A stretch of DNA of 64,000 bases from Candidatus Latescibacterota bacterium (GCA_965217865.1 CBDCJO010000002.1:3552001-3616000); one strand, 5' to 3'; shown: positions 1-64,000, counted from the first letter of the stretch. The notes: generated by a model from the sequence alone, not told the origin. Translations and numbers: made by a program.

Positions 1-441
1 CCGTGGTTGTAGGCATGGACGGCGGCCAGCCGATGCTAGTGTCGTGTCCCGGAAATTCCTTCAATAATTTCTCGGATAGCGGTCTGTTCGTCCTGAGCGG
101 AGCGAAGGATCTCTATGTCCCGAACTATCAGACAGTTGGTGCGATCTTCGCTCGCTGGCTCTCGATCAAAATGACAGCCACCGCTACGTTTTTGGAGACT
201 TTCTTTTGTAAGGAATTACTGGGACACGACACTAGTTCACGACGAGTTCGAAATCACTGACCTGGATCGGCCCGCGGTGCGTGCAATGATTCAATGCGTC
301 GACGCATCAATACGAGACAACGGTCAAGAGCGACGGAATATCATTCTTGCTGCACTTGCCGAGTTAAGTGCTCAGTATCTGAATTCTGGCACCGAGACGA
401 AATCGGACACGCCTACGAGACGGAACCGGACGATCTCATGA
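1..441 (+). pseudogene. 3' end of an SspC/BrxC-like ATPase gene, interrupted by a MITE
   Basis: Removing 40-231 plus one CTAG restores the frame VVGMDGGQPMLVHDEFEITDLDRPAVRAMIQCVDASIRDNGQERRNIILAALAELSAQYL...RNRTIS*. Its TGA (439-441) overlaps the ATG of the PAPS reductase gene (ATGA). The sspC identity is inferred from position and the IILAALAEL tail. Confidence 0.55.
40..231. mobile_element. 192-bp MITE with terminal inverted repeats and CTAG target duplication
   Basis: Left end CTAG|TGTCGTGTCCCGGAAATTCCTT; right end AAGGAATTACTGGGACACGACA|CTAG. The 22-bp IRs have 2 mismatches and there is no transposase ORF. Confidence 0.9.
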
Positions 442-1280
442 GCCAGACGAATAAGACAAGACACGTCTTAGGTCTGTCGGGTGGTCGGGACAGCGCGGCA
501 TTGGCCGTATACATGCGGCAGAACCATCCGGAACTTGATATTGACTACTTCTTTACAGATACCGGCAAGGAACTACCGGAGGTCTACGAGTTCCTTGTCA
601 AGCTCGAAGGATTCCTGGGCAAGCCCATCGTGCGGCTGAATCCCGACCGGAACTTTGACTTCTGGCTGAAGCAGTACAACAACTTTCTCCCGTCGCCACA
701 GACACGCTGGTGCACGCGGCAGCTCAAACTTCGGCCTTTCGAGCAGTGGATCAGGCCGATGCTTGGGAACGGAAACAAAGTCTACAGCTACGTCGCCATA
801 CGCGCGGACGAGGAATACCGCGAAGGATACGCTTCAAAGTACGAAACCCTCGTGGTGAAGCTTCCGTTCAAGGATGCCGGCATCGACAAAGCGGGCGTCT
901 TGGAACTTCTCGAAGGGTCCAGACTGGGTCTGCCGAGATATTACGAGTGGCGCACTCGTAGTGGCTGCACATTCTGTTTCTTCCAGCAGGAAATCGAGCG
1001 GGTGCGGCTAATGGAGCAGCATCCAGACGCCTTTGAGGAAGCTAAGGTTTACGAAAAACTCGCCGTTGATGGGGGCTCTCCTTTCACCTGGAGTCAGGGC
1101 GAATCGCTGGACGACCTTTCCAAACCAGTCAGAGTGGAACAGATCCGACAAGACCACCAACGCCGCTTAGAGCGAATGCAAGCCAAGCACCTACCTAACC
1201 CTCTCCGGCCTGATATGGAGCCCATCGATGTTGACGACCTTTACAGTAAAGCCAAGGTCTGTCTTGGATGTCACAAATAA
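438..1280 (+). CDS. sspD: PAPS-reductase-family protein, SspD/BrxP type (DNA phosphorothioation)
   Basis: PP-loop RHVLGLSGGRDS, RWCTRQLK, RSGCTFCFFQ and C-terminal CLGCH Fe-S-type cysteines. Start placed at ATG 438, overlapping the upstream stop. Confidence 0.7.
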   Translation: MSQTNKTRHVLGLSGGRDSAALAVYMRQNHPELDIDYFFTDTGKELPEVYEFLVKLEGFLGKPIVRLNPDRNFDFWLKQYNNFLPSPQTRWCTRQLKLRPFEQWIRPMLGNGNKVYSYVAIRADEEYREGYASKYETLVVKLPFKDAGIDKAGVLELLEGSRLGLPRYYEWRTRSGCTFCFFQQEIERVRLMEQHPDAFEEAKVYEKLAVDGGSPFTWSQGESLDDLSKPVRVEQIRQDHQRRLERMQAKHLPNPLRPDMEPIDVDDLYSKAKVCLGCHK

Positions 1281-1375
1281 TAAGTCGATAGGCGAACGGT
1301 ATTTCTATTGAAAGCAGTGGATACAGCCCAAAGCTAACGCCACTCCCATCGCATGCTAGTGAAGCAAGATAGCTT

Positions 1376-2572
1376 TCATTGTTTTTGTTCGACCAACTTG
1401 AATGCGTAAATTTGACCGTGTCGGTCAATAGCCAACCTTACCCTTGATGATGACGACTTTGACTCTTCCCACAATCGCTTCTTAACTCCCTCGACCTCCC
1501 AAATCGGCTCATCAATTCCCCCAGAATTCAGGAACTGTGATACACATAGCGACGAAGCGGTTTCGAAAATTGGGAAATAGCCAACGGATGTTTTCAGTCC
1601 GGGAGCAACCGTCGCCAACTTTTTCTCAATGGCCTCCCATTCAATACATTTCGTGACTGGGCGATCCTCATCATCGCGACAGAAGAAGTAATTATGTAAT
1701 AGGACCTCTCCGCTTTCATTCGAATCGCAAACAGACCGAAATTTACGGCCCGCAGAGGTCAGGCTGTATCCCGTGAGGCCATGCCGCTCCCTTTTTTGGA
1801 GGATTCCGGCATCGACCAATAGCTCAAGTCGAGGAACCAAGAACCATGACCACGGTTGTCCTAGGTTCAGCTTCTCACGAACATTGCGCTCAGTGATCTT
1901 CACCAGCTCATTAAGCCGGGTTCGTATCTTGGCGTTCTCAGGGTGTCCGGAGCGAATCTGCCGCGCGGACAAAACATGCTTCCAGCTTTTCAGCAGAAAT
2001 CCGACGCGATTCTCGGCGGTTATCTCAAAGCTTGGATTGTCGGGAAGCTGCCTAAGAAATGCCCAGAGCCAGTCGCAGTCAATATCCAGTAACCAGAGAC
2101 CCAGATAAAGAGCGCCCACATTACCAAGCTGAAATGGGTCATCCGCGTTCCAATCGGTGGATAAACTTAGACGCCCCCTTGTCAACAGGAGATTCTGATC
2201 TTTCTTGACGAGTTTCAGTGTGTGCGCGAGTGATAGCGCGTCATCAAAATAGTCCTGGGTCAGGGCACCTACAGAGGACTGCAAACTCGAATCTGCCAAC
2301 AGCAGGTCTTGGCGTTCTGCCTTGATGGATTTGCCTTTTTCTAACGCTTTTCGAAGCGGCGTGTATCTCGGTGAGCCCGGCTTATGGTACAGGTACTCCT
2401 TGAAATGTCCTAAGTTGTCTTCTGGTACGACGCGCTTCTCGGTAAGGAATGTAGACACTCCCTTGCAAATGTCCTCTGAAAAGGCGCTCCGACCCTGATT
2501 CGTGTGCGATGATGCCAGGAGTGCCGTCCCATATCGCATCATGTAAAGGCGGAATGTGAGGGCTACTCTCAA
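1376..2572 (-). CDS. 398-aa hypothetical protein, possible winged-helix DNA-binding segment
   Basis: Long ORF starting 4 bp after the HerA stop with RBS GAGGGG. The segment PRLELLVDAGIL...YSLTSAG resembles a wHTH wing. Confidence 0.75.
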   Translation of the reverse strand: MRVALTFRLYMMRYGTALLASSHTNQGRSAFSEDICKGVSTFLTEKRVVPEDNLGHFKEYLYHKPGSPRYTPLRKALEKGKSIKAERQDLLLADSSLQSSVGALTQDYFDDALSLAHTLKLVKKDQNLLLTRGRLSLSTDWNADDPFQLGNVGALYLGLWLLDIDCDWLWAFLRQLPDNPSFEITAENRVGFLLKSWKHVLSARQIRSGHPENAKIRTRLNELVKITERNVREKLNLGQPWSWFLVPRLELLVDAGILQKRERHGLTGYSLTSAGRKFRSVCDSNESGEVLLHNYFFCRDDEDRPVTKCIEWEAIEKKLATVAPGLKTSVGYFPIFETASSLCVSQFLNSGGIDEPIWEVEGVKKRLWEESKSSSSRVRLAIDRHGQIYAFKLVEQKQ

Positions 2573-2576
2573 TGAT

Positions 2577-3971
2577 CTACCCCTCTATCCCGCCGTGAGC
2601 TGTCACTCTCGGTCGGATTTCCATAATGAACGATCGTGTTGCATCGCCGTGGCTGATATAGGCCTGACCCTGAACGAGTTCTCTGAGTAAGTCGTGAAGG
2701 GAGAGCACCTGCGTTCTGCTCGAGATCTTGTCGGGAGATCGTCCTTTGGCGCTACGTATCACTGCATCAATATCAGATTGGACCGTTAGTCGGTGAGCAA
2801 CTACACAATCCACCTGCGACAAGAGTTCCGGATGGATTGCACTGGGTTGTTGTGAAGTAATCATGAGCGACAATCCGTGATTCCTCCCTTCCTTCACATA
2901 CTGAATCAATATGGACGTGCACGGATTTGCCTTGGAAGGCGGAGCGTATCCTTGTGCTTCGTCAATGCAAAGCAGTGTTCGCGGCGGAGAAGACTCAATC
3001 GTTTTTAGCGCTTCGGCGCGTTCACTCTCGGAGATACTGCTGTCCAAGCGAAGGGTCTTGTTCGCTTCTGACGCAGCAGATCGCAAATTGAACAACTGCC
3101 GAACGAGAATCGCTGCTATCAGACTTCGCATCGGGGGCGCTAAGTGCCCCAAGAGGAGAATTGTAACCTCTCCCGCCCTGACCATCGAAGACACCGGCGT
3201 TGGGGTGGATGAAAACAATTCATCTCGGGCAAGAGTTTGAAGACGGCTACGAAGCGCCCTGACCGTTGTGCGTTCGAAACTACCAGCTGTATTTGTCTCG
3301 TCAGAGAGATATTCGATTAGTTCCGAAAGGCCAGCTTCTTCCTTTCCTGCACGAGTTACCGATTTGTAGGTGTACCCAGAGTTCTTTGCGGCATCGTATG
3401 CGGCCAATAAGAGATGCCCAGTCGGATCTTTGAAGAGATCGATCTCGAATATATGGGAATAATCTTCCGGACGAATTAGAGAGGTGTCTAATGCGAAGGG
3501 CTCGTACCTTGACGTATAGAAACCTTGGCGATGCCCATCGGGGTAGTAAGTTCTAATTGAGATGTCCGCTTCCCTTAACCCAAAACTCACAATTTTTGCA
3601 GAAAGTATCTTTCGCAACGAATTGTCCGGGATCTTTGACACTGAAACTGCCGCGTACTGGTATATGTTGAGGGTATCAAGCAGCAGCACAGCGCGGTCAT
3701 TTACGTTAAGGCCGATATTCGCCTCTGCGTCATTTGTGCCCAAGGCTTCTATGATGGTTCCGAGCGTGTATGATTTTCCAGACCCGCGCTGTCCAAAGAT
3801 GCCTGTTACGACTTCTCGCGCGAATCCCAAAATGACCTTCGGCCGCGAACCTTGCTCGGTCAACCTTCCGAGATTGACGTGAGTGATCTTCTCTATGCCC
3901 GCACGGTCGAAACCGAGACAGATTGTTCCGTCGTCATCTTGCAGCCCGGGTGAAACCTTGTAGCGAAGCAT
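2577..3971 (-). CDS. HerA/FtsK-superfamily (DUF87-like) ATPase
   Basis: Walker A GQRGSGKS, Walker B LLCIDEAQ, EGRNHGLSLMITSQQPS signature, and RBS GGAGGG. Confidence 0.9.
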   Translation of the reverse strand: MLRYKVSPGLQDDDGTICLGFDRAGIEKITHVNLGRLTEQGSRPKVILGFAREVVTGIFGQRGSGKSYTLGTIIEALGTNDAEANIGLNVNDRAVLLLDTLNIYQYAAVSVSKIPDNSLRKILSAKIVSFGLREADISIRTYYPDGHRQGFYTSRYEPFALDTSLIRPEDYSHIFEIDLFKDPTGHLLLAAYDAAKNSGYTYKSVTRAGKEEAGLSELIEYLSDETNTAGSFERTTVRALRSRLQTLARDELFSSTPTPVSSMVRAGEVTILLLGHLAPPMRSLIAAILVRQLFNLRSAASEANKTLRLDSSISESERAEALKTIESSPPRTLLCIDEAQGYAPPSKANPCTSILIQYVKEGRNHGLSLMITSQQPSAIHPELLSQVDCVVAHRLTVQSDIDAVIRSAKGRSPDKISSRTQVLSLHDLLRELVQGQAYISHGDATRSFIMEIRPRVTAHGGIEG

Positions 3972-3994
3972 TTAACCCTCCCAGCAATCGCCCC

Positions 3995-5152
3995 TCATAT
4001 TCCTTCGGTGAAAATCGCACGCGCTGGTTCCAGGTCGTCTGTATCTATGACGTAGGAGTCCCGACGCGCAGCATGAACCGCTCCTTCGTTGAGGGCAGAA
4101 ATGAAGTTTCTGGGTAGGCTCGCGGTTGGCGCGCTGGTAGCCATCTCCACGAACCCATTCATTGCTTCGTCAGTCAACGGGTAATAGTCAAGTCCGCTTG
4201 GTATCTGCCCTAGTCCTTCCTTTTCCTTCTTCTTGTCATCGTCGATAACAAGCGCAAAAAGGTCTTTTAAGAATTGTCGCACGTCGTCGTCATGAGCCAA
4301 ATACCCAAGATGGTGAATATTTGCTTTGTTTAGACGAGTCTTAATATCCTCCCGAAACACGAAGTCTGGGATTTCCTCCTCCTGCATTGCATAAATGGAT
4401 ACGATGAAACCGATGACACTATTGTCATCGTCCGCGAGTCGTCGGAAAGCATCGGCAGTCTTGGTTGCGGATATTGGTCAAACCTTCCATCTCGTCCAGG
4501 AGAAATAGGTAGTAAACTCCCTTATTCACGAAAAGCCGCATGATACCAACTAGGACACGATACATTTCAGATACGGTGTCCATGTTCTTTGTGAGGTTGT
4601 ACGAGGTGAGTTCGGCTGCGGTTAGCGATCCGCCGCATAGCCATCTCCACAATGTGATCGGTTCTCCTGCATATCCCAGCGCCCGAATCGCTCGCGCTAT
4701 GTTGGCGTCGTCAAAGTCATTTCTCAGTTTGCCCTCAAGATTGGGCCCCGCATGATTCGCCAGGTATTCCTGCACGATTTCCTTAATCTTCTCCAGGGTA
4801 AGCGCCTCCATCATCTGCGCATGGAGGTAGTTATAGTTCGTCTTTTCCTTGAACTCGGCATCTATGGAGCAGCATTTGACCTTATAGCAGATATCCTCCG
4901 CCTCCGGACTTTCCTGAAGCTTGTACTTTATATTGAACAGTGTATGCGTCTTCCCGACACCATACTGTCCATAGAGATATTTTTTCGGCTGATTTCCCAT
5001 CATATAGCGCTCGCGGATATCTTCGACGATCTCTTCATTTATTTTTTTTTCCCGAAGTACGCTGCGCGATCTTCCTTATTAAGGCGGAAATTTATAGTGA
5101 AGTTGCTTCTGTTACATTTTAGACAGAATCTTTGGTTTAGTGGAGCGATCAT
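3995..5152 (-). pseudogene. P-loop (AAA-like) ATPase broken by two frameshifts
   Basis: GGAGG RBS then ATG 5152 (MIAPLNQRF...AYFGKKK). Frame shifts at an A9 run (5042-5050) into INEEIVEDIRERYMMGNQPKKYLYGQYGVGKT (Walker A) and LFLLDEME (Walker B). A second shift near 4453 leads into DAFRRLADDDNSVIGFIVSIYAMQEEE...EGI*. Confidence 0.8.
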
Positions 5153-5163
5153 TTCCTTGCCTC

Positions 5164-5546
5164 CTATGCTCTGGCTGTGTGTCGTGTTACTCGAAGCTCG
5201 ATTGCGAGTTGTTCGAGCTTGTCTACCAACACCTCTCCTTCACCACGTGCCTCAATAACAAGTCCGAGTTCGTATGAGCGGTTTGACCATTCATACATGT
5301 TCGCCGATCCAAGCAAGGCATAGCGCCGTTCTCTTGTTGTTGCGACATAGAATTTTGCGTGAAGCAAAGGCATGTAGAATATTGAAGCCGTTGGTAGCTC
5401 CTTAGCGTCTCTGACGAATTCCTCGTGTGGACTTCCAGGCTCAGGTTCACGAGTGATGACAACGAGATTAGCTCTTTGGAACTGGAGTTTTTGCAGGAGC
5501 TTCTTAGTATTGTATCTATTCTGAGATAACAAGAGAAAAGCAGATA
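5164..5546 (-). pseudogene. PLD-family nuclease, N-terminus removed by the IS3 element
   Basis: LHAKFY...ALLGSANM...YELG is a single HxK(x)nGSxN motif. The ORF-track start codon lies inside the IS inverted repeat. Confidence 0.85.
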
Positions 5547-5562
5547 AAGGTCCAAGCAAGAT

Positions 5563-6594
5563 TCAGGCAGCCTTGTGGATGGTCTGGGATGTTCTTTGCC
5601 GATTGATTTCTATGCGGCGCTGCCGAGCCTCCTCCTTTCGACCTTGTCGGTGGTGAAGAATCTTTTGATGCTGGCCTTTATGCCTCTGAAGAGGCGTGAC
5701 ATACTGTATTGCCCCGTGATAGCGTTCGGCGTTGTAGCTGTGAATGAAGGAAGCAATCAGGCTTTCCAGTTGATGGAATGTGAAGATGTCCTGGAAGCGC
5801 AGCCAGTCGTATTTGAATGTCCGGAAAAAGGCTTCGATCCAGGCGTTGTCCGTGGGTGTTTGATATCGGGCAAACAGCTGCGAGATGCCCAGGTCCTTGA
5901 AGAATTGGGCCATCGATTTGGCCTTCATCTGAGATCCGTGATCTGAGAGGGCTGTCAAGCTTATGGGCCCAGTGTCCAGGTCCAGCAGTCCTTCGTTGGC
6001 AAGGGCTTGATCCCAGGCCTGTTTGACCTGCTCCACGGTCGCGTTGAAGGAGAGCTTCCATCCTACGATCTTCCTGGAATACACGTCGAGAATGGCGGTA
6101 AAATACAGGAACAAACCGAAAAATGGGATGTAGGTCAGGTCCCAGCTCCAGACCTGATTAGGACCTTCAGGTTTGACCTGGGGCTTGCTCTGCTTGACCG
6201 GCGTCCTCACCTGTTTCCTGCGTGCCAGACGTTCTTTCCTGGCCTGTCGGTAGAAGCTGGAGGCCGAGGCCTGCACTACCCCCTTCTCTGAGGCTACCAC
6301 CGCCAGCTGATGGGGAGGCAGATCGGCATAGGTCTCATCCCTTAAGAGGGCCGAGATTTGCTCTTTCTCCTCCCTCAGCAATCCGTGTGGGGCCTCATCA
6401 GGGGCGGGCCCGGGCTTCCCATCCAAAAGCGGGTCCGACACCCCATCCAGCTTCTCTTCTCGATCTCGCCGGCTCCAGGCACAATACCGCTGGAGGGGAA
6501 GCTGTAGGATCTCGCAAGAACGGGTGAGTTTCACCCCTTTCTCCTTGGCCCGATGGACCATTAAGAGGATCTCGCGTTTGACCTCAGCTTGCAC
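5563..6594 (-). CDS. IS3-family transposase OrfB (DDE integrase core)
   Basis: NQVWSWDLTY, ILDVYSRKIVGW, SDHGSQM, DNAWIEAFFRTFK motifs. Confidence 0.95.
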   Translation of the reverse strand: MQAEVKREILLMVHRAKEKGVKLTRSCEILQLPLQRYCAWSRRDREEKLDGVSDPLLDGKPGPAPDEAPHGLLREEKEQISALLRDETYADLPPHQLAVVASEKGVVQASASSFYRQARKERLARRKQVRTPVKQSKPQVKPEGPNQVWSWDLTYIPFFGLFLYFTAILDVYSRKIVGWKLSFNATVEQVKQAWDQALANEGLLDLDTGPISLTALSDHGSQMKAKSMAQFFKDLGISQLFARYQTPTDNAWIEAFFRTFKYDWLRFQDIFTFHQLESLIASFIHSYNAERYHGAIQYVTPLQRHKGQHQKILHHRQGRKEEARQRRIEINRQRTSQTIHKAA

Positions 6595-6617
6595 CCGGTG
6601 GCCCTTGATCGGGCCTG

Positions 6618-6953
6618 TCAGATCCCATTCACACTTTTTTTTAGCAGGGAAAGTTCCACAGATTGCTCAATGATCGTTTGCTCCAGGCGTGCCCGCTCTT
6701 TGCGCAGCTGCTCCACCTCCTCAGCCGATACCATCGGCTTGCGGCTCCGGCGACCCTTGAACTCCTTGAGGGCCCCGGACTTGACCGACTCACGAATACG
6801 CTTTAGATCCGAGGAATGAATGCCCCATTTCCGCAGCACCTGTGCAATGGGAACATCTCCCCGGCTGGCTTCAAGGAAAATCTCATACTTCTGTTCCGGG
6901 GACAAGCTCCTGCGCTTCTTGACCGGGTCACTGTTTGAGGACAGTTGCTCCAT
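6618..6953 (-). CDS. IS3-family OrfA (HTH plus coiled coil)
   Basis: Ends LLKKS at the A8G run (6634-6642). A -1 shift there reads KKCEWDLTGPIKGHRVQAEVK into OrfB. Confidence 0.85.
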   Translation of the reverse strand: MEQLSSNSDPVKKRRSLSPEQKYEIFLEASRGDVPIAQVLRKWGIHSSDLKRIRESVKSGALKEFKGRRSRKPMVSAEEVEQLRKERARLEQTIIEQSVELSLLKKSVNGI

Positions 6954-7039
6954 CTTTACTCCTCCTGTGAGGTCAGGGATATCCCAAAATATGTATCCCT
7001 TCTCAACCCTACAGGCAACCAGGATCTTGCTTCGACCTT

Positions 7040-7503
7040 GCCCCCGTTTTTTCGGGCGATCTCAGACAAAAGATAGTGCTCTGTGCGCTTGGGGTTCTCG
7101 TAAGACCAGAGTATCGACGACGAGGACTCAGCCAAAAGATTTTACTCGAAATGCGCAACCTGTCAGAGACATATGGATTGCAGGGTGTCCTTGCCCCTGT
7201 GAGGCCAAATCGAAAACACGAGTGTTCAGAGGAGTCCATCGAGTCCTATGCTGATCGGCGGGATGAGCTAGGGCGCCTGTGGGATCCATGGCTTCGAGTC
7301 CATGAAGAGCTGGGTGGCGAGAGGCTGGGTATTACGCTGAAAACAGTTTCCGTCATCGGGTCAATCAAGGATTGGGAAAGCTGGACTGGTATGCAGTTCC
7401 CGGTGGCAGGATCCTATAGCATTCCGGATGGGCTGGTTCCGATCACGATAGAAATCAAGGAACGTACTATGAGCCCAATATCTGGTACTTTCATCAGATA
7501 TAA
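7040..7503 (+). pseudogene. GNAT-family acetyltransferase remnant
   Basis: VRPEYRRRGLS acetyl-CoA motif, APVRP and DPWLRVH. The N-terminus is cut at the IS3 end. The expected C-terminus TYYEPNIWYFHQI* is in another frame from about 7462. Confidence 0.75.
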
Positions 7504-7721
7504 TCTTCCTACGGTAGATTGGCAACCGGCGGAAACAATATATGACATGAGATGTGAAAATCCAGAATCTATTCGGCATCTCTCCAGAATAATCGAAGAC
7601 ATATCGCATCTTCCCTGATCAATTATTAGACAGAGCGACTCGAAGGCAAGATGAAAAATGACAGGAGATCGATGGTTTCTTTGAAGGACTCATCAACAGA
7701 TACATAGAGGCCATTCCAAAG

Positions 7722-8738
7722 GTGGAACTACATGTCCATCTCGAAGGTGCTGTCCAACCTTCTTCACTGCTCAAGTTGGCACGTCGCAACGACGTGGATC
7801 TGCCTGTGTCCACCATTGAGGAAGCTCGTGACTGGTTCGCATTCAGGAACTTCGGAGACTTCAGTGAGATCTACAATGCGATCACGAAGTGCTTAAGAAA
7901 GTCAGAAGACTTCGAATTCATAGTCCATGAACTGGGATCCGAATTTGCACGCCAGCACGTCATGTACGCCGAGGTAACGTTCTCGCCATCGGCGCAGAAG
8001 TGGCAAGGCAACGTAGATCAAGACACCTATCTGGAGGGATTGTCGCGGGGTCGCAAACGCGTTATGGAGGATTTCGGTGTCAGATTGAACTGGATCTTTG
8101 ATCTGCTTAGAGATTCATCGAGATGGCAGCCGATGGCCGAATACACTACGCGCGTCGCCATCGAGTCGGCGTCAGACGGTGTCGTTGCTCTCGGTCTCGG
8201 CGGATGGGAGAAGTACGGTCCTCCAGAGGAATTTGAACGGTGGTTTGACTTGGCACTCAGTTCCGGACTACGAAGCAGTCCGCACGCAGGAGAGTTTGCT
8301 GGACCTGAAAACATCTGGGGGGCTATCCGAGCACTAAAGGCAGAGCGCATCAGTCATGGAGTGAAGGCTATCCAGGATCCTGCGCTAATGGATTACCTCA
8401 TCGACAACGAGATACCCCTGGATCTCTGCCCGACAAGTAATCGGAGACTAGGCGTAGTAACCAGTTACTCCGATCATCCGTTGAGAACATTCTACAACGC
8501 TGGTATCATCATCACAGTAAACACGGACGATCCGCCGATGTTCAACACAACGCTTACGGACGAATTGAAGCTCCTGGTTGATCCATTTGGTCTCGATATC
8601 GATGACATCGATACGGTTCTGATGAATGCAATCAACTCCAGTTTTCTGTCTGCCTCGGACAAAGACGAACTAAGGACAAAGTTTCGCTGCGCAAGTGAGT
8701 CTATCAAGAGGGATCTAAGGCTATCGCGCCAGTTGTGA
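7722..8738 (+). CDS. add: Adenosine/adenine deaminase
   Basis: PKVELHVHLEG, PHAGE, ERISHG, CPTSN and NTDDP motifs. The true start is probably slightly upstream, with a possible N-terminal frameshift. Confidence 0.9.
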   Translation: MELHVHLEGAVQPSSLLKLARRNDVDLPVSTIEEARDWFAFRNFGDFSEIYNAITKCLRKSEDFEFIVHELGSEFARQHVMYAEVTFSPSAQKWQGNVDQDTYLEGLSRGRKRVMEDFGVRLNWIFDLLRDSSRWQPMAEYTTRVAIESASDGVVALGLGGWEKYGPPEEFERWFDLALSSGLRSSPHAGEFAGPENIWGAIRALKAERISHGVKAIQDPALMDYLIDNEIPLDLCPTSNRRLGVVTSYSDHPLRTFYNAGIIITVNTDDPPMFNTTLTDELKLLVDPFGLDIDDIDTVLMNAINSSFLSASDKDELRTKFRCASESIKRDLRLSRQL

Positions 8739-8850
8739 GTCGCCATTTCCTGCTGCGCGCCTTACGGCGCTGCCTTCGGCACTCCACGTGCGCGAGGTCG
8801 TGAAGTGCGAAATCAATGTGCAATGGACAAACACTCAACCTCTGGCTAGC

Positions 8851-9928
8851 ATGAGCAATCTTTTCACCGGTAACGCAATATTCTCACTGCGTGGTATTGT
8901 TGTATTGGCGTGTATTGTGGTGTCATCTGTCTCTGCATCTGCCGGATCCGATAGGATGCGCCGAGGCGTCTGTTGGGTCGCGGCAACCGAACCGCTCGAG
9001 TTGGATGACTTCAAACCACTATTACGAAATCATGTCAACTGGATCTCCCAAATGACGTTCGCCTGGCATCGCGATGCTCATTCACCTGAAATCATACTTA
9101 ACGTGGATTCAAATTGGTGGGGAGAAAGTGATATCGGAATCGTGCAAACGGCAAAGCTGGCCAGGCAGGTGGGCATCAAGACCCTACTGAAACCCCATGT
9201 TTGGGGCCGCCATTGGAGCGGTGACATCGAAATGGCCAGCGAAGCAGAATGGCGTCAATGGTTCGACAATTACCAACGTTTCATTTTGCACTACGCTCAA
9301 TTGGCTGATAAGGCGGATATTGAAGCATTGTGCATTGGTTCGGAACTGCAGGGAACGACGACGCGGGAGAGTGACTGGAGGGAGATCATCGCTGCTGTCA
9401 GAAAAGTATACAAAGGCTCATTGGTTCTCGCGGCAAATTGGGACAGCGAGTTTGAGCAAATCAGGTTTTGGGATGCCCTCGATTTTATCGGTATTCAGGC
9501 ATACTTTCCGGTAGCCGAGCAAGATAACCCATCGATTCCACAGCTTCTTAAGGGGTGGGCTAGTCATCTGGAACGCATACAGACTGTACACCGAGCATAT
9601 GGAAAACCAATACTGTTCACAGAAGTTGGATATCGAAGCGAGTCCAATGCAGCGATCCGCCCGTGGTATTGGGAGATGCCAAAACAGGAATCGACGGCAA
9701 ATACAAGCGGGTTCACAAAAGAGGGCTTACAGACGCAGGCCAACTGCTACGAGGCATTCTTCCAAGCCGTTTCACATGCCGAATGGCTTTCGGGTATATA
9801 TATCTGGAAGTGGTATCCACCCGACCATTGAATCAAACCGTCGATATCCCAAGCCGTTTACTCCACAGGGTAAACCTGCAGAGGAAGTTTTGAGACAATG
9901 GTATGGAACGGCCGAAATGTCAGACTGA
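8851..9928 (+). CDS. Secreted GH113-like (TIM-barrel) glycoside hydrolase with a frameshift near 9825
   Basis: Signal-like N-terminus, LLKPHVW, CIGSEL, AANWD, GIQAYFP, FTEVGY. The C-terminal FTPQGKPAEEVLRQWY is in a different frame. Confidence 0.8.
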
Positions 9929-9999
9929 TCGTCCACCGCACATAACAAGAGCATTTGTTCTGCGCGCTGAAATATACAATAATTCGAGGTTGATTAATC

Positions 10000-10407
10000 A
10001 TGATTACGGAGATCAATAAAACCATCGTCCGTCGTTACATTGACGAACTCAACCAACGCAATCTCTCTGTAATTGACGAACTGGTCGCCGAAGAACATCG
10101 TGATTTGGTGGTCCAGAGTTATACACGTAACGTGACCGCTTTTCCGGACTACGTTGTGGAAGTCGAAGAGCTGATTGCTGAAGGCGATAAAGTGGTCCTG
10201 GTATGGAACCATAAAGGAACCCATCGCGGCGATCATGATGGCATTCCCCCAACAGAGAAAGTGATTGTTGGGAGAGCCATCAGTATTTATCGGATTGTTG
10301 ATGGCAAGATTTCCAGTTCAGACGGCGTTTGGGATCAATCCGCTATTTGGCAACAATTGGGTTTGATCCCAGACACCCAGACTATCCTGAGTGCCGTCCA
10401 AAGGTAA
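10000..10407 (+). CDS. SnoaL-like ester cyclase (NTF2 fold)
   Basis: NKTIVRRYIDE, AFPDY, LIAEGDKV, GTHRG, GIPPT, DGKI motifs. Confidence 0.9.
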   Translation: MITEINKTIVRRYIDELNQRNLSVIDELVAEEHRDLVVQSYTRNVTAFPDYVVEVEELIAEGDKVVLVWNHKGTHRGDHDGIPPTEKVIVGRAISIYRIVDGKISSSDGVWDQSAIWQQLGLIPDTQTILSAVQR

Positions 10408-10548
10408 TGGACCAGATTCATTTCGGAGATTAGAGTGGTTCCACGATGTTAACTGCCATTCACGTCTCCTGAAGCGATTAGATTCTGAGAATGGTCCTGC
10501 TTACCCTATCGCCCAACCCTTTCATCCCTCCATTCACCCATCCCCAAC

Positions 10549-10664
10549 TGTTCGATATCGGACACCACTGTATCATAACCGGATACTTAACGCCCCATCA
10601 AAAATTTCAACTTAAACTAACTTATTGTAAACATTACAGAAATAATTATGGCACGCTCGTTGCA
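10549..10664 (+). promoter_or_regulatory. Sigma54 promoter with upstream palindromic activator site
   Basis: TGGCAC-N5-TTGCA at 10649-10664 and near-palindrome TGTTCGATATCGGACA at 10549-10564, separated by an AT-rich spacer. Confidence 0.75.
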
Positions 10665-10721
10665 TCTTTCTTGCTCTTGTTAGACCTCCATGCCCTGAAC
10701 CTTCAATTTGCGGGGGTTGCC

Positions 10722-13109
10722 ATGATCAAAAACTACATTATTGTCGCCATCCGCAACTTGCTGCGACAAAAACTGTACACTTTTATTCATATTTTTGGCC
10801 TGGCACTGGGCATTGCTTGTTGTCTTCTAATGGCGCTGTTCGTGAAGCACGAGTGGTCGTTCGATCAGTTTCATATAAACAAAAATCTTCTGTTTCGGGT
10901 TGTGACCCAAGAGGTCAAGCCCAACGGTGAAATAAAACAAAGCACTCTGTTTCCTCATACGATTGTAGAAACACTAAAAGACGTCTTGCCGCGGGCAAGT
11001 GCGTATATGCGCACTGAGGGTAGCTTCGATTATGGCGATCAGGAATATGGAGCATTGATTGGCCTTGTAAGTCCTGGCTTCTTGACCCTTTTCACGTTTC
11101 CACTTTTGACAGGTGACTCAGCGACGGCCTTGGATCGACCTAATGCAATGGTAATCAGTGAAACCCTTGCGCTAAAGATTTTCGGCGATGATCCATCCGA
11201 TTATAGCCACGTGTTGGGGCAGACGCTCACATCAGGAGGATTGGCATTCGAAATCACAGGCGTTGCTGTTGACGTTCCTGACGTATCCAGTCTGAGATTC
11301 GATGTGTTAACATCGGCTGACCATCACAGGCATTTTGGAGGGAATTATTCAGACGGCGGGTATGCTTCGATCTATGTACAGCTCGCAGGAAGAGAGATAC
11401 CAGGGGGAATGGATGCATCGCTCAAATCCTTTGCACATACGCACTTGAGCACGCGAATTCAGAATTTGATAGAATGGAATGTCATTCCAGACGAACAAGC
11501 TTTTACGCTCACGCTACAACCCCTGATGGATGTGTATTGGAATGCACAGATCCCGAATTCTTATGAAGCATCGGGTAACTTGGATGCTGTCTATATTCTA
11601 TGGGGACTTGCAGGGCTTGTATTGCTGATTGCGTGCAGCAATTTTACAACCCTATCGATCGCGAGCTCGGGGGACCGGGCACTCGAGGTCGGCCTACGGA
11701 AAGTATTGGGTGGAGGCCGTCATCAATTGATGACACAATTCTGGAGTGAGGCGCTGTTGTTGAGTCTTTTGGGCGTTTTGCTGGGTGTTGCCCTGGCCGA
11801 GATGTTTTTGCCCATCTTTAATGGGCTGATCCAGCGCGATCTCAATATTACGTATTTTGGATATGGATCTATCTTCCTTATTTTACTGATCATCGTGATC
11901 GCGGTCGGCCTGCTGGCCGGTAGTTATCCGGCTGCTGTACTGTCGCGCTTTCAGCCGGTGTCTGCGCTGAAAGGTGGGAAACTTATTGGAGGCCGCAGCA
12001 GGCTGACGCGCACCATCGTGATATTGCAATATACCGCGTCGATTGCGCTGATGATCTGTACGGGCGTGATGTTTGAGCAACAACACTATGTGCGCAACAA
12101 AAATCTAGGTTATGATCGGGACCAAGTCGTTGTTGTGTACGCAAAGAACAAGAAGCTTGCAGACCGTTTCAAGCATGAAATATTAAAAGATCCCCGTGTT
12201 TTAAATGCTACGATCGCTGACCGCGCTTTTACGAGCGGCTGGAACAAGACCGGCTTAAAACTGCCCGATGGAACACGTTTCTCGGTACGCGTGCTCGGGG
12301 TTGATCCCGACTATCTGTCCACGCTGAGAATTCCCCTGCTTGCAGGCCGCAACTTTTCCGAGGCACATCCATCAGATCGTGAACAAGCTGTGTTGATCAA
12401 CGAAAGCCTGGCACAAAAACTTAAAATGGATAATCCCATAGGCCGCTTGCTGCCGGGGTTTGACTGGAACGGTTTGAACCCGATCGTTATCGGGATTATA
12501 GACGATTTTCACATCGACTCGTTGCACAAAAGTATTCAGCCGCTGGTTTTGCAGATGAAACAGTTTAACAGCGGCCCGTATCTGCTCATCCGCATTCGCC
12601 CTGAAGATGTACTCGGTACGCTAGCGTTTTTAAAAACCATCTGGCAGGATGAGGACCCCAACGGGTTATTATCCCATTGGTTTCTGGATACCGCACTTGA
12701 TCGGCAATATCGCGATGAACAACGCTGGGAGCGGGTGCTCATTTATTCGGCGCTGTTTGCGATTACGATTTCTTGCCTCGGTTTGTTGGGGCTGGCGTCT
12801 CTGGCTGTGGCACGACGAACAAAGGAAGTCGGGATACGGAAGGTGCTTGGCGCATCGGTGGGACATCTGGTAGGATTACTGTCGAGGGATTTCGTAAAGC
12901 TGTTGGTTGCGGCGAATGTGATCGCGTGGCCAGTAGCATATTGGGCAATGGACAAATGGCTGACGAATTTTGCCTACCGCATCGAGCTTAAGGTTGACGT
13001 CTTTATATTAGCTGGCATGTTAGCGATTTGCATCGCTCTGTTGGCGGTGGTTCTTCAGACACTCAAGGCTGCGCGGAGAAATCCTATAGATGTCCTTCGA
13101 TATGAATGA
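10722..13109 (+). CDS. ABC transporter permease (duplicated MacB/FtsX type)
   Basis: MIKNYIIVAIRNL start, two EVG(L/I)RKVLG motifs, C-terminal NPIDVLRYE. Confidence 0.92.
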   Translation: MIKNYIIVAIRNLLRQKLYTFIHIFGLALGIACCLLMALFVKHEWSFDQFHINKNLLFRVVTQEVKPNGEIKQSTLFPHTIVETLKDVLPRASAYMRTEGSFDYGDQEYGALIGLVSPGFLTLFTFPLLTGDSATALDRPNAMVISETLALKIFGDDPSDYSHVLGQTLTSGGLAFEITGVAVDVPDVSSLRFDVLTSADHHRHFGGNYSDGGYASIYVQLAGREIPGGMDASLKSFAHTHLSTRIQNLIEWNVIPDEQAFTLTLQPLMDVYWNAQIPNSYEASGNLDAVYILWGLAGLVLLIACSNFTTLSIASSGDRALEVGLRKVLGGGRHQLMTQFWSEALLLSLLGVLLGVALAEMFLPIFNGLIQRDLNITYFGYGSIFLILLIIVIAVGLLAGSYPAAVLSRFQPVSALKGGKLIGGRSRLTRTIVILQYTASIALMICTGVMFEQQHYVRNKNLGYDRDQVVVVYAKNKKLADRFKHEILKDPRVLNATIADRAFTSGWNKTGLKLPDGTRFSVRVLGVDPDYLSTLRIPLLAGRNFSEAHPSDREQAVLINESLAQKLKMDNPIGRLLPGFDWNGLNPIVIGIIDDFHIDSLHKSIQPLVLQMKQFNSGPYLLIRIRPEDVLGTLAFLKTIWQDEDPNGLLSHWFLDTALDRQYRDEQRWERVLIYSALFAITISCLGLLGLASLAVARRTKEVGIRKVLGASVGHLVGLLSRDFVKLLVAANVIAWPVAYWAMDKWLTNFAYRIELKVDVFILAGMLAICIALLAVVLQTLKAARRNPIDVLRYE

Positions 13110-13152
13110 AAGACCAGACAAGGTGATGCCGCGTACCTGATTGAGGTGTTAA

Positions 13153-15570
13153 TCACTCATACCGCAGCGCTTCCACAGGATTGACCATCGCGGCGTTGAT
13201 GGTTCGAAAACTGACGGTTATCAAGGCGATTACCACCGTTAGAAGCCCACCTAAAACAAAGGTCCACAAACTGATATTTATCCGATAGTTGAAGTCCTGC
13301 AACCACTGATCCATTGCTAAATACCCTACAGGCCAGGCGACCAAATTGGCCATAATTGCCAGCTTCACGATATCTTTTGAAAGCAGTATAACCACGTTTG
13401 AAACCGTTGCTCCCAGCACTTTCCTGATGCCGATCTCTTTCGTGCGTTGCTGTGCCGTATAAGAGATCAGGCCGAATAAGCCGAGACATGCGACCATGAT
13501 GGCAAGGATGGAGAAGATACTGAATATGCGGCTTAGCCGTACCTCAGAACGGTATTGCCGTTCATAATCTTCATCCAAAAAGAAATAATCGAATGGCCGA
13601 TCGGGAACAAGTTGCTGCCAAATATTCTCTAACGCTGCAAGAGTCCCGGGTATATCTTCCGCGTTGATCTTGATTGCAAGATATGAAAACCAATGTGGAT
13701 TTATATGCATTAGAAAAGGCTCTACGCCGTGTTGCAAAGAGGCATGATGAAAATCTTTCACAACCCCGATGAGATGCCCTTCTTTAAAATCGCTGCCCAT
13801 ATTGGCTTGTCTGCCAATCGCTGACTCGGGTTTTCCCCATCCCAAATATTTGACGGCTGTTTCGTTCAGAATGAATGCTTCTGTTTCGTCAGTGGGAATC
13901 TCCCTTGAAAAATCCCTGCCTGCAACCAAACTTAATCCAAATGTCTCTATGTATTCATGGTCGTTGGTTTGATAAAGTAACCTTTTCGGTTCTTTGCCGG
14001 ATGGTCCTTCTATTTCGAGTTTGATGTCATCATATAAGCGCCCCGGGATGTAGGAACAAGCCGAAGCATTAAGTACATTTGCTTGTTTCAGTAATTCTGT
14101 TTTTATGGGTTCTAATCGCGCCTTGATAATTCTATTTCCTTTGAACTTGACGATAACCAACTCCTCCTTATCGAACCCAAGTTGTTGATTTCTCATATAC
14201 TCAAGTTGGTCGTAGACAACGGCAGTACTGATGATCAACACAATCGAGATGACAAACTGAAAAATGACCAATCCTTGTCGTATCCATGCTCCTTTCGACC
14301 GGGGATGTGAGGAAGCTTTCAACACCTCAACAGGTTTAAAGCGTGAAAGTGCAAACGCCGGATAACTTCCGGAAATTAAACCCACAAAGAGTGTGATAAC
14401 GATCAGACCTATAGAAATAGATCTATCGTGGAAGAGGTTTAAGTTCAGTTTTTTCTCAGCCAATTCATTAAAAGTGGGCAATGCAAGTTCGATCAGAAAA
14501 ACGGCTAAAAGCAAAGCAACAACAGTGATAAAAACTGCTTCCCCTAAAAACTGATAAATGAGCTGTCTGCGAAATGCGCCTAAAACTTTTCGAGTTCCCA
14601 CCTCTTTAACACGGTTTGCAGATCTGGCTGTCGCCAAATTCATGAAGTTAACGCACGCAATCAATATGATGAGAACGGCAATGGTAAAAAACATATAAAC
14701 ACTAACCACACTGCTGAGGGGACCCACTTCATAGGACAGATTAGAATGCAGGTAGATATCGGTTAAAGGTTGGAGAAAATGCTTAAATTTATGTCCCGTC
14801 TGGCTTTCCCACTCCCTGTTGTATTTCCCGGTTACGTCATAAATCTCTTGTCTTATGGTAGATTCAGATGCAGATTCGCCCAGCAATATATAAGTATACC
14901 CCACGAGATAAAGCCATTGATCTTGCTTTACCTTCGGGAACAGGCTTGGGAGGGTCTCAAGGGAGATGAGGAAGTCAAAAGAAAAGTGAGAATTAGATGG
15001 GATAGGATAGAGCAGACCCGTGACTTTGAGATGCAATGAGTCTTGTACGGTAAGAAATTCACCGATCGGATTCCTGCTTCCGAAGTACCTGCGAGCAAGG
15101 GGCTCCGTAAGCACAATCGATAAGGGTTCTGCAAGGGCCGTTTCAGGATCTCCTTTGAGGAGCGGAAAGGAAAATATCTTGAAAACCGATCCACCCGCAG
15201 CGTATCCCCCGTCTTCGTAAAACCGAACATTCCCGCGTTCGATATATATCCGGCCATAATCGTCAAGAGACAGAAAGCGAACCGCCTCCTCAATATCCGG
15301 AAATTCATTTAAAAGGGTTGAGGCGAGAAGCCCTGATGTCCGCGGAATATATTGGATGGGTTCATTGTTTGGGAATTGCCACTCGAGGCCAACACGGTAA
15401 ATCCGGTCAGCATTTTCATGATAGCGATCATAACTAAGCTCATCTTTCACAAACAGGAGAATGAGGACACTGGACGCTAGACCAACCGCCAATCCGAAAA
15501 TATTGATAAAAGAATACACCTTTTGTCTGAGTAAATTTCTGACAGCTATAGTCAGGAAGTTCTGGAACAT
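13153..15570 (-). CDS. ABC transporter permease (duplicated MacB/FtsX type)
   Basis: MFQNFLTIAVRNL, NFMNLATARS...EVGTRKVLGA, C-terminal NPVEALRYE. Confidence 0.92.
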   Translation of the reverse strand: MFQNFLTIAVRNLLRQKVYSFINIFGLAVGLASSVLILLFVKDELSYDRYHENADRIYRVGLEWQFPNNEPIQYIPRTSGLLASTLLNEFPDIEEAVRFLSLDDYGRIYIERGNVRFYEDGGYAAGGSVFKIFSFPLLKGDPETALAEPLSIVLTEPLARRYFGSRNPIGEFLTVQDSLHLKVTGLLYPIPSNSHFSFDFLISLETLPSLFPKVKQDQWLYLVGYTYILLGESASESTIRQEIYDVTGKYNREWESQTGHKFKHFLQPLTDIYLHSNLSYEVGPLSSVVSVYMFFTIAVLIILIACVNFMNLATARSANRVKEVGTRKVLGAFRRQLIYQFLGEAVFITVVALLLAVFLIELALPTFNELAEKKLNLNLFHDRSISIGLIVITLFVGLISGSYPAFALSRFKPVEVLKASSHPRSKGAWIRQGLVIFQFVISIVLIISTAVVYDQLEYMRNQQLGFDKEELVIVKFKGNRIIKARLEPIKTELLKQANVLNASACSYIPGRLYDDIKLEIEGPSGKEPKRLLYQTNDHEYIETFGLSLVAGRDFSREIPTDETEAFILNETAVKYLGWGKPESAIGRQANMGSDFKEGHLIGVVKDFHHASLQHGVEPFLMHINPHWFSYLAIKINAEDIPGTLAALENIWQQLVPDRPFDYFFLDEDYERQYRSEVRLSRIFSIFSILAIMVACLGLFGLISYTAQQRTKEIGIRKVLGATVSNVVILLSKDIVKLAIMANLVAWPVGYLAMDQWLQDFNYRINISLWTFVLGGLLTVVIALITVSFRTINAAMVNPVEALRYE

Positions 15571-15612
15571 ATCACCTCCCGGAACCAGGAACACTTAATC
15601 CATAAAGCTCCT

Positions 15613-16290
15613 TTAGGCAGCGGCTTCATCTTTTTCGACCCAACCATCCAAAAGGTGAATCGTCCGGCGCCCATATGAGACGTTCTTCTCCGAATGTGTG
15701 GCCTGGATAATCGTCGTCCCCTCCTGGTTCAACCTGACGAACAGTTCCATGATCTCTTCCCCTTGAGAAGAATTCAGGTTGCCCGTCGGTTCATCCGCCA
15801 GGATCAGCTTTGGGCTTGCAACCAAGGCTCGCGCTACTGCAACAAGCTGTTGCTGGCCACCGGAAAGCTGGTTGGGGAAGAGTTTCTTCTTCGCAACGAT
15901 GTTGAATCGATCCAGCATTTCTGAAACCAAACCCTTACGCTCCGATCCCTTTACCCCTTTGTACAGCAGGGGCAACTCTATATTTTCGTAGACAGTCATC
16001 TCGTCAATCAGGTGATAAGCCTGGAATACAAATCCAATGTGATGCTTGTGGAAATCCGTTCTTTGCCTCTCTTTCATCTTGTGGACGGGCTGGTCGTGAA
16101 AATGATATTCCCCTTTTGAGGGGGTATCTATCATTCCCAGAATATGGAGCAGAGTTGACTTGCCCGCCCCAGAGGGACCCATAATCGAGACAAACTCTCC
16201 CCCTTCGATTTCGAGGTCAATCCCCCTCAGGACAAAAGTCTTTACGAAACCGGACGAGTAGTATTTTTCGATCTCTTCCAGCCGGATCAT
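15613..16290 (-). CDS. ABC transporter ATP-binding protein (LolD/MacB-like)
   Basis: [26 protein letters not shown]. Confidence 0.95.
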
Positions 16291-16326
16291 ATCCTGTCTC
16301 CTATTTCAAGTACTCTAGGCCTAAAA

Positions 16327-17187
16327 TAGGGAATTATATATTATTTTACCCTTGACATGCCGCCTGAAATTGCTTATATTTATATGTAAATAAAGGAGGT
16401 TATGTTATGGGAAAAGGGCCTGGAAAGTATTACAGGAAGGGGATTTCGTTATTGGACCTGACAAAACGTTTTCCGAACGACGGCATGGCGGAAGATTGGT
16501 TCGTTCGAATCCGTTGGCCTAATGGTGTTCGATGTCCGGCATGCAAGTCCAGCGACGTTCAATCACGTCCAAAAAGAAAGCCTCAACCTTACCGATGCCG
16601 GAAATGCCGCAAGGATTTCTCCATGAAAACGGGAACGTTGATGCAAGGATCAAATCTCGGGTATCAGAAATGGGCCATAGCAATTTATCTTTTTGCAACT
16701 GGAATGAAGGGTACGTCAAGCATGAAGTTGCATCGGGATCTCGGAATAACACAGAAAAGCGCATGGTACCTGGCCCATCGTATACGGGCGGCATGGACGG
16801 AAGGAAACGGAATGTTCTCCGGTCCTGTCGAAGTGGATGAAACCTATATCGGAGGGAAGGAGAAAAACAAACATTCCGGCAAGAAACTACACGCCGGTCG
16901 AGGTCCGGTTGGAAAGGCTGCCGTGGTCCCTCCCTGTGGGGGTGACGTGACCTCCTTTGACACCCTAAGATGGGGATGCCGGGCCATGTCACCATCACGC
17001 AAGAGAAATGCGGGAAAGTTCTACCTATTCGCCTGGATACGGGGAATGACCCCATACCGGGTAAAAAACGGCTATTGTATTCAGCAGAGGACCCGACATG
17101 GCGGGCTCTTGCATATATGATGGTGACAAGGGTAAGATACTACAATGGATATGCGCTGTCAAGGGTAAAATAATATATAATTCCCTA
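16327..17187 (+). mobile_element. Internally deleted IS1595-family element
   Basis: Perfect 31-bp terminal IRs (TAGGGAATTATATATTATTTTACCCTTGACA and its reverse complement) around a truncated transposase gene. Confidence 0.9.
16407..16926 (+). pseudogene. IS1595-family transposase, N-terminal half
   Basis: Zn ribbon RWPNGVRCPAC...YRCRKC, HTH SSMKLHRDLGITQKSAW, VEVDETYIGG. Similarity is lost after GKAAV. Confidence 0.88.
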
Positions 17188-17368
17188 AAGAAACTTGTGA
17201 ATGTGTTATTGATGAGACATAGGGTTCTGCGGCTCTCGTGGCCGCTGCTCTACCACCACACGGTCACATGGGCGCCCGTGCTCTTGCCCTCACCGCCGCG
17301 TATCGCACCGTCGCAGCTGCGCCTCGTCGAACAGCACGAGGTCCAGGTCGCGCCGTAGAGTCCACACA

Positions 17369-17845
17369 TTGCCGACACCGGACTGGCCAGCTCGCGCGAC
17401 CTGGATCGCCCTCTTCTCGGCAGGTATTGCAGTCCTTTCGTTTTGGAACGCGTTCATGGCGAGGCGAATCGCGAAGAGCGCCTACCTGTTGGCGGCGGAA
17501 GCTCGAGACAGAACGGCCCCGTCGCTTGAGCTTTATATTGATTTCGGCCACGTTCGGCGGCTCGCTGCCCTCGCCAGGAAATTGTTCGTCTTCCGTGTTG
17601 TGGTGACGAACTGCTCCGACGCGCAAAACTCCCTGAAGACGATTCGTCTGCTCATCGAACATCGGCGTGCCGATGGGCCACCGTCGCACCTTGAGCTGGT
17701 GTCCGACGCAACATGCGCCAAAGCCCTCGGCTTCGATGAGGGTGACGTTCTGACGGTTCCGAGCGCGATTGCGCAACGTGATGTCGTCGCGGGCACGGTG
17801 ATTCTTTCCGGCTGCTCAGGAACTCTTCGCAGAGACTCGAATTGA
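17369..17845 (+). CDS. Hypothetical protein with an N-terminal TM helix, probably frameshifted
   Basis: 158-aa ORF with hydrophobic WIALFSAGIAVLSFW; no family recognised. Confidence 0.45.
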   Translation: MPTPDWPARATWIALFSAGIAVLSFWNAFMARRIAKSAYLLAAEARDRTAPSLELYIDFGHVRRLAALARKLFVFRVVVTNCSDAQNSLKTIRLLIEHRRADGPPSHLELVSDATCAKALGFDEGDVLTVPSAIAQRDVVAGTVILSGCSGTLRRDSN

Positions 17846-18389
17846 GGCGTATACGGTCTCGCTCATCGACACGTTTGATAGGGAGTCCCTAAAGGAAGTT
17901 CTCCTCCTTCCGGAGCGACCAGTTGAAAAATAAATGGCATAGGGTGGCAGTCTCGATTCAGCATCCGGTCGAGGCCGAACCCGTCCCGGTCGTGGCTGAC
18001 GGGAGTATCGCCACAGTGGCCGTTGGGGACAGGCGGATGATCCCGCTCCTTATTCTCGACACGTCCAAACGCCCCGATATTGAGGACATGGTCAAAGCTC
18101 ACCACCACATGGGGAGTATTTCACTGGATCTGAAATATTTTTTTTAACAGCTATAGCCAAGAGCTGTAGAGTTTTCCCCCACACTTGGAACGTCTGCTGA
18201 TTAGGAGCGCTGAGGACTGACGTGTTCAAGATAGAATCTCACAATGTGGGAGGGTCGTTGTCATCTTTCGACAGGTGCACTCGTTTCACAAACCTCGGCA
18301 ATAGGCTTGCCACATAAACCGACTGCCTGAATCGCCAAATTACATTCCCCCAATTCATATTCGGATAGTTCGTCCATAGGCGCCGTGGT

Positions 18390-18710
18390 ATGAAAATTTT
18401 GGAATTGGTACTTGCTCTTGTTCTTTTCCTTCGTGTTCTGATTTTTAGGATTGTTTGTCTTCTTCTGTTCATGCTTTTCCCGGTCGCGTTATTTGGACTC
18501 GCAGCAGTCTCTTGTCTTTTTCAGGTTACTGAAACCGGATGGCATGCTCCTGAACTAGGTGTAATATACCTTGAACCACGGATTAATACGGGTTTAAAAA
18601 TCTTCTGCGCTATAATGGGTATTGGGTCTTTTGCAGTGACCGTGTTTTGTATTCATGAAAATTGGAAATTTTGGTTGGATATTTTAGAAGGTAAATTTGA
18701 TCCCGGTTAA
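18390..18710 (+). CDS. Small hypothetical membrane protein
   Basis: 106-aa ORF with two hydrophobic segments. Confidence 0.5.
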   Translation: MKILELVLALVLFLRVLIFRIVCLLLFMLFPVALFGLAAVSCLFQVTETGWHAPELGVIYLEPRINTGLKIFCAIMGIGSFAVTVFCIHENWKFWLDILEGKFDPG

Positions 18711-18924
18711 TTTGCCTACAAGCCCCAAGCCCAAGATTTTTTATCCCCAAAAACCGTCTCACTGATTCCAAGCCACCCTCCAGGCGTCCTTGTTCCACAA
18801 GTCCCTCAAATACAAGGGATTTCTCTCTCTGGTGTGACGGTGAGTGGTTAGGAAAGATTTCCGGCGTGGCGGCGTTTTGGATGGTTCAGATACCCAGGAA
18901 AGGGAGGGATAAGGAGCATCGGTA

Positions 18925-19347
18925 ATGCGACGAAAAATCCCGGTCCTTGTCTCATTGGCCTTCCTGATGATGTCCTGCGGCCTTGATAACCCTTTTAAAT
19001 CGGACCGTTATCGGACTTATCAAATCAAGGTTGACAGCATGACGGTTGCATCCCCTTTGGCGGTCTCCGATATCATGCGCGTAGGATTTCATGCCTGGAC
19101 TGGCAATGGGGGGAGATGTTCCGGGTTTTCTCATATTGACACGACGAGAATTGATCTGGTCGGGTACAAAGTGAGCGTATGGGGAAAACAAGATCTCCGT
19201 CGAGATATATTCTGTCCAAGTGGCGTGCCCAGAATGGATAATCTCATCTTATTAGAGTTTTATCCTCCTCTGAGGGTTGGTACGTGGATCTTTTTAGTGT
19301 CTCAGCCTGACGGTTCCGTTCTGAGAAAGGAGGCCGTAGTCCGATGA
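18925..19347 (+). CDS. Hypothetical lipoprotein
   Basis: RBS AAGGAG, basic-hydrophobic N-terminus ending LMMSCG (lipobox-like). Confidence 0.7.
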   Translation: MRRKIPVLVSLAFLMMSCGLDNPFKSDRYRTYQIKVDSMTVASPLAVSDIMRVGFHAWTGNGGRCSGFSHIDTTRIDLVGYKVSVWGKQDLRRDIFCPSGVPRMDNLILLEFYPPLRVGTWIFLVSQPDGSVLRKEAVVR

Positions 19348-19587
19348 TGAATGCCAAGAACTCCCTTAGTATCTCAAGGATCTTTCGATCCCTATTATGC
19401 TTTGCCGTGATTTATTTCATGCCGGCATGGTGTTCGGACATCGCTGCCTCTGACAACGCCCGACGTCCCTATGTCCCCTCACGCGAACTGCCTGCCGTTC
19501 TTCAATCGACACCCGAAGAAGTAGCCCGGGAGATACTGATGGGCGTAGCACCCGGATTCATGGACTTTCCGGAAGGCAAGATACTAG
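19344..19587 (+). pseudogene. Secreted hypothetical protein interrupted by IS1380
   Basis: ATGA overlap with the lipoprotein stop, signal-like N-terminus, and a frame running into the IS end at ACTAG. Confidence 0.55.
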
Positions 19588-21420
19588 CCCCTATACAAGC
19601 GTGAATTTTTCTTGGTTTTAGTAGAGAAAAGTTGAAATGCCCCAGTTTTCAGGCCTATAGTTGTAGTATGAAAGACAAAAAGAGGCCATCAAAAAGGGGC
19701 ATTTCAGATGAGAGAATACAGGAAGATTCTTCGGAACAGGGAAGCACGAATTGTCCGTCGTTTGCGTCGGAAGCAGTGGTGCAGTCAGGTCAAGCCTATG
19801 ATGTCTGGGGGAAACATCCACTACGAGATGAGTGGGAAGGCCGAGGCGATCACGTGTGGGGGGATCGGCGCGTTTCACCACATGGTCCGCAGGGTTGGGC
19901 TGGTGAAAGAGATTGACCGTCATCTTCATCTTTTGAAAGTGCATTTGCCCTATCACGAATCAGACCACGTTCTGAACATCGCCTACAATGCGCTGGTTGG
20001 TGGTCAACGCCTTGAAGACATTGAGCTGCGCCGGCAGGATGCCACGTTCCTGAACGCTTTGGGCGCTCAGCGTCTCCCGGATCCGACCACAGCAGGCGAC
20101 TTTACACGTCGTTTCCGGCCATCGGATATCGAGACGTTGATGGATTGCATCAACCGGGTGCGCACCCGGATCTGGAAAAAGCGCGCCAGGGGCGAACTCA
20201 AAGAAGCCCTCATCGACATCGACGGCACCCTGGCCACCACTCTCGGAGAACGCAAGCAGGGCATGGCCCTGTCATACAACGGTATCTGGGGATACCATCC
20301 TCTCGTGGTCTCTCTGGCGAACACCAGGGAGGTGTTGTTTCTTGTGAATCGACCCGGCCATGTGCCCAGCCACGACGGTGCCGTAAAGTGGATCGATCGC
20401 GCCATCGCGCTGGTCGCCCCTTTCGCCAAACGCATCTGCCTGCGCGGAGACACCGGCTTCTCACTCACCCGGCACTTCGATCGTTGGTCGGAAAAGGTCG
20501 ACTTCGTCTTCGGCATGGATGCTTACAGAGGATTGGTCAAGATCGCCAAATCCCTGTCACAGAGCGATTGGGAGCCCTTTGAACGACAACCCAAATACCA
20601 GGTCAAAACCTCCCAGAGACAGAAACGCGAGAACGTGAAAGCCCGGATCATCCGGGAGCGCGGCTTCAAAAACATCCGACTTGCCAGTGAACGTGTTGCC
20701 GGGGTTTCGTATCGTCCTGCTCGATGCAAGAAGACCTGTCGACTCGTGATCCTCGAAAAAAACCTGAGCGTCGAACGCGGCGAAAACGCCCTGTTCGATG
20801 ACAAGCGCTGTTTCTTCTACATTACCACCCGAAAAGATCTTACGGCCGCGGAAATCGTGAGGCTGGCCAATCGACGGTGCGATCAGGAAAACGTGATTGA
20901 ACAACTCAAGAACGGGGTCAACGCCATGCGGATGCCCGTCGACAACCTGATGAGCAACTGGGCTTACATGGTCATGACCGCCCTGGCGTGGAACCTCAAA
21001 GCCTGGTTCGCGTTGATGATCCGAAAGCGTGAGCGTCGCGATCAACTTCTGAGAATGGAGTTTCGCGCCTTCCTCCAGAATCTGATCTGGATCCCTTGCC
21101 AGATCGTGACCCGGGGAAGACAGATCATCTATCGTGTCTTGGGCTACAACCGGTGGATGACTGACTTCTTCCCGGCCTGGAACAGAATCAGATGGCTCAA
21201 ACCGGCCTGACTGCCATGTCAGCACCTGTCGTCGTAACATCACAGGGACAAGTCCGTCCACCCCGGCTAAAACACGTCCGCAAACTCAGTTAATTAGACA
21301 ATCGCATGCCGAAACAATCACAAAAACAGCCCAGACATCATCTCCACCAAGTCACAAGTCTGAAATGCTCCGAAATCTTGTATAACACACCGCTCAACAA
21401 GCCTATTCGCTTATTTTAGG
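19588..21420 (+). mobile_element. IS1380-family insertion sequence
   Basis: Flanked by ACTAG at 19583-19587 and 21421-21425, with weak IRs CCTATACAAGCG / CGCTTATTTTAGG. Confidence 0.8.
19708..21210 (+). CDS. IS1380-family DDE transposase
   Basis: PDPTTAGDF, IDIDGT, GYHPL, LRGDTGF, RCDQENVIEQLKNG motifs. Confidence 0.93.
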   Translation: MREYRKILRNREARIVRRLRRKQWCSQVKPMMSGGNIHYEMSGKAEAITCGGIGAFHHMVRRVGLVKEIDRHLHLLKVHLPYHESDHVLNIAYNALVGGQRLEDIELRRQDATFLNALGAQRLPDPTTAGDFTRRFRPSDIETLMDCINRVRTRIWKKRARGELKEALIDIDGTLATTLGERKQGMALSYNGIWGYHPLVVSLANTREVLFLVNRPGHVPSHDGAVKWIDRAIALVAPFAKRICLRGDTGFSLTRHFDRWSEKVDFVFGMDAYRGLVKIAKSLSQSDWEPFERQPKYQVKTSQRQKRENVKARIIRERGFKNIRLASERVAGVSYRPARCKKTCRLVILEKNLSVERGENALFDDKRCFFYITTRKDLTAAEIVRLANRRCDQENVIEQLKNGVNAMRMPVDNLMSNWAYMVMTALAWNLKAWFALMIRKRERRDQLLRMEFRAFLQNLIWIPCQIVTRGRQIIYRVLGYNRWMTDFFPAWNRIRWLKPA

Positions 21421-21823
21421 ACTAGCGGAGTGGCATGAATTTCAGAACAGCGAGAAAGTCGAGCCGGCCTATAAGCAGTTGCTGACCCGGCATTCCCCCG
21501 AGCGCCTGAGCAAGTCATTCCCGAACTTTGACCCTGTTTTCGATTGGTGGCTAGGATGAAGTGAAACAGTGATTTTCTATGACATCTCCTCCCTTGACGG
21601 AGAAATCACTTCCTCATTACTCACTTTTTCAATCATCAAAAATTCCCCAATTTATTTCCCAAACTTGATGCCACTATGGCTCTGGATATTCGAATAGATG
21701 ACCAGTTTCGTCTTGTCTCATCGGTGCTACTTTTAACGAAGTTTGTTGACGAAAACATGGCTGGAAGAAAACCTCACAAGCTGCGAATCCAGACATTGAA
21801 ACATCTGGGTAGACCGTCTGTGC

Positions 21824-22095
21824 CGTGCCGCCCGTTTTGTGGAGGTCGCGTCCCCCCCTTTTCCCGGATTCAGAAAGAAAGTCGCACACGGGCCGGATCT
21901 GTGCCCTCAACGCTGTCTCGAGGTGTCTCGAGCCACTGTCTCGCCACTGACCCACGCCAGAAATCTCCCAACGGAATCAAATTCCACAAGTTTTCATCCC
22001 TCAATCGCCATGAGCCACCTTGCGCCCTCAAAACCTGGCGATCTGTTTCCCGGAGAAGGACTTGAAAGGTCGGAGGCGGTCGCCACTGTCTCACG
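21824..22095. repeat. ~260-bp direct repeat, copy 1
   Basis: Nearly identical to 23260-23512, from CGTGCCGCCCGTTTTGTGGAGG to CGCCACTGTCTCACG. This copy has a short internal duplication. Confidence 0.92.
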
Positions 22096-22269
22096 GCCAG
22101 CAGGTGATCCCTTTGCCGGGAGCGTTTTGGAAAGATTCTGGAGAACTGCGCGTTCGAAGGACACGCATGTGCGACGGAGGGCTATCCACCTAATATCCCT
22201 GTGGCTCGGAAGCGCCTGGAACCCAGCGGCGCTTTTCGACCTTGGAGGACTTCTCCGTCGTCGCTACTC

Positions 22270-22298
22270 TTGACACTCGTTGCGATTACCGTTATGTT
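22270..22298 (+). promoter_or_regulatory. Sigma70-type promoter of higBA
   Basis: TTGACA-17 bp-TATGTT about 30 bp upstream of the higB ATG. Confidence 0.65.
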
Positions 22299-22329
22299 TA
22301 ACGTAACGCATATTCCGGGCATATTGGCA

Positions 22330-22614
22330 ATGATCGTCAGCTATCGCGACAAGCGAACTACAGACTTCGCCGCCGGAAAACGGGTCAAGGCCTTTTCCGG
22401 TATCGAACAAGCTTCACTGCTAAAGATTGACCGGCTTGAAGCGGCAACAGCGCTTCAGGATCTTGCCGCTTTGCCCGGCAACCGTTTCGAAGCACTCAAA
22501 GGTGATCGCAAAGGCCAGTACAGCATCCGCATCAACGACCAGTGGCGGATTTGCTTCGAATGGCCTAAAGGATCCCCCGGACCCGAGAATGTAGAGATTT
22601 TTGATTATCACTAG
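22330..22614 (+). CDS. higB: HigB (RelE-family) toxin
   Basis: MIVSYRDK...LPGNRFEALKGDRKGQYSIRINDQWRICFEW...VEIFDYH. Confidence 0.93.
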   Translation: MIVSYRDKRTTDFAAGKRVKAFSGIEQASLLKIDRLEAATALQDLAALPGNRFEALKGDRKGQYSIRINDQWRICFEWPKGSPGPENVEIFDYH

Positions 22615-22624
22615 GAGAACCGCT

Positions 22625-22924
22625 ATGACCGTGCTCGCAATCCATCCCGGTGAACATCTCGCCGAAGAACTGAAAGAACTCAATATGAGCGCAGCAGCGC
22701 TTGCGCGCAAGCTTAAAATCCCTACGAACCGCATCACCGAGATTCTGAACAGCAGTCGAGCCATCACCGGCGATACGGCCCTGCGCCTGGCCCACTTCTT
22801 CGGCACCAGTGCGGAATTCTGGCTCAACCTGCAAAAACTCTACGAGCTGCGCCTTGCGGAGAAGAAAGCCAGCAAGACGATCAAGGCCCTGCCGACCCTT
22901 AAAAGTGAACACGCCCATGCCTGA
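22625..22924 (+). CDS. higA: HigA antitoxin (HTH)
   Basis: IHPGEHLAEEL...ITGDTALRLAHFFGTSAEFWLNLQKLYEL, directly after higB. Confidence 0.93.
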   Translation: MTVLAIHPGEHLAEELKELNMSAAALARKLKIPTNRITEILNSSRAITGDTALRLAHFFGTSAEFWLNLQKLYELRLAEKKASKTIKALPTLKSEHAHA

Positions 22925-22987
22925 AACCTCGCTGCGGAACGCCTCGAACACTGAAAGGCAGGCTTATCATGAGCGGATACGAAATTG

Positions 22988-23190
22988 GAGTTGCCCCGGT
23001 TTAGCGGACGGTTTATCAGTTGCGATTCAGTCGGCTGCAAGGGCGACATCGCTGGAGGTCTTCTCGAAGTTCATTGGAGAGAGATATCCGAGTGCTGAGT
23101 GTCGCCGATGGAGGTTGTACCAGCCCTCGATGTATTGAAATACGGACATCCGGGCTTCGGCCTGTGTGCGGTAGTTTCGGCGACCCAGGC
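22988..23190 (-). pseudogene. IS3-family transposase C-terminal remnant with terminal IR
   Basis: EARMSVFQYIEGWYNLHRRHSALGYLSPMNFE and an IS3-like end GAGTTGCCCCGGTTTAGCGGAC. Confidence 0.8.
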
Positions 23191-23259
23191 GTTCGCCCCG
23201 ATCACGAGTGAGGTCCCGGGCCGCAAATCCACGGGACCGGGACCTTCTCACTTCGCCCA

Positions 23260-23512
23260 CGTGCCGCCCGTTTTGTGGAGGTCGCGTCCCCCTTTTCCCG
23301 GATTCAGAAAGAAAGTCGCACACGGGCCGGATCTGTGCCCTCAACGCTGTCTCGAGCTCGCCACTGACCCACGCCAGAAATCTCCCAACGGAATCAAATT
23401 CCACAAGTTGTCATCCCTCAATCGCCATGAGCCACCCTGCGCCCTCAAAACCTGGCGATCTGTTTCCTGGAGAAGGACTTGAAAGGTCGGAGGCGGTCGC
23501 CACTGTCTCACG
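23260..23512. repeat. ~260-bp direct repeat, copy 2
   Basis: Matches 21824-22095. Confidence 0.92.
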
Positions 23513-24177
23513 CCATAGTCCCACACGGACAGACGGCAAATTGGGGGCGACAGCCGAGCCCCCACTGGAGTTCGGGGTTCCATGCCCAGGCGCATATCTT
23601 GAACTGCTGCGCGTTCACAACCCCGCGCCGCCACCGATGATTTCATCAAGCAACCCTCCCTCTCCCGCTCCAGGGCCAGGACATCGGCGCGGAAGTTATG
23701 ACTGACGAACAGAGAATGGTTCCGGGGAGAGGATCATATGGGGAGCCATATTCCCATCCGCCAACTTAGGCGGTCGTCCGTTAACGCCAGACCCCGTGGG
23801 GCAACCCCTTCGGGGTCTTGTCGTTTCTGCCGTATTCACAAACGCTTATGCCATCTTTCCCCCTCTTTGCAAATTCTCTGTTTCGAAGCGCTCCACCCGA
23901 GATTGCAAGCGCAACCGTGGGGGCTGCGTCCGTTGAGCAGAGATATCTCCTCCGGATTCTCCGATTCTCTGTTTTTTCAGTCGGCCTTGTTTAACAGCCC
24001 GGTTGCATCCGGGCGGCCGGTTTCGACGTTTTGGAAGGTCCTCCGGTACATATCTGCTGGAAGTCGGGCCCGGTGGGTCCGGTCACAGCTTACGGCAACT
24101 CACCGGACAGCGTAGCGGCCCTTGCGCCCGGAATCGTAGCCGGCGCAAGCCCCCCAGTCCGAACCGTTATCAGCAAG

Positions 24178-24662
24178 AAAGTTTTCAAACCTTGCTGAAT
24201 GAATTCGACTTCCAGTTAGCGCAGATCGAAAAGCAGACGAACCTGCTGAAGGAACTTTCAAAAAGCGATGGATATGGGGATCGCGTGGAGATCCTGACCT
24301 CTACACCAGGTATCGGTTGGATCAGTGCCCTGGAGCTCCTGTTGGAGCTCCAGGACGTCGCACGATTTCGAAATGCCGATCAGTTGGCCGCTTATGTCGG
24401 CTTAACGCCTTCACAATATTCGTCTGGGGAAAATCTCCGGTTTGGACACATCACGCGTCAGGGCAAATCCAGCTTGCGGGGCCTGTTGGTTGAGGCTGCT
24501 TGGCGAGTCATCAAAAAAGATGGTGGGATGAGAGAAAAGTATGACCGGATCAAAACTCGGGCCGGCGCCAAACGAGCTATTGTCGCGATTGCCAGGATGC
24601 TCATCATCCGGCTTCGACGGATCCTGATTCACAAAGAACCCTATGTTCTGGGACTGATTTAA
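24178..24662 (+). pseudogene. IS110-family transposase, C-terminal half
   Basis: STPGIG, RFRNADQLAAYVGLTPSQYSSG, ITRQG, RGLLVEAAW, AIVAIAR. No N-terminal DEDD domain is seen. Confidence 0.88.
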
Positions 24663-25357
24663 GCCTAACAACTGCCCGCACCCTTTTTAACCCCCTCTCT
24701 CGGTCCGGAGGGAGGAACGGCGTTGTCATCCTTGAAGAGCTTTAGTTTACTCCGTCGCTCAGTGTGCCGAATCCTCTCCCAAATCCTCCGGATCGATAAC
24801 TTGGGGCGCTTCGTGTGACCTCGAATAGTAGGCTGGTTGGGTTTGAAAGCGGTGAGGCAATGTGGGGCGTTTTGGGCTCAAGATCATCGACCTCGGAGCC
24901 GGACATTCCAGCGCGAGCGAGACGCTCTGCTGGAAACGGTTCAGAAGATATTTAAATTTGCTTTTGCAGATACAAAGGAAGATATTGCCTGGAACTGAAA
25001 AGACAATTGAAATTGAATTAGGCATATCTGTTGTGGAAGTTGTTGCGATAAAAGGAAAATCAAAGTCCAAGATAACCCTTGGTCAAAAGTGATTTTGACC
25101 TATGATGATGTGAAGCTGATTTTCAAAGAGGACAAGTTAGTGGATGCTCAGTAGAGGCACCTACGATTTCCCGATTTGGTGCTGGTTTTCGTCCAAAGTG
25201 CTGGATGCCGTCAAGAGCAATATTAATAAATACTGCCGGGTGTGCCCAGGTTTCTGGAAGGCAGGATCGGTTGAGAGCAACTGCCTCAAGGAACGCCTGT
25301 TGGGAACCGGGTGGCCGCGATCCTGAAGCGAAAACGATGCAACACGTGAAACAGGCC

Positions 25358-27412
25358 ATGGACTACCTGACCTGGAATGAGATCATAGCACGGCATTTTT
25401 TCACGCCCGAGAAGGCAGGAAAGGAAGTGCTGCTCTATGTGAATGAGCCGCTCATTGCGCGGTTAGGTGTGCCCTTCCATGCCGGGCTCGCCGAATTTGT
25501 ACAGGCTGTAAAACAAGGACCGGTTTGGACAACACGTTCAGGATTCTGCCAAAAGGCTCTACAGGCTTTCGAGGGCTGGCGAAGCAGGGGATTCGATTTC
25601 CCTCCTTATGTCGCCTACCTGGCATTTTTCGTGCTGGCAGCGGGCCGGGAAAGCGACTTTGCGGCCCACGCGTATTACCCGAGGCTGCGGGAATTGCTCG
25701 GCGAACCGGGTGAAACCAGGGCTCCAGCTTCGTTCGACCGGATGATCGATCTATGGGATGACCTGGAGAAATGGAGTAGGGAAGACAAGCATGAAACCCT
25801 GGGCCGGTTTGAGGCCAGGATCCGGGGGGGATGGTGGAAGGTCGGATTGCCTCTTTCGCAAACTCTCATCTCTGAAGATGAACGGAAGCATCTTCCGGTG
25901 CTATTCAGCAGGGAAAGTCTCGATCCCTCCGACATCCCTTCCCCTGAAGTCATATTGCGTATTCTCCGGAGGTCAGGCAGCACACTTCTGGAAAGGCGCA
26001 CATTCAGACTGCTGAATAGCGATCACATGGATGACACTGTGCTTCGCTCTGCGCTTGCGAACATGGTCACTGAGGAACTCGAGGAATGGGACGGCACGGT
26101 CACCGGAGCCGGGGAAACAGAGGATCAAACGGAGACCCGCCAGATACGCACGGGTCTCCGTATATGCCTGGCATTTGACCCATTCGCGAATACCGTCAGC
26201 TGCCGGGTGCGGACCAAGTCGGCAAGAATTTTTCCGGAAGATGGCCTGAATTTTGTCCGTGACGGCGATCCGCACTGTTGGTCCTGCACGGAGATATCCC
26301 AGGGCTGGTCAAAGGTTCTAAGGGACCACAATTCAGAACCGCGTGCTACTTTGGACGGAGCCGCCCTCGATTGGGCAGCGGGTGAGCGGTTTGCCGATGT
26401 GGAGAACCAGTGGCAAGCGGCACTCCGGAAAGCCACAACGAGGGTTTTTATCCCCGGAAGGTATGAAGTTTTGCCTGATTGGATTGAAAAGCAGCGGCTT
26501 GAGCACAATAGGGGGTTTTTGATTGCAAGCTGCGGTGGGGATCTCGAAAAGGTCAGGGCATGGGGGAGTTCAAGCTGTGCGGAGTTCGAAGAACACCATG
26601 TCTCAGGATTGCCGGAAGGATGGGTTCTCTTCTCTGGAAAGAATGCCCAGGCGCCATGCCCAGGCATCGACGTATTGGCAGTGTCCTCCTCAATCCGGTT
26701 GCTAATCAGGGGAGGGATCAAATCCGGTACTGGTAATGCATATTTGAAATTCGCCCCGCCTTACGTTGTTGTTGATAACAGCCGTGGTGACGAGAAGGTA
26801 ACAGTTAACGGCGGAGAACTGGATGGAGAGGGCGAAGTTGGCCATGTGTGGTATCTGCCAGATGATGCCCCGGTAGGTGAATCACTCCGCATCGAGGTCC
26901 GTTCTAACGGCGAGGTTTTCAGGCGCGTGTTGAGGTTAGAAGAGCCTGAACTGCCGCCCCGGTCAAGCTACAGCCAATGCGGAAGAAATGCGTATGGTGA
27001 GCTGTGCCATGGCGAATCACCTCAGCAGGCTTCCGGGGGAACCGTCCACTTTCCTGCCGGGACAAGTGCTCCTGCCTATCCCGGTGAACTGCCGCTCCAT
27101 TTATCTTCGCGGATTGTATTCGTTGGTGAGAGGCCAGGTGAAATATGCGACTGGCCGGGGGAGGCACTGCCTTCGTGGTCTCCGGTTTGGGCGATAGCCA
27201 GGATATCGCGGAAGCAGGCGAGGTTGACCTTCTGCGGAACTGCTGACCAGGCAAAGTGGAACTATTCCCGGCCGGTTCCTTTGCCTGACCGGAGACTCGT
27301 GAAGAGATGGAAACAGGCAACCTGGTACCGGAGAAGAAACATCATTCAGCCGGATCTTGGCCGGCTCAAGGATCTGTGGTGTGAATACCTGGAGGTGGCT
27401 AGAAATGTCTGA
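25358..27412 (+). CDS. Large hypothetical protein, Druantia DruF/DruH-N-like
   Basis: About 684 aa from MDYLTWNEIIARHFF. First gene of an overlapping three-gene operon ending in a DruE-like helicase; identity inferred from context. Confidence 0.6.
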   Translation: MDYLTWNEIIARHFFTPEKAGKEVLLYVNEPLIARLGVPFHAGLAEFVQAVKQGPVWTTRSGFCQKALQAFEGWRSRGFDFPPYVAYLAFFVLAAGRESDFAAHAYYPRLRELLGEPGETRAPASFDRMIDLWDDLEKWSREDKHETLGRFEARIRGGWWKVGLPLSQTLISEDERKHLPVLFSRESLDPSDIPSPEVILRILRRSGSTLLERRTFRLLNSDHMDDTVLRSALANMVTEELEEWDGTVTGAGETEDQTETRQIRTGLRICLAFDPFANTVSCRVRTKSARIFPEDGLNFVRDGDPHCWSCTEISQGWSKVLRDHNSEPRATLDGAALDWAAGERFADVENQWQAALRKATTRVFIPGRYEVLPDWIEKQRLEHNRGFLIASCGGDLEKVRAWGSSSCAEFEEHHVSGLPEGWVLFSGKNAQAPCPGIDVLAVSSSIRLLIRGGIKSGTGNAYLKFAPPYVVVDNSRGDEKVTVNGGELDGEGEVGHVWYLPDDAPVGESLRIEVRSNGEVFRRVLRLEEPELPPRSSYSQCGRNAYGELCHGESPQQASGGTVHFPAGTSAPAYPGELPLHLSSRIVFVGERPGEICDWPGEALPSWSPVWAIARISRKQARLTFCGTADQAKWNYSRPVPLPDRRLVKRWKQATWYRRRNIIQPDLGRLKDLWCEYLEVARNV

Positions 27413-28421
27413 CCAGCTGGTCTATGCCATGAGCACGAGAACCAGCGTGAGCCTGGTACAGTTCAACGACATCTTTAAGAAGGTATATACGCATGGACAG
27501 ATTTACGAGGATGAACTGGTTGACATTGACCTACGCAGGCAAACTATCCGTTCCCTCGACTCCCTCGGCTACTGCGAGTTCGACTTTCCCCGTCGCACAG
27601 TTCACATGTGCCCGCCGTGCCTGCTCCTCCTCCCCGGACGGGGGACCCCCAGAGCGGTGTTTGCCGGGGCGAGGACACCGTCGCTGATAAGCAGACTCAA
27701 AGAAGCGGTCCGCACGCGGGGAAAGCAAGCCCTGATATCCCAGATGCCGCAAAGCAATGGAAACATTAATATCCCTGCAACGATTATAATTGAGGCAATA
27801 GACAAGGAAACACTCGCAGAGATTGGAAGTGATGCGGCCATAGAAACTGACCTTGACCAGCCAGCAGCGTGGAAGCTTACGCACATTACTGTATCCGTCG
27901 ATGACGTGATGGAATCACTGCGGTTTGACGAAATGCAAGAGCCTAACTGGCCCCGAAGGGTTTTCCGGAAAGACCGATTGGTATTCAGCAGAACCACAGA
28001 ATCGCACCAGGATAGAATTGAGCTCGCAGAATATACGAGTCCGGTTGATCAGCAGCGTAGACACTGGCTGTGGGATGGCGAAAGAGCTGCCGGGGTGGAA
28101 CGGGATTGGGGAAGGTACATTGCCCTCTCAAGCGAAGAACGCAACGTCATGCTTTACCACGAGCGATGCCGGAGGCTCGCGGTTCCGGTGACGGTCCCGT
28201 TGCCTTGCCTTCTCTCCCGGGCTCTTGCTCTGTGTTCCGGAAACATTCCCGTCTCTTCAAAAGCTGGTGAAGCGCCTGTTGCTTCGATACCCGCAGGTCA
28301 TCCTCTGCACATCTACACGGATATCCCCGCCGGAATTGCTGAGCTTGCGGCTGCAAAGCTTCAACAGCGGCTCGTTCCAGTTGATTTGGAGAACATCAAC
28401 AATGGGGTGAGCAATGGTTGA
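27405..28421 (+). CDS. Hypothetical protein, Druantia DruG/DruH-C-like
   Basis: RBS GGAGG, 8-bp overlaps with both neighbours, motifs LDSLGYCEFD, AGART and PLPCLLSRALALCSG. Confidence 0.6.
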   Translation: MSDQLVYAMSTRTSVSLVQFNDIFKKVYTHGQIYEDELVDIDLRRQTIRSLDSLGYCEFDFPRRTVHMCPPCLLLLPGRGTPRAVFAGARTPSLISRLKEAVRTRGKQALISQMPQSNGNINIPATIIIEAIDKETLAEIGSDAAIETDLDQPAAWKLTHITVSVDDVMESLRFDEMQEPNWPRRVFRKDRLVFSRTTESHQDRIELAEYTSPVDQQRRHWLWDGERAAGVERDWGRYIALSSEERNVMLYHERCRRLAVPVTVPLPCLLSRALALCSGNIPVSSKAGEAPVASIPAGHPLHIYTDIPAGIAELAAAKLQQRLVPVDLENINNGVSNG

Positions 28422-29639
28422 TCCAGTAGACGCATTCGAAAAGATACGGGACAATTTTATCCTGTACGTAAAGACGGCTTTTGGAACGCGGTTTCCCACT
28501 TTAGAGGCAAAACGGGAACAGCTCTTGAGGCAATTGCGGGTCCTGAACCAGGAACCGTGGCTTGAACCCTTGCCAAGTTACGAGAGTTCGGGAAGGACGA
28601 TCAGCACGCTTTCAAACGATGATCTTCCCGGGATGAAGACCCGCCAGATAGAACTCTTCAAAGGATTGGTTCAGTGCGGGCTGTTCGGAACCCAAGAGTT
28701 GTATCTTCATCAAACAGAGATGATGAGACGGGCGTTGAGCGGCCGTAATTGCGTTGTGACCGCCGGAACAGGATCCGGCAAAACGGAGGCATTCCTGCTG
28801 CCACTGTTCGCGCAACTTGCCAAGGAAATCCCCGGGTGGAGCCGGCCTGACGATCCACACCCGAACGCAAATGACTGGTGGAGAAACCGGGACTGGAAGA
28901 ACCAATGCAAACCCGGATCGACGCTTCAGCGTTCATACAGGATCCCGCAGAGGGGCTACGAAACGAGATCCGCAGCAGTGCGCGCGCTTATCCTCTATCC
29001 AATGAATGCATTGGTGGAAGACCAGCTGACCCGTTTGAGAAAGGCTCTTGATTCAGATGACGCAAGAGAGTGGTTTGAACGACAAAGCCCTGGAAACCGG
29101 ATTTACTTTGGAAGATACAACAGCACAACACCGGTTGCGGGTCATGAACTGCTGCAAAGCGGGCGGCCGGACAGGGACAAAATTGATAAGCTTCTGGACC
29201 GAATGAAAGAGGCTGATCAAGCTGCGGAAGCTGCCCGGGAGCGCACAAACGGGAATGGAGATGGAGAAGAGGTTATTCATTTTTTCCCCAGGATAGATGG
29301 TTCGGAGATGAGGAGCCGGTGGGACATGCAGGACAGCCCGCCTGATATTCTCATCACCAACTATTCCATGCTTAGCATAATGATGATGCGCGAAGGCGAT
29401 GACCGGATATTCGAGCGGACCAGGGCTTGGCTTGCTTGTGAAGACATCCCGGAGGAACGCCGCGAAGAGAAAAAGCAGTACAGGGTCTTTCATCTCATTG
29501 TCGATGAACTCCACCTATACAGGGGCACCGCGGGTGCTGAAGTGGCCTATCTTCTGCGGTTACTCCTATACCGGCTGGGTTTGCAACCTGACCATCCACA
29601 GTTGCGGATCCTGGGATCCAGCGCGTCCCTTGAGGCTAT
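28414..29639 (+). pseudogene. druE: DruE-like DEAD/DEAH-box helicase truncated by an IS
   Basis: LYLHQ, AGTGSGKTEAF, ALILYPMNALVEDQLTRLR, PPDILITNYSML, IVDELHLYRG, SSASL, then the IS. Motifs IV-VI are absent. Confidence 0.7.
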
Positions 29640-31165
29640 CAGCCCGTTGAAGAACTACCTTTCAACGCACATAAACGGAAAAGACGCCTGGAGTGCGGGT
29701 CGGATAAATCAAGGTAAGGAGATTGAGCAGGAGACGCTGATAAGAGGTTAAAAAGGTGACCGAGGGCAGCAAACGTGATTGTAGGACGAGCAGTAGACGC
29801 TGCAAGGCCTTGGCCAGGTCCTGGAGGGCCTTCGGAGTACCTACGCCCATCACTTTGCGCATGAGCAGAGCCAGGTTGCAGCCCCCGATGTGGATCAGCA
29901 AACGCTTGAGGATATTGCCGCGGTCTCTCAAGTGCAACCTGCGCATGCCACCGGTATCATATGTGTGAGCGATGGTTCTTTCCACCCGTTCTGCACGACT
30001 TCGGCGCAAGGCCTTGCCGCGATCTCCCTTGATCCGGCGTCGATTCGCATATACCGCGGCCTGCTCATCTCGTCGGCCGTTCCACTTGCGGCGTCCCCGA
30101 TCCGGTTCTGAAATGTAACTCCGGATGCCGCCTTGCTTCAGACTGGTCAATACATCGTTGCTATGATATCCTTTGTCCGCAACCACCTCCCGTATACGCT
30201 GTCTGTGCAAACGTTTGGCAGCTTTTTCGTCCTTCGCGACCTGCTTGAGATTGAGCTGCGCCTCGAGCAGCGTCCAGGGCAACGACTCGGTATCTCCTTC
30301 ATCTGCTCCCGACAACGCCACTGCCACAATGGCATTGGTGTCCAGATCCACCGCGTGCTCCACCTTGTGCGCCATGTGCGTGCGACCGTCCTTCATCTTA
30401 GCGATCTTGGCATCCGGGTCGTGCGGGTGCTCCCAGTCCTGGTTCGATCCCTTCTTCGGTCGCTTCTTATCGATCTTGGACAAGTCCTCGCGGGTAGGCG
30501 TTTCAATGCCCGAGGCCTTGGCCAGATTCTCAAGGAATGCCTGGTAGCCTTCACCCGTGTCACGGCGTACAATGCTGCGCATCGCGGCGTTGGCCTCCAG
30601 TGTCGTAGCATCCACGCCCAACGTCTTCCCCTTCACCAGACCCGCTTTGCACAAGACCCTCAGGATCCACTTGAAAACCGCTTCGTGAACTTCCAAGGGA
30701 AGCCGATGCCGGATGCGAGACAGGCTGGAATGATCCGGGGTCTGTTCGTCAAGGGCATACCCCAAAAACCGGCGCAACGTCAGCGAGTCAGATACACGCC
30801 ATTCGATCCCACGTTCCGAATCAAGTCCCTCGAAATACCCAATCAAAAGCATCCGAAAATAAACCCCGGGCGGAATGCCCTTGCGACCCATATGAGGAGC
30901 GTAATACCGCTGGCAAAGCCCCTCGACGAACTCGTCGAAGCCGTTCGCCCCCAATACCTGATTCAGCTTCTCGTAGAACGGATGACCCGGAGATTTCACC
31001 AAAGTGTTCGATGCGATGAACAGGTTTTCCTGTCTCTGTCGTCCTCGTTTTCCCATTGCCATTTGCTCGTCCTCCCTTCTCAGTTTGAACCTGATATATC
31101 ATAGGACCAAACCACAAGGAAAGACAACAGTCATCTTGGCATAAACGCACTTTTTCAACAGGCTG
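29640..31165 (-). mobile_element. IS1182/IS5-like insertion sequence
   Basis: IRs CAGCCCGTTGAAGAA (29640) and TTTTTCAACAGGCTG (ending 31165); flanks CTAT and CTAG. Confidence 0.88.
29662..31062 (-). CDS. IS1182/IS5-like DDE transposase (DUF772-type N-terminus)
   Basis: GRKGIPPGVYFRMLLIGY, PDHSSLSR, GVDATTLEANA, HDPDA, VADKGY, RVERTIAH. Confidence 0.92.
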   Translation of the reverse strand: MAMGKRGRQRQENLFIASNTLVKSPGHPFYEKLNQVLGANGFDEFVEGLCQRYYAPHMGRKGIPPGVYFRMLLIGYFEGLDSERGIEWRVSDSLTLRRFLGYALDEQTPDHSSLSRIRHRLPLEVHEAVFKWILRVLCKAGLVKGKTLGVDATTLEANAAMRSIVRRDTGEGYQAFLENLAKASGIETPTREDLSKIDKKRPKKGSNQDWEHPHDPDAKIAKMKDGRTHMAHKVEHAVDLDTNAIVAVALSGADEGDTESLPWTLLEAQLNLKQVAKDEKAAKRLHRQRIREVVADKGYHSNDVLTSLKQGGIRSYISEPDRGRRKWNGRRDEQAAVYANRRRIKGDRGKALRRSRAERVERTIAHTYDTGGMRRLHLRDRGNILKRLLIHIGGCNLALLMRKVMGVGTPKALQDLAKALQRLLLVLQSRLLPSVTFLTSYQRLLLNLLTLIYPTRTPGVFSVYVR

Positions 31166-31471
31166 CTAGCCCCAGAAGCTTGTACGAGCATCACCTTGGC
31201 AGTTCACATTGGAAATTCAAGAAAGATATTACATATTGGGCTGGCCTGCACTTCAAAGAGAATATAAGTAACATCAAAAAGAAGTGGGTGGTCTCTGTTG
31301 TTGTCACTGGCCTTATTTGTCTGGAGTCGATTTTTGTGGTTCTTTGGATTCTCTACCATCCGAGCCCGAGTCCTTGACTAAATCTCTTGTATCTGTCTCT
31401 GGCGGTGGTGGCGATTCATTCTGTTTTTGTTCGTTGTCTTTTTCGTATGCCATTTGAGTTCTCCTTTCGAT

Positions 31472-31720
31472 TTACAGGATACCATCCGCCTTCAGTTTGG
31501 CCACAAGATATTCATGGGTATTGCTTCCCTTGACGCTATTACAGGCTCCGCAGAGCAGTTGCAGGTTTTCCGGATGGTCGGTTCCTCCTTTGACGTCGGG
31601 TACGATATGATCCACCGTGAAGTTCCTGAATTGAAACAGCGACCGGCATCCGCCGCATTTTCCTTCCTGCTTGCCGAACAGGACGTGTTTATGTGTTCGA
31701 TAGTTGGGAATCTCGCCCAT
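31472..31720 (-). CDS. HNH endonuclease domain (C-terminal part of an MTase-HNH fusion)
   Basis: CGGC...VDHIVP...GGTD...NLQLLCGACNSVKG, in frame with the upstream MTase across one TAG. Confidence 0.88.
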   Translation of the reverse strand: MGEIPNYRTHKHVLFGKQEGKCGGCRSLFQFRNFTVDHIVPDVKGGTDHPENLQLLCGACNSVKGSNTHEYLVAKLKADGIL

Positions 31721-31729
31721 GTCCGTTCG

Positions 31730-32698
31730 CTACGGAACGTCGGTCCGGACCGTAACCAGGCGGGAATGATAAAGGTCTCCCAATTCTGATTGAAGTCTTA
31801 TGTTGACAAGCTCGGAAGCTTTATGCGAGATGTCTATTCCGACCCATTGGCGGTTCATTTTGTCCGCCGACACGAGAGCTGTTGCGCATCCGCAGAATGG
31901 ATCCAGGACCATATCGTTGGTATTGCTGCTTGCCTGGATAATGCGGTCAAGCAATGCCAACGGCTTCTGCGTAGGGTAGCCGACTCTTTCTTTCGCATTG
32001 GGTCTTATGATTGGGATGTCCCACCAATCTTCAGGGAAACGCCCCCTGGCGTTGAGTTCGCACACGCCAGACGCGGGGGCTGCACCTCCCAAGCTCGTTT
32101 TTTTGTGTCCCGCTCTGCGTTTGCTGGATTCCGAATACGGAAGCCTTACGGAATCAGGGTTGAAGGTTGAGCGGGGAGTTTTTTCGTAACACAGCAGAAC
32201 GTCATGACACCTTGAAAAATGACGTTGGTTCCGGCTTGCCATTCTTTTGTAGCACCATGTAATTTCATTCTTAAAGTTTCCCGGCCCGAATACCGCGTCC
32301 ATAAGCAGCTTCAGGTAGTGGCTGGCCGTAGGGTCACAATGCAGGTATAGGCTACCCGTATTCTTCAAGAGGCGATGCATTTCAATGATTCGGACACCCA
32401 TCATGCAGAGGTAGGATTGCATCCCTTTTCCGTGAGTGATGCCAGACGCTTCCAGAACCTTATACATTGCGGGGTGTTTGTCGGCGATAATACCCATCCA
32501 GGCAACATCCAAGTCGGACAACGACCATGAATCCTTGAAGGCTGCCCCTGCCGCCTTGCTCCCCACGGGTGCGGCATAGGTGCGGTTGGAGTTGAACGGG
32601 GGGTCCAGATAAATCAGATCGACGCTCTCGGAGTTCATCCCACGCATGATGTCCAGGTTGTCTCCCGTCCACATAGTCCGGTTCTTAAAGTTGGGCAT
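31730..32698 (-). CDS. N6-adenine/N4-cytosine DNA methyltransferase (beta class)
   Basis: DLIYLDPPFN, YPTQKP, VLDPFCGCAT. Confidence 0.93.
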   Translation of the reverse strand: MPNFKNRTMWTGDNLDIMRGMNSESVDLIYLDPPFNSNRTYAAPVGSKAAGAAFKDSWSLSDLDVAWMGIIADKHPAMYKVLEASGITHGKGMQSYLCMMGVRIIEMHRLLKNTGSLYLHCDPTASHYLKLLMDAVFGPGNFKNEITWCYKRMASRNQRHFSRCHDVLLCYEKTPRSTFNPDSVRLPYSESSKRRAGHKKTSLGGAAPASGVCELNARGRFPEDWWDIPIIRPNAKERVGYPTQKPLALLDRIIQASSNTNDMVLDPFCGCATALVSADKMNRQWVGIDISHKASELVNIRLQSELGDLYHSRLVTVRTDVP

Positions 32699-32801
32699 GG
32701 CGTGAAGTTACTCACTCTGGCTTGGGAAGTCAAGCCTTAATCTGCTAATTGCGAAAGGGAAATGGGGTAAAGTAGCCCTGTTTTTTACGGGGATCATCAC
32801 C

Positions 32802-33149
32802 TTGATTCCGTGGTGGATTTTTAAAATCATATACGCCGCCGATATAAAGCCTGGATTGGCTCCGGGTGAGGGAGGCTTTTCCTGGCACGCGGATGCCCCC
32901 GCCCTCCTGTGGCGCTTCGTTATCCAAGGACCATCGCACAACATCTTTTGGATCTTTGTTTTCATTATGATCGTATTGAATTTGAAACCGTGTATGACAG
33001 ATAAAATCGGTCGCGGATTGGTCGGCATGGTTTTGATATCTTTATTTGTCCTCTTTGTTATTTTTGCGGAACCGGCCTCTACAAATTTCTGCACGATCAA
33101 ACGACTATCCATCGAAGTATGTTACAGCTTTACGGAGTTGCGACATTAA
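32802..33149 (+). pseudogene. C-terminal fragment of a membrane (GT-C-like) protein, paralogous to 33907-35245
   Basis: Both share PWWIFK...GFSWHADAP.LLW..VI.G..HNIFWIF. Confidence 0.65.
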
Positions 33150-33225
33150 CCGCGACTTACGGAATTTGGTTAAGAATCCATTTTCAAAGGAACTTCCGCA
33201 AGAGATAAAAGGGACATAATAGGAT

Positions 33226-33834
33226 TTGAGATCGATTGTGAAATTTATGAATTATTTAATCGCGCTGTCTTTTCTTATTGCCAGCACCTATTCCGGGGCA
33301 GAAGCAACTCCCAACAGGACCCTGATTAAGGGGAGGATTCCCATTCAGGGGAAAGTACTCCAATTAGGCTTACCTCAAGATGATGTTTCGTTTGAGGTCC
33401 TATGGGTTGGGGAAGACGGCAACCAGTGGGTTAAAAAATTGATTTCGAAAAGGGGAACACATCTATTTGAAATGAGAGACCATCCTGAATGGAAGGGAAT
33501 CGCAAAAGGCATCATGATCACACAATTTCAGGGGATCGCTGTTGCGTTGAAGGAACCTTCGCTTAGAGACGAATTTGCGATTTTCCTAACCCCAGAAAGA
33601 TTATATGTCAGCACGGTCAATATTTTGAGAGGATACACTTTCATGGGCTGGGCCTGGCAAACCTGCTTGCTGTTCTCCTTATTGGTTTTTATGGCTATCG
33701 TGTATTTCTTCAAAAGAAATTTATCCGTAGCACTTTTATTAGGATTTGTCATTACCCTGGTCGGGGTGGATCTGCGATCCGCATATGACCACTATTCCAT
33801 TCTAAAAAACATTGAAGATGATGGATTCCAATGA
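33226..33834 (+). CDS. Hypothetical membrane protein
   Basis: Signal-like N-terminus and two C-terminal TM segments. Confidence 0.55.
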   Translation: MRSIVKFMNYLIALSFLIASTYSGAEATPNRTLIKGRIPIQGKVLQLGLPQDDVSFEVLWVGEDGNQWVKKLISKRGTHLFEMRDHPEWKGIAKGIMITQFQGIAVALKEPSLRDEFAIFLTPERLYVSTVNILRGYTFMGWAWQTCLLFSLLVFMAIVYFFKRNLSVALLLGFVITLVGVDLRSAYDHYSILKNIEDDGFQ

Positions 33835-33906
33835 CTGGAATCTGGAGGGAGAATTCTTGGTGACCATTGAAGATGGAGGCTTGATCATCACCAAGAGAGA
33901 CAAAAA

Positions 33907-35245
33907 ATGAATACTTTCTTTGCGATAATCGTCCATGTGATGTTGAATATATGGATAGGGTGGACCTTTTTAAGGCTCGGTTCAAAGGACAGGAATGGGG
34001 GGGAGGTGTTAACGATTTCGTTTCTGATCGGTTTCTATTTGGAAACTCTGTTCATTGGCTCAATGGGTTTCCTGGGAATACCAATCCTTACAGCCTTAAT
34101 TACGATCCTCATCATCACTTCAATAATTTTTGGACTATCGTTGTTTCTTAAGGGCATTTCGGTTCCAAGATTAACGATGGAACGATTAAAATGGTACGAT
34201 TGGTTGCTTATTCTTTCGGTTGGGGAAAAAATTGTTTTCGGATGGATGAAACTGACACGTACGCCTTTGTATTCCGATGATACGTTTACGCATTGGGCGG
34301 GACGCGGACGCGCCATATTCGGTCAATTCAACTGGTCTTTTAATCCCGAGTCAGAGGTTTTCCTCGGTCTTACGGGGAACAAAGGGTATCCTCTCGGAAT
34401 ACCGATATGGCGTGCGGTAACCGCTCACTTCAACGGAGAATGGAACGATATCATCGCACGAGCCGATGGCATGATATTCTTTATTTCGATGGTAGCCATC
34501 ATCTGGCTCGCGGTCTGGCGATTCTCCGGGGTGCGCTGGCTGGCAACCGGATCCGCATTTATCTTATCTGCACTACCGCTCCAGATATGGCACGGTGTTG
34601 CCGGTTACGGCGATATTGCCGTAGAGACATTCTTGATTGCAGGCACCGCCGCACTCTTACGGAAAGATCTGATTTTAGGCGGAATATTCGCCGCCGGTGC
34701 GGCGTGGATGAAGAACGACGGATTGTTATATCTTCCCGCCTTCCTCATCATGGCCCTGTTGACCCCTCTATCGTCGAAGCAAATCGTGGGATTTGGATGG
34801 TTTCGCAGGAGGGAATGGGGTGGATTATCGATTGTTCTACTGGGGATGATGACACTTTTGCCTTGGTGGATATTTAAGTCCGTTTATTCTCCGGATATTG
34901 TTGCTGCCGGACAGGGGTTTTCATGGCACGCAGATGCCCCCGTCCTTCTTTGGTTGGCTGTCATCAAAGGCGCCACTCATAATATTTTTTGGATCTTCCT
35001 TCCGGTTTCTATTCTGATAACCATTCGAAGGTTAGCAGATGATGCTGTCGGTCGTGGTTTGGCCGGGATGCTCTTCGCGGCTATCCTGGCCCCATCGGCT
35101 TCGTTTTCAGTTGTACCGAGGCCTATGAATTTCTTAGGAATCAGATGACGATCCATCGCAGTATGCTCCAAGTTTACGGCATATCGATCCTGGTTATGGC
35201 CTACGGGGTATGGTTGAAAATATCCCCCGTGAAAAAGACGTCGTA
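33907..35245 (+). CDS. Polytopic membrane protein, GT-C (ArnT/PMT-like) glycosyltransferase, frameshifted near the C-terminus
   Basis: Many TM helices, DD..HW loop, GYPLG, YGD, AAWMKNDG. Confidence 0.65.
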
Positions 35246-35279
35246 AGTTTTTTCGAAATACGAAGGGAGACGAATTCAG

Positions 35280-36557
35280 ATGCTTCAATCTCCGAGGACT
35301 GTTCTTATCAAAGCCGACAAGCTGGTGGACGGATGCGACGGCTCCGCACGCCCCAACCAGGCCGTATTGATAACCGAGGACAGGATCACCTCTGTCGGCC
35401 CTGAAGAGGTGATTCGGAAGCAGGCAAGGCGGGATGCAGAGGTCGTTGACCTTGGGGCCTCCTGTCTTTCCCCGGGGTTGATCGATGGCCATACGCATCT
35501 CAGCCTCGCGGGGGATGGACGCAACTATGTCGAAATGTTTTCCGAGTCAGATGAGATGATGGTCCTGACCGGTGCCTTGAATCTTCGGCGCCATCTGTCC
35601 GCAGGGGTTACCACGATCCGCGAACATGGCGCCCGCAACGTTGTGGGGTTTACCCTGAAAGAGGATTTGAAACGCGGTTATATTCCGGGTCCGCGGATGC
35701 TTGTGAGCGGCCGGCCTATCACCTGTACGGGCGGTCATTTCCACATGTGTAACGAGATTGCCGATGGAGAGGGGGAATTGCGTCGGTCGGTGAGGCGTCT
35801 TGTACACGAGGGAGCGGATTACATCAAGATTATGGCATCCGGCGGGGGAACAGAGGGAACGATCCCGGGACGTGCCACTTACACGACCGAGGAGCTGGCG
35901 GCGGTCGTTCACGAGTCCCATCACTTCGGGCGGTTAACGGCGGCGCATTGCCGGGCAAAGGCGTCTATGGTCCGGGCGGTTCAAGCTGGAATCGACCTGA
36001 TGGAACACGCGGAATTTCTGGACCCCGACGATCAGTTGCGATTCGATCCGAAGGTCGCCGAGATGATGGCGGAATCCGGCATATGGATTAGCCCAACGCT
36101 CCAGGCATGGACCCAGTATCCCCAAATCGTTCGACTTCGCGCCAAACGCGACGCAGGAACGCTAACCGGACAGGAGCAGGAGGCGTTAAAAAACCTCGAA
36201 GCCCGGGCGGAGTTACGCTTGGATGTCATGAGGCGAATGCTCGACTATGGACTCAAAGACCGGGTGGTGCCCGGTACAGACTCGGGGGTAGGGGACCTGG
36301 CTTTTGGACATCTGGACTACGATCTCAGGTTGCTCGTTCAAGCGGGGTTCACCCCCGCAGAAGCTCTGATTTCCGCAACCCGCATCTCCGCGGAGGCGAT
36401 TGGTCAGGGGAGTGAAATCGGGACTATCGAGCCCGGAAAGATAGCAGACCTCGTCGCCTTCGACGGAGATCCGACAAAAGACATCGATGCCGTCAGCCGG
36501 GTGGTCGCAGTGTTTCAATCCGGCCAGCAGATCCAGAATCGTGCAAAAGACATATAA
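35280..36557 (+). CDS. Metal-dependent amidohydrolase
   Basis: PGLIDGHTH, GADYIKIMASGG, AAHC, EH, PGTDSG, GTIEPGKIADLV. Confidence 0.92.
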   Translation: MLQSPRTVLIKADKLVDGCDGSARPNQAVLITEDRITSVGPEEVIRKQARRDAEVVDLGASCLSPGLIDGHTHLSLAGDGRNYVEMFSESDEMMVLTGALNLRRHLSAGVTTIREHGARNVVGFTLKEDLKRGYIPGPRMLVSGRPITCTGGHFHMCNEIADGEGELRRSVRRLVHEGADYIKIMASGGGTEGTIPGRATYTTEELAAVVHESHHFGRLTAAHCRAKASMVRAVQAGIDLMEHAEFLDPDDQLRFDPKVAEMMAESGIWISPTLQAWTQYPQIVRLRAKRDAGTLTGQEQEALKNLEARAELRLDVMRRMLDYGLKDRVVPGTDSGVGDLAFGHLDYDLRLLVQAGFTPAEALISATRISAEAIGQGSEIGTIEPGKIADLVAFDGDPTKDIDAVSRVVAVFQSGQQIQNRAKDI

Positions 36558-36566
36558 GGAGGCGTC

Positions 36567-37055
36567 ATGAACAGCGATATCATCGTTCTGGTCAGCTTCG
36601 GTTTGAGCATGATCACCTGGGGATTGATCGGTAAATGGTATGTCATGCCCCGGCTCAACGCCATGCCGCGGCCGGACGCACTTACTCCCCTTCTTCTCTT
36701 TCACAGCTTCCGCCATATCGGGTTGGTCTTCCTCGTCCCCGGGGTGGTGTCGCATTCCCTGACCCCTGCGTTCGCTTATCCGGCGGCTTACGGGGATTTG
36801 TTGGCGGCGATTCTGGGCCTTATCGCGATCGGGGCCCTGCGGATGGGTTGCGGCGGGGCTGTTCCGCTGGTCTGGATCTTCAACTTGGAAGGAACGGTGG
36901 ACTTGCTTTACGCGGTTTTTCAAGGCATCCGAAATCACGTGGCCGAGCAGCTGGGCGCGGCCTACTTCATTCCTGCGATCGTTGTCCCGGCGTTGTTGAT
37001 CACGCACTATATGATATTCCAATTGCTTTTGAGGAAGGCCGACGATGGACGATAG
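36567..37055 (+). CDS. Hypothetical membrane protein
   Basis: RBS GGAGG; multiple TM helices with HSFRHIG and AYGDL. Confidence 0.8.
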   Translation: MNSDIIVLVSFGLSMITWGLIGKWYVMPRLNAMPRPDALTPLLLFHSFRHIGLVFLVPGVVSHSLTPAFAYPAAYGDLLAAILGLIAIGALRMGCGGAVPLVWIFNLEGTVDLLYAVFQGIRNHVAEQLGAAYFIPAIVVPALLITHYMIFQLLLRKADDGR

Positions 37056-37231
37056 ACGATGGACGATTTAAGATTGGAGGTCGGAGGTCGGAGGTCAGGG
37101 GGGGAAATTGAAGATCCAAAATTGAAGATCGAATATTGAAGCCAGGTCAATAGACGACAAGAAAATCCTTGGTTGTTCCTAATATTCAATTTTCCGATAT
37201 TCAATGTTCAACGAAGTTTGAGAGGTCAAAA

Positions 37232-37636
37232 ATGGCAGAAAAGATCAGAAAGACGGACGAAGAGTGGCAGGCGATGCTCACGTCCGAACAATACCACGTC
37301 ACCCGGAAGCACGGAACCGAACCGGCCTTTACGGGTGAATACCACAACTTCAAAGGAGAAGGCGAATATCGGTGTGTCTGTTGTGGAAACGACTTGTTCA
37401 GCTCTGAGACAAAGTTTGACTCCGGGACGGGCTGGCCGAGCTTTTGGGAACCCATTGCGGATAGGTGCGTCCAAAAGATCACGGACAGGAGTTTCGGCAT
37501 GGCGAGGACTGAAGTCACGTGCAGCAGGTGCGATGGTCACCTTGGACACGTTTTTGACGATGGTCCGCAGCCGACGGGTCTTCGCTACTGTATCAATTCG
37601 GCGGCCTTGAATTTTGTCGAAAAAAAGGATGTGTAA
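37232..37636 (+). CDS. msrB: Peptide-methionine (R)-S-oxide reductase
   Basis: [35 protein letters not shown]. Confidence 0.97.
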
Positions 37637-37864
37637 AGGCGAGTGGAAATATGAATCGGGTTGTTGGGCTGAGGGAATGGGTCGATCGGGCCTTCGTTTT
37701 TTGTTTGCGAATGGATATCCATGGTGTAAATTTACTCCTGAAGGCAGTCTTTGAATCATTCGGATTTCGTCCTCCTCGGACCGGCAACTTTGAAAGGTGG
37801 TAACCGTTTACGGGATCGAGCAAGGGGGCATCGCGTACGCACCTTTATGGAAGGGAATCACGCC

Positions 37865-38314
37865 ATGAATCGTATACCCGGCCTCCTGAGCTGTCTCATC
37901 CTCTCCTTGTTCATTGCGTGCGGCGGAGATAACAACCCTCTCAAACCGACCGTTGTAAACCCGGCGGACTTTATTACGACGAGCAGCGGTTTGAAGTATT
38001 TCGACGTCGTTGTGGGGACGGGTGAGTCACCTCTGGTTGGGAACCTGGTTTTAGTCCATTATAGAGCCTGGTTCGAAGATGGAACCCTTTTCGAAGATTC
38101 GAGAGATCAGGGAAGCCCCATCATCTTCGAAGTGGGTGCGGATGAGGTGATCGACGGATGGGAGGAAGGAATTCGGGGGATGAGGGAAGGGGGATTGCGG
38201 CAGCTGGTGATCCCCCCGGCTCTGGCTTACGGCGCAACGGGAACATCGGTGATTCCTGCGAATTCGACCCTGATTTTTGAAGTCAACTTGATTGGAGTCG
38301 CCGATCCGGGATGA
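37865..38314 (+). CDS. FKBP-type peptidyl-prolyl isomerase, lipoprotein
   Basis: Lipobox FIACGG, SGLKY, VHY, VIDGWEEG, IPPALAYG, IPANSTLIFEV. Confidence 0.93.
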   Translation: MNRIPGLLSCLILSLFIACGGDNNPLKPTVVNPADFITTSSGLKYFDVVVGTGESPLVGNLVLVHYRAWFEDGTLFEDSRDQGSPIIFEVGADEVIDGWEEGIRGMREGGLRQLVIPPALAYGATGTSVIPANSTLIFEVNLIGVADPG

Positions 38315-38518
38315 AATCTCCGATAGGATTCGCTGAAAGTCATACTCACGGTTCCTTATTCTCGGTCTTAGATGATTCCCTGTGCTGCAGGTCTATGCTC
38401 CTGAAAAGGGATCGGATGTCTTTTAATCCTCCGATCGCCACAACGACGGCCACCGCAGCGAAGATGAGCATTCCGATCAAAAGTTGTACCCCCCAGAATG
38501 CACTCCAGAATTCCACGT

Positions 38519-40073
38519 TCAATCCTCCTTAGTCCGTTCGGATAAACCCCCGCCGGGGAAAACGAGGGAGCCGACCACCATCAGGATCAGGGCGAGGGCT
38601 GTCGTGCCCAGACCGATTTGGGCGCCAGACAGTATATCCAGACCCACGGCCTTTTTGACAGGAACGAGGCCCAGGACGGACGTGAGCCCTGCTCCAAGCG
38701 CCAGGTATGCCCCGGTTTTGCTTGCCCGTTTCCAATAGAGGCCGGTGCAGAGCAGGGCGAATGCCCCCGTAAAGTATATCGCGCCGCTCACGAGGAGATA
38801 ATCCCAGAGGTCCTGGCCGAGTTCATACCAGAGGCCCCAGACGATAAGGAATAAACCGATGGCAAGAATAAAGACCCGGGTGAGGAGGAGTCGGTTCCGG
38901 GTGCTCATCGTATTTCCTGTCGCAGGAGCGACCACATCGTGGGTCAGGACAGATGCCCAGCAGAGCAGGTAGCTGTCGTGGGTGGACATAAAGGCAGCCA
39001 GGAGACCGGCCCCTATCAGGCCGATAACACCCGCGGGAAGGATTTGGCTGAGGAAGACGGGCATGGCCTGGAGGGTTACCATCGGATCACCAACGGGCAC
39101 TCCTTCCGGGGCGAAGAAGACGCCGCGAAGGACGTCGTTTTTAAAGAGGTAGACAAGGGCGCATATCCCGAGAAATTGAGGAACGGTAAAGCGTACGAGA
39201 AACCCGATTGAGGACCAGATATAGAGCTTTTTGACCACGGCAGGGCTTTCCGCGGCGCATGCCCTCATGACGGCGGTTTGCCATACCGCGCATCCGACGA
39301 TTCCTGCCGTAAAGATCATCCAGACCACATAAGAAGGGCCGAAATCTCCACCGTGATGAAAGGGATCGAAACCGGGATCACCGTGGATGGTCCGGACCGT
39401 TTCAACAATATTGTGCCACCCCAGTTTGTTGACCGCTATCCCACATGCCAGGATTATCCCAAATGAGAGGATAACGAACTGGATATAATCGGTGATCACA
39501 ACCGAGACCATCCCACCTAGGATCGTGTAGGACAGGACAAGCAGCAACAAGACGGTCATGACCAGAGACACGTAGGTGGGATCGTGGAGCCCGGTCAGAC
39601 CGGTGACAAAGATGGCCCCTGCCTTGAGGAACAAACCCATGTTGAGGATGCCAGCCAGGGAGAGCAACAAACCTCCGAAGATGCGCACCCCCCGGCCGAA
39701 ACGTCTTTCGTAAAATTCCGGGATCGTCATCACACCCATTTCGCGCAGGGGGACGACGATGAAACCCGTCAAACCGATTATGAGGGTGACGACCCCCGCG
39801 ATGAGACCGATATGAAAAGCAGCGAATCCGCCTGTAAACCCCTTTTGGGCCGAGTACATGACGGTTACCAGACCGAGTTCGCTACCGATCATCGTGGCTA
39901 TGCCCAGATGGGGTTTGAGGGACCGTCCGGCTACGATGTAGTCGCTCATGTTCCGGATGTACCTGTTGGCATACAAACCGATTGCGACTGTACCGGCCAA
40001 GTAAAGGGCGACAATCGTCCAGTCGAACGCTCCAAAATTAGAGATGATGTCTCTTAGAGGATCTCCCTCCACG
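38519..40073 (-). CDS. Sodium:solute symporter family protein (start approximate)
   Basis: DWTIVALYL, DYIVAGRS, TIPEFYERRF, GGMVSVVITDYIQ, AAFMST. Confidence 0.92.
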
Positions 40074-40280
40074 GGTTTCTCCAATGGGAAAGTCGTGGTT
40101 CGGAAAGGACGTAGATCGTGATTCTTGACTCGTGGATCGTCCCAACTAAGCTCGAAAAATAGGGTTCCTTCACACCGATTGTCAAGCCAATAGGTCAAGG
40201 ACCCTGACAAATCCGTCGAGGGGTCTAGGGGTTATAAAATCAAAGCCGGCTAACCAAGAAAAACCGATTTGGAGGCCAAG

Positions 40281-40799
40281 ATGAAACGGTATGTTTGGCT
40301 GATATTGATCTTCTCTGCTGTGGCCATGCCCGTTGAAGCCGACGAGGACCGCGATGATTTCGAAAGGGGTGGTTATGGGGGAGGAGGGCCCAAATTTTCC
40401 CAGGTGGACGGCGATTTGGGCATTTTTCTGGGGGGGTATGGGGGATTTCTGATCAATCCCACCTTTATGATCGGAGGCGGAGGCTACAACCTGGTCGGAA
40501 GGGATTCTGAGGTGCTTATGGGTTATGGGGGTGTGGTTCTCGAGGTCATCACACCTTCGATCATCCCGATCAACGCTTCGGCAAACGTTTTAATCGGTGG
40601 GGGGAACGTGGATTTTGTTAATGTGAGTGCCCATAACGTCTTGATCGTCGAACCCGCTATAAATCTGGAGGTTATTGTATCGAAAAGGATTCGAATCGGT
40701 CTCGGTGCAAGTTACCGTTCGGTTAGGGGAGCGGGTGGAAGGAATTCGGATCTGGAGGGTGCATCGGGAAATCTCATATTGAAATTCGGAAGATTTTGA
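40281..40799 (+). CDS. Secreted small beta-barrel-like hypothetical protein
   Basis: RBS GGAGG, signal peptide, Gly-rich amphipathic strands, C-terminal KFGRF. Confidence 0.7.
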   Translation: MKRYVWLILIFSAVAMPVEADEDRDDFERGGYGGGGPKFSQVDGDLGIFLGGYGGFLINPTFMIGGGGYNLVGRDSEVLMGYGGVVLEVITPSIIPINASANVLIGGGNVDFVNVSAHNVLIVEPAINLEVIVSKRIRIGLGASYRSVRGAGGRNSDLEGASGNLILKFGRF

Positions 40800-41019
40800 G
40801 AGATCCCTCGCGCCAACCACTCAGGTTGTCTTAAGTGTCGATTGGTGACCTGATTTTATCAAAAATTATGTTCGGGCATATGAAAATCAGATCTCGTCCG
40901 AATCTCAGTTTCTAAGGGAAGTTCAAAGCCCGGGATTACGATCCCGGCTTTTTTATTGACTTCTCACCGCAGCGGTTATTTCTTATTCGAAACCCACTAA
41001 AGGATTTCGGGATCCAAAT

Positions 41020-42858
41020 ATGGAAGACAGAGGGAAAACAAAAGGACAACTCGTGTCCGAACTGGCCGAAATACGTCGTCGGGTAGCTGAATTGGAGGCA
41101 TCCGATTCGGGACAAAGACGGACCGAGGCGGCTTTGCGCGACAGCGAAGAGCGGTTTCATAAGATCTTTGAACATTCGAACGATGCGATTTTCGTGATCG
41201 ATCCGGAAAGAGATAAAATCCTGGACGCCAATCCGGGTGCCTGTAAAATGCTCGGGTATTCGAGGAAGGAGTTGTTGGCCCTATCGGTGTCCGCCATCCA
41301 TCCGGACGAGATGCCCAGACTCCAGGCCTTTGCGCAGTCTGTCTTTGAAGCGGGACAGGGATGGACCGACGAACTGACTTGCTTCACCAAATCAGGCAGT
41401 TGTTTGCCATCCGAGATCTCCGCGTCGATGATCGATATGGACGAAGGGAGATGCATGATCGCCCTCGTTCGCGACATCAGCAAGCGCAAACTGGCGGAGG
41501 AAGCCCTTCGGAGAAGGGAAGAACAGTATCGGGATCTTTACGAAAACGCACCCATTGCTTACTTGTCGGTCGGCATTGACGGCCTAATCCGGAGGGCCAA
41601 TCAGAAGGCGGTGCACCTATCAGGGTATTCCTTGAAGGACCTGACGGGGAAGCCGGTTATCGAACTGTATGCGGACACGGGGGAGGGAAAAGAAAAAGCC
41701 CATAGACTTATTGAAAGGTTTCGTTCCGGGGAAGGTATCGACGGCGAAGAACTTGAAATGCGCCGGTCAGACGGCCGGTCGGTCTGGATCAGCCTGACGG
41801 TTCGGGCCGTTCTGGATTCGGATGGACAGGTCGTTGAATCCCGCTCGATGCTGGTAGACATCACCGAACGGGTGCAAGTGGAGCAAGCACTCACCGATGA
41901 GGTCAAAACCAAATACAATTATGAGGAGATTATCGGGAGGAGCAATGCGATCCAGGATGTGTTGAAACAGGTCGCCCCGGTTGCGCCGACAGACGCCACA
42001 GTCCTGGTCCACGGTGAGACAGGAACAGGGAAGGAGCTGGTCTGCCGTGCCATTCATCACCTGAGTCCGCGAAGCGCCAAGCCCCTGGTCAAGCTGAACT
42101 GCGCCGCGATTCCACCCGGCCTGGTCGAGAGCGAGCTGTTCGGACACGAAAAGGGGGCCTTTACCGGGGCGATCTCTCAGAAACAGGGGCGCTTTGAACT
42201 TGCGCACGGGGGAACCATCTTCCTGGATGAGATCGGAGATCTCCCACTTGAGGCCCAGACTAAACTCCTGAGGGTGCTGGAGGAACAGGCCTTTGAAAGG
42301 GTGGGCGGGACCCGGACGATCAAGATCGATACAAGGGTCATTGCCGCGACGCATCGGGATCTCGAAAAGATGGTGAAAGAGAATGAATTCCGTCAGGACT
42401 TGTTTTACAGGTTGAATGTCTTTCCGGTCACGCTTCCACCGCTGCGAGAACGTGTGGAAGATATACCCCTTCTTGCCAATTATTTTGTCCGAAGGGTATG
42501 TTCCCGGTTGGGAAGGCCTCCGTGTGTACTCACCGACGGGGCGATGAAGAGACTGAAAGACTATTCCTGGCCGGGGAATGTACGAGAACTCGAGAATATT
42601 ATCGAACGGTCGATAATATTGTGCGGGGGCCGATCCATCGATCAGGAACATATTCAAGTAGAAGCGGGACAGCAGGAAGATACGGAAAGAAAGATTCGCC
42701 CCATGAGTGATGTTGAAAAGGGACATATCATTGAAGCCCTCAAAGCGGCAAATGGTAAGGTGAGCGGAGGGGGCGGTGCGGCAGAGCTCCTGGGTTTGAA
42801 ACCCACCACCCTGGAGTCCAGGATGAAAAAACTTGGAATAGATCGAGCGCAACATTGA
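41020..42858 (+). CDS. Sigma54-dependent transcriptional activator with two PAS domains
   Basis: GETGTGKE, ESELFGHEKGAFTGA, FLDEIGD, WPGNVRELEN and a Fis-type HTH. Confidence 0.95.
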   Translation: MEDRGKTKGQLVSELAEIRRRVAELEASDSGQRRTEAALRDSEERFHKIFEHSNDAIFVIDPERDKILDANPGACKMLGYSRKELLALSVSAIHPDEMPRLQAFAQSVFEAGQGWTDELTCFTKSGSCLPSEISASMIDMDEGRCMIALVRDISKRKLAEEALRRREEQYRDLYENAPIAYLSVGIDGLIRRANQKAVHLSGYSLKDLTGKPVIELYADTGEGKEKAHRLIERFRSGEGIDGEELEMRRSDGRSVWISLTVRAVLDSDGQVVESRSMLVDITERVQVEQALTDEVKTKYNYEEIIGRSNAIQDVLKQVAPVAPTDATVLVHGETGTGKELVCRAIHHLSPRSAKPLVKLNCAAIPPGLVESELFGHEKGAFTGAISQKQGRFELAHGGTIFLDEIGDLPLEAQTKLLRVLEEQAFERVGGTRTIKIDTRVIAATHRDLEKMVKENEFRQDLFYRLNVFPVTLPPLRERVEDIPLLANYFVRRVCSRLGRPPCVLTDGAMKRLKDYSWPGNVRELENIIERSIILCGGRSIDQEHIQVEAGQQEDTERKIRPMSDVEKGHIIEALKAANGKVSGGGGAAELLGLKPTTLESRMKKLGIDRAQH

Positions 42859-43293
42859 ACCAAGACGATGGACCATGGACGACGGTCAGAGGCTGGAGGT
42901 CAGGGGTCAGGGGAAATTGAAGATCGAAGATTGAAGAAACGTGAGACGAGACGGAAATCAGGACCGGGAGTCAGATCTAACTGGGGGATAAGGCTCTTAA
43001 TTTTGGAAAACCTCAGTCACATGATCTCCCCTCTCCATAATGAAAACCTCCTGAGCGGAGTTCCGCGTTTTTGTGGAACGCAGTCGAAGGACGGGGAGGG
43101 GGTGTCCGCCCCCATGGAGGAAAATGCAAAACAAATTTAAAGGCAGACTGGAGACGCTAAATGCGATAGACCGGGATGCTTACATCTTTTTTGTTTCGGC
43201 TGATCGAAGCGAAGGCCGCGATAGGGGTAGAGTCATAACAGTGGTGGGGTGTATTCTAAAAAAAGCATCCCGATTATACCGAGCGCGAAATCG

Positions 43294-45021
43294 ATGGAAC
43301 AAACGGATATATCAGGATACATTGCCAAGCTGGGTGAGCATGAAGCAGCCGTCGATGCTGGCATAGCTGATCTGAAGGCCAATCTTGTGATGGACAGGAT
43401 CTGGGCAAAGGATCACACCGTCTGGAAACCAGAACCTGACGAAATCGAGAACCGGCTTGGATGGTTGCACAGCCCGGAGGAGATGAAAAGGCAGCTTCCA
43501 AAAATTGACGCATTCGTGGATTCCGTGAGGGCAGACGGGTATAAGCAGGCTCTTCTGCTGGGGATGGGCGGGTCCAGCCTGGCCCCTGAGGTCTTCCGAA
43601 AAACGTTTGGCTTTAGGGAGGGCTACCTGGATTTGGCCGTGCTGGACAGCACCGATCCTTCGGCCGTTCTTACCCACGCAAACCGATTAGATCCCGCCAA
43701 AACCCTCTTCATCGTCTCCACCAAATCAGGCGGCACTGTGGAGACGCTTTCCTTTTTTAAGTTTTTCTACAATCTGGTCATAGCATCCCTAGGTCGGGAA
43801 AGGGCGGGGGAGCATTTTATCGCCATCACCGATCCCGGCAGCTCACTCGCTGAGCTGGCCGAATTCCACAATTTTCGCGAAGTATTCCTCAACGATCCGG
43901 ATATTGGCGGGCGGTACTCCGCCCTCTCATTTTTCGGGCTGGTTCCAGCCGCGCTGATGGGTATTGATTCGGAGGTCCTTCTCGATCGTGCCACGGCAAT
44001 GGCACGTGATCGTCAGAACGCTGGAGCAACCCTCGGCGTCGTAATCGGAGAACTGGCCGTTGTCGGTCGGGACAAGCTGACGCTGATCGCATCCCCGCGC
44101 GTCGAGTCATTCGGGGCCTGGTTGGAACAGCTTGTTGCAGAGAGCACCGGCAAGGAAGGCAAAGGCATCTTACCTGTGGACGGTGAACCCGCGGGAGAGC
44201 CGGATGTTTACGGGGAGGACCGTCTCTTCGTCACCTTGCGCCTGGAAGAAGATAAGACCCGTGACGGTTTTGTAGAAACCTTGATGAACGCCAGCCATCC
44301 GGTCGTTCAGCTTAATCTACGAGATGCCTATGACCTGGGTGGGGAGTTCTTCCGCTGGGAGATGGCCACCGCTGTGGCGGGATACCGATTGGGTATCAAT
44401 CCCTTCGACCAGCCGGATGTTGAATCGGCAAAGATCCTTGCCCGGCAGATGGTGGCCGCCTATCAACAGGAGGGGACGCTGCCGACTTCGGCGCCAACCT
44501 TACGTACCGATGGAATTACAGTTTACACAGAAGGGGATCCGAAGGATCTGGAGGGAGCCATGGGGGCGTTCCTCGAACATGCCCTGCCTGGAAGTTACAT
44601 CGCCTTACACGCTTACCTCCAGCCTACCCGGGAGACCAGTGCTGCTTTGCGAAAGTTGAACACTCACCTTCGCGATCGATTGCGGCTGGCAACGACCGTG
44701 GGCTATGGCCCCCGCTTCCTCCATTCCACCGGACAAATTCACAAAGGTGATGCCGGCCGCGGGCTGTTCATCCAGTTGACGGCCGATGACCTTCAGGATG
44801 CGCCCATTCCAGATGAAGCGGAGTCGTCGTCATCTTCGATCACATTTGGGGTTCTTAAGGCCGCTCAGGCCCTGGGAGATATGCAGGCACTGCTGAACGC
44901 CGGGAGGCGCGTCGTGCGATTTCATCTGGGGAAGGAACTGGTGGGAGGACTGGAGCGACTGACGAAGGCGGTAAAGGCAGGCGCCGGGTGTCGGAGGTCA
45001 GGGGCCAGGGAAAAGCGGTAG
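43294..45021 (+). CDS. pgi: Glucose-6-phosphate isomerase (Tal-Pgi type Pgi domain)
   Basis: GMGGSSL, STKSGGTVET, DIGGRYSAL, EQLVAESTGK, NPFDQPDVE, HSTGQ.HKG. Confidence 0.88.
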   Translation: MEQTDISGYIAKLGEHEAAVDAGIADLKANLVMDRIWAKDHTVWKPEPDEIENRLGWLHSPEEMKRQLPKIDAFVDSVRADGYKQALLLGMGGSSLAPEVFRKTFGFREGYLDLAVLDSTDPSAVLTHANRLDPAKTLFIVSTKSGGTVETLSFFKFFYNLVIASLGRERAGEHFIAITDPGSSLAELAEFHNFREVFLNDPDIGGRYSALSFFGLVPAALMGIDSEVLLDRATAMARDRQNAGATLGVVIGELAVVGRDKLTLIASPRVESFGAWLEQLVAESTGKEGKGILPVDGEPAGEPDVYGEDRLFVTLRLEEDKTRDGFVETLMNASHPVVQLNLRDAYDLGGEFFRWEMATAVAGYRLGINPFDQPDVESAKILARQMVAAYQQEGTLPTSAPTLRTDGITVYTEGDPKDLEGAMGAFLEHALPGSYIALHAYLQPTRETSAALRKLNTHLRDRLRLATTVGYGPRFLHSTGQIHKGDAGRGLFIQLTADDLQDAPIPDEAESSSSSITFGVLKAAQALGDMQALLNAGRRVVRFHLGKELVGGLERLTKAVKAGAGCRRSGAREKR

Positions 45022-45144
45022 CAGTGGCAGGAAAAGCCCTTCCACCCATCCCCGCCGGAATACAGAATACAGAAGACAGGAGAAGACTTAAAATTCAACC
45101 CAGTTGGCGGGAAGTCAGGGATCGGGTAAGGAAAGGCGATTAGA

Positions 45145-45340
45145 TGGGAGGGACGCCGGCCTCGGCGTCCGCTAACATCCCGGTCTTTCAGGTCAGGTTT
45201 TTCCAGATTTCCATGGGCTCAAGGGTTTGGCGGTTTTCAGGCGAATTGTATGAATTTTAATGGTGAAGGGGTTGGTGAGAGGGAAGGCGTTATTTGTATT
45301 GATTAACCGATTACGGCCCGCGAGGCCGCGGGCCCTCCCA
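45145..45340. repeat. Inverted pair of GGAG-type REP hairpins (REPIN-like)
   Basis: TGGGAGGGACGCCGGCCTCGGCGTCCG (45145-45171) and, on the minus strand, TGGGAGGGCCCGCGGCCTCGCGGGCCG (45314-45340). Confidence 0.7.
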
Positions 45341-45605
45341 GAAACTGGTCGACTCCGGACATGTCGAACGTCGTCTTGTTTTGCTCCCGCCTCTCAAATG
45401 CCTCGGTCTGGGTCACGAAGTATCGTGAGATTCGGGAAATATTGTTCTGGAAAATGAAGTTAGTTGAACACTGGTCTTTTCACAAAGATCTAATTTAAAG
45501 TCACTTAGGTAATTTCATGGAGTGGCTTTTTTCATTCTGGCACAGATCTTGTTCTTAACCATATGAGTTCGAATTACAAACTGAAGAATCGTATCATTCC
45601 TTACT

Positions 45606-46091
45606 TTGGAGACTTTAATGACAGCCGGATGGAGCGTAATCAAATTTGTTTTCTCAAGACCCCTGATCGCATCGGTAATTGTGGGGACAATGATACATAG
45701 CCTGCTGGAACTGAATGAGCACCTCTTGAAAGGGGCATGCCATCTGGATCATCTGGCGGATGACATGACTCAAAACCCCGGTTATGGGGCAATATACCTC
45801 CTTATCCCCTTTCTAGTTCCTTATGTGGTGACGCGGATCGGAAGTCGAATCCGGATGGAGACAGAAACCAGTTACGAGTGGAAGTTCCCTCAGGCCAATC
45901 CCGATATCGTGATAAAGCTCGATCCATCCGGAGAGATAATCTTCATAAACACGGCTGCAAAATTGATCCTGAAACGAATGGGCATGGATGAAGCAGATTC
46001 AGATATCCTGCTGCCGAAGGATTCACGGACGATCGTGGAGGAAATCCTGGGGACAGATCGCCTTCTGGGTTCCTTGATTCACCAGGTTTGA
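45606..46091 (+). pseudogene. Truncated membrane sensor with the start of a PAS domain
   Basis: Two TM segments, then FPQANPDIVIKLDPSGEIIFINTAA, ending abruptly. A sigma54-like TGGCAC-N5-TTGT lies at 45538. Confidence 0.55.
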
Positions 46092-46544
46092 AATTAGGTC
46101 CTGAAACGGAGCCACATCCATTCCTGTTGTGAGGGATTTAGAATCGATGAGGGCGTGGAAAGCTTTCAAGATGAGGATGCCCATACGGGGGAACGGGTTG
46201 TGGCCTAGCCCCGACGGCCAGGTGTTCTACCGGGACTGATGGGAACTTTTTCTTATGCTAAATTGTCCTATAAATTGAGGTTCTGACTTCATTTAAGGTC
46301 CTGTTGTTTGAGAGGAAGGTTGGACAAGGAATTTTGATATGCCGGGAATTGAAGGGTTTTCTGGCAACGAAAGGAGGTCAGGATTGAAAGCCGGATTTTC
46401 GGCAACTCTTGATCCACTTGGAATATAGGTCGCACTGATGGCCCTTCTCTTGACAAATTCAGGGGAGGGATCTGGTTTCCAGAATTTGAATTTTTCACCA
46501 TGTGCATCTTCGGATGCTCTGTTCACCTAAGCTTGGAGGTTTCG

Positions 46545-47246
46545 ATGTTTTCCAGGATGATGCAACGAATGAGCATGGGGGCCCTTGCCCTCCTATTTCT
46601 AGCCGGAACCGGCTACGCAGAGACTTTCCAGATCGATCCTGTACACTCCTCGGTCGGATTCTCCGTCCGGCATATCTTCAGCCGGGTTCCGGGAACGTTC
46701 ACCAATTTTTCCGGGTCTGTCGTATACGATTCCGATCACCCGGAAAATTCATCCGTTAATGCAATCATTCAGGCCGCCAGCGTGAATACCGAAAACGGGA
46801 GGCGCGACAATCATCTCCGCAGCCCGGATTTCTTCGACGTGGAAAAATTTCCGGAGATCACCTTCACGAGCACAGCTGTGAAACAGGAAGAAGATCGGTT
46901 GATGGTCACTGGAGACCTGACGATGCACGGGGTCACCAAAAGCGTGGAGATGCCCGTGGAGGTCCTGGGTGTCGGCCCACATCCTATGTCGAAGGCAACG
47001 GTAGCCGGCTTTGCCGCCGACCTGAAGATAAAAAGGTCGGACTTCGGCGTCAACAGCTGGACGGATCCTGCCGGGGTCGTGGGGGATGAGGTCCGAATTG
47101 TCCTGAATATCGAAGCCGCCGGAAAGGCTATGTCGAATCCGTGTAACCCCTGCAATCCGTGCAACCCGTGCGGGGAAGCCAAGAACCCATGCAATCCATG
47201 CGGGGACAAGGAGATGACGAACCCGTGCAACCCATGCGGGAATTAA
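46545..47246 (+). CDS. YceI-family protein with a C-terminal (NPC)8 Cys-rich tail
   Basis: IDPVHSSVGFSVRH, RDNHLRSPDFFDVEKFP, GDLTMHGVTK, RSDFGV; RBS GGAGG. Confidence 0.93.
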   Translation: MFSRMMQRMSMGALALLFLAGTGYAETFQIDPVHSSVGFSVRHIFSRVPGTFTNFSGSVVYDSDHPENSSVNAIIQAASVNTENGRRDNHLRSPDFFDVEKFPEITFTSTAVKQEEDRLMVTGDLTMHGVTKSVEMPVEVLGVGPHPMSKATVAGFAADLKIKRSDFGVNSWTDPAGVVGDEVRIVLNIEAAGKAMSNPCNPCNPCNPCGEAKNPCNPCGDKEMTNPCNPCGN

Positions 47247-47249
47247 AAC

Positions 47250-47480
47250 CCGTGGATCGTTGTTCGTGATTCGGGGATCGGAAAAGCCGTGATTCGTGGA
47301 TCGTGACTCGTGACTCGGAAAACATGTCGATCGTGGTTCGAGACTCATAAAGAGGGAAATTAAAATCGTATACCGAAAAAGATGAGCGATAACTGCTTGT
47401 GCGAATCACGGATCACGAACGACGAATCACGAGAACCGTGGATCGTGACTCGGGGATCGGAAAGCCCGGTGATCATGATT
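47250..47480. repeat. Heptamer-arm intergenic cassette, copy A
   Basis: (TCGTGAY)n left arm, ~90-bp core, (TCACGRA)n right arm; core shared with 49428-49640. Confidence 0.8.
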
Positions 47481-47585
47481 ACTAACTCAGGGATCGAGGA
47501 TGAGGAAAGCTTCGATCCCATTCTTCTTTTTGGGGCCGAATTCCTGAGGACGTAGAGAACTCACCGACAGGCTTGGAGGGAAACC

Positions 47586-49441
47586 TTGCGTTTGATCAAA
47601 TCCACAATCATTATGATAATCTCTCTTTATACGGTCAGCGCAGCCGGGACGCTGGATTGGGATGTTGTAGATGTCGACACGGGAGGGAAACCGGCTCTCG
47701 CTGTCAGCTCTAAGGGAATCCCTCACATAAGCTATATGACGGAAGCCATCATGGGTTTTGTCAAGCACGCCATCCGGAACAATGATGGATGGGATATCCA
47801 GACCGTGGCCACGGGCTATTTTTATGGCCCTCTTGCCCTTGCTATGGACTCTCGGGACCGGCCTCATATCGTGTATCACGATCACCAGGATCTGACGGGT
47901 CAGTTCAGCCCCGAGCTTGGAGATCAGGTACACGCCTTCTGGAATGGCTTCGAGTGGGCATTGGCGACCGTTGTCCACCCGGGGCACGACGGATGGGACA
48001 ACTCCATAGTGATAGACGGGACCACACCCAAAACCGCCTCGATTGATCCCCGCCAGTTCGGGAGCTCAGCCGGTGTGGAGTTCTGGGATGGTCAGAGTGT
48101 CGAAGGGGTTGGGAGCGGAGCAATCGATTACGAATTCGCGACATCGATCGCGATTGATCAACAAGGTGGCGCTCACATCTCCTACCGGGATTTTTCGAGG
48201 GCCTCCCGGAGGACGAACCAGCTCAAGCACGCAACCAAGGAAGACGACACGTGGGTCATCACTACGGTCGATCCCCAGGAGGGTTCCGGAGCCTATTCGT
48301 CCATCCGGATCGCTCCGGATGGAAATCCCGGAATCAGTTATTACGTCCGGGAGGCACAGAGCTCGGGAATCATCCGTTACGCCAAATTCAACGGCCTGAC
48401 CTGGGATATCCAGGATGTGGAGCGTGTGGGTAATGTGATCGCCGGCTTCATCGGCGCCCGGAACCTTACATCCCTGGCTTACGGCGAGGATGGCAACCCT
48501 CAAATCAGCTATTCCACAATGTTTAATCTAAGGTATGCCACCTGGGACGGGTCCAGGTGGAAGGTTGTAACCGTAGTGGAAAGCCCTTCTTCAGGGATGG
48601 CTCTTGGCGGGCTTTCATCCCATCAGATCGGACCCGATAGTACGGTGCACATCGCCTTCTATGAAATTCCGTCCGGCTTAACCACCTCGACGGGAACTGT
48701 CAAGTATGCTCGAGGCACGCTTTCCAACCTGGCGCCTGAATTTTCGAATCTGACGGACGAGGAAATCGCAGAAGGGGGCATGCTCAGGATTCCGGTTCAG
48801 GCCACAGATCCGGATGAAGACACGGTCACGTTCACCGCGACAGGCCTCCCGGAGGGGGCTACATTTGAAGAGGGGGAGATTGTCTGGTCCCCCGGGTTTG
48901 ATCAGGCAGGAATATATCGAATTTCATTGACTGCCAGCGACGGGTCTATTAGTACAGAGGGGGAGATTACGATCACGGTAGAGGAAGCAAATGCACCGGT
49001 CCGCTTCTCCTCGGTCTCACCGTCCGTGGCGATTGTGGTGGGGGAGACGGGATCGTTGCAGACCTTTGAGATCGTCACCTCTGACCCGGACAATGATCCC
49101 CTGAGCATCTCATGGACGGCCAACGGGAAGGAGATCATCGGGAGTCAGGTTCCACCCTCACCTTCACCGCAACCGATGCGGAGGAAGATTTGATTTCGGT
49201 AACGGTCTCGGACGGAACAGAGACCATCACACAGTCCTGGCGGATCGCAAGGATCCTGAGAGGGGACTTTGACGAAAACAACAGGGTCGACCTAGATGAT
49301 TTCTTTCTGTTCGCAGGTGCGTTTTCACAGGAGGGGACCGGAGAAAATGCCCGGTTCGATCTGGACGGAAATCAGACTATCGATTTCGAAGACTTTTTTA
49401 TATTCGCCATCTGGTTCGGGGTAAGAGCCGTGGATAGTTGA
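47586..49441 (+). CDS. Secreted repeat protein with Ig-like domain and EF-hand/dockerin-like tail, frameshift near 49140
   Basis: Repeated PHISY/LRYA units, ATDPD Ig repeat, tail GDFDENNRVDLDDFFLFAGAF in the next frame. Confidence 0.75.
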
Positions 49442-49640
49442 TCGTGATTCGTGACTCGGAAAACAGTCGATCGAGGGTCGAGACTCATACAAGAAGAAAT
49501 TCAAGATCGTATAAGGAAAAAGATGAGCGATCAATGTTTGCGCGAATCACGGATCACGAACGACGAATCTCGATAAAAACCCGTGGATCGTGATTCGTAA
49601 CTCGGGGATCGGAAAGGCCGTCGATCGTGGATCGGGAGAA
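49428..49640. repeat. Heptamer-arm intergenic cassette, copy B
   Basis: Shares GAGACTCATA...ATCGTATA..GAAAA(A)GATGAGCGAT...GCGAATCACGGATCACGAACGACGAATC with copy A. Confidence 0.8.
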
Positions 49641-50049
49641 TAGTGAAATGAGTCTGGATGGCATCGCTTGCCTGTGAAGGATGTTAGGACATGAGTCGAG
49701 AGTCAGCTTGTTCGCTTCTAGCCCTTCCCCCAACCCTTCCCTCGAGTTCGCACTTTTTCTTGCTCGTCCCAAGAAAAAGTGCGCAAAAAGAAAGACGCTG
49801 CTCAAACGCCGCGGAGGCTGGGCGCGCCTAAGCCCGGACTGTAGATGACATTCAGGATTTTGTGTGGTTCCGAGAGGGATCGTGGCATAACCGGGCCCTG
49901 GTGGAACGTTAAAAAGGAGGGACAGAGTCGCGCCCAAAAACCGATAATATGATTCAGGTACTGAGAGTACAGTTTGACTTTAGTAACAGTTCACCAAAAT
50001 ATAATTGAAGGCGAAAATGGACGAATCACGAATCACGCGAATCATAAAA

Positions 50050-51661
50050 ATGACCAGAACGACAAGCATCATTATCGTCTGCCTCCTGGTGTCCGGCCAG
50101 GATCTCCCGGTGAGTGCGTCTTCTGAACCGTTCGAGTTGTTCAACCTGAAAGACCAGGAGACCAAGTCCATCTGGAATATCAAGGGAGAGGCGGTCAGCG
50201 GACCACTGAAGGGACAGAGGATGAAGCAGATCCCGGCGCATAACGCGATGTGGTTCGCCTGGCTGGCATTCTGGGGAAACACTCAGGTTCACGGCGAAAC
50301 CGGGAGGGGGAACGGCGAGACATTCGAGAATGTGAATCAATTTCCGAGTGGACAGATCGTGTCCGGAGGGGTGCCTCGGGATGGGATCCCGGCGCTCACG
50401 GACCCTAAGATGTTGGCCTCCTTCGAGGCAAGGATATCAGATTCCGATCTGGTCTTCGGGGTGGTGATGAACGGAGAAGCCCGGGCTTATCCCCACGCGA
50501 TCGGCTGGTGGCACGAGATCGTCAACGACAGGGTTGGGGGGCATCCGGTGGTCGTGACTTTCTGTCCCCTGACGGGGACCGGTCTGGTCTTCGACGGAGA
50601 TGGTGGAGAAGGATCGAAGCGGGTCGAGTTGGGGGTGTCGGGTTTGCTGTTCAACACGAATCTGATCATGTATGATCGCAGAGATGGCGATACCCTGTAT
50701 CCGCAGATGATCTTCAAGCCGATCAACAACAATGAAGTACCGGAGTTGAAGCTTTTGCCTGTGATCGAGGCTACCTGGGGTCTGTGGAAACAGCTCTATC
50801 CGAACACGCTCGTGGTCAGCGATGAGACGGGTTTTCCCCGAAACTATGAAGCGTATCCCTATGGTGCTTACCGAGAAAGCAGCCAGGTTTTCTTCCCGCT
50901 GGCGCAGGATGAGAACAACCTGTCGCGCCTCCACCATCCGAAAGAGAGGGTCCTTGGGATCCGTGGAGAATCCGGAACCCCCAGGGCCTATCCGTTTGCA
51001 GCCATGGGGGGAGACCAGGCGGCGATCAACGATACCCTCGACGGTAAGCCAATCCTGGTGGTCTATTATGGAGAGGGCCGGTTGGCCATTCCCTACAGCC
51101 GGGAGGTGGGGGGGCAGACCCTGACCTTTGAGATCGCCGGACCCAATCTCCCTCCGGAATTTTCTAGCTTGACGGATCCGGAGGTTGCTGAAGGCGGCAT
51201 GCTCAGGTTCCCGGTTCAGGCCACGGACCCGGATGGAGACCCGGTCACGGTAACGGCGTTGGGTCTCCCGGAGGGGGCCACCTTTGAAGACGGTGAGGTT
51301 GTCTGGACCCCGGGGTTTGACCGGGCAGGGGTTTACCGGATCACCTTCACGGCCAGCGACGGGTCCCGCATTTATTTTCACGGCAACGGATGCGGAATCG
51401 GATGTCGTTTCGGTTGAGGTATCAGATGGAACGGAGACGATCGAACACAGGTGGCGGATCGCGAGGGCCCTGAGGGGGGACTTCGATGACAATGGAATTG
51501 TCGATTTGATTGATTTCTTTCTTTTTGCGAGTGCGTTTGGACAGGATGGGGTTGGGGAACTTGCCCGGTTCAATCTGGATGAAAATCCGGAGATCAATTT
51601 TTTCGATTTTTTTATATTCGCCAGCTGGTTCGGGGTGAAAACCGGGGATCGTGATTCGTGA
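50050..51661 (+). CDS. DUF3179-like secreted protein with Ig and EF-hand tail, internal deletion/frameshift near 51366
   Basis: SGGVPRDGIPAL, ARAYP, WHEIVND, TFCPLTG, GVSGLL, MYDR; tail GDFDDNGIVDLIDFFLFASAFG. Confidence 0.8.
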
Positions 51662-51764
51662 TTCGGGGATCGGAGAAGCCGTGGATAGTGGATCGTGATT
51701 CGTGACTCGGAAAGCAGATTGAGGTTTTCAATCCGAAGTCAACTAATCGGAATTCCGCGATGCT

Positions 51765-51938
51765 CCCTCACCCCGCCTCGCAAAGCTCGGCACCCCTCTC
51801 CCGGATGCCGGGAGAGGGGGAGATCGAAATGATCTGATTGTTTAATGAAGAGAAAAGCGAGATTCTTAATATATCCGAAATGAATGTCATCGTCCCCTTC
51901 TCCTGCTAAGCGGGAGAAGGGGATACAGGGGATGAGGG
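51765..51938. repeat. Inverted CCCCTCTCCC-type hairpin element
   Basis: Ends CCCTCACCCC / GGGGATGAGGG with internal hairpins CCCCTCTCCCGG..CCGGGAGAGGGG and CCCCTTCTCC..GGAGAAGGGG. Confidence 0.7.
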
Positions 51939-52113
51939 CGTTGAACTATAATCCGAACTGGCGAAAAAACCCCTGACGATTACGCAGCACCATAAAGAAC
52001 GTGAAGCGTACGGTGGACCGGAAAAGCCGTGGATCTTGATTCATGGATCGGAAAGGTCGTATTCTATCGATAAAAAGATTTGAATATTCCTCAAATAATC
52101 ACATCGATTATTT

Positions 52114-52160
52114 ACGAATCACGAATCACGAATCACGAATCACGAATCACGAATCACGAA
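52114..52160. repeat. Perfect heptamer tandem repeat (ACGAATC) x ~6.5
   Basis: ACGAATC repeated directly in the sequence. Confidence 0.95.
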
Positions 52161-52268
52161 AAGGGACGCGGCATACCGTGTCCCTTAGTTATTTGGATTT
52201 TTGCCCACCAGCGAACCGGTGGAATCTGGCCTTGTAAGGGGGAACATAAGGCTTGACGTGTTACTCTG

Positions 52269-53075
52269 TTGCCGGTATCGTTATATTATGTCTCTCCGTC
52301 AAAATATATAAAAGGAACTCCTGGTATATGGGCATCCGGTAATAGGAAAAGCGCTGAAAGGAGATTTTTGGAGGTCATAAAGACACGGATCCGGTTTTCA
52401 AGAATTCCGTGGAAATGGATTGGGGCCGGCCTTGCGGTTTTCGGGATATTGATCTTGAGCCGTGTGCTGCCCGTCAACGAATGGCTGAAGGCCTTCAACG
52501 AGCTGGTCGGAAAATTGGGTCCCTCCGGGTTGGTTGTTTTTGCAGGTGCATACGTGCTTGCGACGGTCCTGTTCCTTCCGTGCTCGGTGTTGACCGTAGG
52601 GGCCGGTTTTGCCTTCGGCATCGCATGGGGCACCCTGGTTGTCTCGATCGGTTCTACAATTGGTGCGGCCCTGGCGTTCCTCATCGCGCGCTATGTCGCC
52701 CGGGGCCGCATTGTTGCGATGGCAGAGAAAAACGAGAAGTTCAAGGCCATCGACCGGGCGATCGGCCAACAGGGTTGGAAAATGGTCGGGCTGCTCCGAT
52801 TGAGTCCGGCGATCCCGTTCAATTTGAGCAACTATGTCTATGGGCTGACTGCGGTGCGTTTCTGGCCTTACGTGCTGGCCAGTTGGATCGGAATGTTGCC
52901 GGTAACACTCCTCTATGTCTATTTAGGGGCTTTCGGTCAGGCCGGTATCCAGGCCGCTTCCAGCGTTGGAACGGAACGAAGTCCGGTTGAATTTGCGCTG
53001 CTTGGTGTCGGTCTGCTTGCCACGGTCATCGTGACGATATTGATCACCCGCATGGTTCGGAAGGTGCTGCTCTGA
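52269..53075 (+). CDS. TVP38/TMEM64 (DedA-superfamily) membrane protein (start uncertain)
   Basis: GAGFAFG, GAALAFLIARY, LLRLSPAIPFNLSNYVYGLT. Confidence 0.9.
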   Translation: MPVSLYYVSPSKYIKGTPGIWASGNRKSAERRFLEVIKTRIRFSRIPWKWIGAGLAVFGILILSRVLPVNEWLKAFNELVGKLGPSGLVVFAGAYVLATVLFLPCSVLTVGAGFAFGIAWGTLVVSIGSTIGAALAFLIARYVARGRIVAMAEKNEKFKAIDRAIGQQGWKMVGLLRLSPAIPFNLSNYVYGLTAVRFWPYVLASWIGMLPVTLLYVYLGAFGQAGIQAASSVGTERSPVEFALLGVGLLATVIVTILITRMVRKVLL

Positions 53076-53134
53076 GCTCCTTAAAGCCGCTTAAACACGT
53101 CTCTACTTTTTCGGGGATAGATCGGATCCGAACG

Positions 53135-55799
53135 ATGAGCCATGAACATCGAACGATTCTCCTTTTTGCGACGATGGTGGGTATACTCTTCATTCTTGTT
53201 CCACACGTTCTTTGGGCTCAAAGGGGGGAAGTGGTCATCTCGACCCTTGCGGGAGGGGGAAGCTCAAGGGGAGATGGAGACCTGGCGACCCGGGCCAGAC
53301 TCCTCCGGCCCAGGGGGGTGGCTGTAGACCGGGAGGGAAACGTCTATATCGCGGACTCTTTCGACGAGCTTGTTCGACGCGTGGGACCGGAGGGAATCAT
53401 TACCACCTATGCGGGGGGGGGTCAGTATCAACGAAGTCAGAGACGCCAGAAGAGTCATCAGAACGCCGACCAGGCTGGCCTTGGATTCCAGCGGTCTGGT
53501 CTACATCGCCGATCTGGCTCTGGATCGAATTCAACGCGTGGAGGCAGACGGCTCCCTTGATACCTATGCAGGGGGAGCCTCCAGCCAGGGACCGAACGGG
53601 GACGGTCTTCTGGCAACCGCTGCAAGGGTAGATGGACCGAGGGGAATTGCCTTCGATGCGGCCGGAAACCTCTATATCGCTGAAACGAACGATGACCGGA
53701 TACGTCGTGTAGAGGTATTCGGACGTATATCCACCTTTGCCGGCACCGGTGATCCCGGGTTTTTTGGAGACCGAGGATCAGCAGATCAGGCGATGTTGGA
53801 CTCTCCCAGAGGCGTTGCAGTCGGTGTCAGGGGAAATGTTTATGTCGCTGATACAAACAACCAGCGAATCAGGCGCGTGGGAACCGACGGCATCATCACC
53901 ACCTTCGCGGGCTCGGGAAACTTCGGATTTTCCGGGGACGGCGGACCGGCGATTGAGGCCAGCCTGGCCAATCCCGAAGCCGTCGCCACGGATTCGAGAG
54001 GGAATGTTTACATCGCGGACACATCGAATCACCGCATCCGCGTCGTAAACATCTCCGGTATTATCACCACTTTTGCCGGGACGGGCAGGGACAGTTTTTC
54101 AGGTGACGGAGGTCCTCCAACAGCGGCTGACTTGAGTCGGCCTTTTGATGTGGCCGTTGATCTTCAAGGGACGGTTTATATCGCAGACACTTTTAACCAA
54201 CGGGTTCGGCGCGTCGGTATGCCGGTTCAATCGATGACCCCAGCCCTGAGCTTATCGGTTTCTTGGTTACTGTATGAAAGCACGGGTGTCGGCGAGATAT
54301 CAGAGAAGACCCTGGAGATATCAAACACCGGAGATGGAATCCTTTCAACAGAAATCAGTTTAGGAGGGGAGGACGCCGATCAGTTTGTTTTGTCTCAGAC
54401 GGAGCTCAGGATACCGGCCGGCAGAGAGGTAACCGTGAATGTGCTGTTTTTGCCGGTATCGGAGGGACCGAAGCGGGCTTCGGTTTCAATTAAACACAAC
54501 GCCGTAGGGAGCCCTTCGTCGATTGAATTGAAGGGGACGGGGGCTGGAATTCATCGTATCGAAACCTTTGCGGGCACTGATAATCTAGGATTTCCAGGAT
54601 TTTCCGGGGACGGCGGACCGGCGATTGAGGCCCTCCTGAATACCCCCCATGCCGTTGTCTCGGATAGCCATGGGAATCTCTTTATCGCTGATAGCTTTAA
54701 CGACCGGATTCGGAAGGTAAGCCCGGACGGAATTATTTCGACGATTGCAGGCACCGGGAGCGGGGGGGGTTCAGGGGATGAGGGACCTGCCACACAGGCT
54801 CAGTTGAATTTTCCCGGAGATATAGCGACGGATTCTCAGGGGGTCATTTACATCGCCGACGCGGGCAATCACCGCGTTCGCCGGTTAGATCCGGAGGGAA
54901 CAATCACGACCTTCGCGGGTTCGGGTGTCGAGGGGTTCTCAGGGGATGGAGGGCCGGCCACCGAGGCTCGCCTGGACTTCCCGATCGGTGTGGCAGTTGA
55001 TCCCCAGGGTTTTGTCTATATCGTGGACTCGAACAACCACCGTATACGGGGCGTGACCCCGGAAGGGATCATCACGACCTTTGCGGGTTCGGGGTCTGCC
55101 GGTCTGGGAAACGGCGCCTATTCGGGCGATGGTGGACTAGCGAATGAAGCTCGTTTGAACAATCCATTAGGCATGGGGTTGGATGCACAGGGTTCGGTTT
55201 ACATCGCGGATTCGGGTAATCATAGGATACGCCGCGTGAACCCAGAGGGGGTCACGACGACATTTGCCGGCTCGGGAACGGAAGGATATTCAGGGGATGG
55301 GAGATCCCCGGTTAAAGCCCAGTTAAGAACGCCAAGGGGCGTAACTATCGATCCAAATGGTATCGTATACATCGCGGACTCGGGCAATCATCGGATACGA
55401 CGGGTAAACCTGGATGGAATCATGACGACCTTCGCCGGTCCCGTGGGCTCTACCCTCGAACAGAGCGGTGATTCCGGGGACGGGGGGCCGGCCGCAGAAG
55501 CCCGTTTGAACTTCCCCACCAGCCTGGCCGTGGATGCGGAAGGGTTAGTATACATTGCGGATTCAGGTAATCACAGGATTCGGGTGGTCGAGATGGAAGG
55601 CGGCGGCCTCGGGGGTGGTGGAGAAGGACTTTCTTCTGACTTCGACAATGACGGGGATGTGGACTTCGATGATTTCTTTGCGTTCGCAGCGGCTTTTGGA
55701 AAGGAAGCATTGGGGGCGGACGCGAGATTCGATCTGGACGGGGACGGCGAGGTGAATTTTGATGACTTCTTCGAGTTTGCAGCGGCGTTTGGAACGTAA
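53135..55799 (+). CDS. Secreted NHL-repeat protein with Ig-like linker and EF-hand tail, frameshift at a G9 run (53413-53421)
   Basis: About a dozen GDGGPA..A.L..P.GVAVD..G.VYIADS.NHRIR repeats; tail DFDNDGDVDFDDFFAFAAAFG. Confidence 0.88.
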
Positions 55800-56001
55800 A
55801 TGTAAAGCGGGGGGTCGGAGACCGGAGGTCAGAGGTCAGGGAAGGAAATTGCAAAGTGAAAAATGGAGAATGCAAAAATGTAAGACTCTAAATTAAAGTC
55901 TTTATTCCTCTTCCCTATTAAGGAAGGGGCTTAGGGGTTAGGTTTGACCCCTCACCGAATTTTGTATGTTCGGCATAACTATTCTTGGATTGGATTACCT
56001 T

Positions 56002-56031
56002 CGTAGGGGCACGACGCATCGTGCCCCTACG
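56002..56031. repeat. GTAG-type REP palindrome
   Basis: CGTAGGGGCACGA-CGCA-TCGTGCCCCTACG, a perfect 13-bp stem. Confidence 0.8.
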
Positions 56032-56288
56032 GGGCTTTATAGCGGGTTATTCTGCTTGACAACCTTTGGATTCCACGTCATCATAACTTCAAGTTGACGA
56101 CGACGGATGCCCTCAGCAGCTTTGTAGGGCACGTTCTCAGTTCGTTTTTAAAGAACGGATCGGCAGTTGGGAAAAAAATCCCGAGCAATAAAAAGACAGG
56201 GGAGAGACCCCAATTATCCATCGGGTTCCCCAGCCCCACCCTTCGACCTGGTCATCGTGGGACTTTGCGTTAGGTTATTTCGGTCGCA

Positions 56289-58526
56289 TTGGTTTACCTG
56301 CCGGGTATAGAGGGGTATATCCTGCTGCCGAAGCTGTTGGCATTTCAGGTATGTCTCGCAATATGTCTGGTTGGATGGCTTGCGAAGACAGGATGGGGGC
56401 GTGAGGTTCGATTTCGCTCAAGCCCGCTCAACTTGCCCGTGGTTCTGCTGCTTGGCTCCGCATTGATATCCGCTCCGGCCACCACGCATCCCCTGGATAC
56501 CGTAGTCGAACTGTGCAATCTCGGCACACTGGTCATTCTTTTTTTTATCGTGGCGAACACGATTCCCCTCAATAGATTCGAACCTGTTTTGTGGGGGTTC
56601 ACTTTCGCGGGGTTGGTCGTTGCGTTGATCGGCATCCTGCAATATCACAATATCGCTTTTTTAAGAATTCCTTCCAACGCACTTCCCAGCGCGACTTTCG
56701 GCAACCGCAACCTCGCCGCAGAATACCTGATCTGCGTCATCCCGATTTCCGGGTTTCTGTTTCTCCGCCGGGGAGCGGGTTTTTTTGTTTGCGGCCTCTC
56801 AACCACCCTGATGGGCGTGTTCCTGGTTTACACCCGCACTCGCGGCGCGTGGTTGGGGGCGGGGGGGGCGGTTCTCTTCGTGGGAGGGCTGCTTGCTTTC
56901 TGTCCGGCGCTGCGCCGTCCTATTTTCGAGGCTGTTCGATCCGAGATGGATCGCCGTAAGTGGTCTATCGTATCCGGCTTCCTGGTCCTGTTCGTCCTCC
57001 TCTCAAGCCTCCCCCCTTATCGGGACCTCGATTCCTTTGAGGGCAAGGCGCTGCGTAGGCTCCCCGAAACCAAGAAAGGGGTTGTTTCTGCGGCCGCATC
57101 GATTTTCAAGAAGGAATCGATACAGGAGGGGGGAATTGTCGAGCGGCTGGCATTATGGCGAGGGGCCCTTGATATGGTCGGTGATCACCCCATTCTTGGG
57201 GTGGGGCCGGGAGGATGGATTCGAACTTATCCGCTCTACGATGGCGGCATCACGGTCACGATAGGGGGATATCACAGGCGGCCCCACAACGATTACCTGT
57301 GGATCGCCTCTGAGTATGGCCTATTGGGTCTCGGCATCTATATCTGGTTTCTGATCGCAGGCTTCCGGTGTCTTGTGGGTATGGTCCGCGGACCAGATCG
57401 GATTGCCAGAATCGCTGCGCCGATGTTCGCGTTATCCCTTTTATCCCTTCTGGGTGCCGCGTTCGTGGGTTTCCCAAGAGAAGAGGTTCAGACCGCCCTT
57501 TTTCCATACCTGCTGTTCGGGGTTGCTGCGGGAGCCACTGCCCGCGGACCCATCCCAGGCTCAACTTTTTCCCTGGGCCGTTGGATCGTCGTAATCTTTC
57601 TGGCTATCTCCCTGGGCGCCGCCGAACTGTCCCGGCGTCGGATCAGTTTCGACCGGCATTTTCTTCGGGCGTACCGGGCGGCATCCGTAGAAGAATGGCC
57701 GGGTGTCCTGGACGAAGCCGATCGTGCGTGGGGATTTGGTTCCTTCCGGACGGACCTGTTGTTTTTCAAGGGAGCGGCACTCCAAAGGATGAGACGTTAT
57801 CCGGAAGCTGAACGAGCTTATCGAAAGGCGCTGGCTCTGGCCCCGAACGCCTGGTATGTTCACGATGGCCTGGGATTTGTGTATATGCAGATGGACCTTT
57901 TCGAAAAGGCGTTGGAACATTGCGATAAGGCTCTGGCCATCTGTCCAGGTGCAGGGCATATTCGAGCATATCTCGGCATGATTTATTCGCGAACCGGCCA
58001 TCCGAATTGGGCAAAAAAGGAGTTCAAGGCGGCCCTCGCAGCCGATCCCGAGCACACAGAAGCACGAATCTTTCTTGGTAACCTCTATCTGGAACAGGGT
58101 CAGCCGGATAGCTCGATTGTCGAATATCAACAGGCCCTTCAGATCGACCCCGATCTGGACCGTGCACATCTGAACCTTGCTGCGGTATACCAGCAACAGG
58201 AGCGATTCCAGGAGGCTCTTGTTCATTATCGTAAAGCGCTCCGGACTTTCTCCGAGAATCCCAAGGTTCAATGGGGTCTGGGAACGGCTCTGGAGGCGGC
58301 TGGAGATGAGAGGGGAGCAGAAACGGCGTACCGGAAGGCGATTGATCTGAATCCGGAATTCGCGCAGGCCCATTTCGCCCTTGGGAATCTGACATATCAA
58401 TCTGGACGATATAAAGAAGCACAAGAGGCATACCGGATGTTCCTGGGCTTCTGGAAAGGTGATGCGGACTTCGCCCAGTTTGCAAAAGACAGGATCGCGC
58501 GGTGCGAACGGCGTTCGAAAAATTAA
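56289..58526 (+). CDS. O-antigen ligase-family membrane protein with TPR repeats
   Basis: ATFGNRNL, TRTRGAWLG, RLALW, HPILGVGPG, PHNDYL, then several TPRs. The real start may be upstream. Confidence 0.9.
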   Translation: MVYLPGIEGYILLPKLLAFQVCLAICLVGWLAKTGWGREVRFRSSPLNLPVVLLLGSALISAPATTHPLDTVVELCNLGTLVILFFIVANTIPLNRFEPVLWGFTFAGLVVALIGILQYHNIAFLRIPSNALPSATFGNRNLAAEYLICVIPISGFLFLRRGAGFFVCGLSTTLMGVFLVYTRTRGAWLGAGGAVLFVGGLLAFCPALRRPIFEAVRSEMDRRKWSIVSGFLVLFVLLSSLPPYRDLDSFEGKALRRLPETKKGVVSAAASIFKKESIQEGGIVERLALWRGALDMVGDHPILGVGPGGWIRTYPLYDGGITVTIGGYHRRPHNDYLWIASEYGLLGLGIYIWFLIAGFRCLVGMVRGPDRIARIAAPMFALSLLSLLGAAFVGFPREEVQTALFPYLLFGVAAGATARGPIPGSTFSLGRWIVVIFLAISLGAAELSRRRISFDRHFLRAYRAASVEEWPGVLDEADRAWGFGSFRTDLLFFKGAALQRMRRYPEAERAYRKALALAPNAWYVHDGLGFVYMQMDLFEKALEHCDKALAICPGAGHIRAYLGMIYSRTGHPNWAKKEFKAALAADPEHTEARIFLGNLYLEQGQPDSSIVEYQQALQIDPDLDRAHLNLAAVYQQQERFQEALVHYRKALRTFSENPKVQWGLGTALEAAGDERGAETAYRKAIDLNPEFAQAHFALGNLTYQSGRYKEAQEAYRMFLGFWKGDADFAQFAKDRIARCERRSKN

Positions 58527-58745
58527 TACCTTCGTGCGACATCGGATCGATGCGTGTAAAGTTTCCTCTTTTTCAAAACCGATTACTATTAAGCTCCGAA
58601 GACGGGTGCTTCGGGGCTTTTATCGTTTTTTTCTGCTTGACAACCTATGGATTCCACGCCATCATGACCCAGGTCTTAAAAGAAATAGAAAAGCTTTTCG
58701 GCCTTTTCTCAACCTCCTGATCGTGGCAATCTGAATAGCCTGGAG

Positions 58746-59477
58746 ATGTTTATGTTTGAAGAGATTAATAATCAACGCGGGGAAAGGTTGGATTATAGTT
58801 TTCACGAGGGTGAAAAGGCCTCCAAAAACATCGTGGTCCTCGGACATGGCGTCACCGGCAACAAAGACCGGCCATTTATCGTCGCTCTGGGTGAGGGATT
58901 GGCTGCTCAGGGATTTTCTGCTTTAAGGATCTCGTTCTCGGGAAACGGCGCCTCGGGAGGGAGTTTCATCGACTCCAATATTTCCAAAGAGGTCGATGAC
59001 CTTGGAGCGGTACTGGATGCCCTTGTGGGATATTCTATCGGTTATGTGGGTCACAGCATGGGCAGTGCGGTGGGTGTGCTTTTGGCCAGCATGGATGATC
59101 GCGTGAAGTTCCTTGTTTCCCTCGCGGGAATGGTTCATACGGGTGCATTCGCCCAGCGTGAATTTTCGGACGTGACGCCGGGGCAGGGTACCATGTGGGA
59201 CGACCCGGACTGTCCTCTCTCTCAGGCTTACATGGATGATTTGATGCAGATCGATACGGTCATTGGGTGCACAACCCATATCCGTGTTCCCTGGTTGCTG
59301 GTCCACGGGAAAGATGACGACGTCGTCCCCGTCCAGGATTCACACGACATCTTTCAAAAGGCGAACGAACCGAAACAGTTGATCGAGATCGACGGTGCGG
59401 GCCACATCTTTTCCGGTGATTCGACTGGTGTCATGGTCGATAAGGTGGTGGACTGGATCAAAAATCAATATGGGTGA
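58746..59477 (+). CDS. Alpha/beta hydrolase
   Basis: GHG, GHSMG nucleophile elbow, HGKDDDVV, GAGHIF. Confidence 0.92.
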   Translation: MFMFEEINNQRGERLDYSFHEGEKASKNIVVLGHGVTGNKDRPFIVALGEGLAAQGFSALRISFSGNGASGGSFIDSNISKEVDDLGAVLDALVGYSIGYVGHSMGSAVGVLLASMDDRVKFLVSLAGMVHTGAFAQREFSDVTPGQGTMWDDPDCPLSQAYMDDLMQIDTVIGCTTHIRVPWLLVHGKDDDVVPVQDSHDIFQKANEPKQLIEIDGAGHIFSGDSTGVMVDKVVDWIKNQYG

Positions 59478-59490
59478 TCGGATAAGTTAG

Positions 59491-59952
59491 ATGAAGATCC
59501 AAGTTGGGGATGTGGCCCCCGACTTTTCTACCCCCGACCAGAACGGTAAGCTGGTTTCCCTCGCTGACTTTCGAGGGAAAGCGGTCGTGCTCTACTTCTA
59601 CCCGAGGGACGACACTCCCGGCTGCACGAGAGAGGCAAAGGGATTCCGGGACTCTTATCAGGCCTTCACCGAAGAAGGGGCCGTCGTGATCGGGGTGAGT
59701 GCAGACTCCCAGGAAAGCCACCTCTCCTTCGCCACCTGCCATCGCTTGCCCTTCCCTCTCCTTTCAGACGCAGACGGGTCCCTTCGCAAGTCGTTCGGCG
59801 TGCCGAGAACACTGGGCATACTGGACGGGCGGGTCACTTACGTTCTCGACGGGCATGGTGTAATACGGGATGTGTTCGCCTCCCAGTTTTTGCCCGATCT
59901 TCACATTTCCCGATCGCTGAAGGCGGTGTGCCGATTGGCGAATCGAGGGTAA
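59491..59952 (+). CDS. bcp: Peroxiredoxin (Bcp/PrxQ)
   Basis: VLYFYPRDDTPGCTREA. Confidence 0.9.
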   Translation: MKIQVGDVAPDFSTPDQNGKLVSLADFRGKAVVLYFYPRDDTPGCTREAKGFRDSYQAFTEEGAVVIGVSADSQESHLSFATCHRLPFPLLSDADGSLRKSFGVPRTLGILDGRVTYVLDGHGVIRDVFASQFLPDLHISRSLKAVCRLANRG

Positions 59953-59958
59953 GCTCCG

Positions 59959-60828
59959 ATGGAATCCGAGCCGATTCTCTATGAGTCCCATATGCACACC
60001 CCCCTGTGCAAACATGCCTCCGGGGATCCTGAGGAATACGCCGAAGCCGCTCGACATCGTGGACTGAAGGGGATCATCGTCACCTGTCATAATCCCACGA
60101 ATGACGGATGGTCTCCCGCCACCCGAATGGATCGTGATGAATTCGAGGATTACCTCGCCCTGGTTGAAAGGGCCAGGGAAGCCTGGACGGGACGGATCGA
60201 CGTTCGACTGGGGCTGGAAAGCGATTTTGCACCGGGAATGGAAGAGTGGTTGGAAGATCTTCACAGCCGAGCCAGGTTCCATCACGTGCTCGGGTCCGTC
60301 CATCCCACGCTTCCGGACTATCAGGATCGATACCTCTCCGGAGATCTTGAAGCCTTTCAGCGAACCTACTTCGAGCATCTCGCCATGGCGGCGGAAACGG
60401 GGCTTTTCGATACGATCGCCCATCCTGACCTGGTCAAACTCGTGGAGCCGTCGGAATGGAAGGTCGAGGTCCTGATGGACCACATCTGTCGTTGTCTGGA
60501 CCGGATTGCCGCGACGGGAACGGCCATGGAGGTAAACACATCGGGGCTTAACAAGATCGTCCCGGAGATTAATCCCTGCCGACCTATTCTGGAGGAGATC
60601 TTCGAGCGGGACATCCCGGTGGTTTTAGGGGCGGACGCTCATCAACCGGAAAGGACTGCCGCGGCGTTTGAAGTCGCAATGGATCTGCTCACGGAGATCG
60701 GGTTTACCCATATCAACATCTTTCTGGATCGAAATCGTCTGGCACTCGACATCGGTCAGGCCCGCCGGAGTTTGCGTTTCGAATCAGTCCCTGAATTCAT
60801 TGATCGAAGGGGATTCATAAAGGGATGA
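59959..60828 (+). CDS. PHP-family histidinol-phosphatase (HisJ-like)
   Basis: SHMHTPLCKHA, LGLE, LGSVH, AHPDL, EVNTSG, GADAH. Confidence 0.88.
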   Translation: MESEPILYESHMHTPLCKHASGDPEEYAEAARHRGLKGIIVTCHNPTNDGWSPATRMDRDEFEDYLALVERAREAWTGRIDVRLGLESDFAPGMEEWLEDLHSRARFHHVLGSVHPTLPDYQDRYLSGDLEAFQRTYFEHLAMAAETGLFDTIAHPDLVKLVEPSEWKVEVLMDHICRCLDRIAATGTAMEVNTSGLNKIVPEINPCRPILEEIFERDIPVVLGADAHQPERTAAAFEVAMDLLTEIGFTHINIFLDRNRLALDIGQARRSLRFESVPEFIDRRGFIKG

Positions 60829-61667
60829 CCACCCCGCGTAGAGAGAAATACCGGGTCAGCATTGACCAGATCTGTTTTTTCGGTCACAATGGCTATTTGA
60901 AGGTCCAGGGAATTATTTCGGATTCGGAGCTGGCTGAGCTGGATGAACATTCCATGAACATGGCCATGAATCGGGTCTATCTGAGGTTGCCGGAGGACGT
61001 AAAACCCCGGAACGAGGGAACTTCACCAGCCGAGATGGAGGACAAGTACTTTCGCTTCATCCAGTTTCACCGGCACCTGGAAATCCACGAGCACTTTATG
61101 TTGCATCCCGGGATTCTTGATGTCCTGGAGGTCTTGATCGGGCCCGATGTCATGACGATGCAGAGCATGCTCTTTCTGAAACCCCCTGGGAAACCCGGCC
61201 AGGCCTATCATCAGGACTCTTTCTACATCGACACGGCGCCCGACACCCTCTGCGGGGCCTGGATTGCGATTGATGACTGCGATGAGGAGAACGGCTGCAT
61301 GAGCGCAATTCCCGGTTCCAATTTATTCCCGGTCTTTCAAAATGTTACGTCCCCGGAGAGCACGGATGATTTTCAAGAGGGGCTGACCGAGGTCGTCGGA
61401 GTTGAGGATAGGAAAGAAGCATTTCTTAAGGCCAAGGCGGGAGATGTGATTTATTTTCACGGCCATCTGATCCATCGGTCCCGTCAGAACAGAAGCAGGG
61501 ACCGCTTTCGAAGGGCTTATGTCTGTCACTACGCCAACGCGCGGTCCTATACGAAATGGGGCGGAGGAAACGCGAATCACATTCTTGCCCGGGGGGAAAC
61601 CCATTTGCCGTTCGCCCGGGCAAAATTTATGGATCACAAACCTGAACCCGTGGAACGTTTAAATTAA
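60825..61667 (+). CDS. Phytanoyl-CoA dioxygenase (PhyH) family protein
   Basis: KPPG, HQD, WIAIDD, NGC, PGS, GD..FHG..HRS..N.S...RR. Confidence 0.9.
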   Translation: MTTPRREKYRVSIDQICFFGHNGYLKVQGIISDSELAELDEHSMNMAMNRVYLRLPEDVKPRNEGTSPAEMEDKYFRFIQFHRHLEIHEHFMLHPGILDVLEVLIGPDVMTMQSMLFLKPPGKPGQAYHQDSFYIDTAPDTLCGAWIAIDDCDEENGCMSAIPGSNLFPVFQNVTSPESTDDFQEGLTEVVGVEDRKEAFLKAKAGDVIYFHGHLIHRSRQNRSRDRFRRAYVCHYANARSYTKWGGGNANHILARGETHLPFARAKFMDHKPEPVERLN

Positions 61668-61771
61668 GTCCTTCGACAATGTTGCCCGGCAACTATCATC
61701 TGGTTAAGTCGCTGAAGTTAAAATCGGAATAGCCCTTCTTCCTGACCCCTGAAAGACATCTGAAGGGACAG

Positions 61772-62551
61772 ATGGCAAAACGTCTGCAGGACAAAGTTGT
61801 GATCGTCACCGGAGGGGGCACGGGCATCGGCTTGGGAATCGCTCGGAGTTGTGTGCTGGAGGGGGCTGCGGTGGTGTTGGCGCAACGGAGATCCGAAATC
61901 GCAGAGCAGGAGGCCACGGCGTTGCGTGGGGACGGACATCGCGCCCTTGGCACCCGGTGCGATGTCAGTGTGCGGTCGGATGTCAAAGCGCTCGTGCAAA
62001 CCGCGGTCTCTGAATTCGGACGATTGGACGTGATGGTGAACAACGCCGCCCTTACGGGCCGTTCCGCTGAATCACGGCCTTTCATGGACGAAACGGACGA
62101 ACACTGGGGGAGAATCATAGGAATCAATCTCAATGGGGCATTTATCGGCACGCAAGAGGCCGCGCACCAGATGATCTCACAGGGGGGATCCGGCAGCATC
62201 ATCAACATCTCGTCCGTTGCGCAGTACGCTGCCCAGGAACACGCCGCGCCATACTGTGCAAGCAAGGCGGGCCTGGATGGGCTGACCAAAGCCGCGGCCA
62301 TCGAACTGGGGCCTTACGGGATCCGGGTCAACAACATCGCGCCGGGGGATATATTCACGGAGGCAAGCTCGGATATTCGGGAGAAGGCCACCGATCGTGG
62401 GGCAACCGGAAAGTTCTTTCGACACACTCCCCTGGACCGCCGAGGTCGGCCGAAGGAGGTCGGAACGGTCGTGGTCTTCCTTGCGAGTGAAGAGGCGAGT
62501 TTCGTCACCGGCGCGACCTGGCTGGTGGACGGCGGGTTTTTGAGTTATTGA
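61772..62551 (+). CDS. Short-chain dehydrogenase/reductase
   Basis: TGGGTGIG, NNAA, NISS, YCASK, VDGG. Confidence 0.95.
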   Translation: MAKRLQDKVVIVTGGGTGIGLGIARSCVLEGAAVVLAQRRSEIAEQEATALRGDGHRALGTRCDVSVRSDVKALVQTAVSEFGRLDVMVNNAALTGRSAESRPFMDETDEHWGRIIGINLNGAFIGTQEAAHQMISQGGSGSIINISSVAQYAAQEHAAPYCASKAGLDGLTKAAAIELGPYGIRVNNIAPGDIFTEASSDIREKATDRGATGKFFRHTPLDRRGRPKEVGTVVVFLASEEASFVTGATWLVDGGFLSY

Positions 62552-62730
62552 TTAAATGGCAGAGGTCAGGGAAATTGAAGATTGGGGATCGGGTGTTGAA
62601 GATCAGGGGGAGAAAAATGCAAGGTGAAAAATGCAAAATGGAAATCGGAAAATAGGTCAGAATGAGAGTACGGCGACAGAAGCCCGGAGGAGGAAGTCAA
62701 AACCTGACCTCTTATAAGCCGGAGGGATAT

Positions 62731-63750
62731 ATGCGACTCTTTCTGGATTCCACGGCAGAGGTGGAGAACGGTCCCGAATTGCTGAAGCGCCTTCAACGGG
62801 ACAGCTACCTCTTCATTCGCGGTTTGCTGCCGGCGAATGTACTCGAAGGTTTGAGGATGCAGATCCTGGAGATCGCGCGGGAGGCGGGCTGGGTTAAATC
62901 GGGCACGCAGCTGGAGGACGGAATCGCGGATCTGGACAGTTTTTGCGTCGAGCCGGAGCCGGCCTACATGGAGATCCTCCGTCGTATCTACAAGCTGGCC
63001 GCGTTCCACGGGATTCAGCATCATCCCAAACTGATCGGGCTTTTTGAGCGTATGACCGGCGGCCCCGTGATGCCGCATCCGCGAATCATCAGCCGTACGA
63101 TCTTCCCCCAGCGGGAAGCATACACCACCCCGCCGCACCAGGACTTCATTCCGATCCAGGGAACGGCCAATACCTACACCACCTGGATCCCCTTAAGCGA
63201 CCTACCGCCCGAGATGGGAGGGCTTCAAATCTCATCCGGTTCACACAAGCACGGGGTGTTCGATTTTCGACCTGCAATGGGAGCGGGCGGCATGGAGGTG
63301 GTCGATCCCCTCGAGGACACCTGGGTGAGCGGCCCCTTTAAGCAGTCCGACGTACTCATCTTTCACAGCATGACGGTACATAAGGGGCTTCCCAACCGGG
63401 GAGACCGCCTGCGCTTGTCCATAGACGCCAGATATCAGAAGATCAGCGATCCGATCGACGGGGGAAGCCTCAAACCGCACGCCAAACCGATCACATGGGA
63501 AGAGGTATATGCGGATTGGCCCCCGGGGGGGGTACAATATTTTTGGAAAAAGTGGGATCTAAAAGTGATTGAATACGATCACAGCTACTACGAGAGGCGG
63601 GACCGAATGGCGTTCGAGATGGCTGCTAACGGCGACCGGACGGCCATTTCCGCCCTTCAAAGGATCCTATCCCGCGATGCCGACTCCGCCAAGCGGGAGA
63701 AAGCTCAGACCCTGCTCGCGGTTTTGAATGCTAACGAAGAGGAATCGTAA
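62731..63750 (+). CDS. Phytanoyl-CoA dioxygenase (PhyH) family protein
   Basis: PHQD, WIPL, GGL, GSH, FHSMTVH, RLSIDARY; RBS GGAGG. Confidence 0.88.
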   Translation: MRLFLDSTAEVENGPELLKRLQRDSYLFIRGLLPANVLEGLRMQILEIAREAGWVKSGTQLEDGIADLDSFCVEPEPAYMEILRRIYKLAAFHGIQHHPKLIGLFERMTGGPVMPHPRIISRTIFPQREAYTTPPHQDFIPIQGTANTYTTWIPLSDLPPEMGGLQISSGSHKHGVFDFRPAMGAGGMEVVDPLEDTWVSGPFKQSDVLIFHSMTVHKGLPNRGDRLRLSIDARYQKISDPIDGGSLKPHAKPITWEEVYADWPPGGVQYFWKKWDLKVIEYDHSYYERRDRMAFEMAANGDRTAISALQRILSRDADSAKREKAQTLLAVLNANEEES

Positions 63751-63796
63751 GGGGCGATAGGTCCCGGTTGTATCGGTTTTGAACGGAGAAGGACCC

Positions 63797-64000
63797 ATGG
63801 AAAAGGCCAATCCTGAACAGCGGCTCCAGACTGTTTGCCTCCTCGTCCTGACCACTTTTGCGGTGGCGGGTGTGCTCTTTTACCTTCGAGGGGTCATGAT
63901 TCCTTTTGTACTGGCCGGGTTCGTGGCCATAGCAATCAGCCCCCTGGTGAAATTGCTTACCCAGAAATGCCACGTCCCCCGTCCGCTGGCCATTGCGGGG
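63797..64000 (+). CDS. AI-2E family transporter, 5' part (runs off the window)
   Basis: MEKANPEQRLQTVCLLVL...VMIPFVLAGFVAIAISPLVKLL...VPRPLAI. Confidence 0.7.
   Translation, partial: MEKANPEQRLQTVCLLVLTTFAVAGVLFYLRGVMIPFVLAGFVAIAISPLVKLLTQKCHVPRPLAIAG

What the first reader, a model, noticed from the sequence alone, without database searches (positions are those of the whole stretch)
1376..5546. Candidate undescribed defence module: PLD nuclease + P-loop ATPase + HerA ATPase + wHTH-like protein facing an Ssp phosphorothioation operon
Seen: four tightly spaced co-oriented genes (gaps of 11, 23 and 4 bp; the three with intact 5' ends have an RBS) ending about 95 bp from the stop of an sspD-like gene. 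Established: phosphorothioation modules pair with interchangeable effector modules (SspE or SspFGH for Ssp; DndFGH or PbeABCD for Dnd), and PLD nucleases and HerA motors are common antiphage parts. This four-gene order does not match a system I recognise. Inference: it is a new effector, either phosphorothioate-sensing or stand-alone, in which two ATPases power a small PLD nuclease and the 398-aa protein supplies DNA or modification recognition. Upstream genes may have been lost at the IS3 junction.
Basis: partly seen in the sequence, partly recalled or inferred. Interest (0 to 1): 0.85.

Follow-up and report, generated by a model that had tools for sequence, protein, structure and literature searches.

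The report
Broken Ssp-linked HerA-PLD restriction cassette
This stretch holds a broken copy of a five-gene nuclease-and-motor cassette that lies beside the DNA-sulfur-marking genes sspBCD in every related locus examined and matches no named partner of that system; it is likely a third kind of restriction arm for sulfur-mark-based defence against phages.

Summary
Four co-oriented minus-strand genes (PLD nuclease, P-loop ATPase, HerA, a 398-aa protein) have gaps of 11, 23 and 4 bp and end 95 bp from an sspD gene.

The intact unit in relatives has five genes: ATPase-1, PLD, ATPase-2, HerA and the 398-aa protein ("Y"). It lies next to sspBCD in 9 of 9 related loci that have flanking DNA. The full gene order is kept in 7 of 7 loci with enough upstream DNA. 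It pairs with at least five very different SspBCD lineages.

The window's copy is dead:
- ATPase-1 is gone.
- The PLD gene lost about 48 codons at an IS3 junction.
- ATPase-2 has two frameshifts, which contigs of four public runs also carry.
- sspB and sspC are themselves truncated.

No cassette protein matches SspF, SspG or SspH. PADLOC holds those models, and a positive control scored. A confident fold of Y resembles the FokI/SspB/BrxA DNA-recognition module.

One distant relative of the core (PLD-ATPase-HerA-Y) sits beside a C5 cytosine methylase, in a genome assembly with no SspD match.

Best reading: an undescribed phosphorothioate-coupled restriction module, analogous to DndFGH and SspFGH. 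Function is untested. This scan found the same cassette before on other DNA (e1-5345736).

The parts
1..260 (+). 3' end of a C-terminal sspC fragment (ORF runs from 897 bases upstream of the window to 260). Second, partial sspC copy.
   Evidence: tblastn of an intact SspC (L002) matches only residues 803-1087 here. ORF translation.
294..1280 (+). sspD (PAPS-reductase family), second copy in this locus. The homology starts near 438. Convergent with the cassette.
   Evidence: PADLOC SspD E 2.7e-130, residues 56-328. tblastn 438-1274.
1376..2572 (-). Y: intact 398-aa protein of no named family. Predicted FokI/SspB/BrxA-like multi-wHTH DNA-recognition protein with an extra C-terminal wHTH.
2577..3971 (-). 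Intact 464-aa HerA/FtsK-class ATPase (Walker A GSGKS, Walker B CIDEAQ).
   Evidence: Pfam DUF87 4.8e-10. PADLOC mad8 4.3e-21 and 10 HerA models among the 12 hits. Motifs invariant in 8 loci.
3995..5152 (-). ATPase-2 pseudogene: AAA-type P-loop ATPase (391 aa when intact) with two frame changes, near 5051 and near 4452.
   Evidence: Three tblastn pieces in frames -2, -1, -2 against the intact L002 protein, 76-84% identical. Three-frame read. Contigs of 4 runs show the same letters.
5164..5511 (-). 3' two-thirds of the single-HKD PLD nuclease gene (residues 49-163 of 163). The HxK and GSxN motifs are kept. The 5' end was lost at the IS junction.
   Evidence: tblastn 79% identity over residues 49-163 only. 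Pfam PLDc_2 21.9 bits.
5512..7075 (-). IS3-family insertion sequence (orfA 6618-6953, orfB 5563-6594). It replaces the PLD 5' end and the ATPase-1 gene.
   Evidence: rve 1.3e-20. Matches at 42 places in the genome, most of them full-length and near-identical. Ends mapped by comparing 8 copies; no target duplication at this copy. Contig depth rises about 40-fold at 5511.

Best explanation
The window carries a decayed copy of a conserved five-gene cassette that lies beside sspBCD in all nine related loci with flanking DNA, and this cassette is likely a restriction module that would cut DNA lacking the phosphorothioate mark.

The decay here: the PLD gene is cut by an IS3 element, one ATPase gene is frameshifted twice, and the first ATPase gene is lost.

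Shown:
- The intact unit is ATPase-1, PLD, ATPase-2, HerA, Y, tightly packed or overlapping.
- Its catalytic motifs are conserved.
- It stays next to sspBCD across very different SspBCD lineages and several phyla.
- It is not SspE-, SspFGH- or Pbe-like by sequence.
- Y has a FokI/SspB/BrxA-type DNA-recognition fold.

Inferred mechanism:
1. Y would bind DNA and read the Ssp target motif or its sulfur mark.
2. The two paralogous AAA-type ATPases would act like initiator or loader ATPases that assemble or gate the motor on unmarked DNA.
3. The HerA hexamer would pump that DNA.
4. The small single-HKD PLD protein, as a dimer, would nick or cut it.

Self DNA would be spared by SspABCD-made phosphorothioates, as shown for SspFGH and DndFGH. 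In this genome the system is dead: both the writer (sspB, sspC) and the cassette are broken.
For: **Synteny.** Ten loci were fetched through Y homology. One, L011, is only 1,195 bases long.
- 9 of 9 loci with flanks have sspB, sspC and sspD directly beside Y. They are convergent in 7 and co-directional in 2.
- 7 of 7 loci with enough upstream DNA keep the five-gene order.

**Independent pairings.** L001 and L010 share Y at 89% identity, yet their SspB, SspC and SspD are only 34, 28 and 40% identical. At least five SspBCD lineages occur. The cassette genes co-vary with each other (Y against HerA, rho 0.97).

**Motifs.** All are conserved in every locus that holds the gene (7 for ATPase-1, 8 for the others):
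- Walker A and B in ATPase-1, ATPase-2 and HerA.
- HxK and GSxN in PLD.

**Not a known partner.**
- PADLOC SspF, SspG and SspH models score 2e-236, 9e-203 and 0 on a Pseudanabaena SspFGH control. They score nothing on cassette proteins at E <= 0.1 (window copies) or E <= 0.01 (L002 to L005 copies).
- blastp finds no hit below E 0.03.
- hhalign finds P-loop matches only.

**Precedent (passages read).** SspFGH and DndFGH damage unmarked DNA and are toxic without the mark (PMC8092258). The combination of triple wHTH, nuclease and HerA/FtsK motor is the DndFGH logic (PMC10853773).

**Horizontal spread.** Y occurs in 1 of 168 genomes of the window's phylum, namely the window's own. Relatives lie in Alpha- and Gammaproteobacteria, Nitrospirales, Rhodothermales and Schlesneria MAGs.
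Against: - No experiment exists. All relatives are MAG or metagenome contigs.
- The loci were chosen by homology to Y and are kin, so 9 of 9 overstates independence.
- A distant relative of the core (PLD, ATPase-2-like E 2e-45, HerA E 3e-66, Y-like E 2e-20) lies beside a C5 cytosine methylase and a true BrxD. No ssp gene occurs in those 17 kb, and no SspD match in that genome assembly, whose completeness is not given. The engine therefore does not need Ssp as such.
- Rakesh et al. (PMC10853773, abstract and passages) argue that DndFGH is functionally decoupled from its neighbouring modification genes. The same could hold here.
- The Y fold matches have middling Z (under 9). Foldseek gave no hit at E <= 1e-3, and the Y-versus-SspB profile comparison is not significant (E 0.099).
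- The ATPase class is weakly supported. PF10923 matched 5 of 7 ATPase-2 and 4 of 7 ATPase-1 proteins at E <= 0.01. hhalign to a true BrxD gave only 10-15% probability. The ATPase-2 model failed (pLDDT 52).
- Weak PLD-family hits to DpdK, DrmC and ZacB exist.
Confidence: 0.55

Rival explanations
1. Stand-alone HerA/FtsK 'capture' defence system. The cassette restricts invading DNA by itself (DNA reader, loader ATPases, pump, nuclease). It sits beside sspBCD only because defence genes cluster and travel together.
For: Rakesh et al. describe HerA/FtsK plus Orc/Cdc6-type ATPase plus nuclease plus multi-wHTH operons as independent systems, and argue that DndFGH works alone (PMC10853773, passages). 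A distant relative of the core lies in a genome assembly with no SspD match.
Against: Immediate adjacency in 9 of 9 loci across at least five SspBCD lineages is tighter than defence-island clustering. In 2 loci the cassette follows sspD on the same strand, with small gaps. The Ssp-free relative carries its own DNA methylase next door, which fits a module that always needs a marking partner.
Confidence: 0.2
2. Phosphorothioate-sensing effector of the SspE kind. The cassette is switched on, not off, by phosphorothioate in host DNA, and then attacks phage DNA.
For: SspE is stimulated by the mark and is harmless without it (PMC8092258, discussion passages). The linkage to sspBCD fits this reading as well as it fits the best one.
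Against: No sequence likeness to SspE-type proteins appeared in PADLOC hits. The domain set (wHTH reader, FtsK/HerA pump, nuclease) mirrors DndFGH and SspFGH, which attack unmarked DNA. The repeated breakage of cassette genes where the writer is damaged (window; L013 has a stop in ATPase-2 and a split sspA) fits a module that is toxic without marks. This last point is weak evidence.
Confidence: 0.12
3. Accessory machinery of the modification pathway or of a mobile element, such as target selection, DNA repair after nicking by SspB, or DNA transfer. Not a restriction module.
For: HerA/FtsK pumps and Orc/Cdc6-like ATPases also serve plasmids and transposons (PMC10853773, passages). Y shares a fold class with SspB.
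Against: No integrase, relaxase or replication genes are conserved beside the cassette in the loci read. A conserved single-HKD PLD nuclease with intact catalytic motifs is typical of restriction effectors. By Wang et al.'s own count only 431 of 2,678 sspBCD loci carry sspE, sspFGH or both (196, 199 and 36; PMC8092258, section 9 passage). The four phylum samples show the Y superfamily in at most 2 of the 400 other genomes in each. So sspBCD is far commoner than this cassette and cannot depend on it.
Confidence: 0.05

Closest known systems
SspABCD-SspFGH (Vibrio anguillarum FF-93; Wang et al. 2021, PMC8092258)
   Same: A multi-gene cassette directly beside sspBCD. It contains a Walker-A ATPase and an FtsK/HerA-class ATPase. 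The SspH C-terminus and the cassette HerA both hit the PADLOC mad8 profile (4e-22 and 4e-21). Likely the same logic: damage DNA that lacks the mark.
   Different: Three large proteins of about 600, 510 and 1,600-1,790 aa (Table S2), against five small ones (about 376, 163, 391, 464 and 398 aa). No sequence homology beyond P-loops. Here the nuclease is a separate PLD protein and the pump a separate HerA.
DndFGH (Dnd phosphorothioation restriction arm; domain analysis by Rakesh, Aravind and Krishnan 2024, PMC10853773)
   Same: The same parts list at domain level: P-loop NTPase (DndF), triple-wHTH reader of the FokI/SspB type (DndG), and nuclease plus HerA/FtsK pump (DndH).
   Different: The nuclease is PLD, not a REase. 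The pump and the nuclease are separate small proteins. There are two AAA-type ATPases instead of a P-loop kinase. It is paired with Ssp, not Dnd. No PADLOC Dnd hits were seen for the cassette proteins, but no positive control for DndFGH models was run.
HerA/FtsK plus Orc/Cdc6 'capture' systems (PMC10853773) and BREX-related capture systems (PMC12839542)
   Same: HerA/FtsK pump, AAA+ ATPases of the initiator type, a nuclease, and a fast-evolving multi-wHTH protein related to DndG, SspB, BrxA and the FokI recognition domain.
   Different: Those papers describe REase or PglZ effectors, and an inactive REase inserted in the Orc/Cdc6 protein. In PMC10853773 the word PLD occurs 0 times in the main text. 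No Ssp-linked PLD version appears in the passages I read. Their supplementary data were not read.
MADS (mad1-8, Pseudomonas aeruginosa; bioRxiv 10.1101/2023.03.30.534895; PMC13662399)
   Same: A methylation-marked R-M-like system whose MAD8 profile matches the cassette HerA over nearly its whole length (positions 13-308 of 314, E 4e-21). MAD7/MAD8 is described as an ATPase-nuclease module.
   Different: No cassette protein hits mad1 to mad7. MAD6, MAD7 and MAD8 are the mandatory core of MADS (methods passage). The mark is m6A.

Membership tests
SspFGH | Sequence homology to SspF, SspG and SspH | tested here: not met
   PADLOC holds 6 SspF, 4 SspG and 4 SspH models that scored on the Pseudanabaena control. 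No hits for window or L002-L005 cassette proteins. blastp: all E > 0.03. hhalign: P-loop only.
SspFGH | Three-gene architecture with a protein of about 1,600-1,790 aa carrying a C-terminal FtsK-like domain | tested here: not met
   Table S2 gene lengths and the L008 annotation, against five genes of 163-464 aa.
SspFGH | Adjacent to sspBCD | tested here: met
   9 of 9 loci with flanks, plus the window.
SspFGH | Toxic without the phosphorothioate mark; protects against phage when the mark is present | not testable with these tools
   Needs expression in a laboratory host.
SspE | Sequence homology to SspE | tested here: inconclusive
   No hit named SspE among PADLOC results. I ran no positive control showing that the library holds SspE models.
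PbeABCD / DndFGH | Sequence homology to Pbe or DndF/G/H proteins | tested here: inconclusive
   PADLOC PbeA models exist (they scored on a neighbouring helicase) and did not score on cassette proteins. No control was run for PbeB-D or DndF-H models.
HerA/FtsK-Orc/Cdc6 capture systems | HerA/FtsK-class ATPase | tested here: met
   DUF87 and PADLOC/NCBIfam HerA hits. PDB HerA chains at E 5e-9 to 4e-3.
HerA/FtsK-Orc/Cdc6 capture systems | Multi-wHTH protein of the DndG/SspB/FokI type | tested here: met
HerA/FtsK-Orc/Cdc6 capture systems | Orc/Cdc6 AAA+ ATPase with an inserted inactive REase | tested here: inconclusive
   Only weak BrxC_BrxD, AAA_22, Orc1/Cdc6 and DnaA hits. The ATPase-2 model was too poor to read.
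HerA/FtsK-Orc/Cdc6 capture systems | Active REase-fold nuclease | tested here: not met
   The only nuclease-like gene is a single-HKD PLD.
MADS | MAD6, MAD7 and MAD8 together (the mandatory core) | tested here: not met
   Only mad8 scores, on HerA. No mad6 or mad7 hits.
BREX | PglZ and BrxC, with full-length BrxD where present | tested here: not met
   Only partial BrxD-profile hits: positions 186-255 of 440 at E 0.0022, and E 1.5e-5 for L002. No PglZ or BrxC beside the cassette; the neighbouring BrxC-like hits belong to SspC.

The most novel reading that the evidence does not exclude
PLD-ATPase-HerA-Y is a plug-in restriction engine that reads whichever backbone or base mark its neighbour writes. 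The mark is phosphorothioate when the cassette is docked to SspBCD, and 5-methylcytosine when it is docked to a Dcm-type methylase. The FokI/SspB-like Y family is the adaptor that senses mark status. That would make this a restriction core shared between sulfur-based and methyl-based self-marking.
Probability: 0.3. Interest if true: 0.8.

Novelty: new variant of a known kind. Interest (0 to 1): 0.65.

Why it matters
Only two restriction partners of the Ssp phosphorothioation system have been tested: SspE and SspFGH. By the count in PMC8092258 (section 9 passage), 431 of 2,678 sspBCD loci carry sspE, sspFGH or both, so most have no known partner.

A third, unrelated partner built from small separable proteins (reader, two loader-like ATPases, pump, PLD nuclease) would have three uses:
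- It would explain some of the 'orphan' sspBCD loci.
- It would give a simpler system in which to ask how sulfur marks are read.
- If the same core also works with cytosine methylation, it would show how restriction engines are swapped between marking chemistries.

For this genome the result is more ordinary. The locus is a wreck in a genome that carries about 40 copies of this IS.

Tried and rejected
**Complex prediction.** HerA with Y (complex prediction): score 0.00, no verdict. It counts neither for nor against binding. Earlier tries met a full queue.

**ATPase-2 structure.** Built from a 7-row alignment: pLDDT 51.8, unusable.

**Unbiased fold search.** pdb_via_wide was busy on all four tries. 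The FokI-type match therefore rests on a second look at Foldseek's own list.

**Searches of solved-structure sequences.** Nothing significant for Y, ATPase-1, ATPase-2 or PLD.

**Other collections.**
- Viral contigs hold no Y relative. The distant-family alignment A7 was too diverse for that tool.
- Plasmids hold no relative of the distant Y-like protein P0120.
- No RNA holder was listed for the stretch, so expression was not examined.
- Four phylum samples of 401 genomes each gave only 0 to 2 further Y-superfamily hits. The methylase pairing therefore stays at n = 1.

**Identities considered and rejected.**
- SspFGH, on sizes and sequence.
- MADS: only mad8 matches.
- BREX type 2: only weak BrxD likeness.
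- Dpd: only a weak DpdK/PLD likeness.
- Assembly error as the cause of the frameshifts: independent contigs agree.

**Literature.** Full-text searches were: 'SspFGH'; phosphorothioate/HerA/PLD/SspD; MADS/mad8; SspH/SspG/SspF; sspBCD + HerA; SspABCD/phospholipase D/new defense. The listings, and the passages I read in six of the papers found, name no paper that describes this cassette. Subscription journals and the supplements of the two comparative-genomics papers (PMC10853773, PMC12839542) were not seen.


Full report
**What is in the window**

On the minus strand lie, from right to left:
- an IS3-family element, orfB 5563-6594 and orfA 6618-6953;
- a PLD-type ORF, 5164-5559;
- a P-loop ATPase gene in three pieces, from ATG 5152 to stop 3995;
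- a 464-aa HerA gene, 2577-3971;
- a 398-aa ORF, 1376-2572.

The gaps between genes are 11, 23 and 4 bp. The last stop lies 95 bp from the stop of a plus-strand sspD gene at 294-1280 (PADLOC SspD E 2.7e-130). Purine-rich ribosome-binding sites precede the three intact starts.

**The intact unit has five genes**

The 398-aa protein, called Y here, has 111 homologous clusters. All are unnamed or named only 'hypothetical protein', and all come from MAGs and metagenomes. Through its alignment I fetched five loci from genome contigs and five from metagenome contigs.

tblastn of reference proteins from the Nitrospirales locus L002 gave these results:
- One of the ten loci, L011, is only 1,195 bases long and has no flank.
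- In 7 of 7 loci with enough upstream DNA the order is ATPase-1 (about 376 aa), PLD (163 aa), ATPase-2 (391 aa), HerA (464 aa), Y (about 395-402 aa).
- In 9 of 9 loci with any flank, sspB, sspC and sspD lie directly beside Y. They are convergent in seven loci and on the same strand, downstream of sspD, in two.

ATPase-1 and ATPase-2 are distant paralogues (hhalign probability 98.9%, E 3e-17).

The catalytic motifs are conserved in every locus that holds the gene:
- Walker A and B in all three ATPases;
- HxK and GSxN in PLD.

**The window's copy is dead**

- ATPase-1 is absent from the whole 6.4-Mb genome.
- The PLD gene keeps only residues 49-163. It ends at about 5511, where the IS begins.
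- The IS matches 42 places in the genome, most of them full-length and near-identical. This copy has no target-site duplication, so a deletion or a recombination between IS copies probably removed the missing DNA.
- ATPase-2 changes frame near 5051 (an A9 run) and near 4452. At the second site about four codons are also missing.
- Contigs of four public runs from two studies carry exactly these letters across both sites, so this is not an assembly slip. One run may be the source sample.

The Ssp writer is broken as well. Upstream of the window lie:
- an sspB covering only residues 25-182;
- an sspC covering only residues 678-1131;
- a first sspD copy;
- an intact sspA;
- a second sspC tail (residues 803-1087) followed by the second sspD, which is the copy inside the window.

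No intact sspC exists in the genome.

**Is it a known Ssp partner? No**

By Table S2 of Wang et al. (PMC8092258, supplement rows seen), sspF, sspG and sspH are about 1.8, 1.5 and 4.8-5.4 kb long. I took the three genes from a plasmid listed there, Pseudanabaena NZ_AP017562.1.

- PADLOC recognises them strongly: SspF 2e-236, SspG 9e-203, SspH E 0. The library therefore holds these models.
- Those models gave nothing for the cassette proteins of the window or of four relatives.
- blastp found nothing below E 0.03.
- hhalign found only P-loop matches.
- PbeA models exist in the library and did not score on the cassette.

The only near-full-length hit to a defence profile is HerA against mad8 of MADS (E 4e-21). 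The same profile also matches the FtsK-like end of SspH (4e-22). No mad6 or mad7 hits occur, and MAD6-8 are the mandatory core of MADS (bioRxiv 10.1101/2023.03.30.534895, methods passage).

Weak partial hits to BrxD, DpdK, DrmC and ZacB reflect shared AAA and PLD folds.

**What Y is**

An AlphaFold2 model from the 21-row alignment is confident: pLDDT 89.4, pTM 0.91.

|---|---|---|
| FokI recognition domain | 8.9 | 196 residues aligned, model residues 4-292 |
| Nt.BspD6I | 8.8 | |
| BrxA | 8.1 | 158 aligned of a 185-residue chain |
| BpuJI recognition domain | 7.2 | |
| SspB | 6.6 | 209 residues aligned |
| PaqCI | 6.6 | |

Model residues 309-398 form a separate winged helix.

**Linkage to Ssp looks functional**

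The cassette genes co-vary tightly. Their SspBCD neighbours do not. L001 and L010 share Y at 89% identity but SspB, SspC and SspD at only 34, 28 and 40%. At least five SspBCD lineages are represented.

The cassette is rare and patchy:
- Y occurs in 1 of 168 genomes of the window's phylum, namely the window's own.
- Its carriers are spread over five distant bacterial lineages.

Adjacency kept through repeated re-pairing argues for dependence on the writer and not for shared descent. The loci were picked through Y and are kin, so the counts overstate independence.

**A wider family**

A profile search of 1.84 billion representative proteins found 195 proteins at E <= 1e-3 and 93 at E <= 1e-10. 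Most are a distant, full-length family of 400-430 aa. Its profile hits Y at 1e-47 to 1e-52, and hhalign gives probability 100%.

Four phylum samples of 401 genomes each gave these counts, the centre genome included:

| Phylum of | Genomes with a match |
|---|---|
| G172 | 3 |
| G171 | 1 |
| G169 | 2 |
| G170 | 1 |

One distant locus, L022 in a Planctomycetota genome, reads as follows:
- a sigma-54-type AAA protein;
- PLD;
- an ATPase-2-like protein (E 2e-45);
- HerA (E 3e-66);
- a Y-like protein (E 2e-20);
- an unknown protein;
- a true BrxD (PF10923 8e-50);
- a second BrxD-like protein;
- a C5 cytosine methylase (PF00145 5e-87).

No ssp gene occurs in these 17 kb, and no SspD match in that genome assembly. 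The assembly's completeness is not given. The core engine can therefore sit beside a different DNA-marking enzyme. This is one case only. Earlier notes of this scan (e1-5475414, e1-5475411) report that a HerA-PLD cassette of this make-up is usually paired with a methylase. I did not check their sequences.

**Mechanism**

By parts, the cassette mirrors DndFGH and, as far as is known, SspFGH: NTPase(s), a FokI/SspB-type reader, a nuclease and a HerA/FtsK pump. SspFGH damages unmarked DNA and is toxic without the mark (PMC8092258, passages). BrxD-type ATPases have been proposed to act as helicase loaders (PMC12839542, passage).

I therefore infer, at 0.55 confidence:
1. Y reads the target or its mark.
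2. The two ATPases gate or load the motor.
3. HerA translocates the DNA.
4. The PLD dimer cuts unmarked DNA.

None of these steps is shown. The rivals are a stand-alone capture system (0.2), an SspE-like mark-activated effector (0.12), and a non-restriction accessory role (0.05).

**Novelty**

Six full-text searches were run. I read passages of PMC8092258, PMC10853773, PMC12839542, PMC12421847, PMC12914056, PMC13662399 and the MADS preprint. None of the listings or passages names a paper that describes this cassette. In PMC10853773 the word PLD occurs 0 times in the main text. The supplements of the two comparative-genomics papers and subscription journals were not seen.

I class the finding as a new variant of a known kind: a modification-coupled restriction module. 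The scan met the same cassette before, in another genome (e1-5345736), with the same reading. My synteny counts, the SspFGH control, the fold and the methylase-linked relative were obtained here independently.

Noticed in passing
upstream of the window and window 1-1280 (G000:C2, window coordinates about -5090 to 1280): The ssp locus is rearranged. It reads sspD, then an sspC C-terminal half, then an sspB N-terminal part (all minus strand), then sspA, a second sspC tail and a second sspD (all plus strand). This is an inverted partial duplication with a deletion of about 2 kb that joins sspB to mid-sspC. The genome has no intact sspC.
   Followed up: partly
window 5512-7075: The IS3-family element matches 42 places in the genome, most of them full-length and near-identical. 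This is an IS expansion. Contig depth in public runs rises about 40-fold at its edge.
   Followed up: yes
L005:12598-17022; L006:10816-15163; L007:10918-15305: A different trio also lies directly beside sspBCD on two Hyphomicrobiales plasmids, and in the Schlesneria locus that also holds the five-gene cassette. The trio is an SF2 helicase (PbeA-like), a GHKL/MORC-type ATPase and a PLD of about 305 aa. In L005 the third gene (317 aa) was not scanned, so PLD is shown only for L006 and L007. Earlier notes e1-3405607 and e1-6635599 describe the same trio.
   Followed up: partly
L013:937-2109: In this metagenome locus ATPase-2 has an in-frame stop at codon 232, a few codons from the window's second frameshift (after codon 235). 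The sspA there is split into two frames. This may be chance, or repeated inactivation of the same gene.
   Followed up: no
L024 (G1237:C1:529500-549499), 5285-15955 minus strand: A Nitrospirota genome has sspB-sspC-sspD (SspD and SspC are 92% and 80% identical to L002's). They are followed by a remote Y-like protein (hhalign probability 94%), a 221-aa protein that looks PIN-like by eye, an ATPase-1-like protein (probability 98%) and an 800-aa GHKL ATPase. This may be yet another Ssp-linked effector built around a Y-like reader.
   Followed up: partly
L008:1089-5954: The FtsK-like C-terminus of a bona fide SspH matches the PADLOC mad8 (MADS) profile at 4e-22. SspH, MAD8 and the cassette HerA therefore seem to share one HerA/FtsK subgroup.
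   Followed up: no
window 25205-32698: Two unknown proteins (735 and 354 aa) are followed by a DEAD-helicase fragment that runs into a DDE transposase. An N6/N4 DNA methylase lies at 31730-32698. This may be a second decayed defence locus. Further transposases lie at 16407-17120 and 19708-21210.
   Followed up: no
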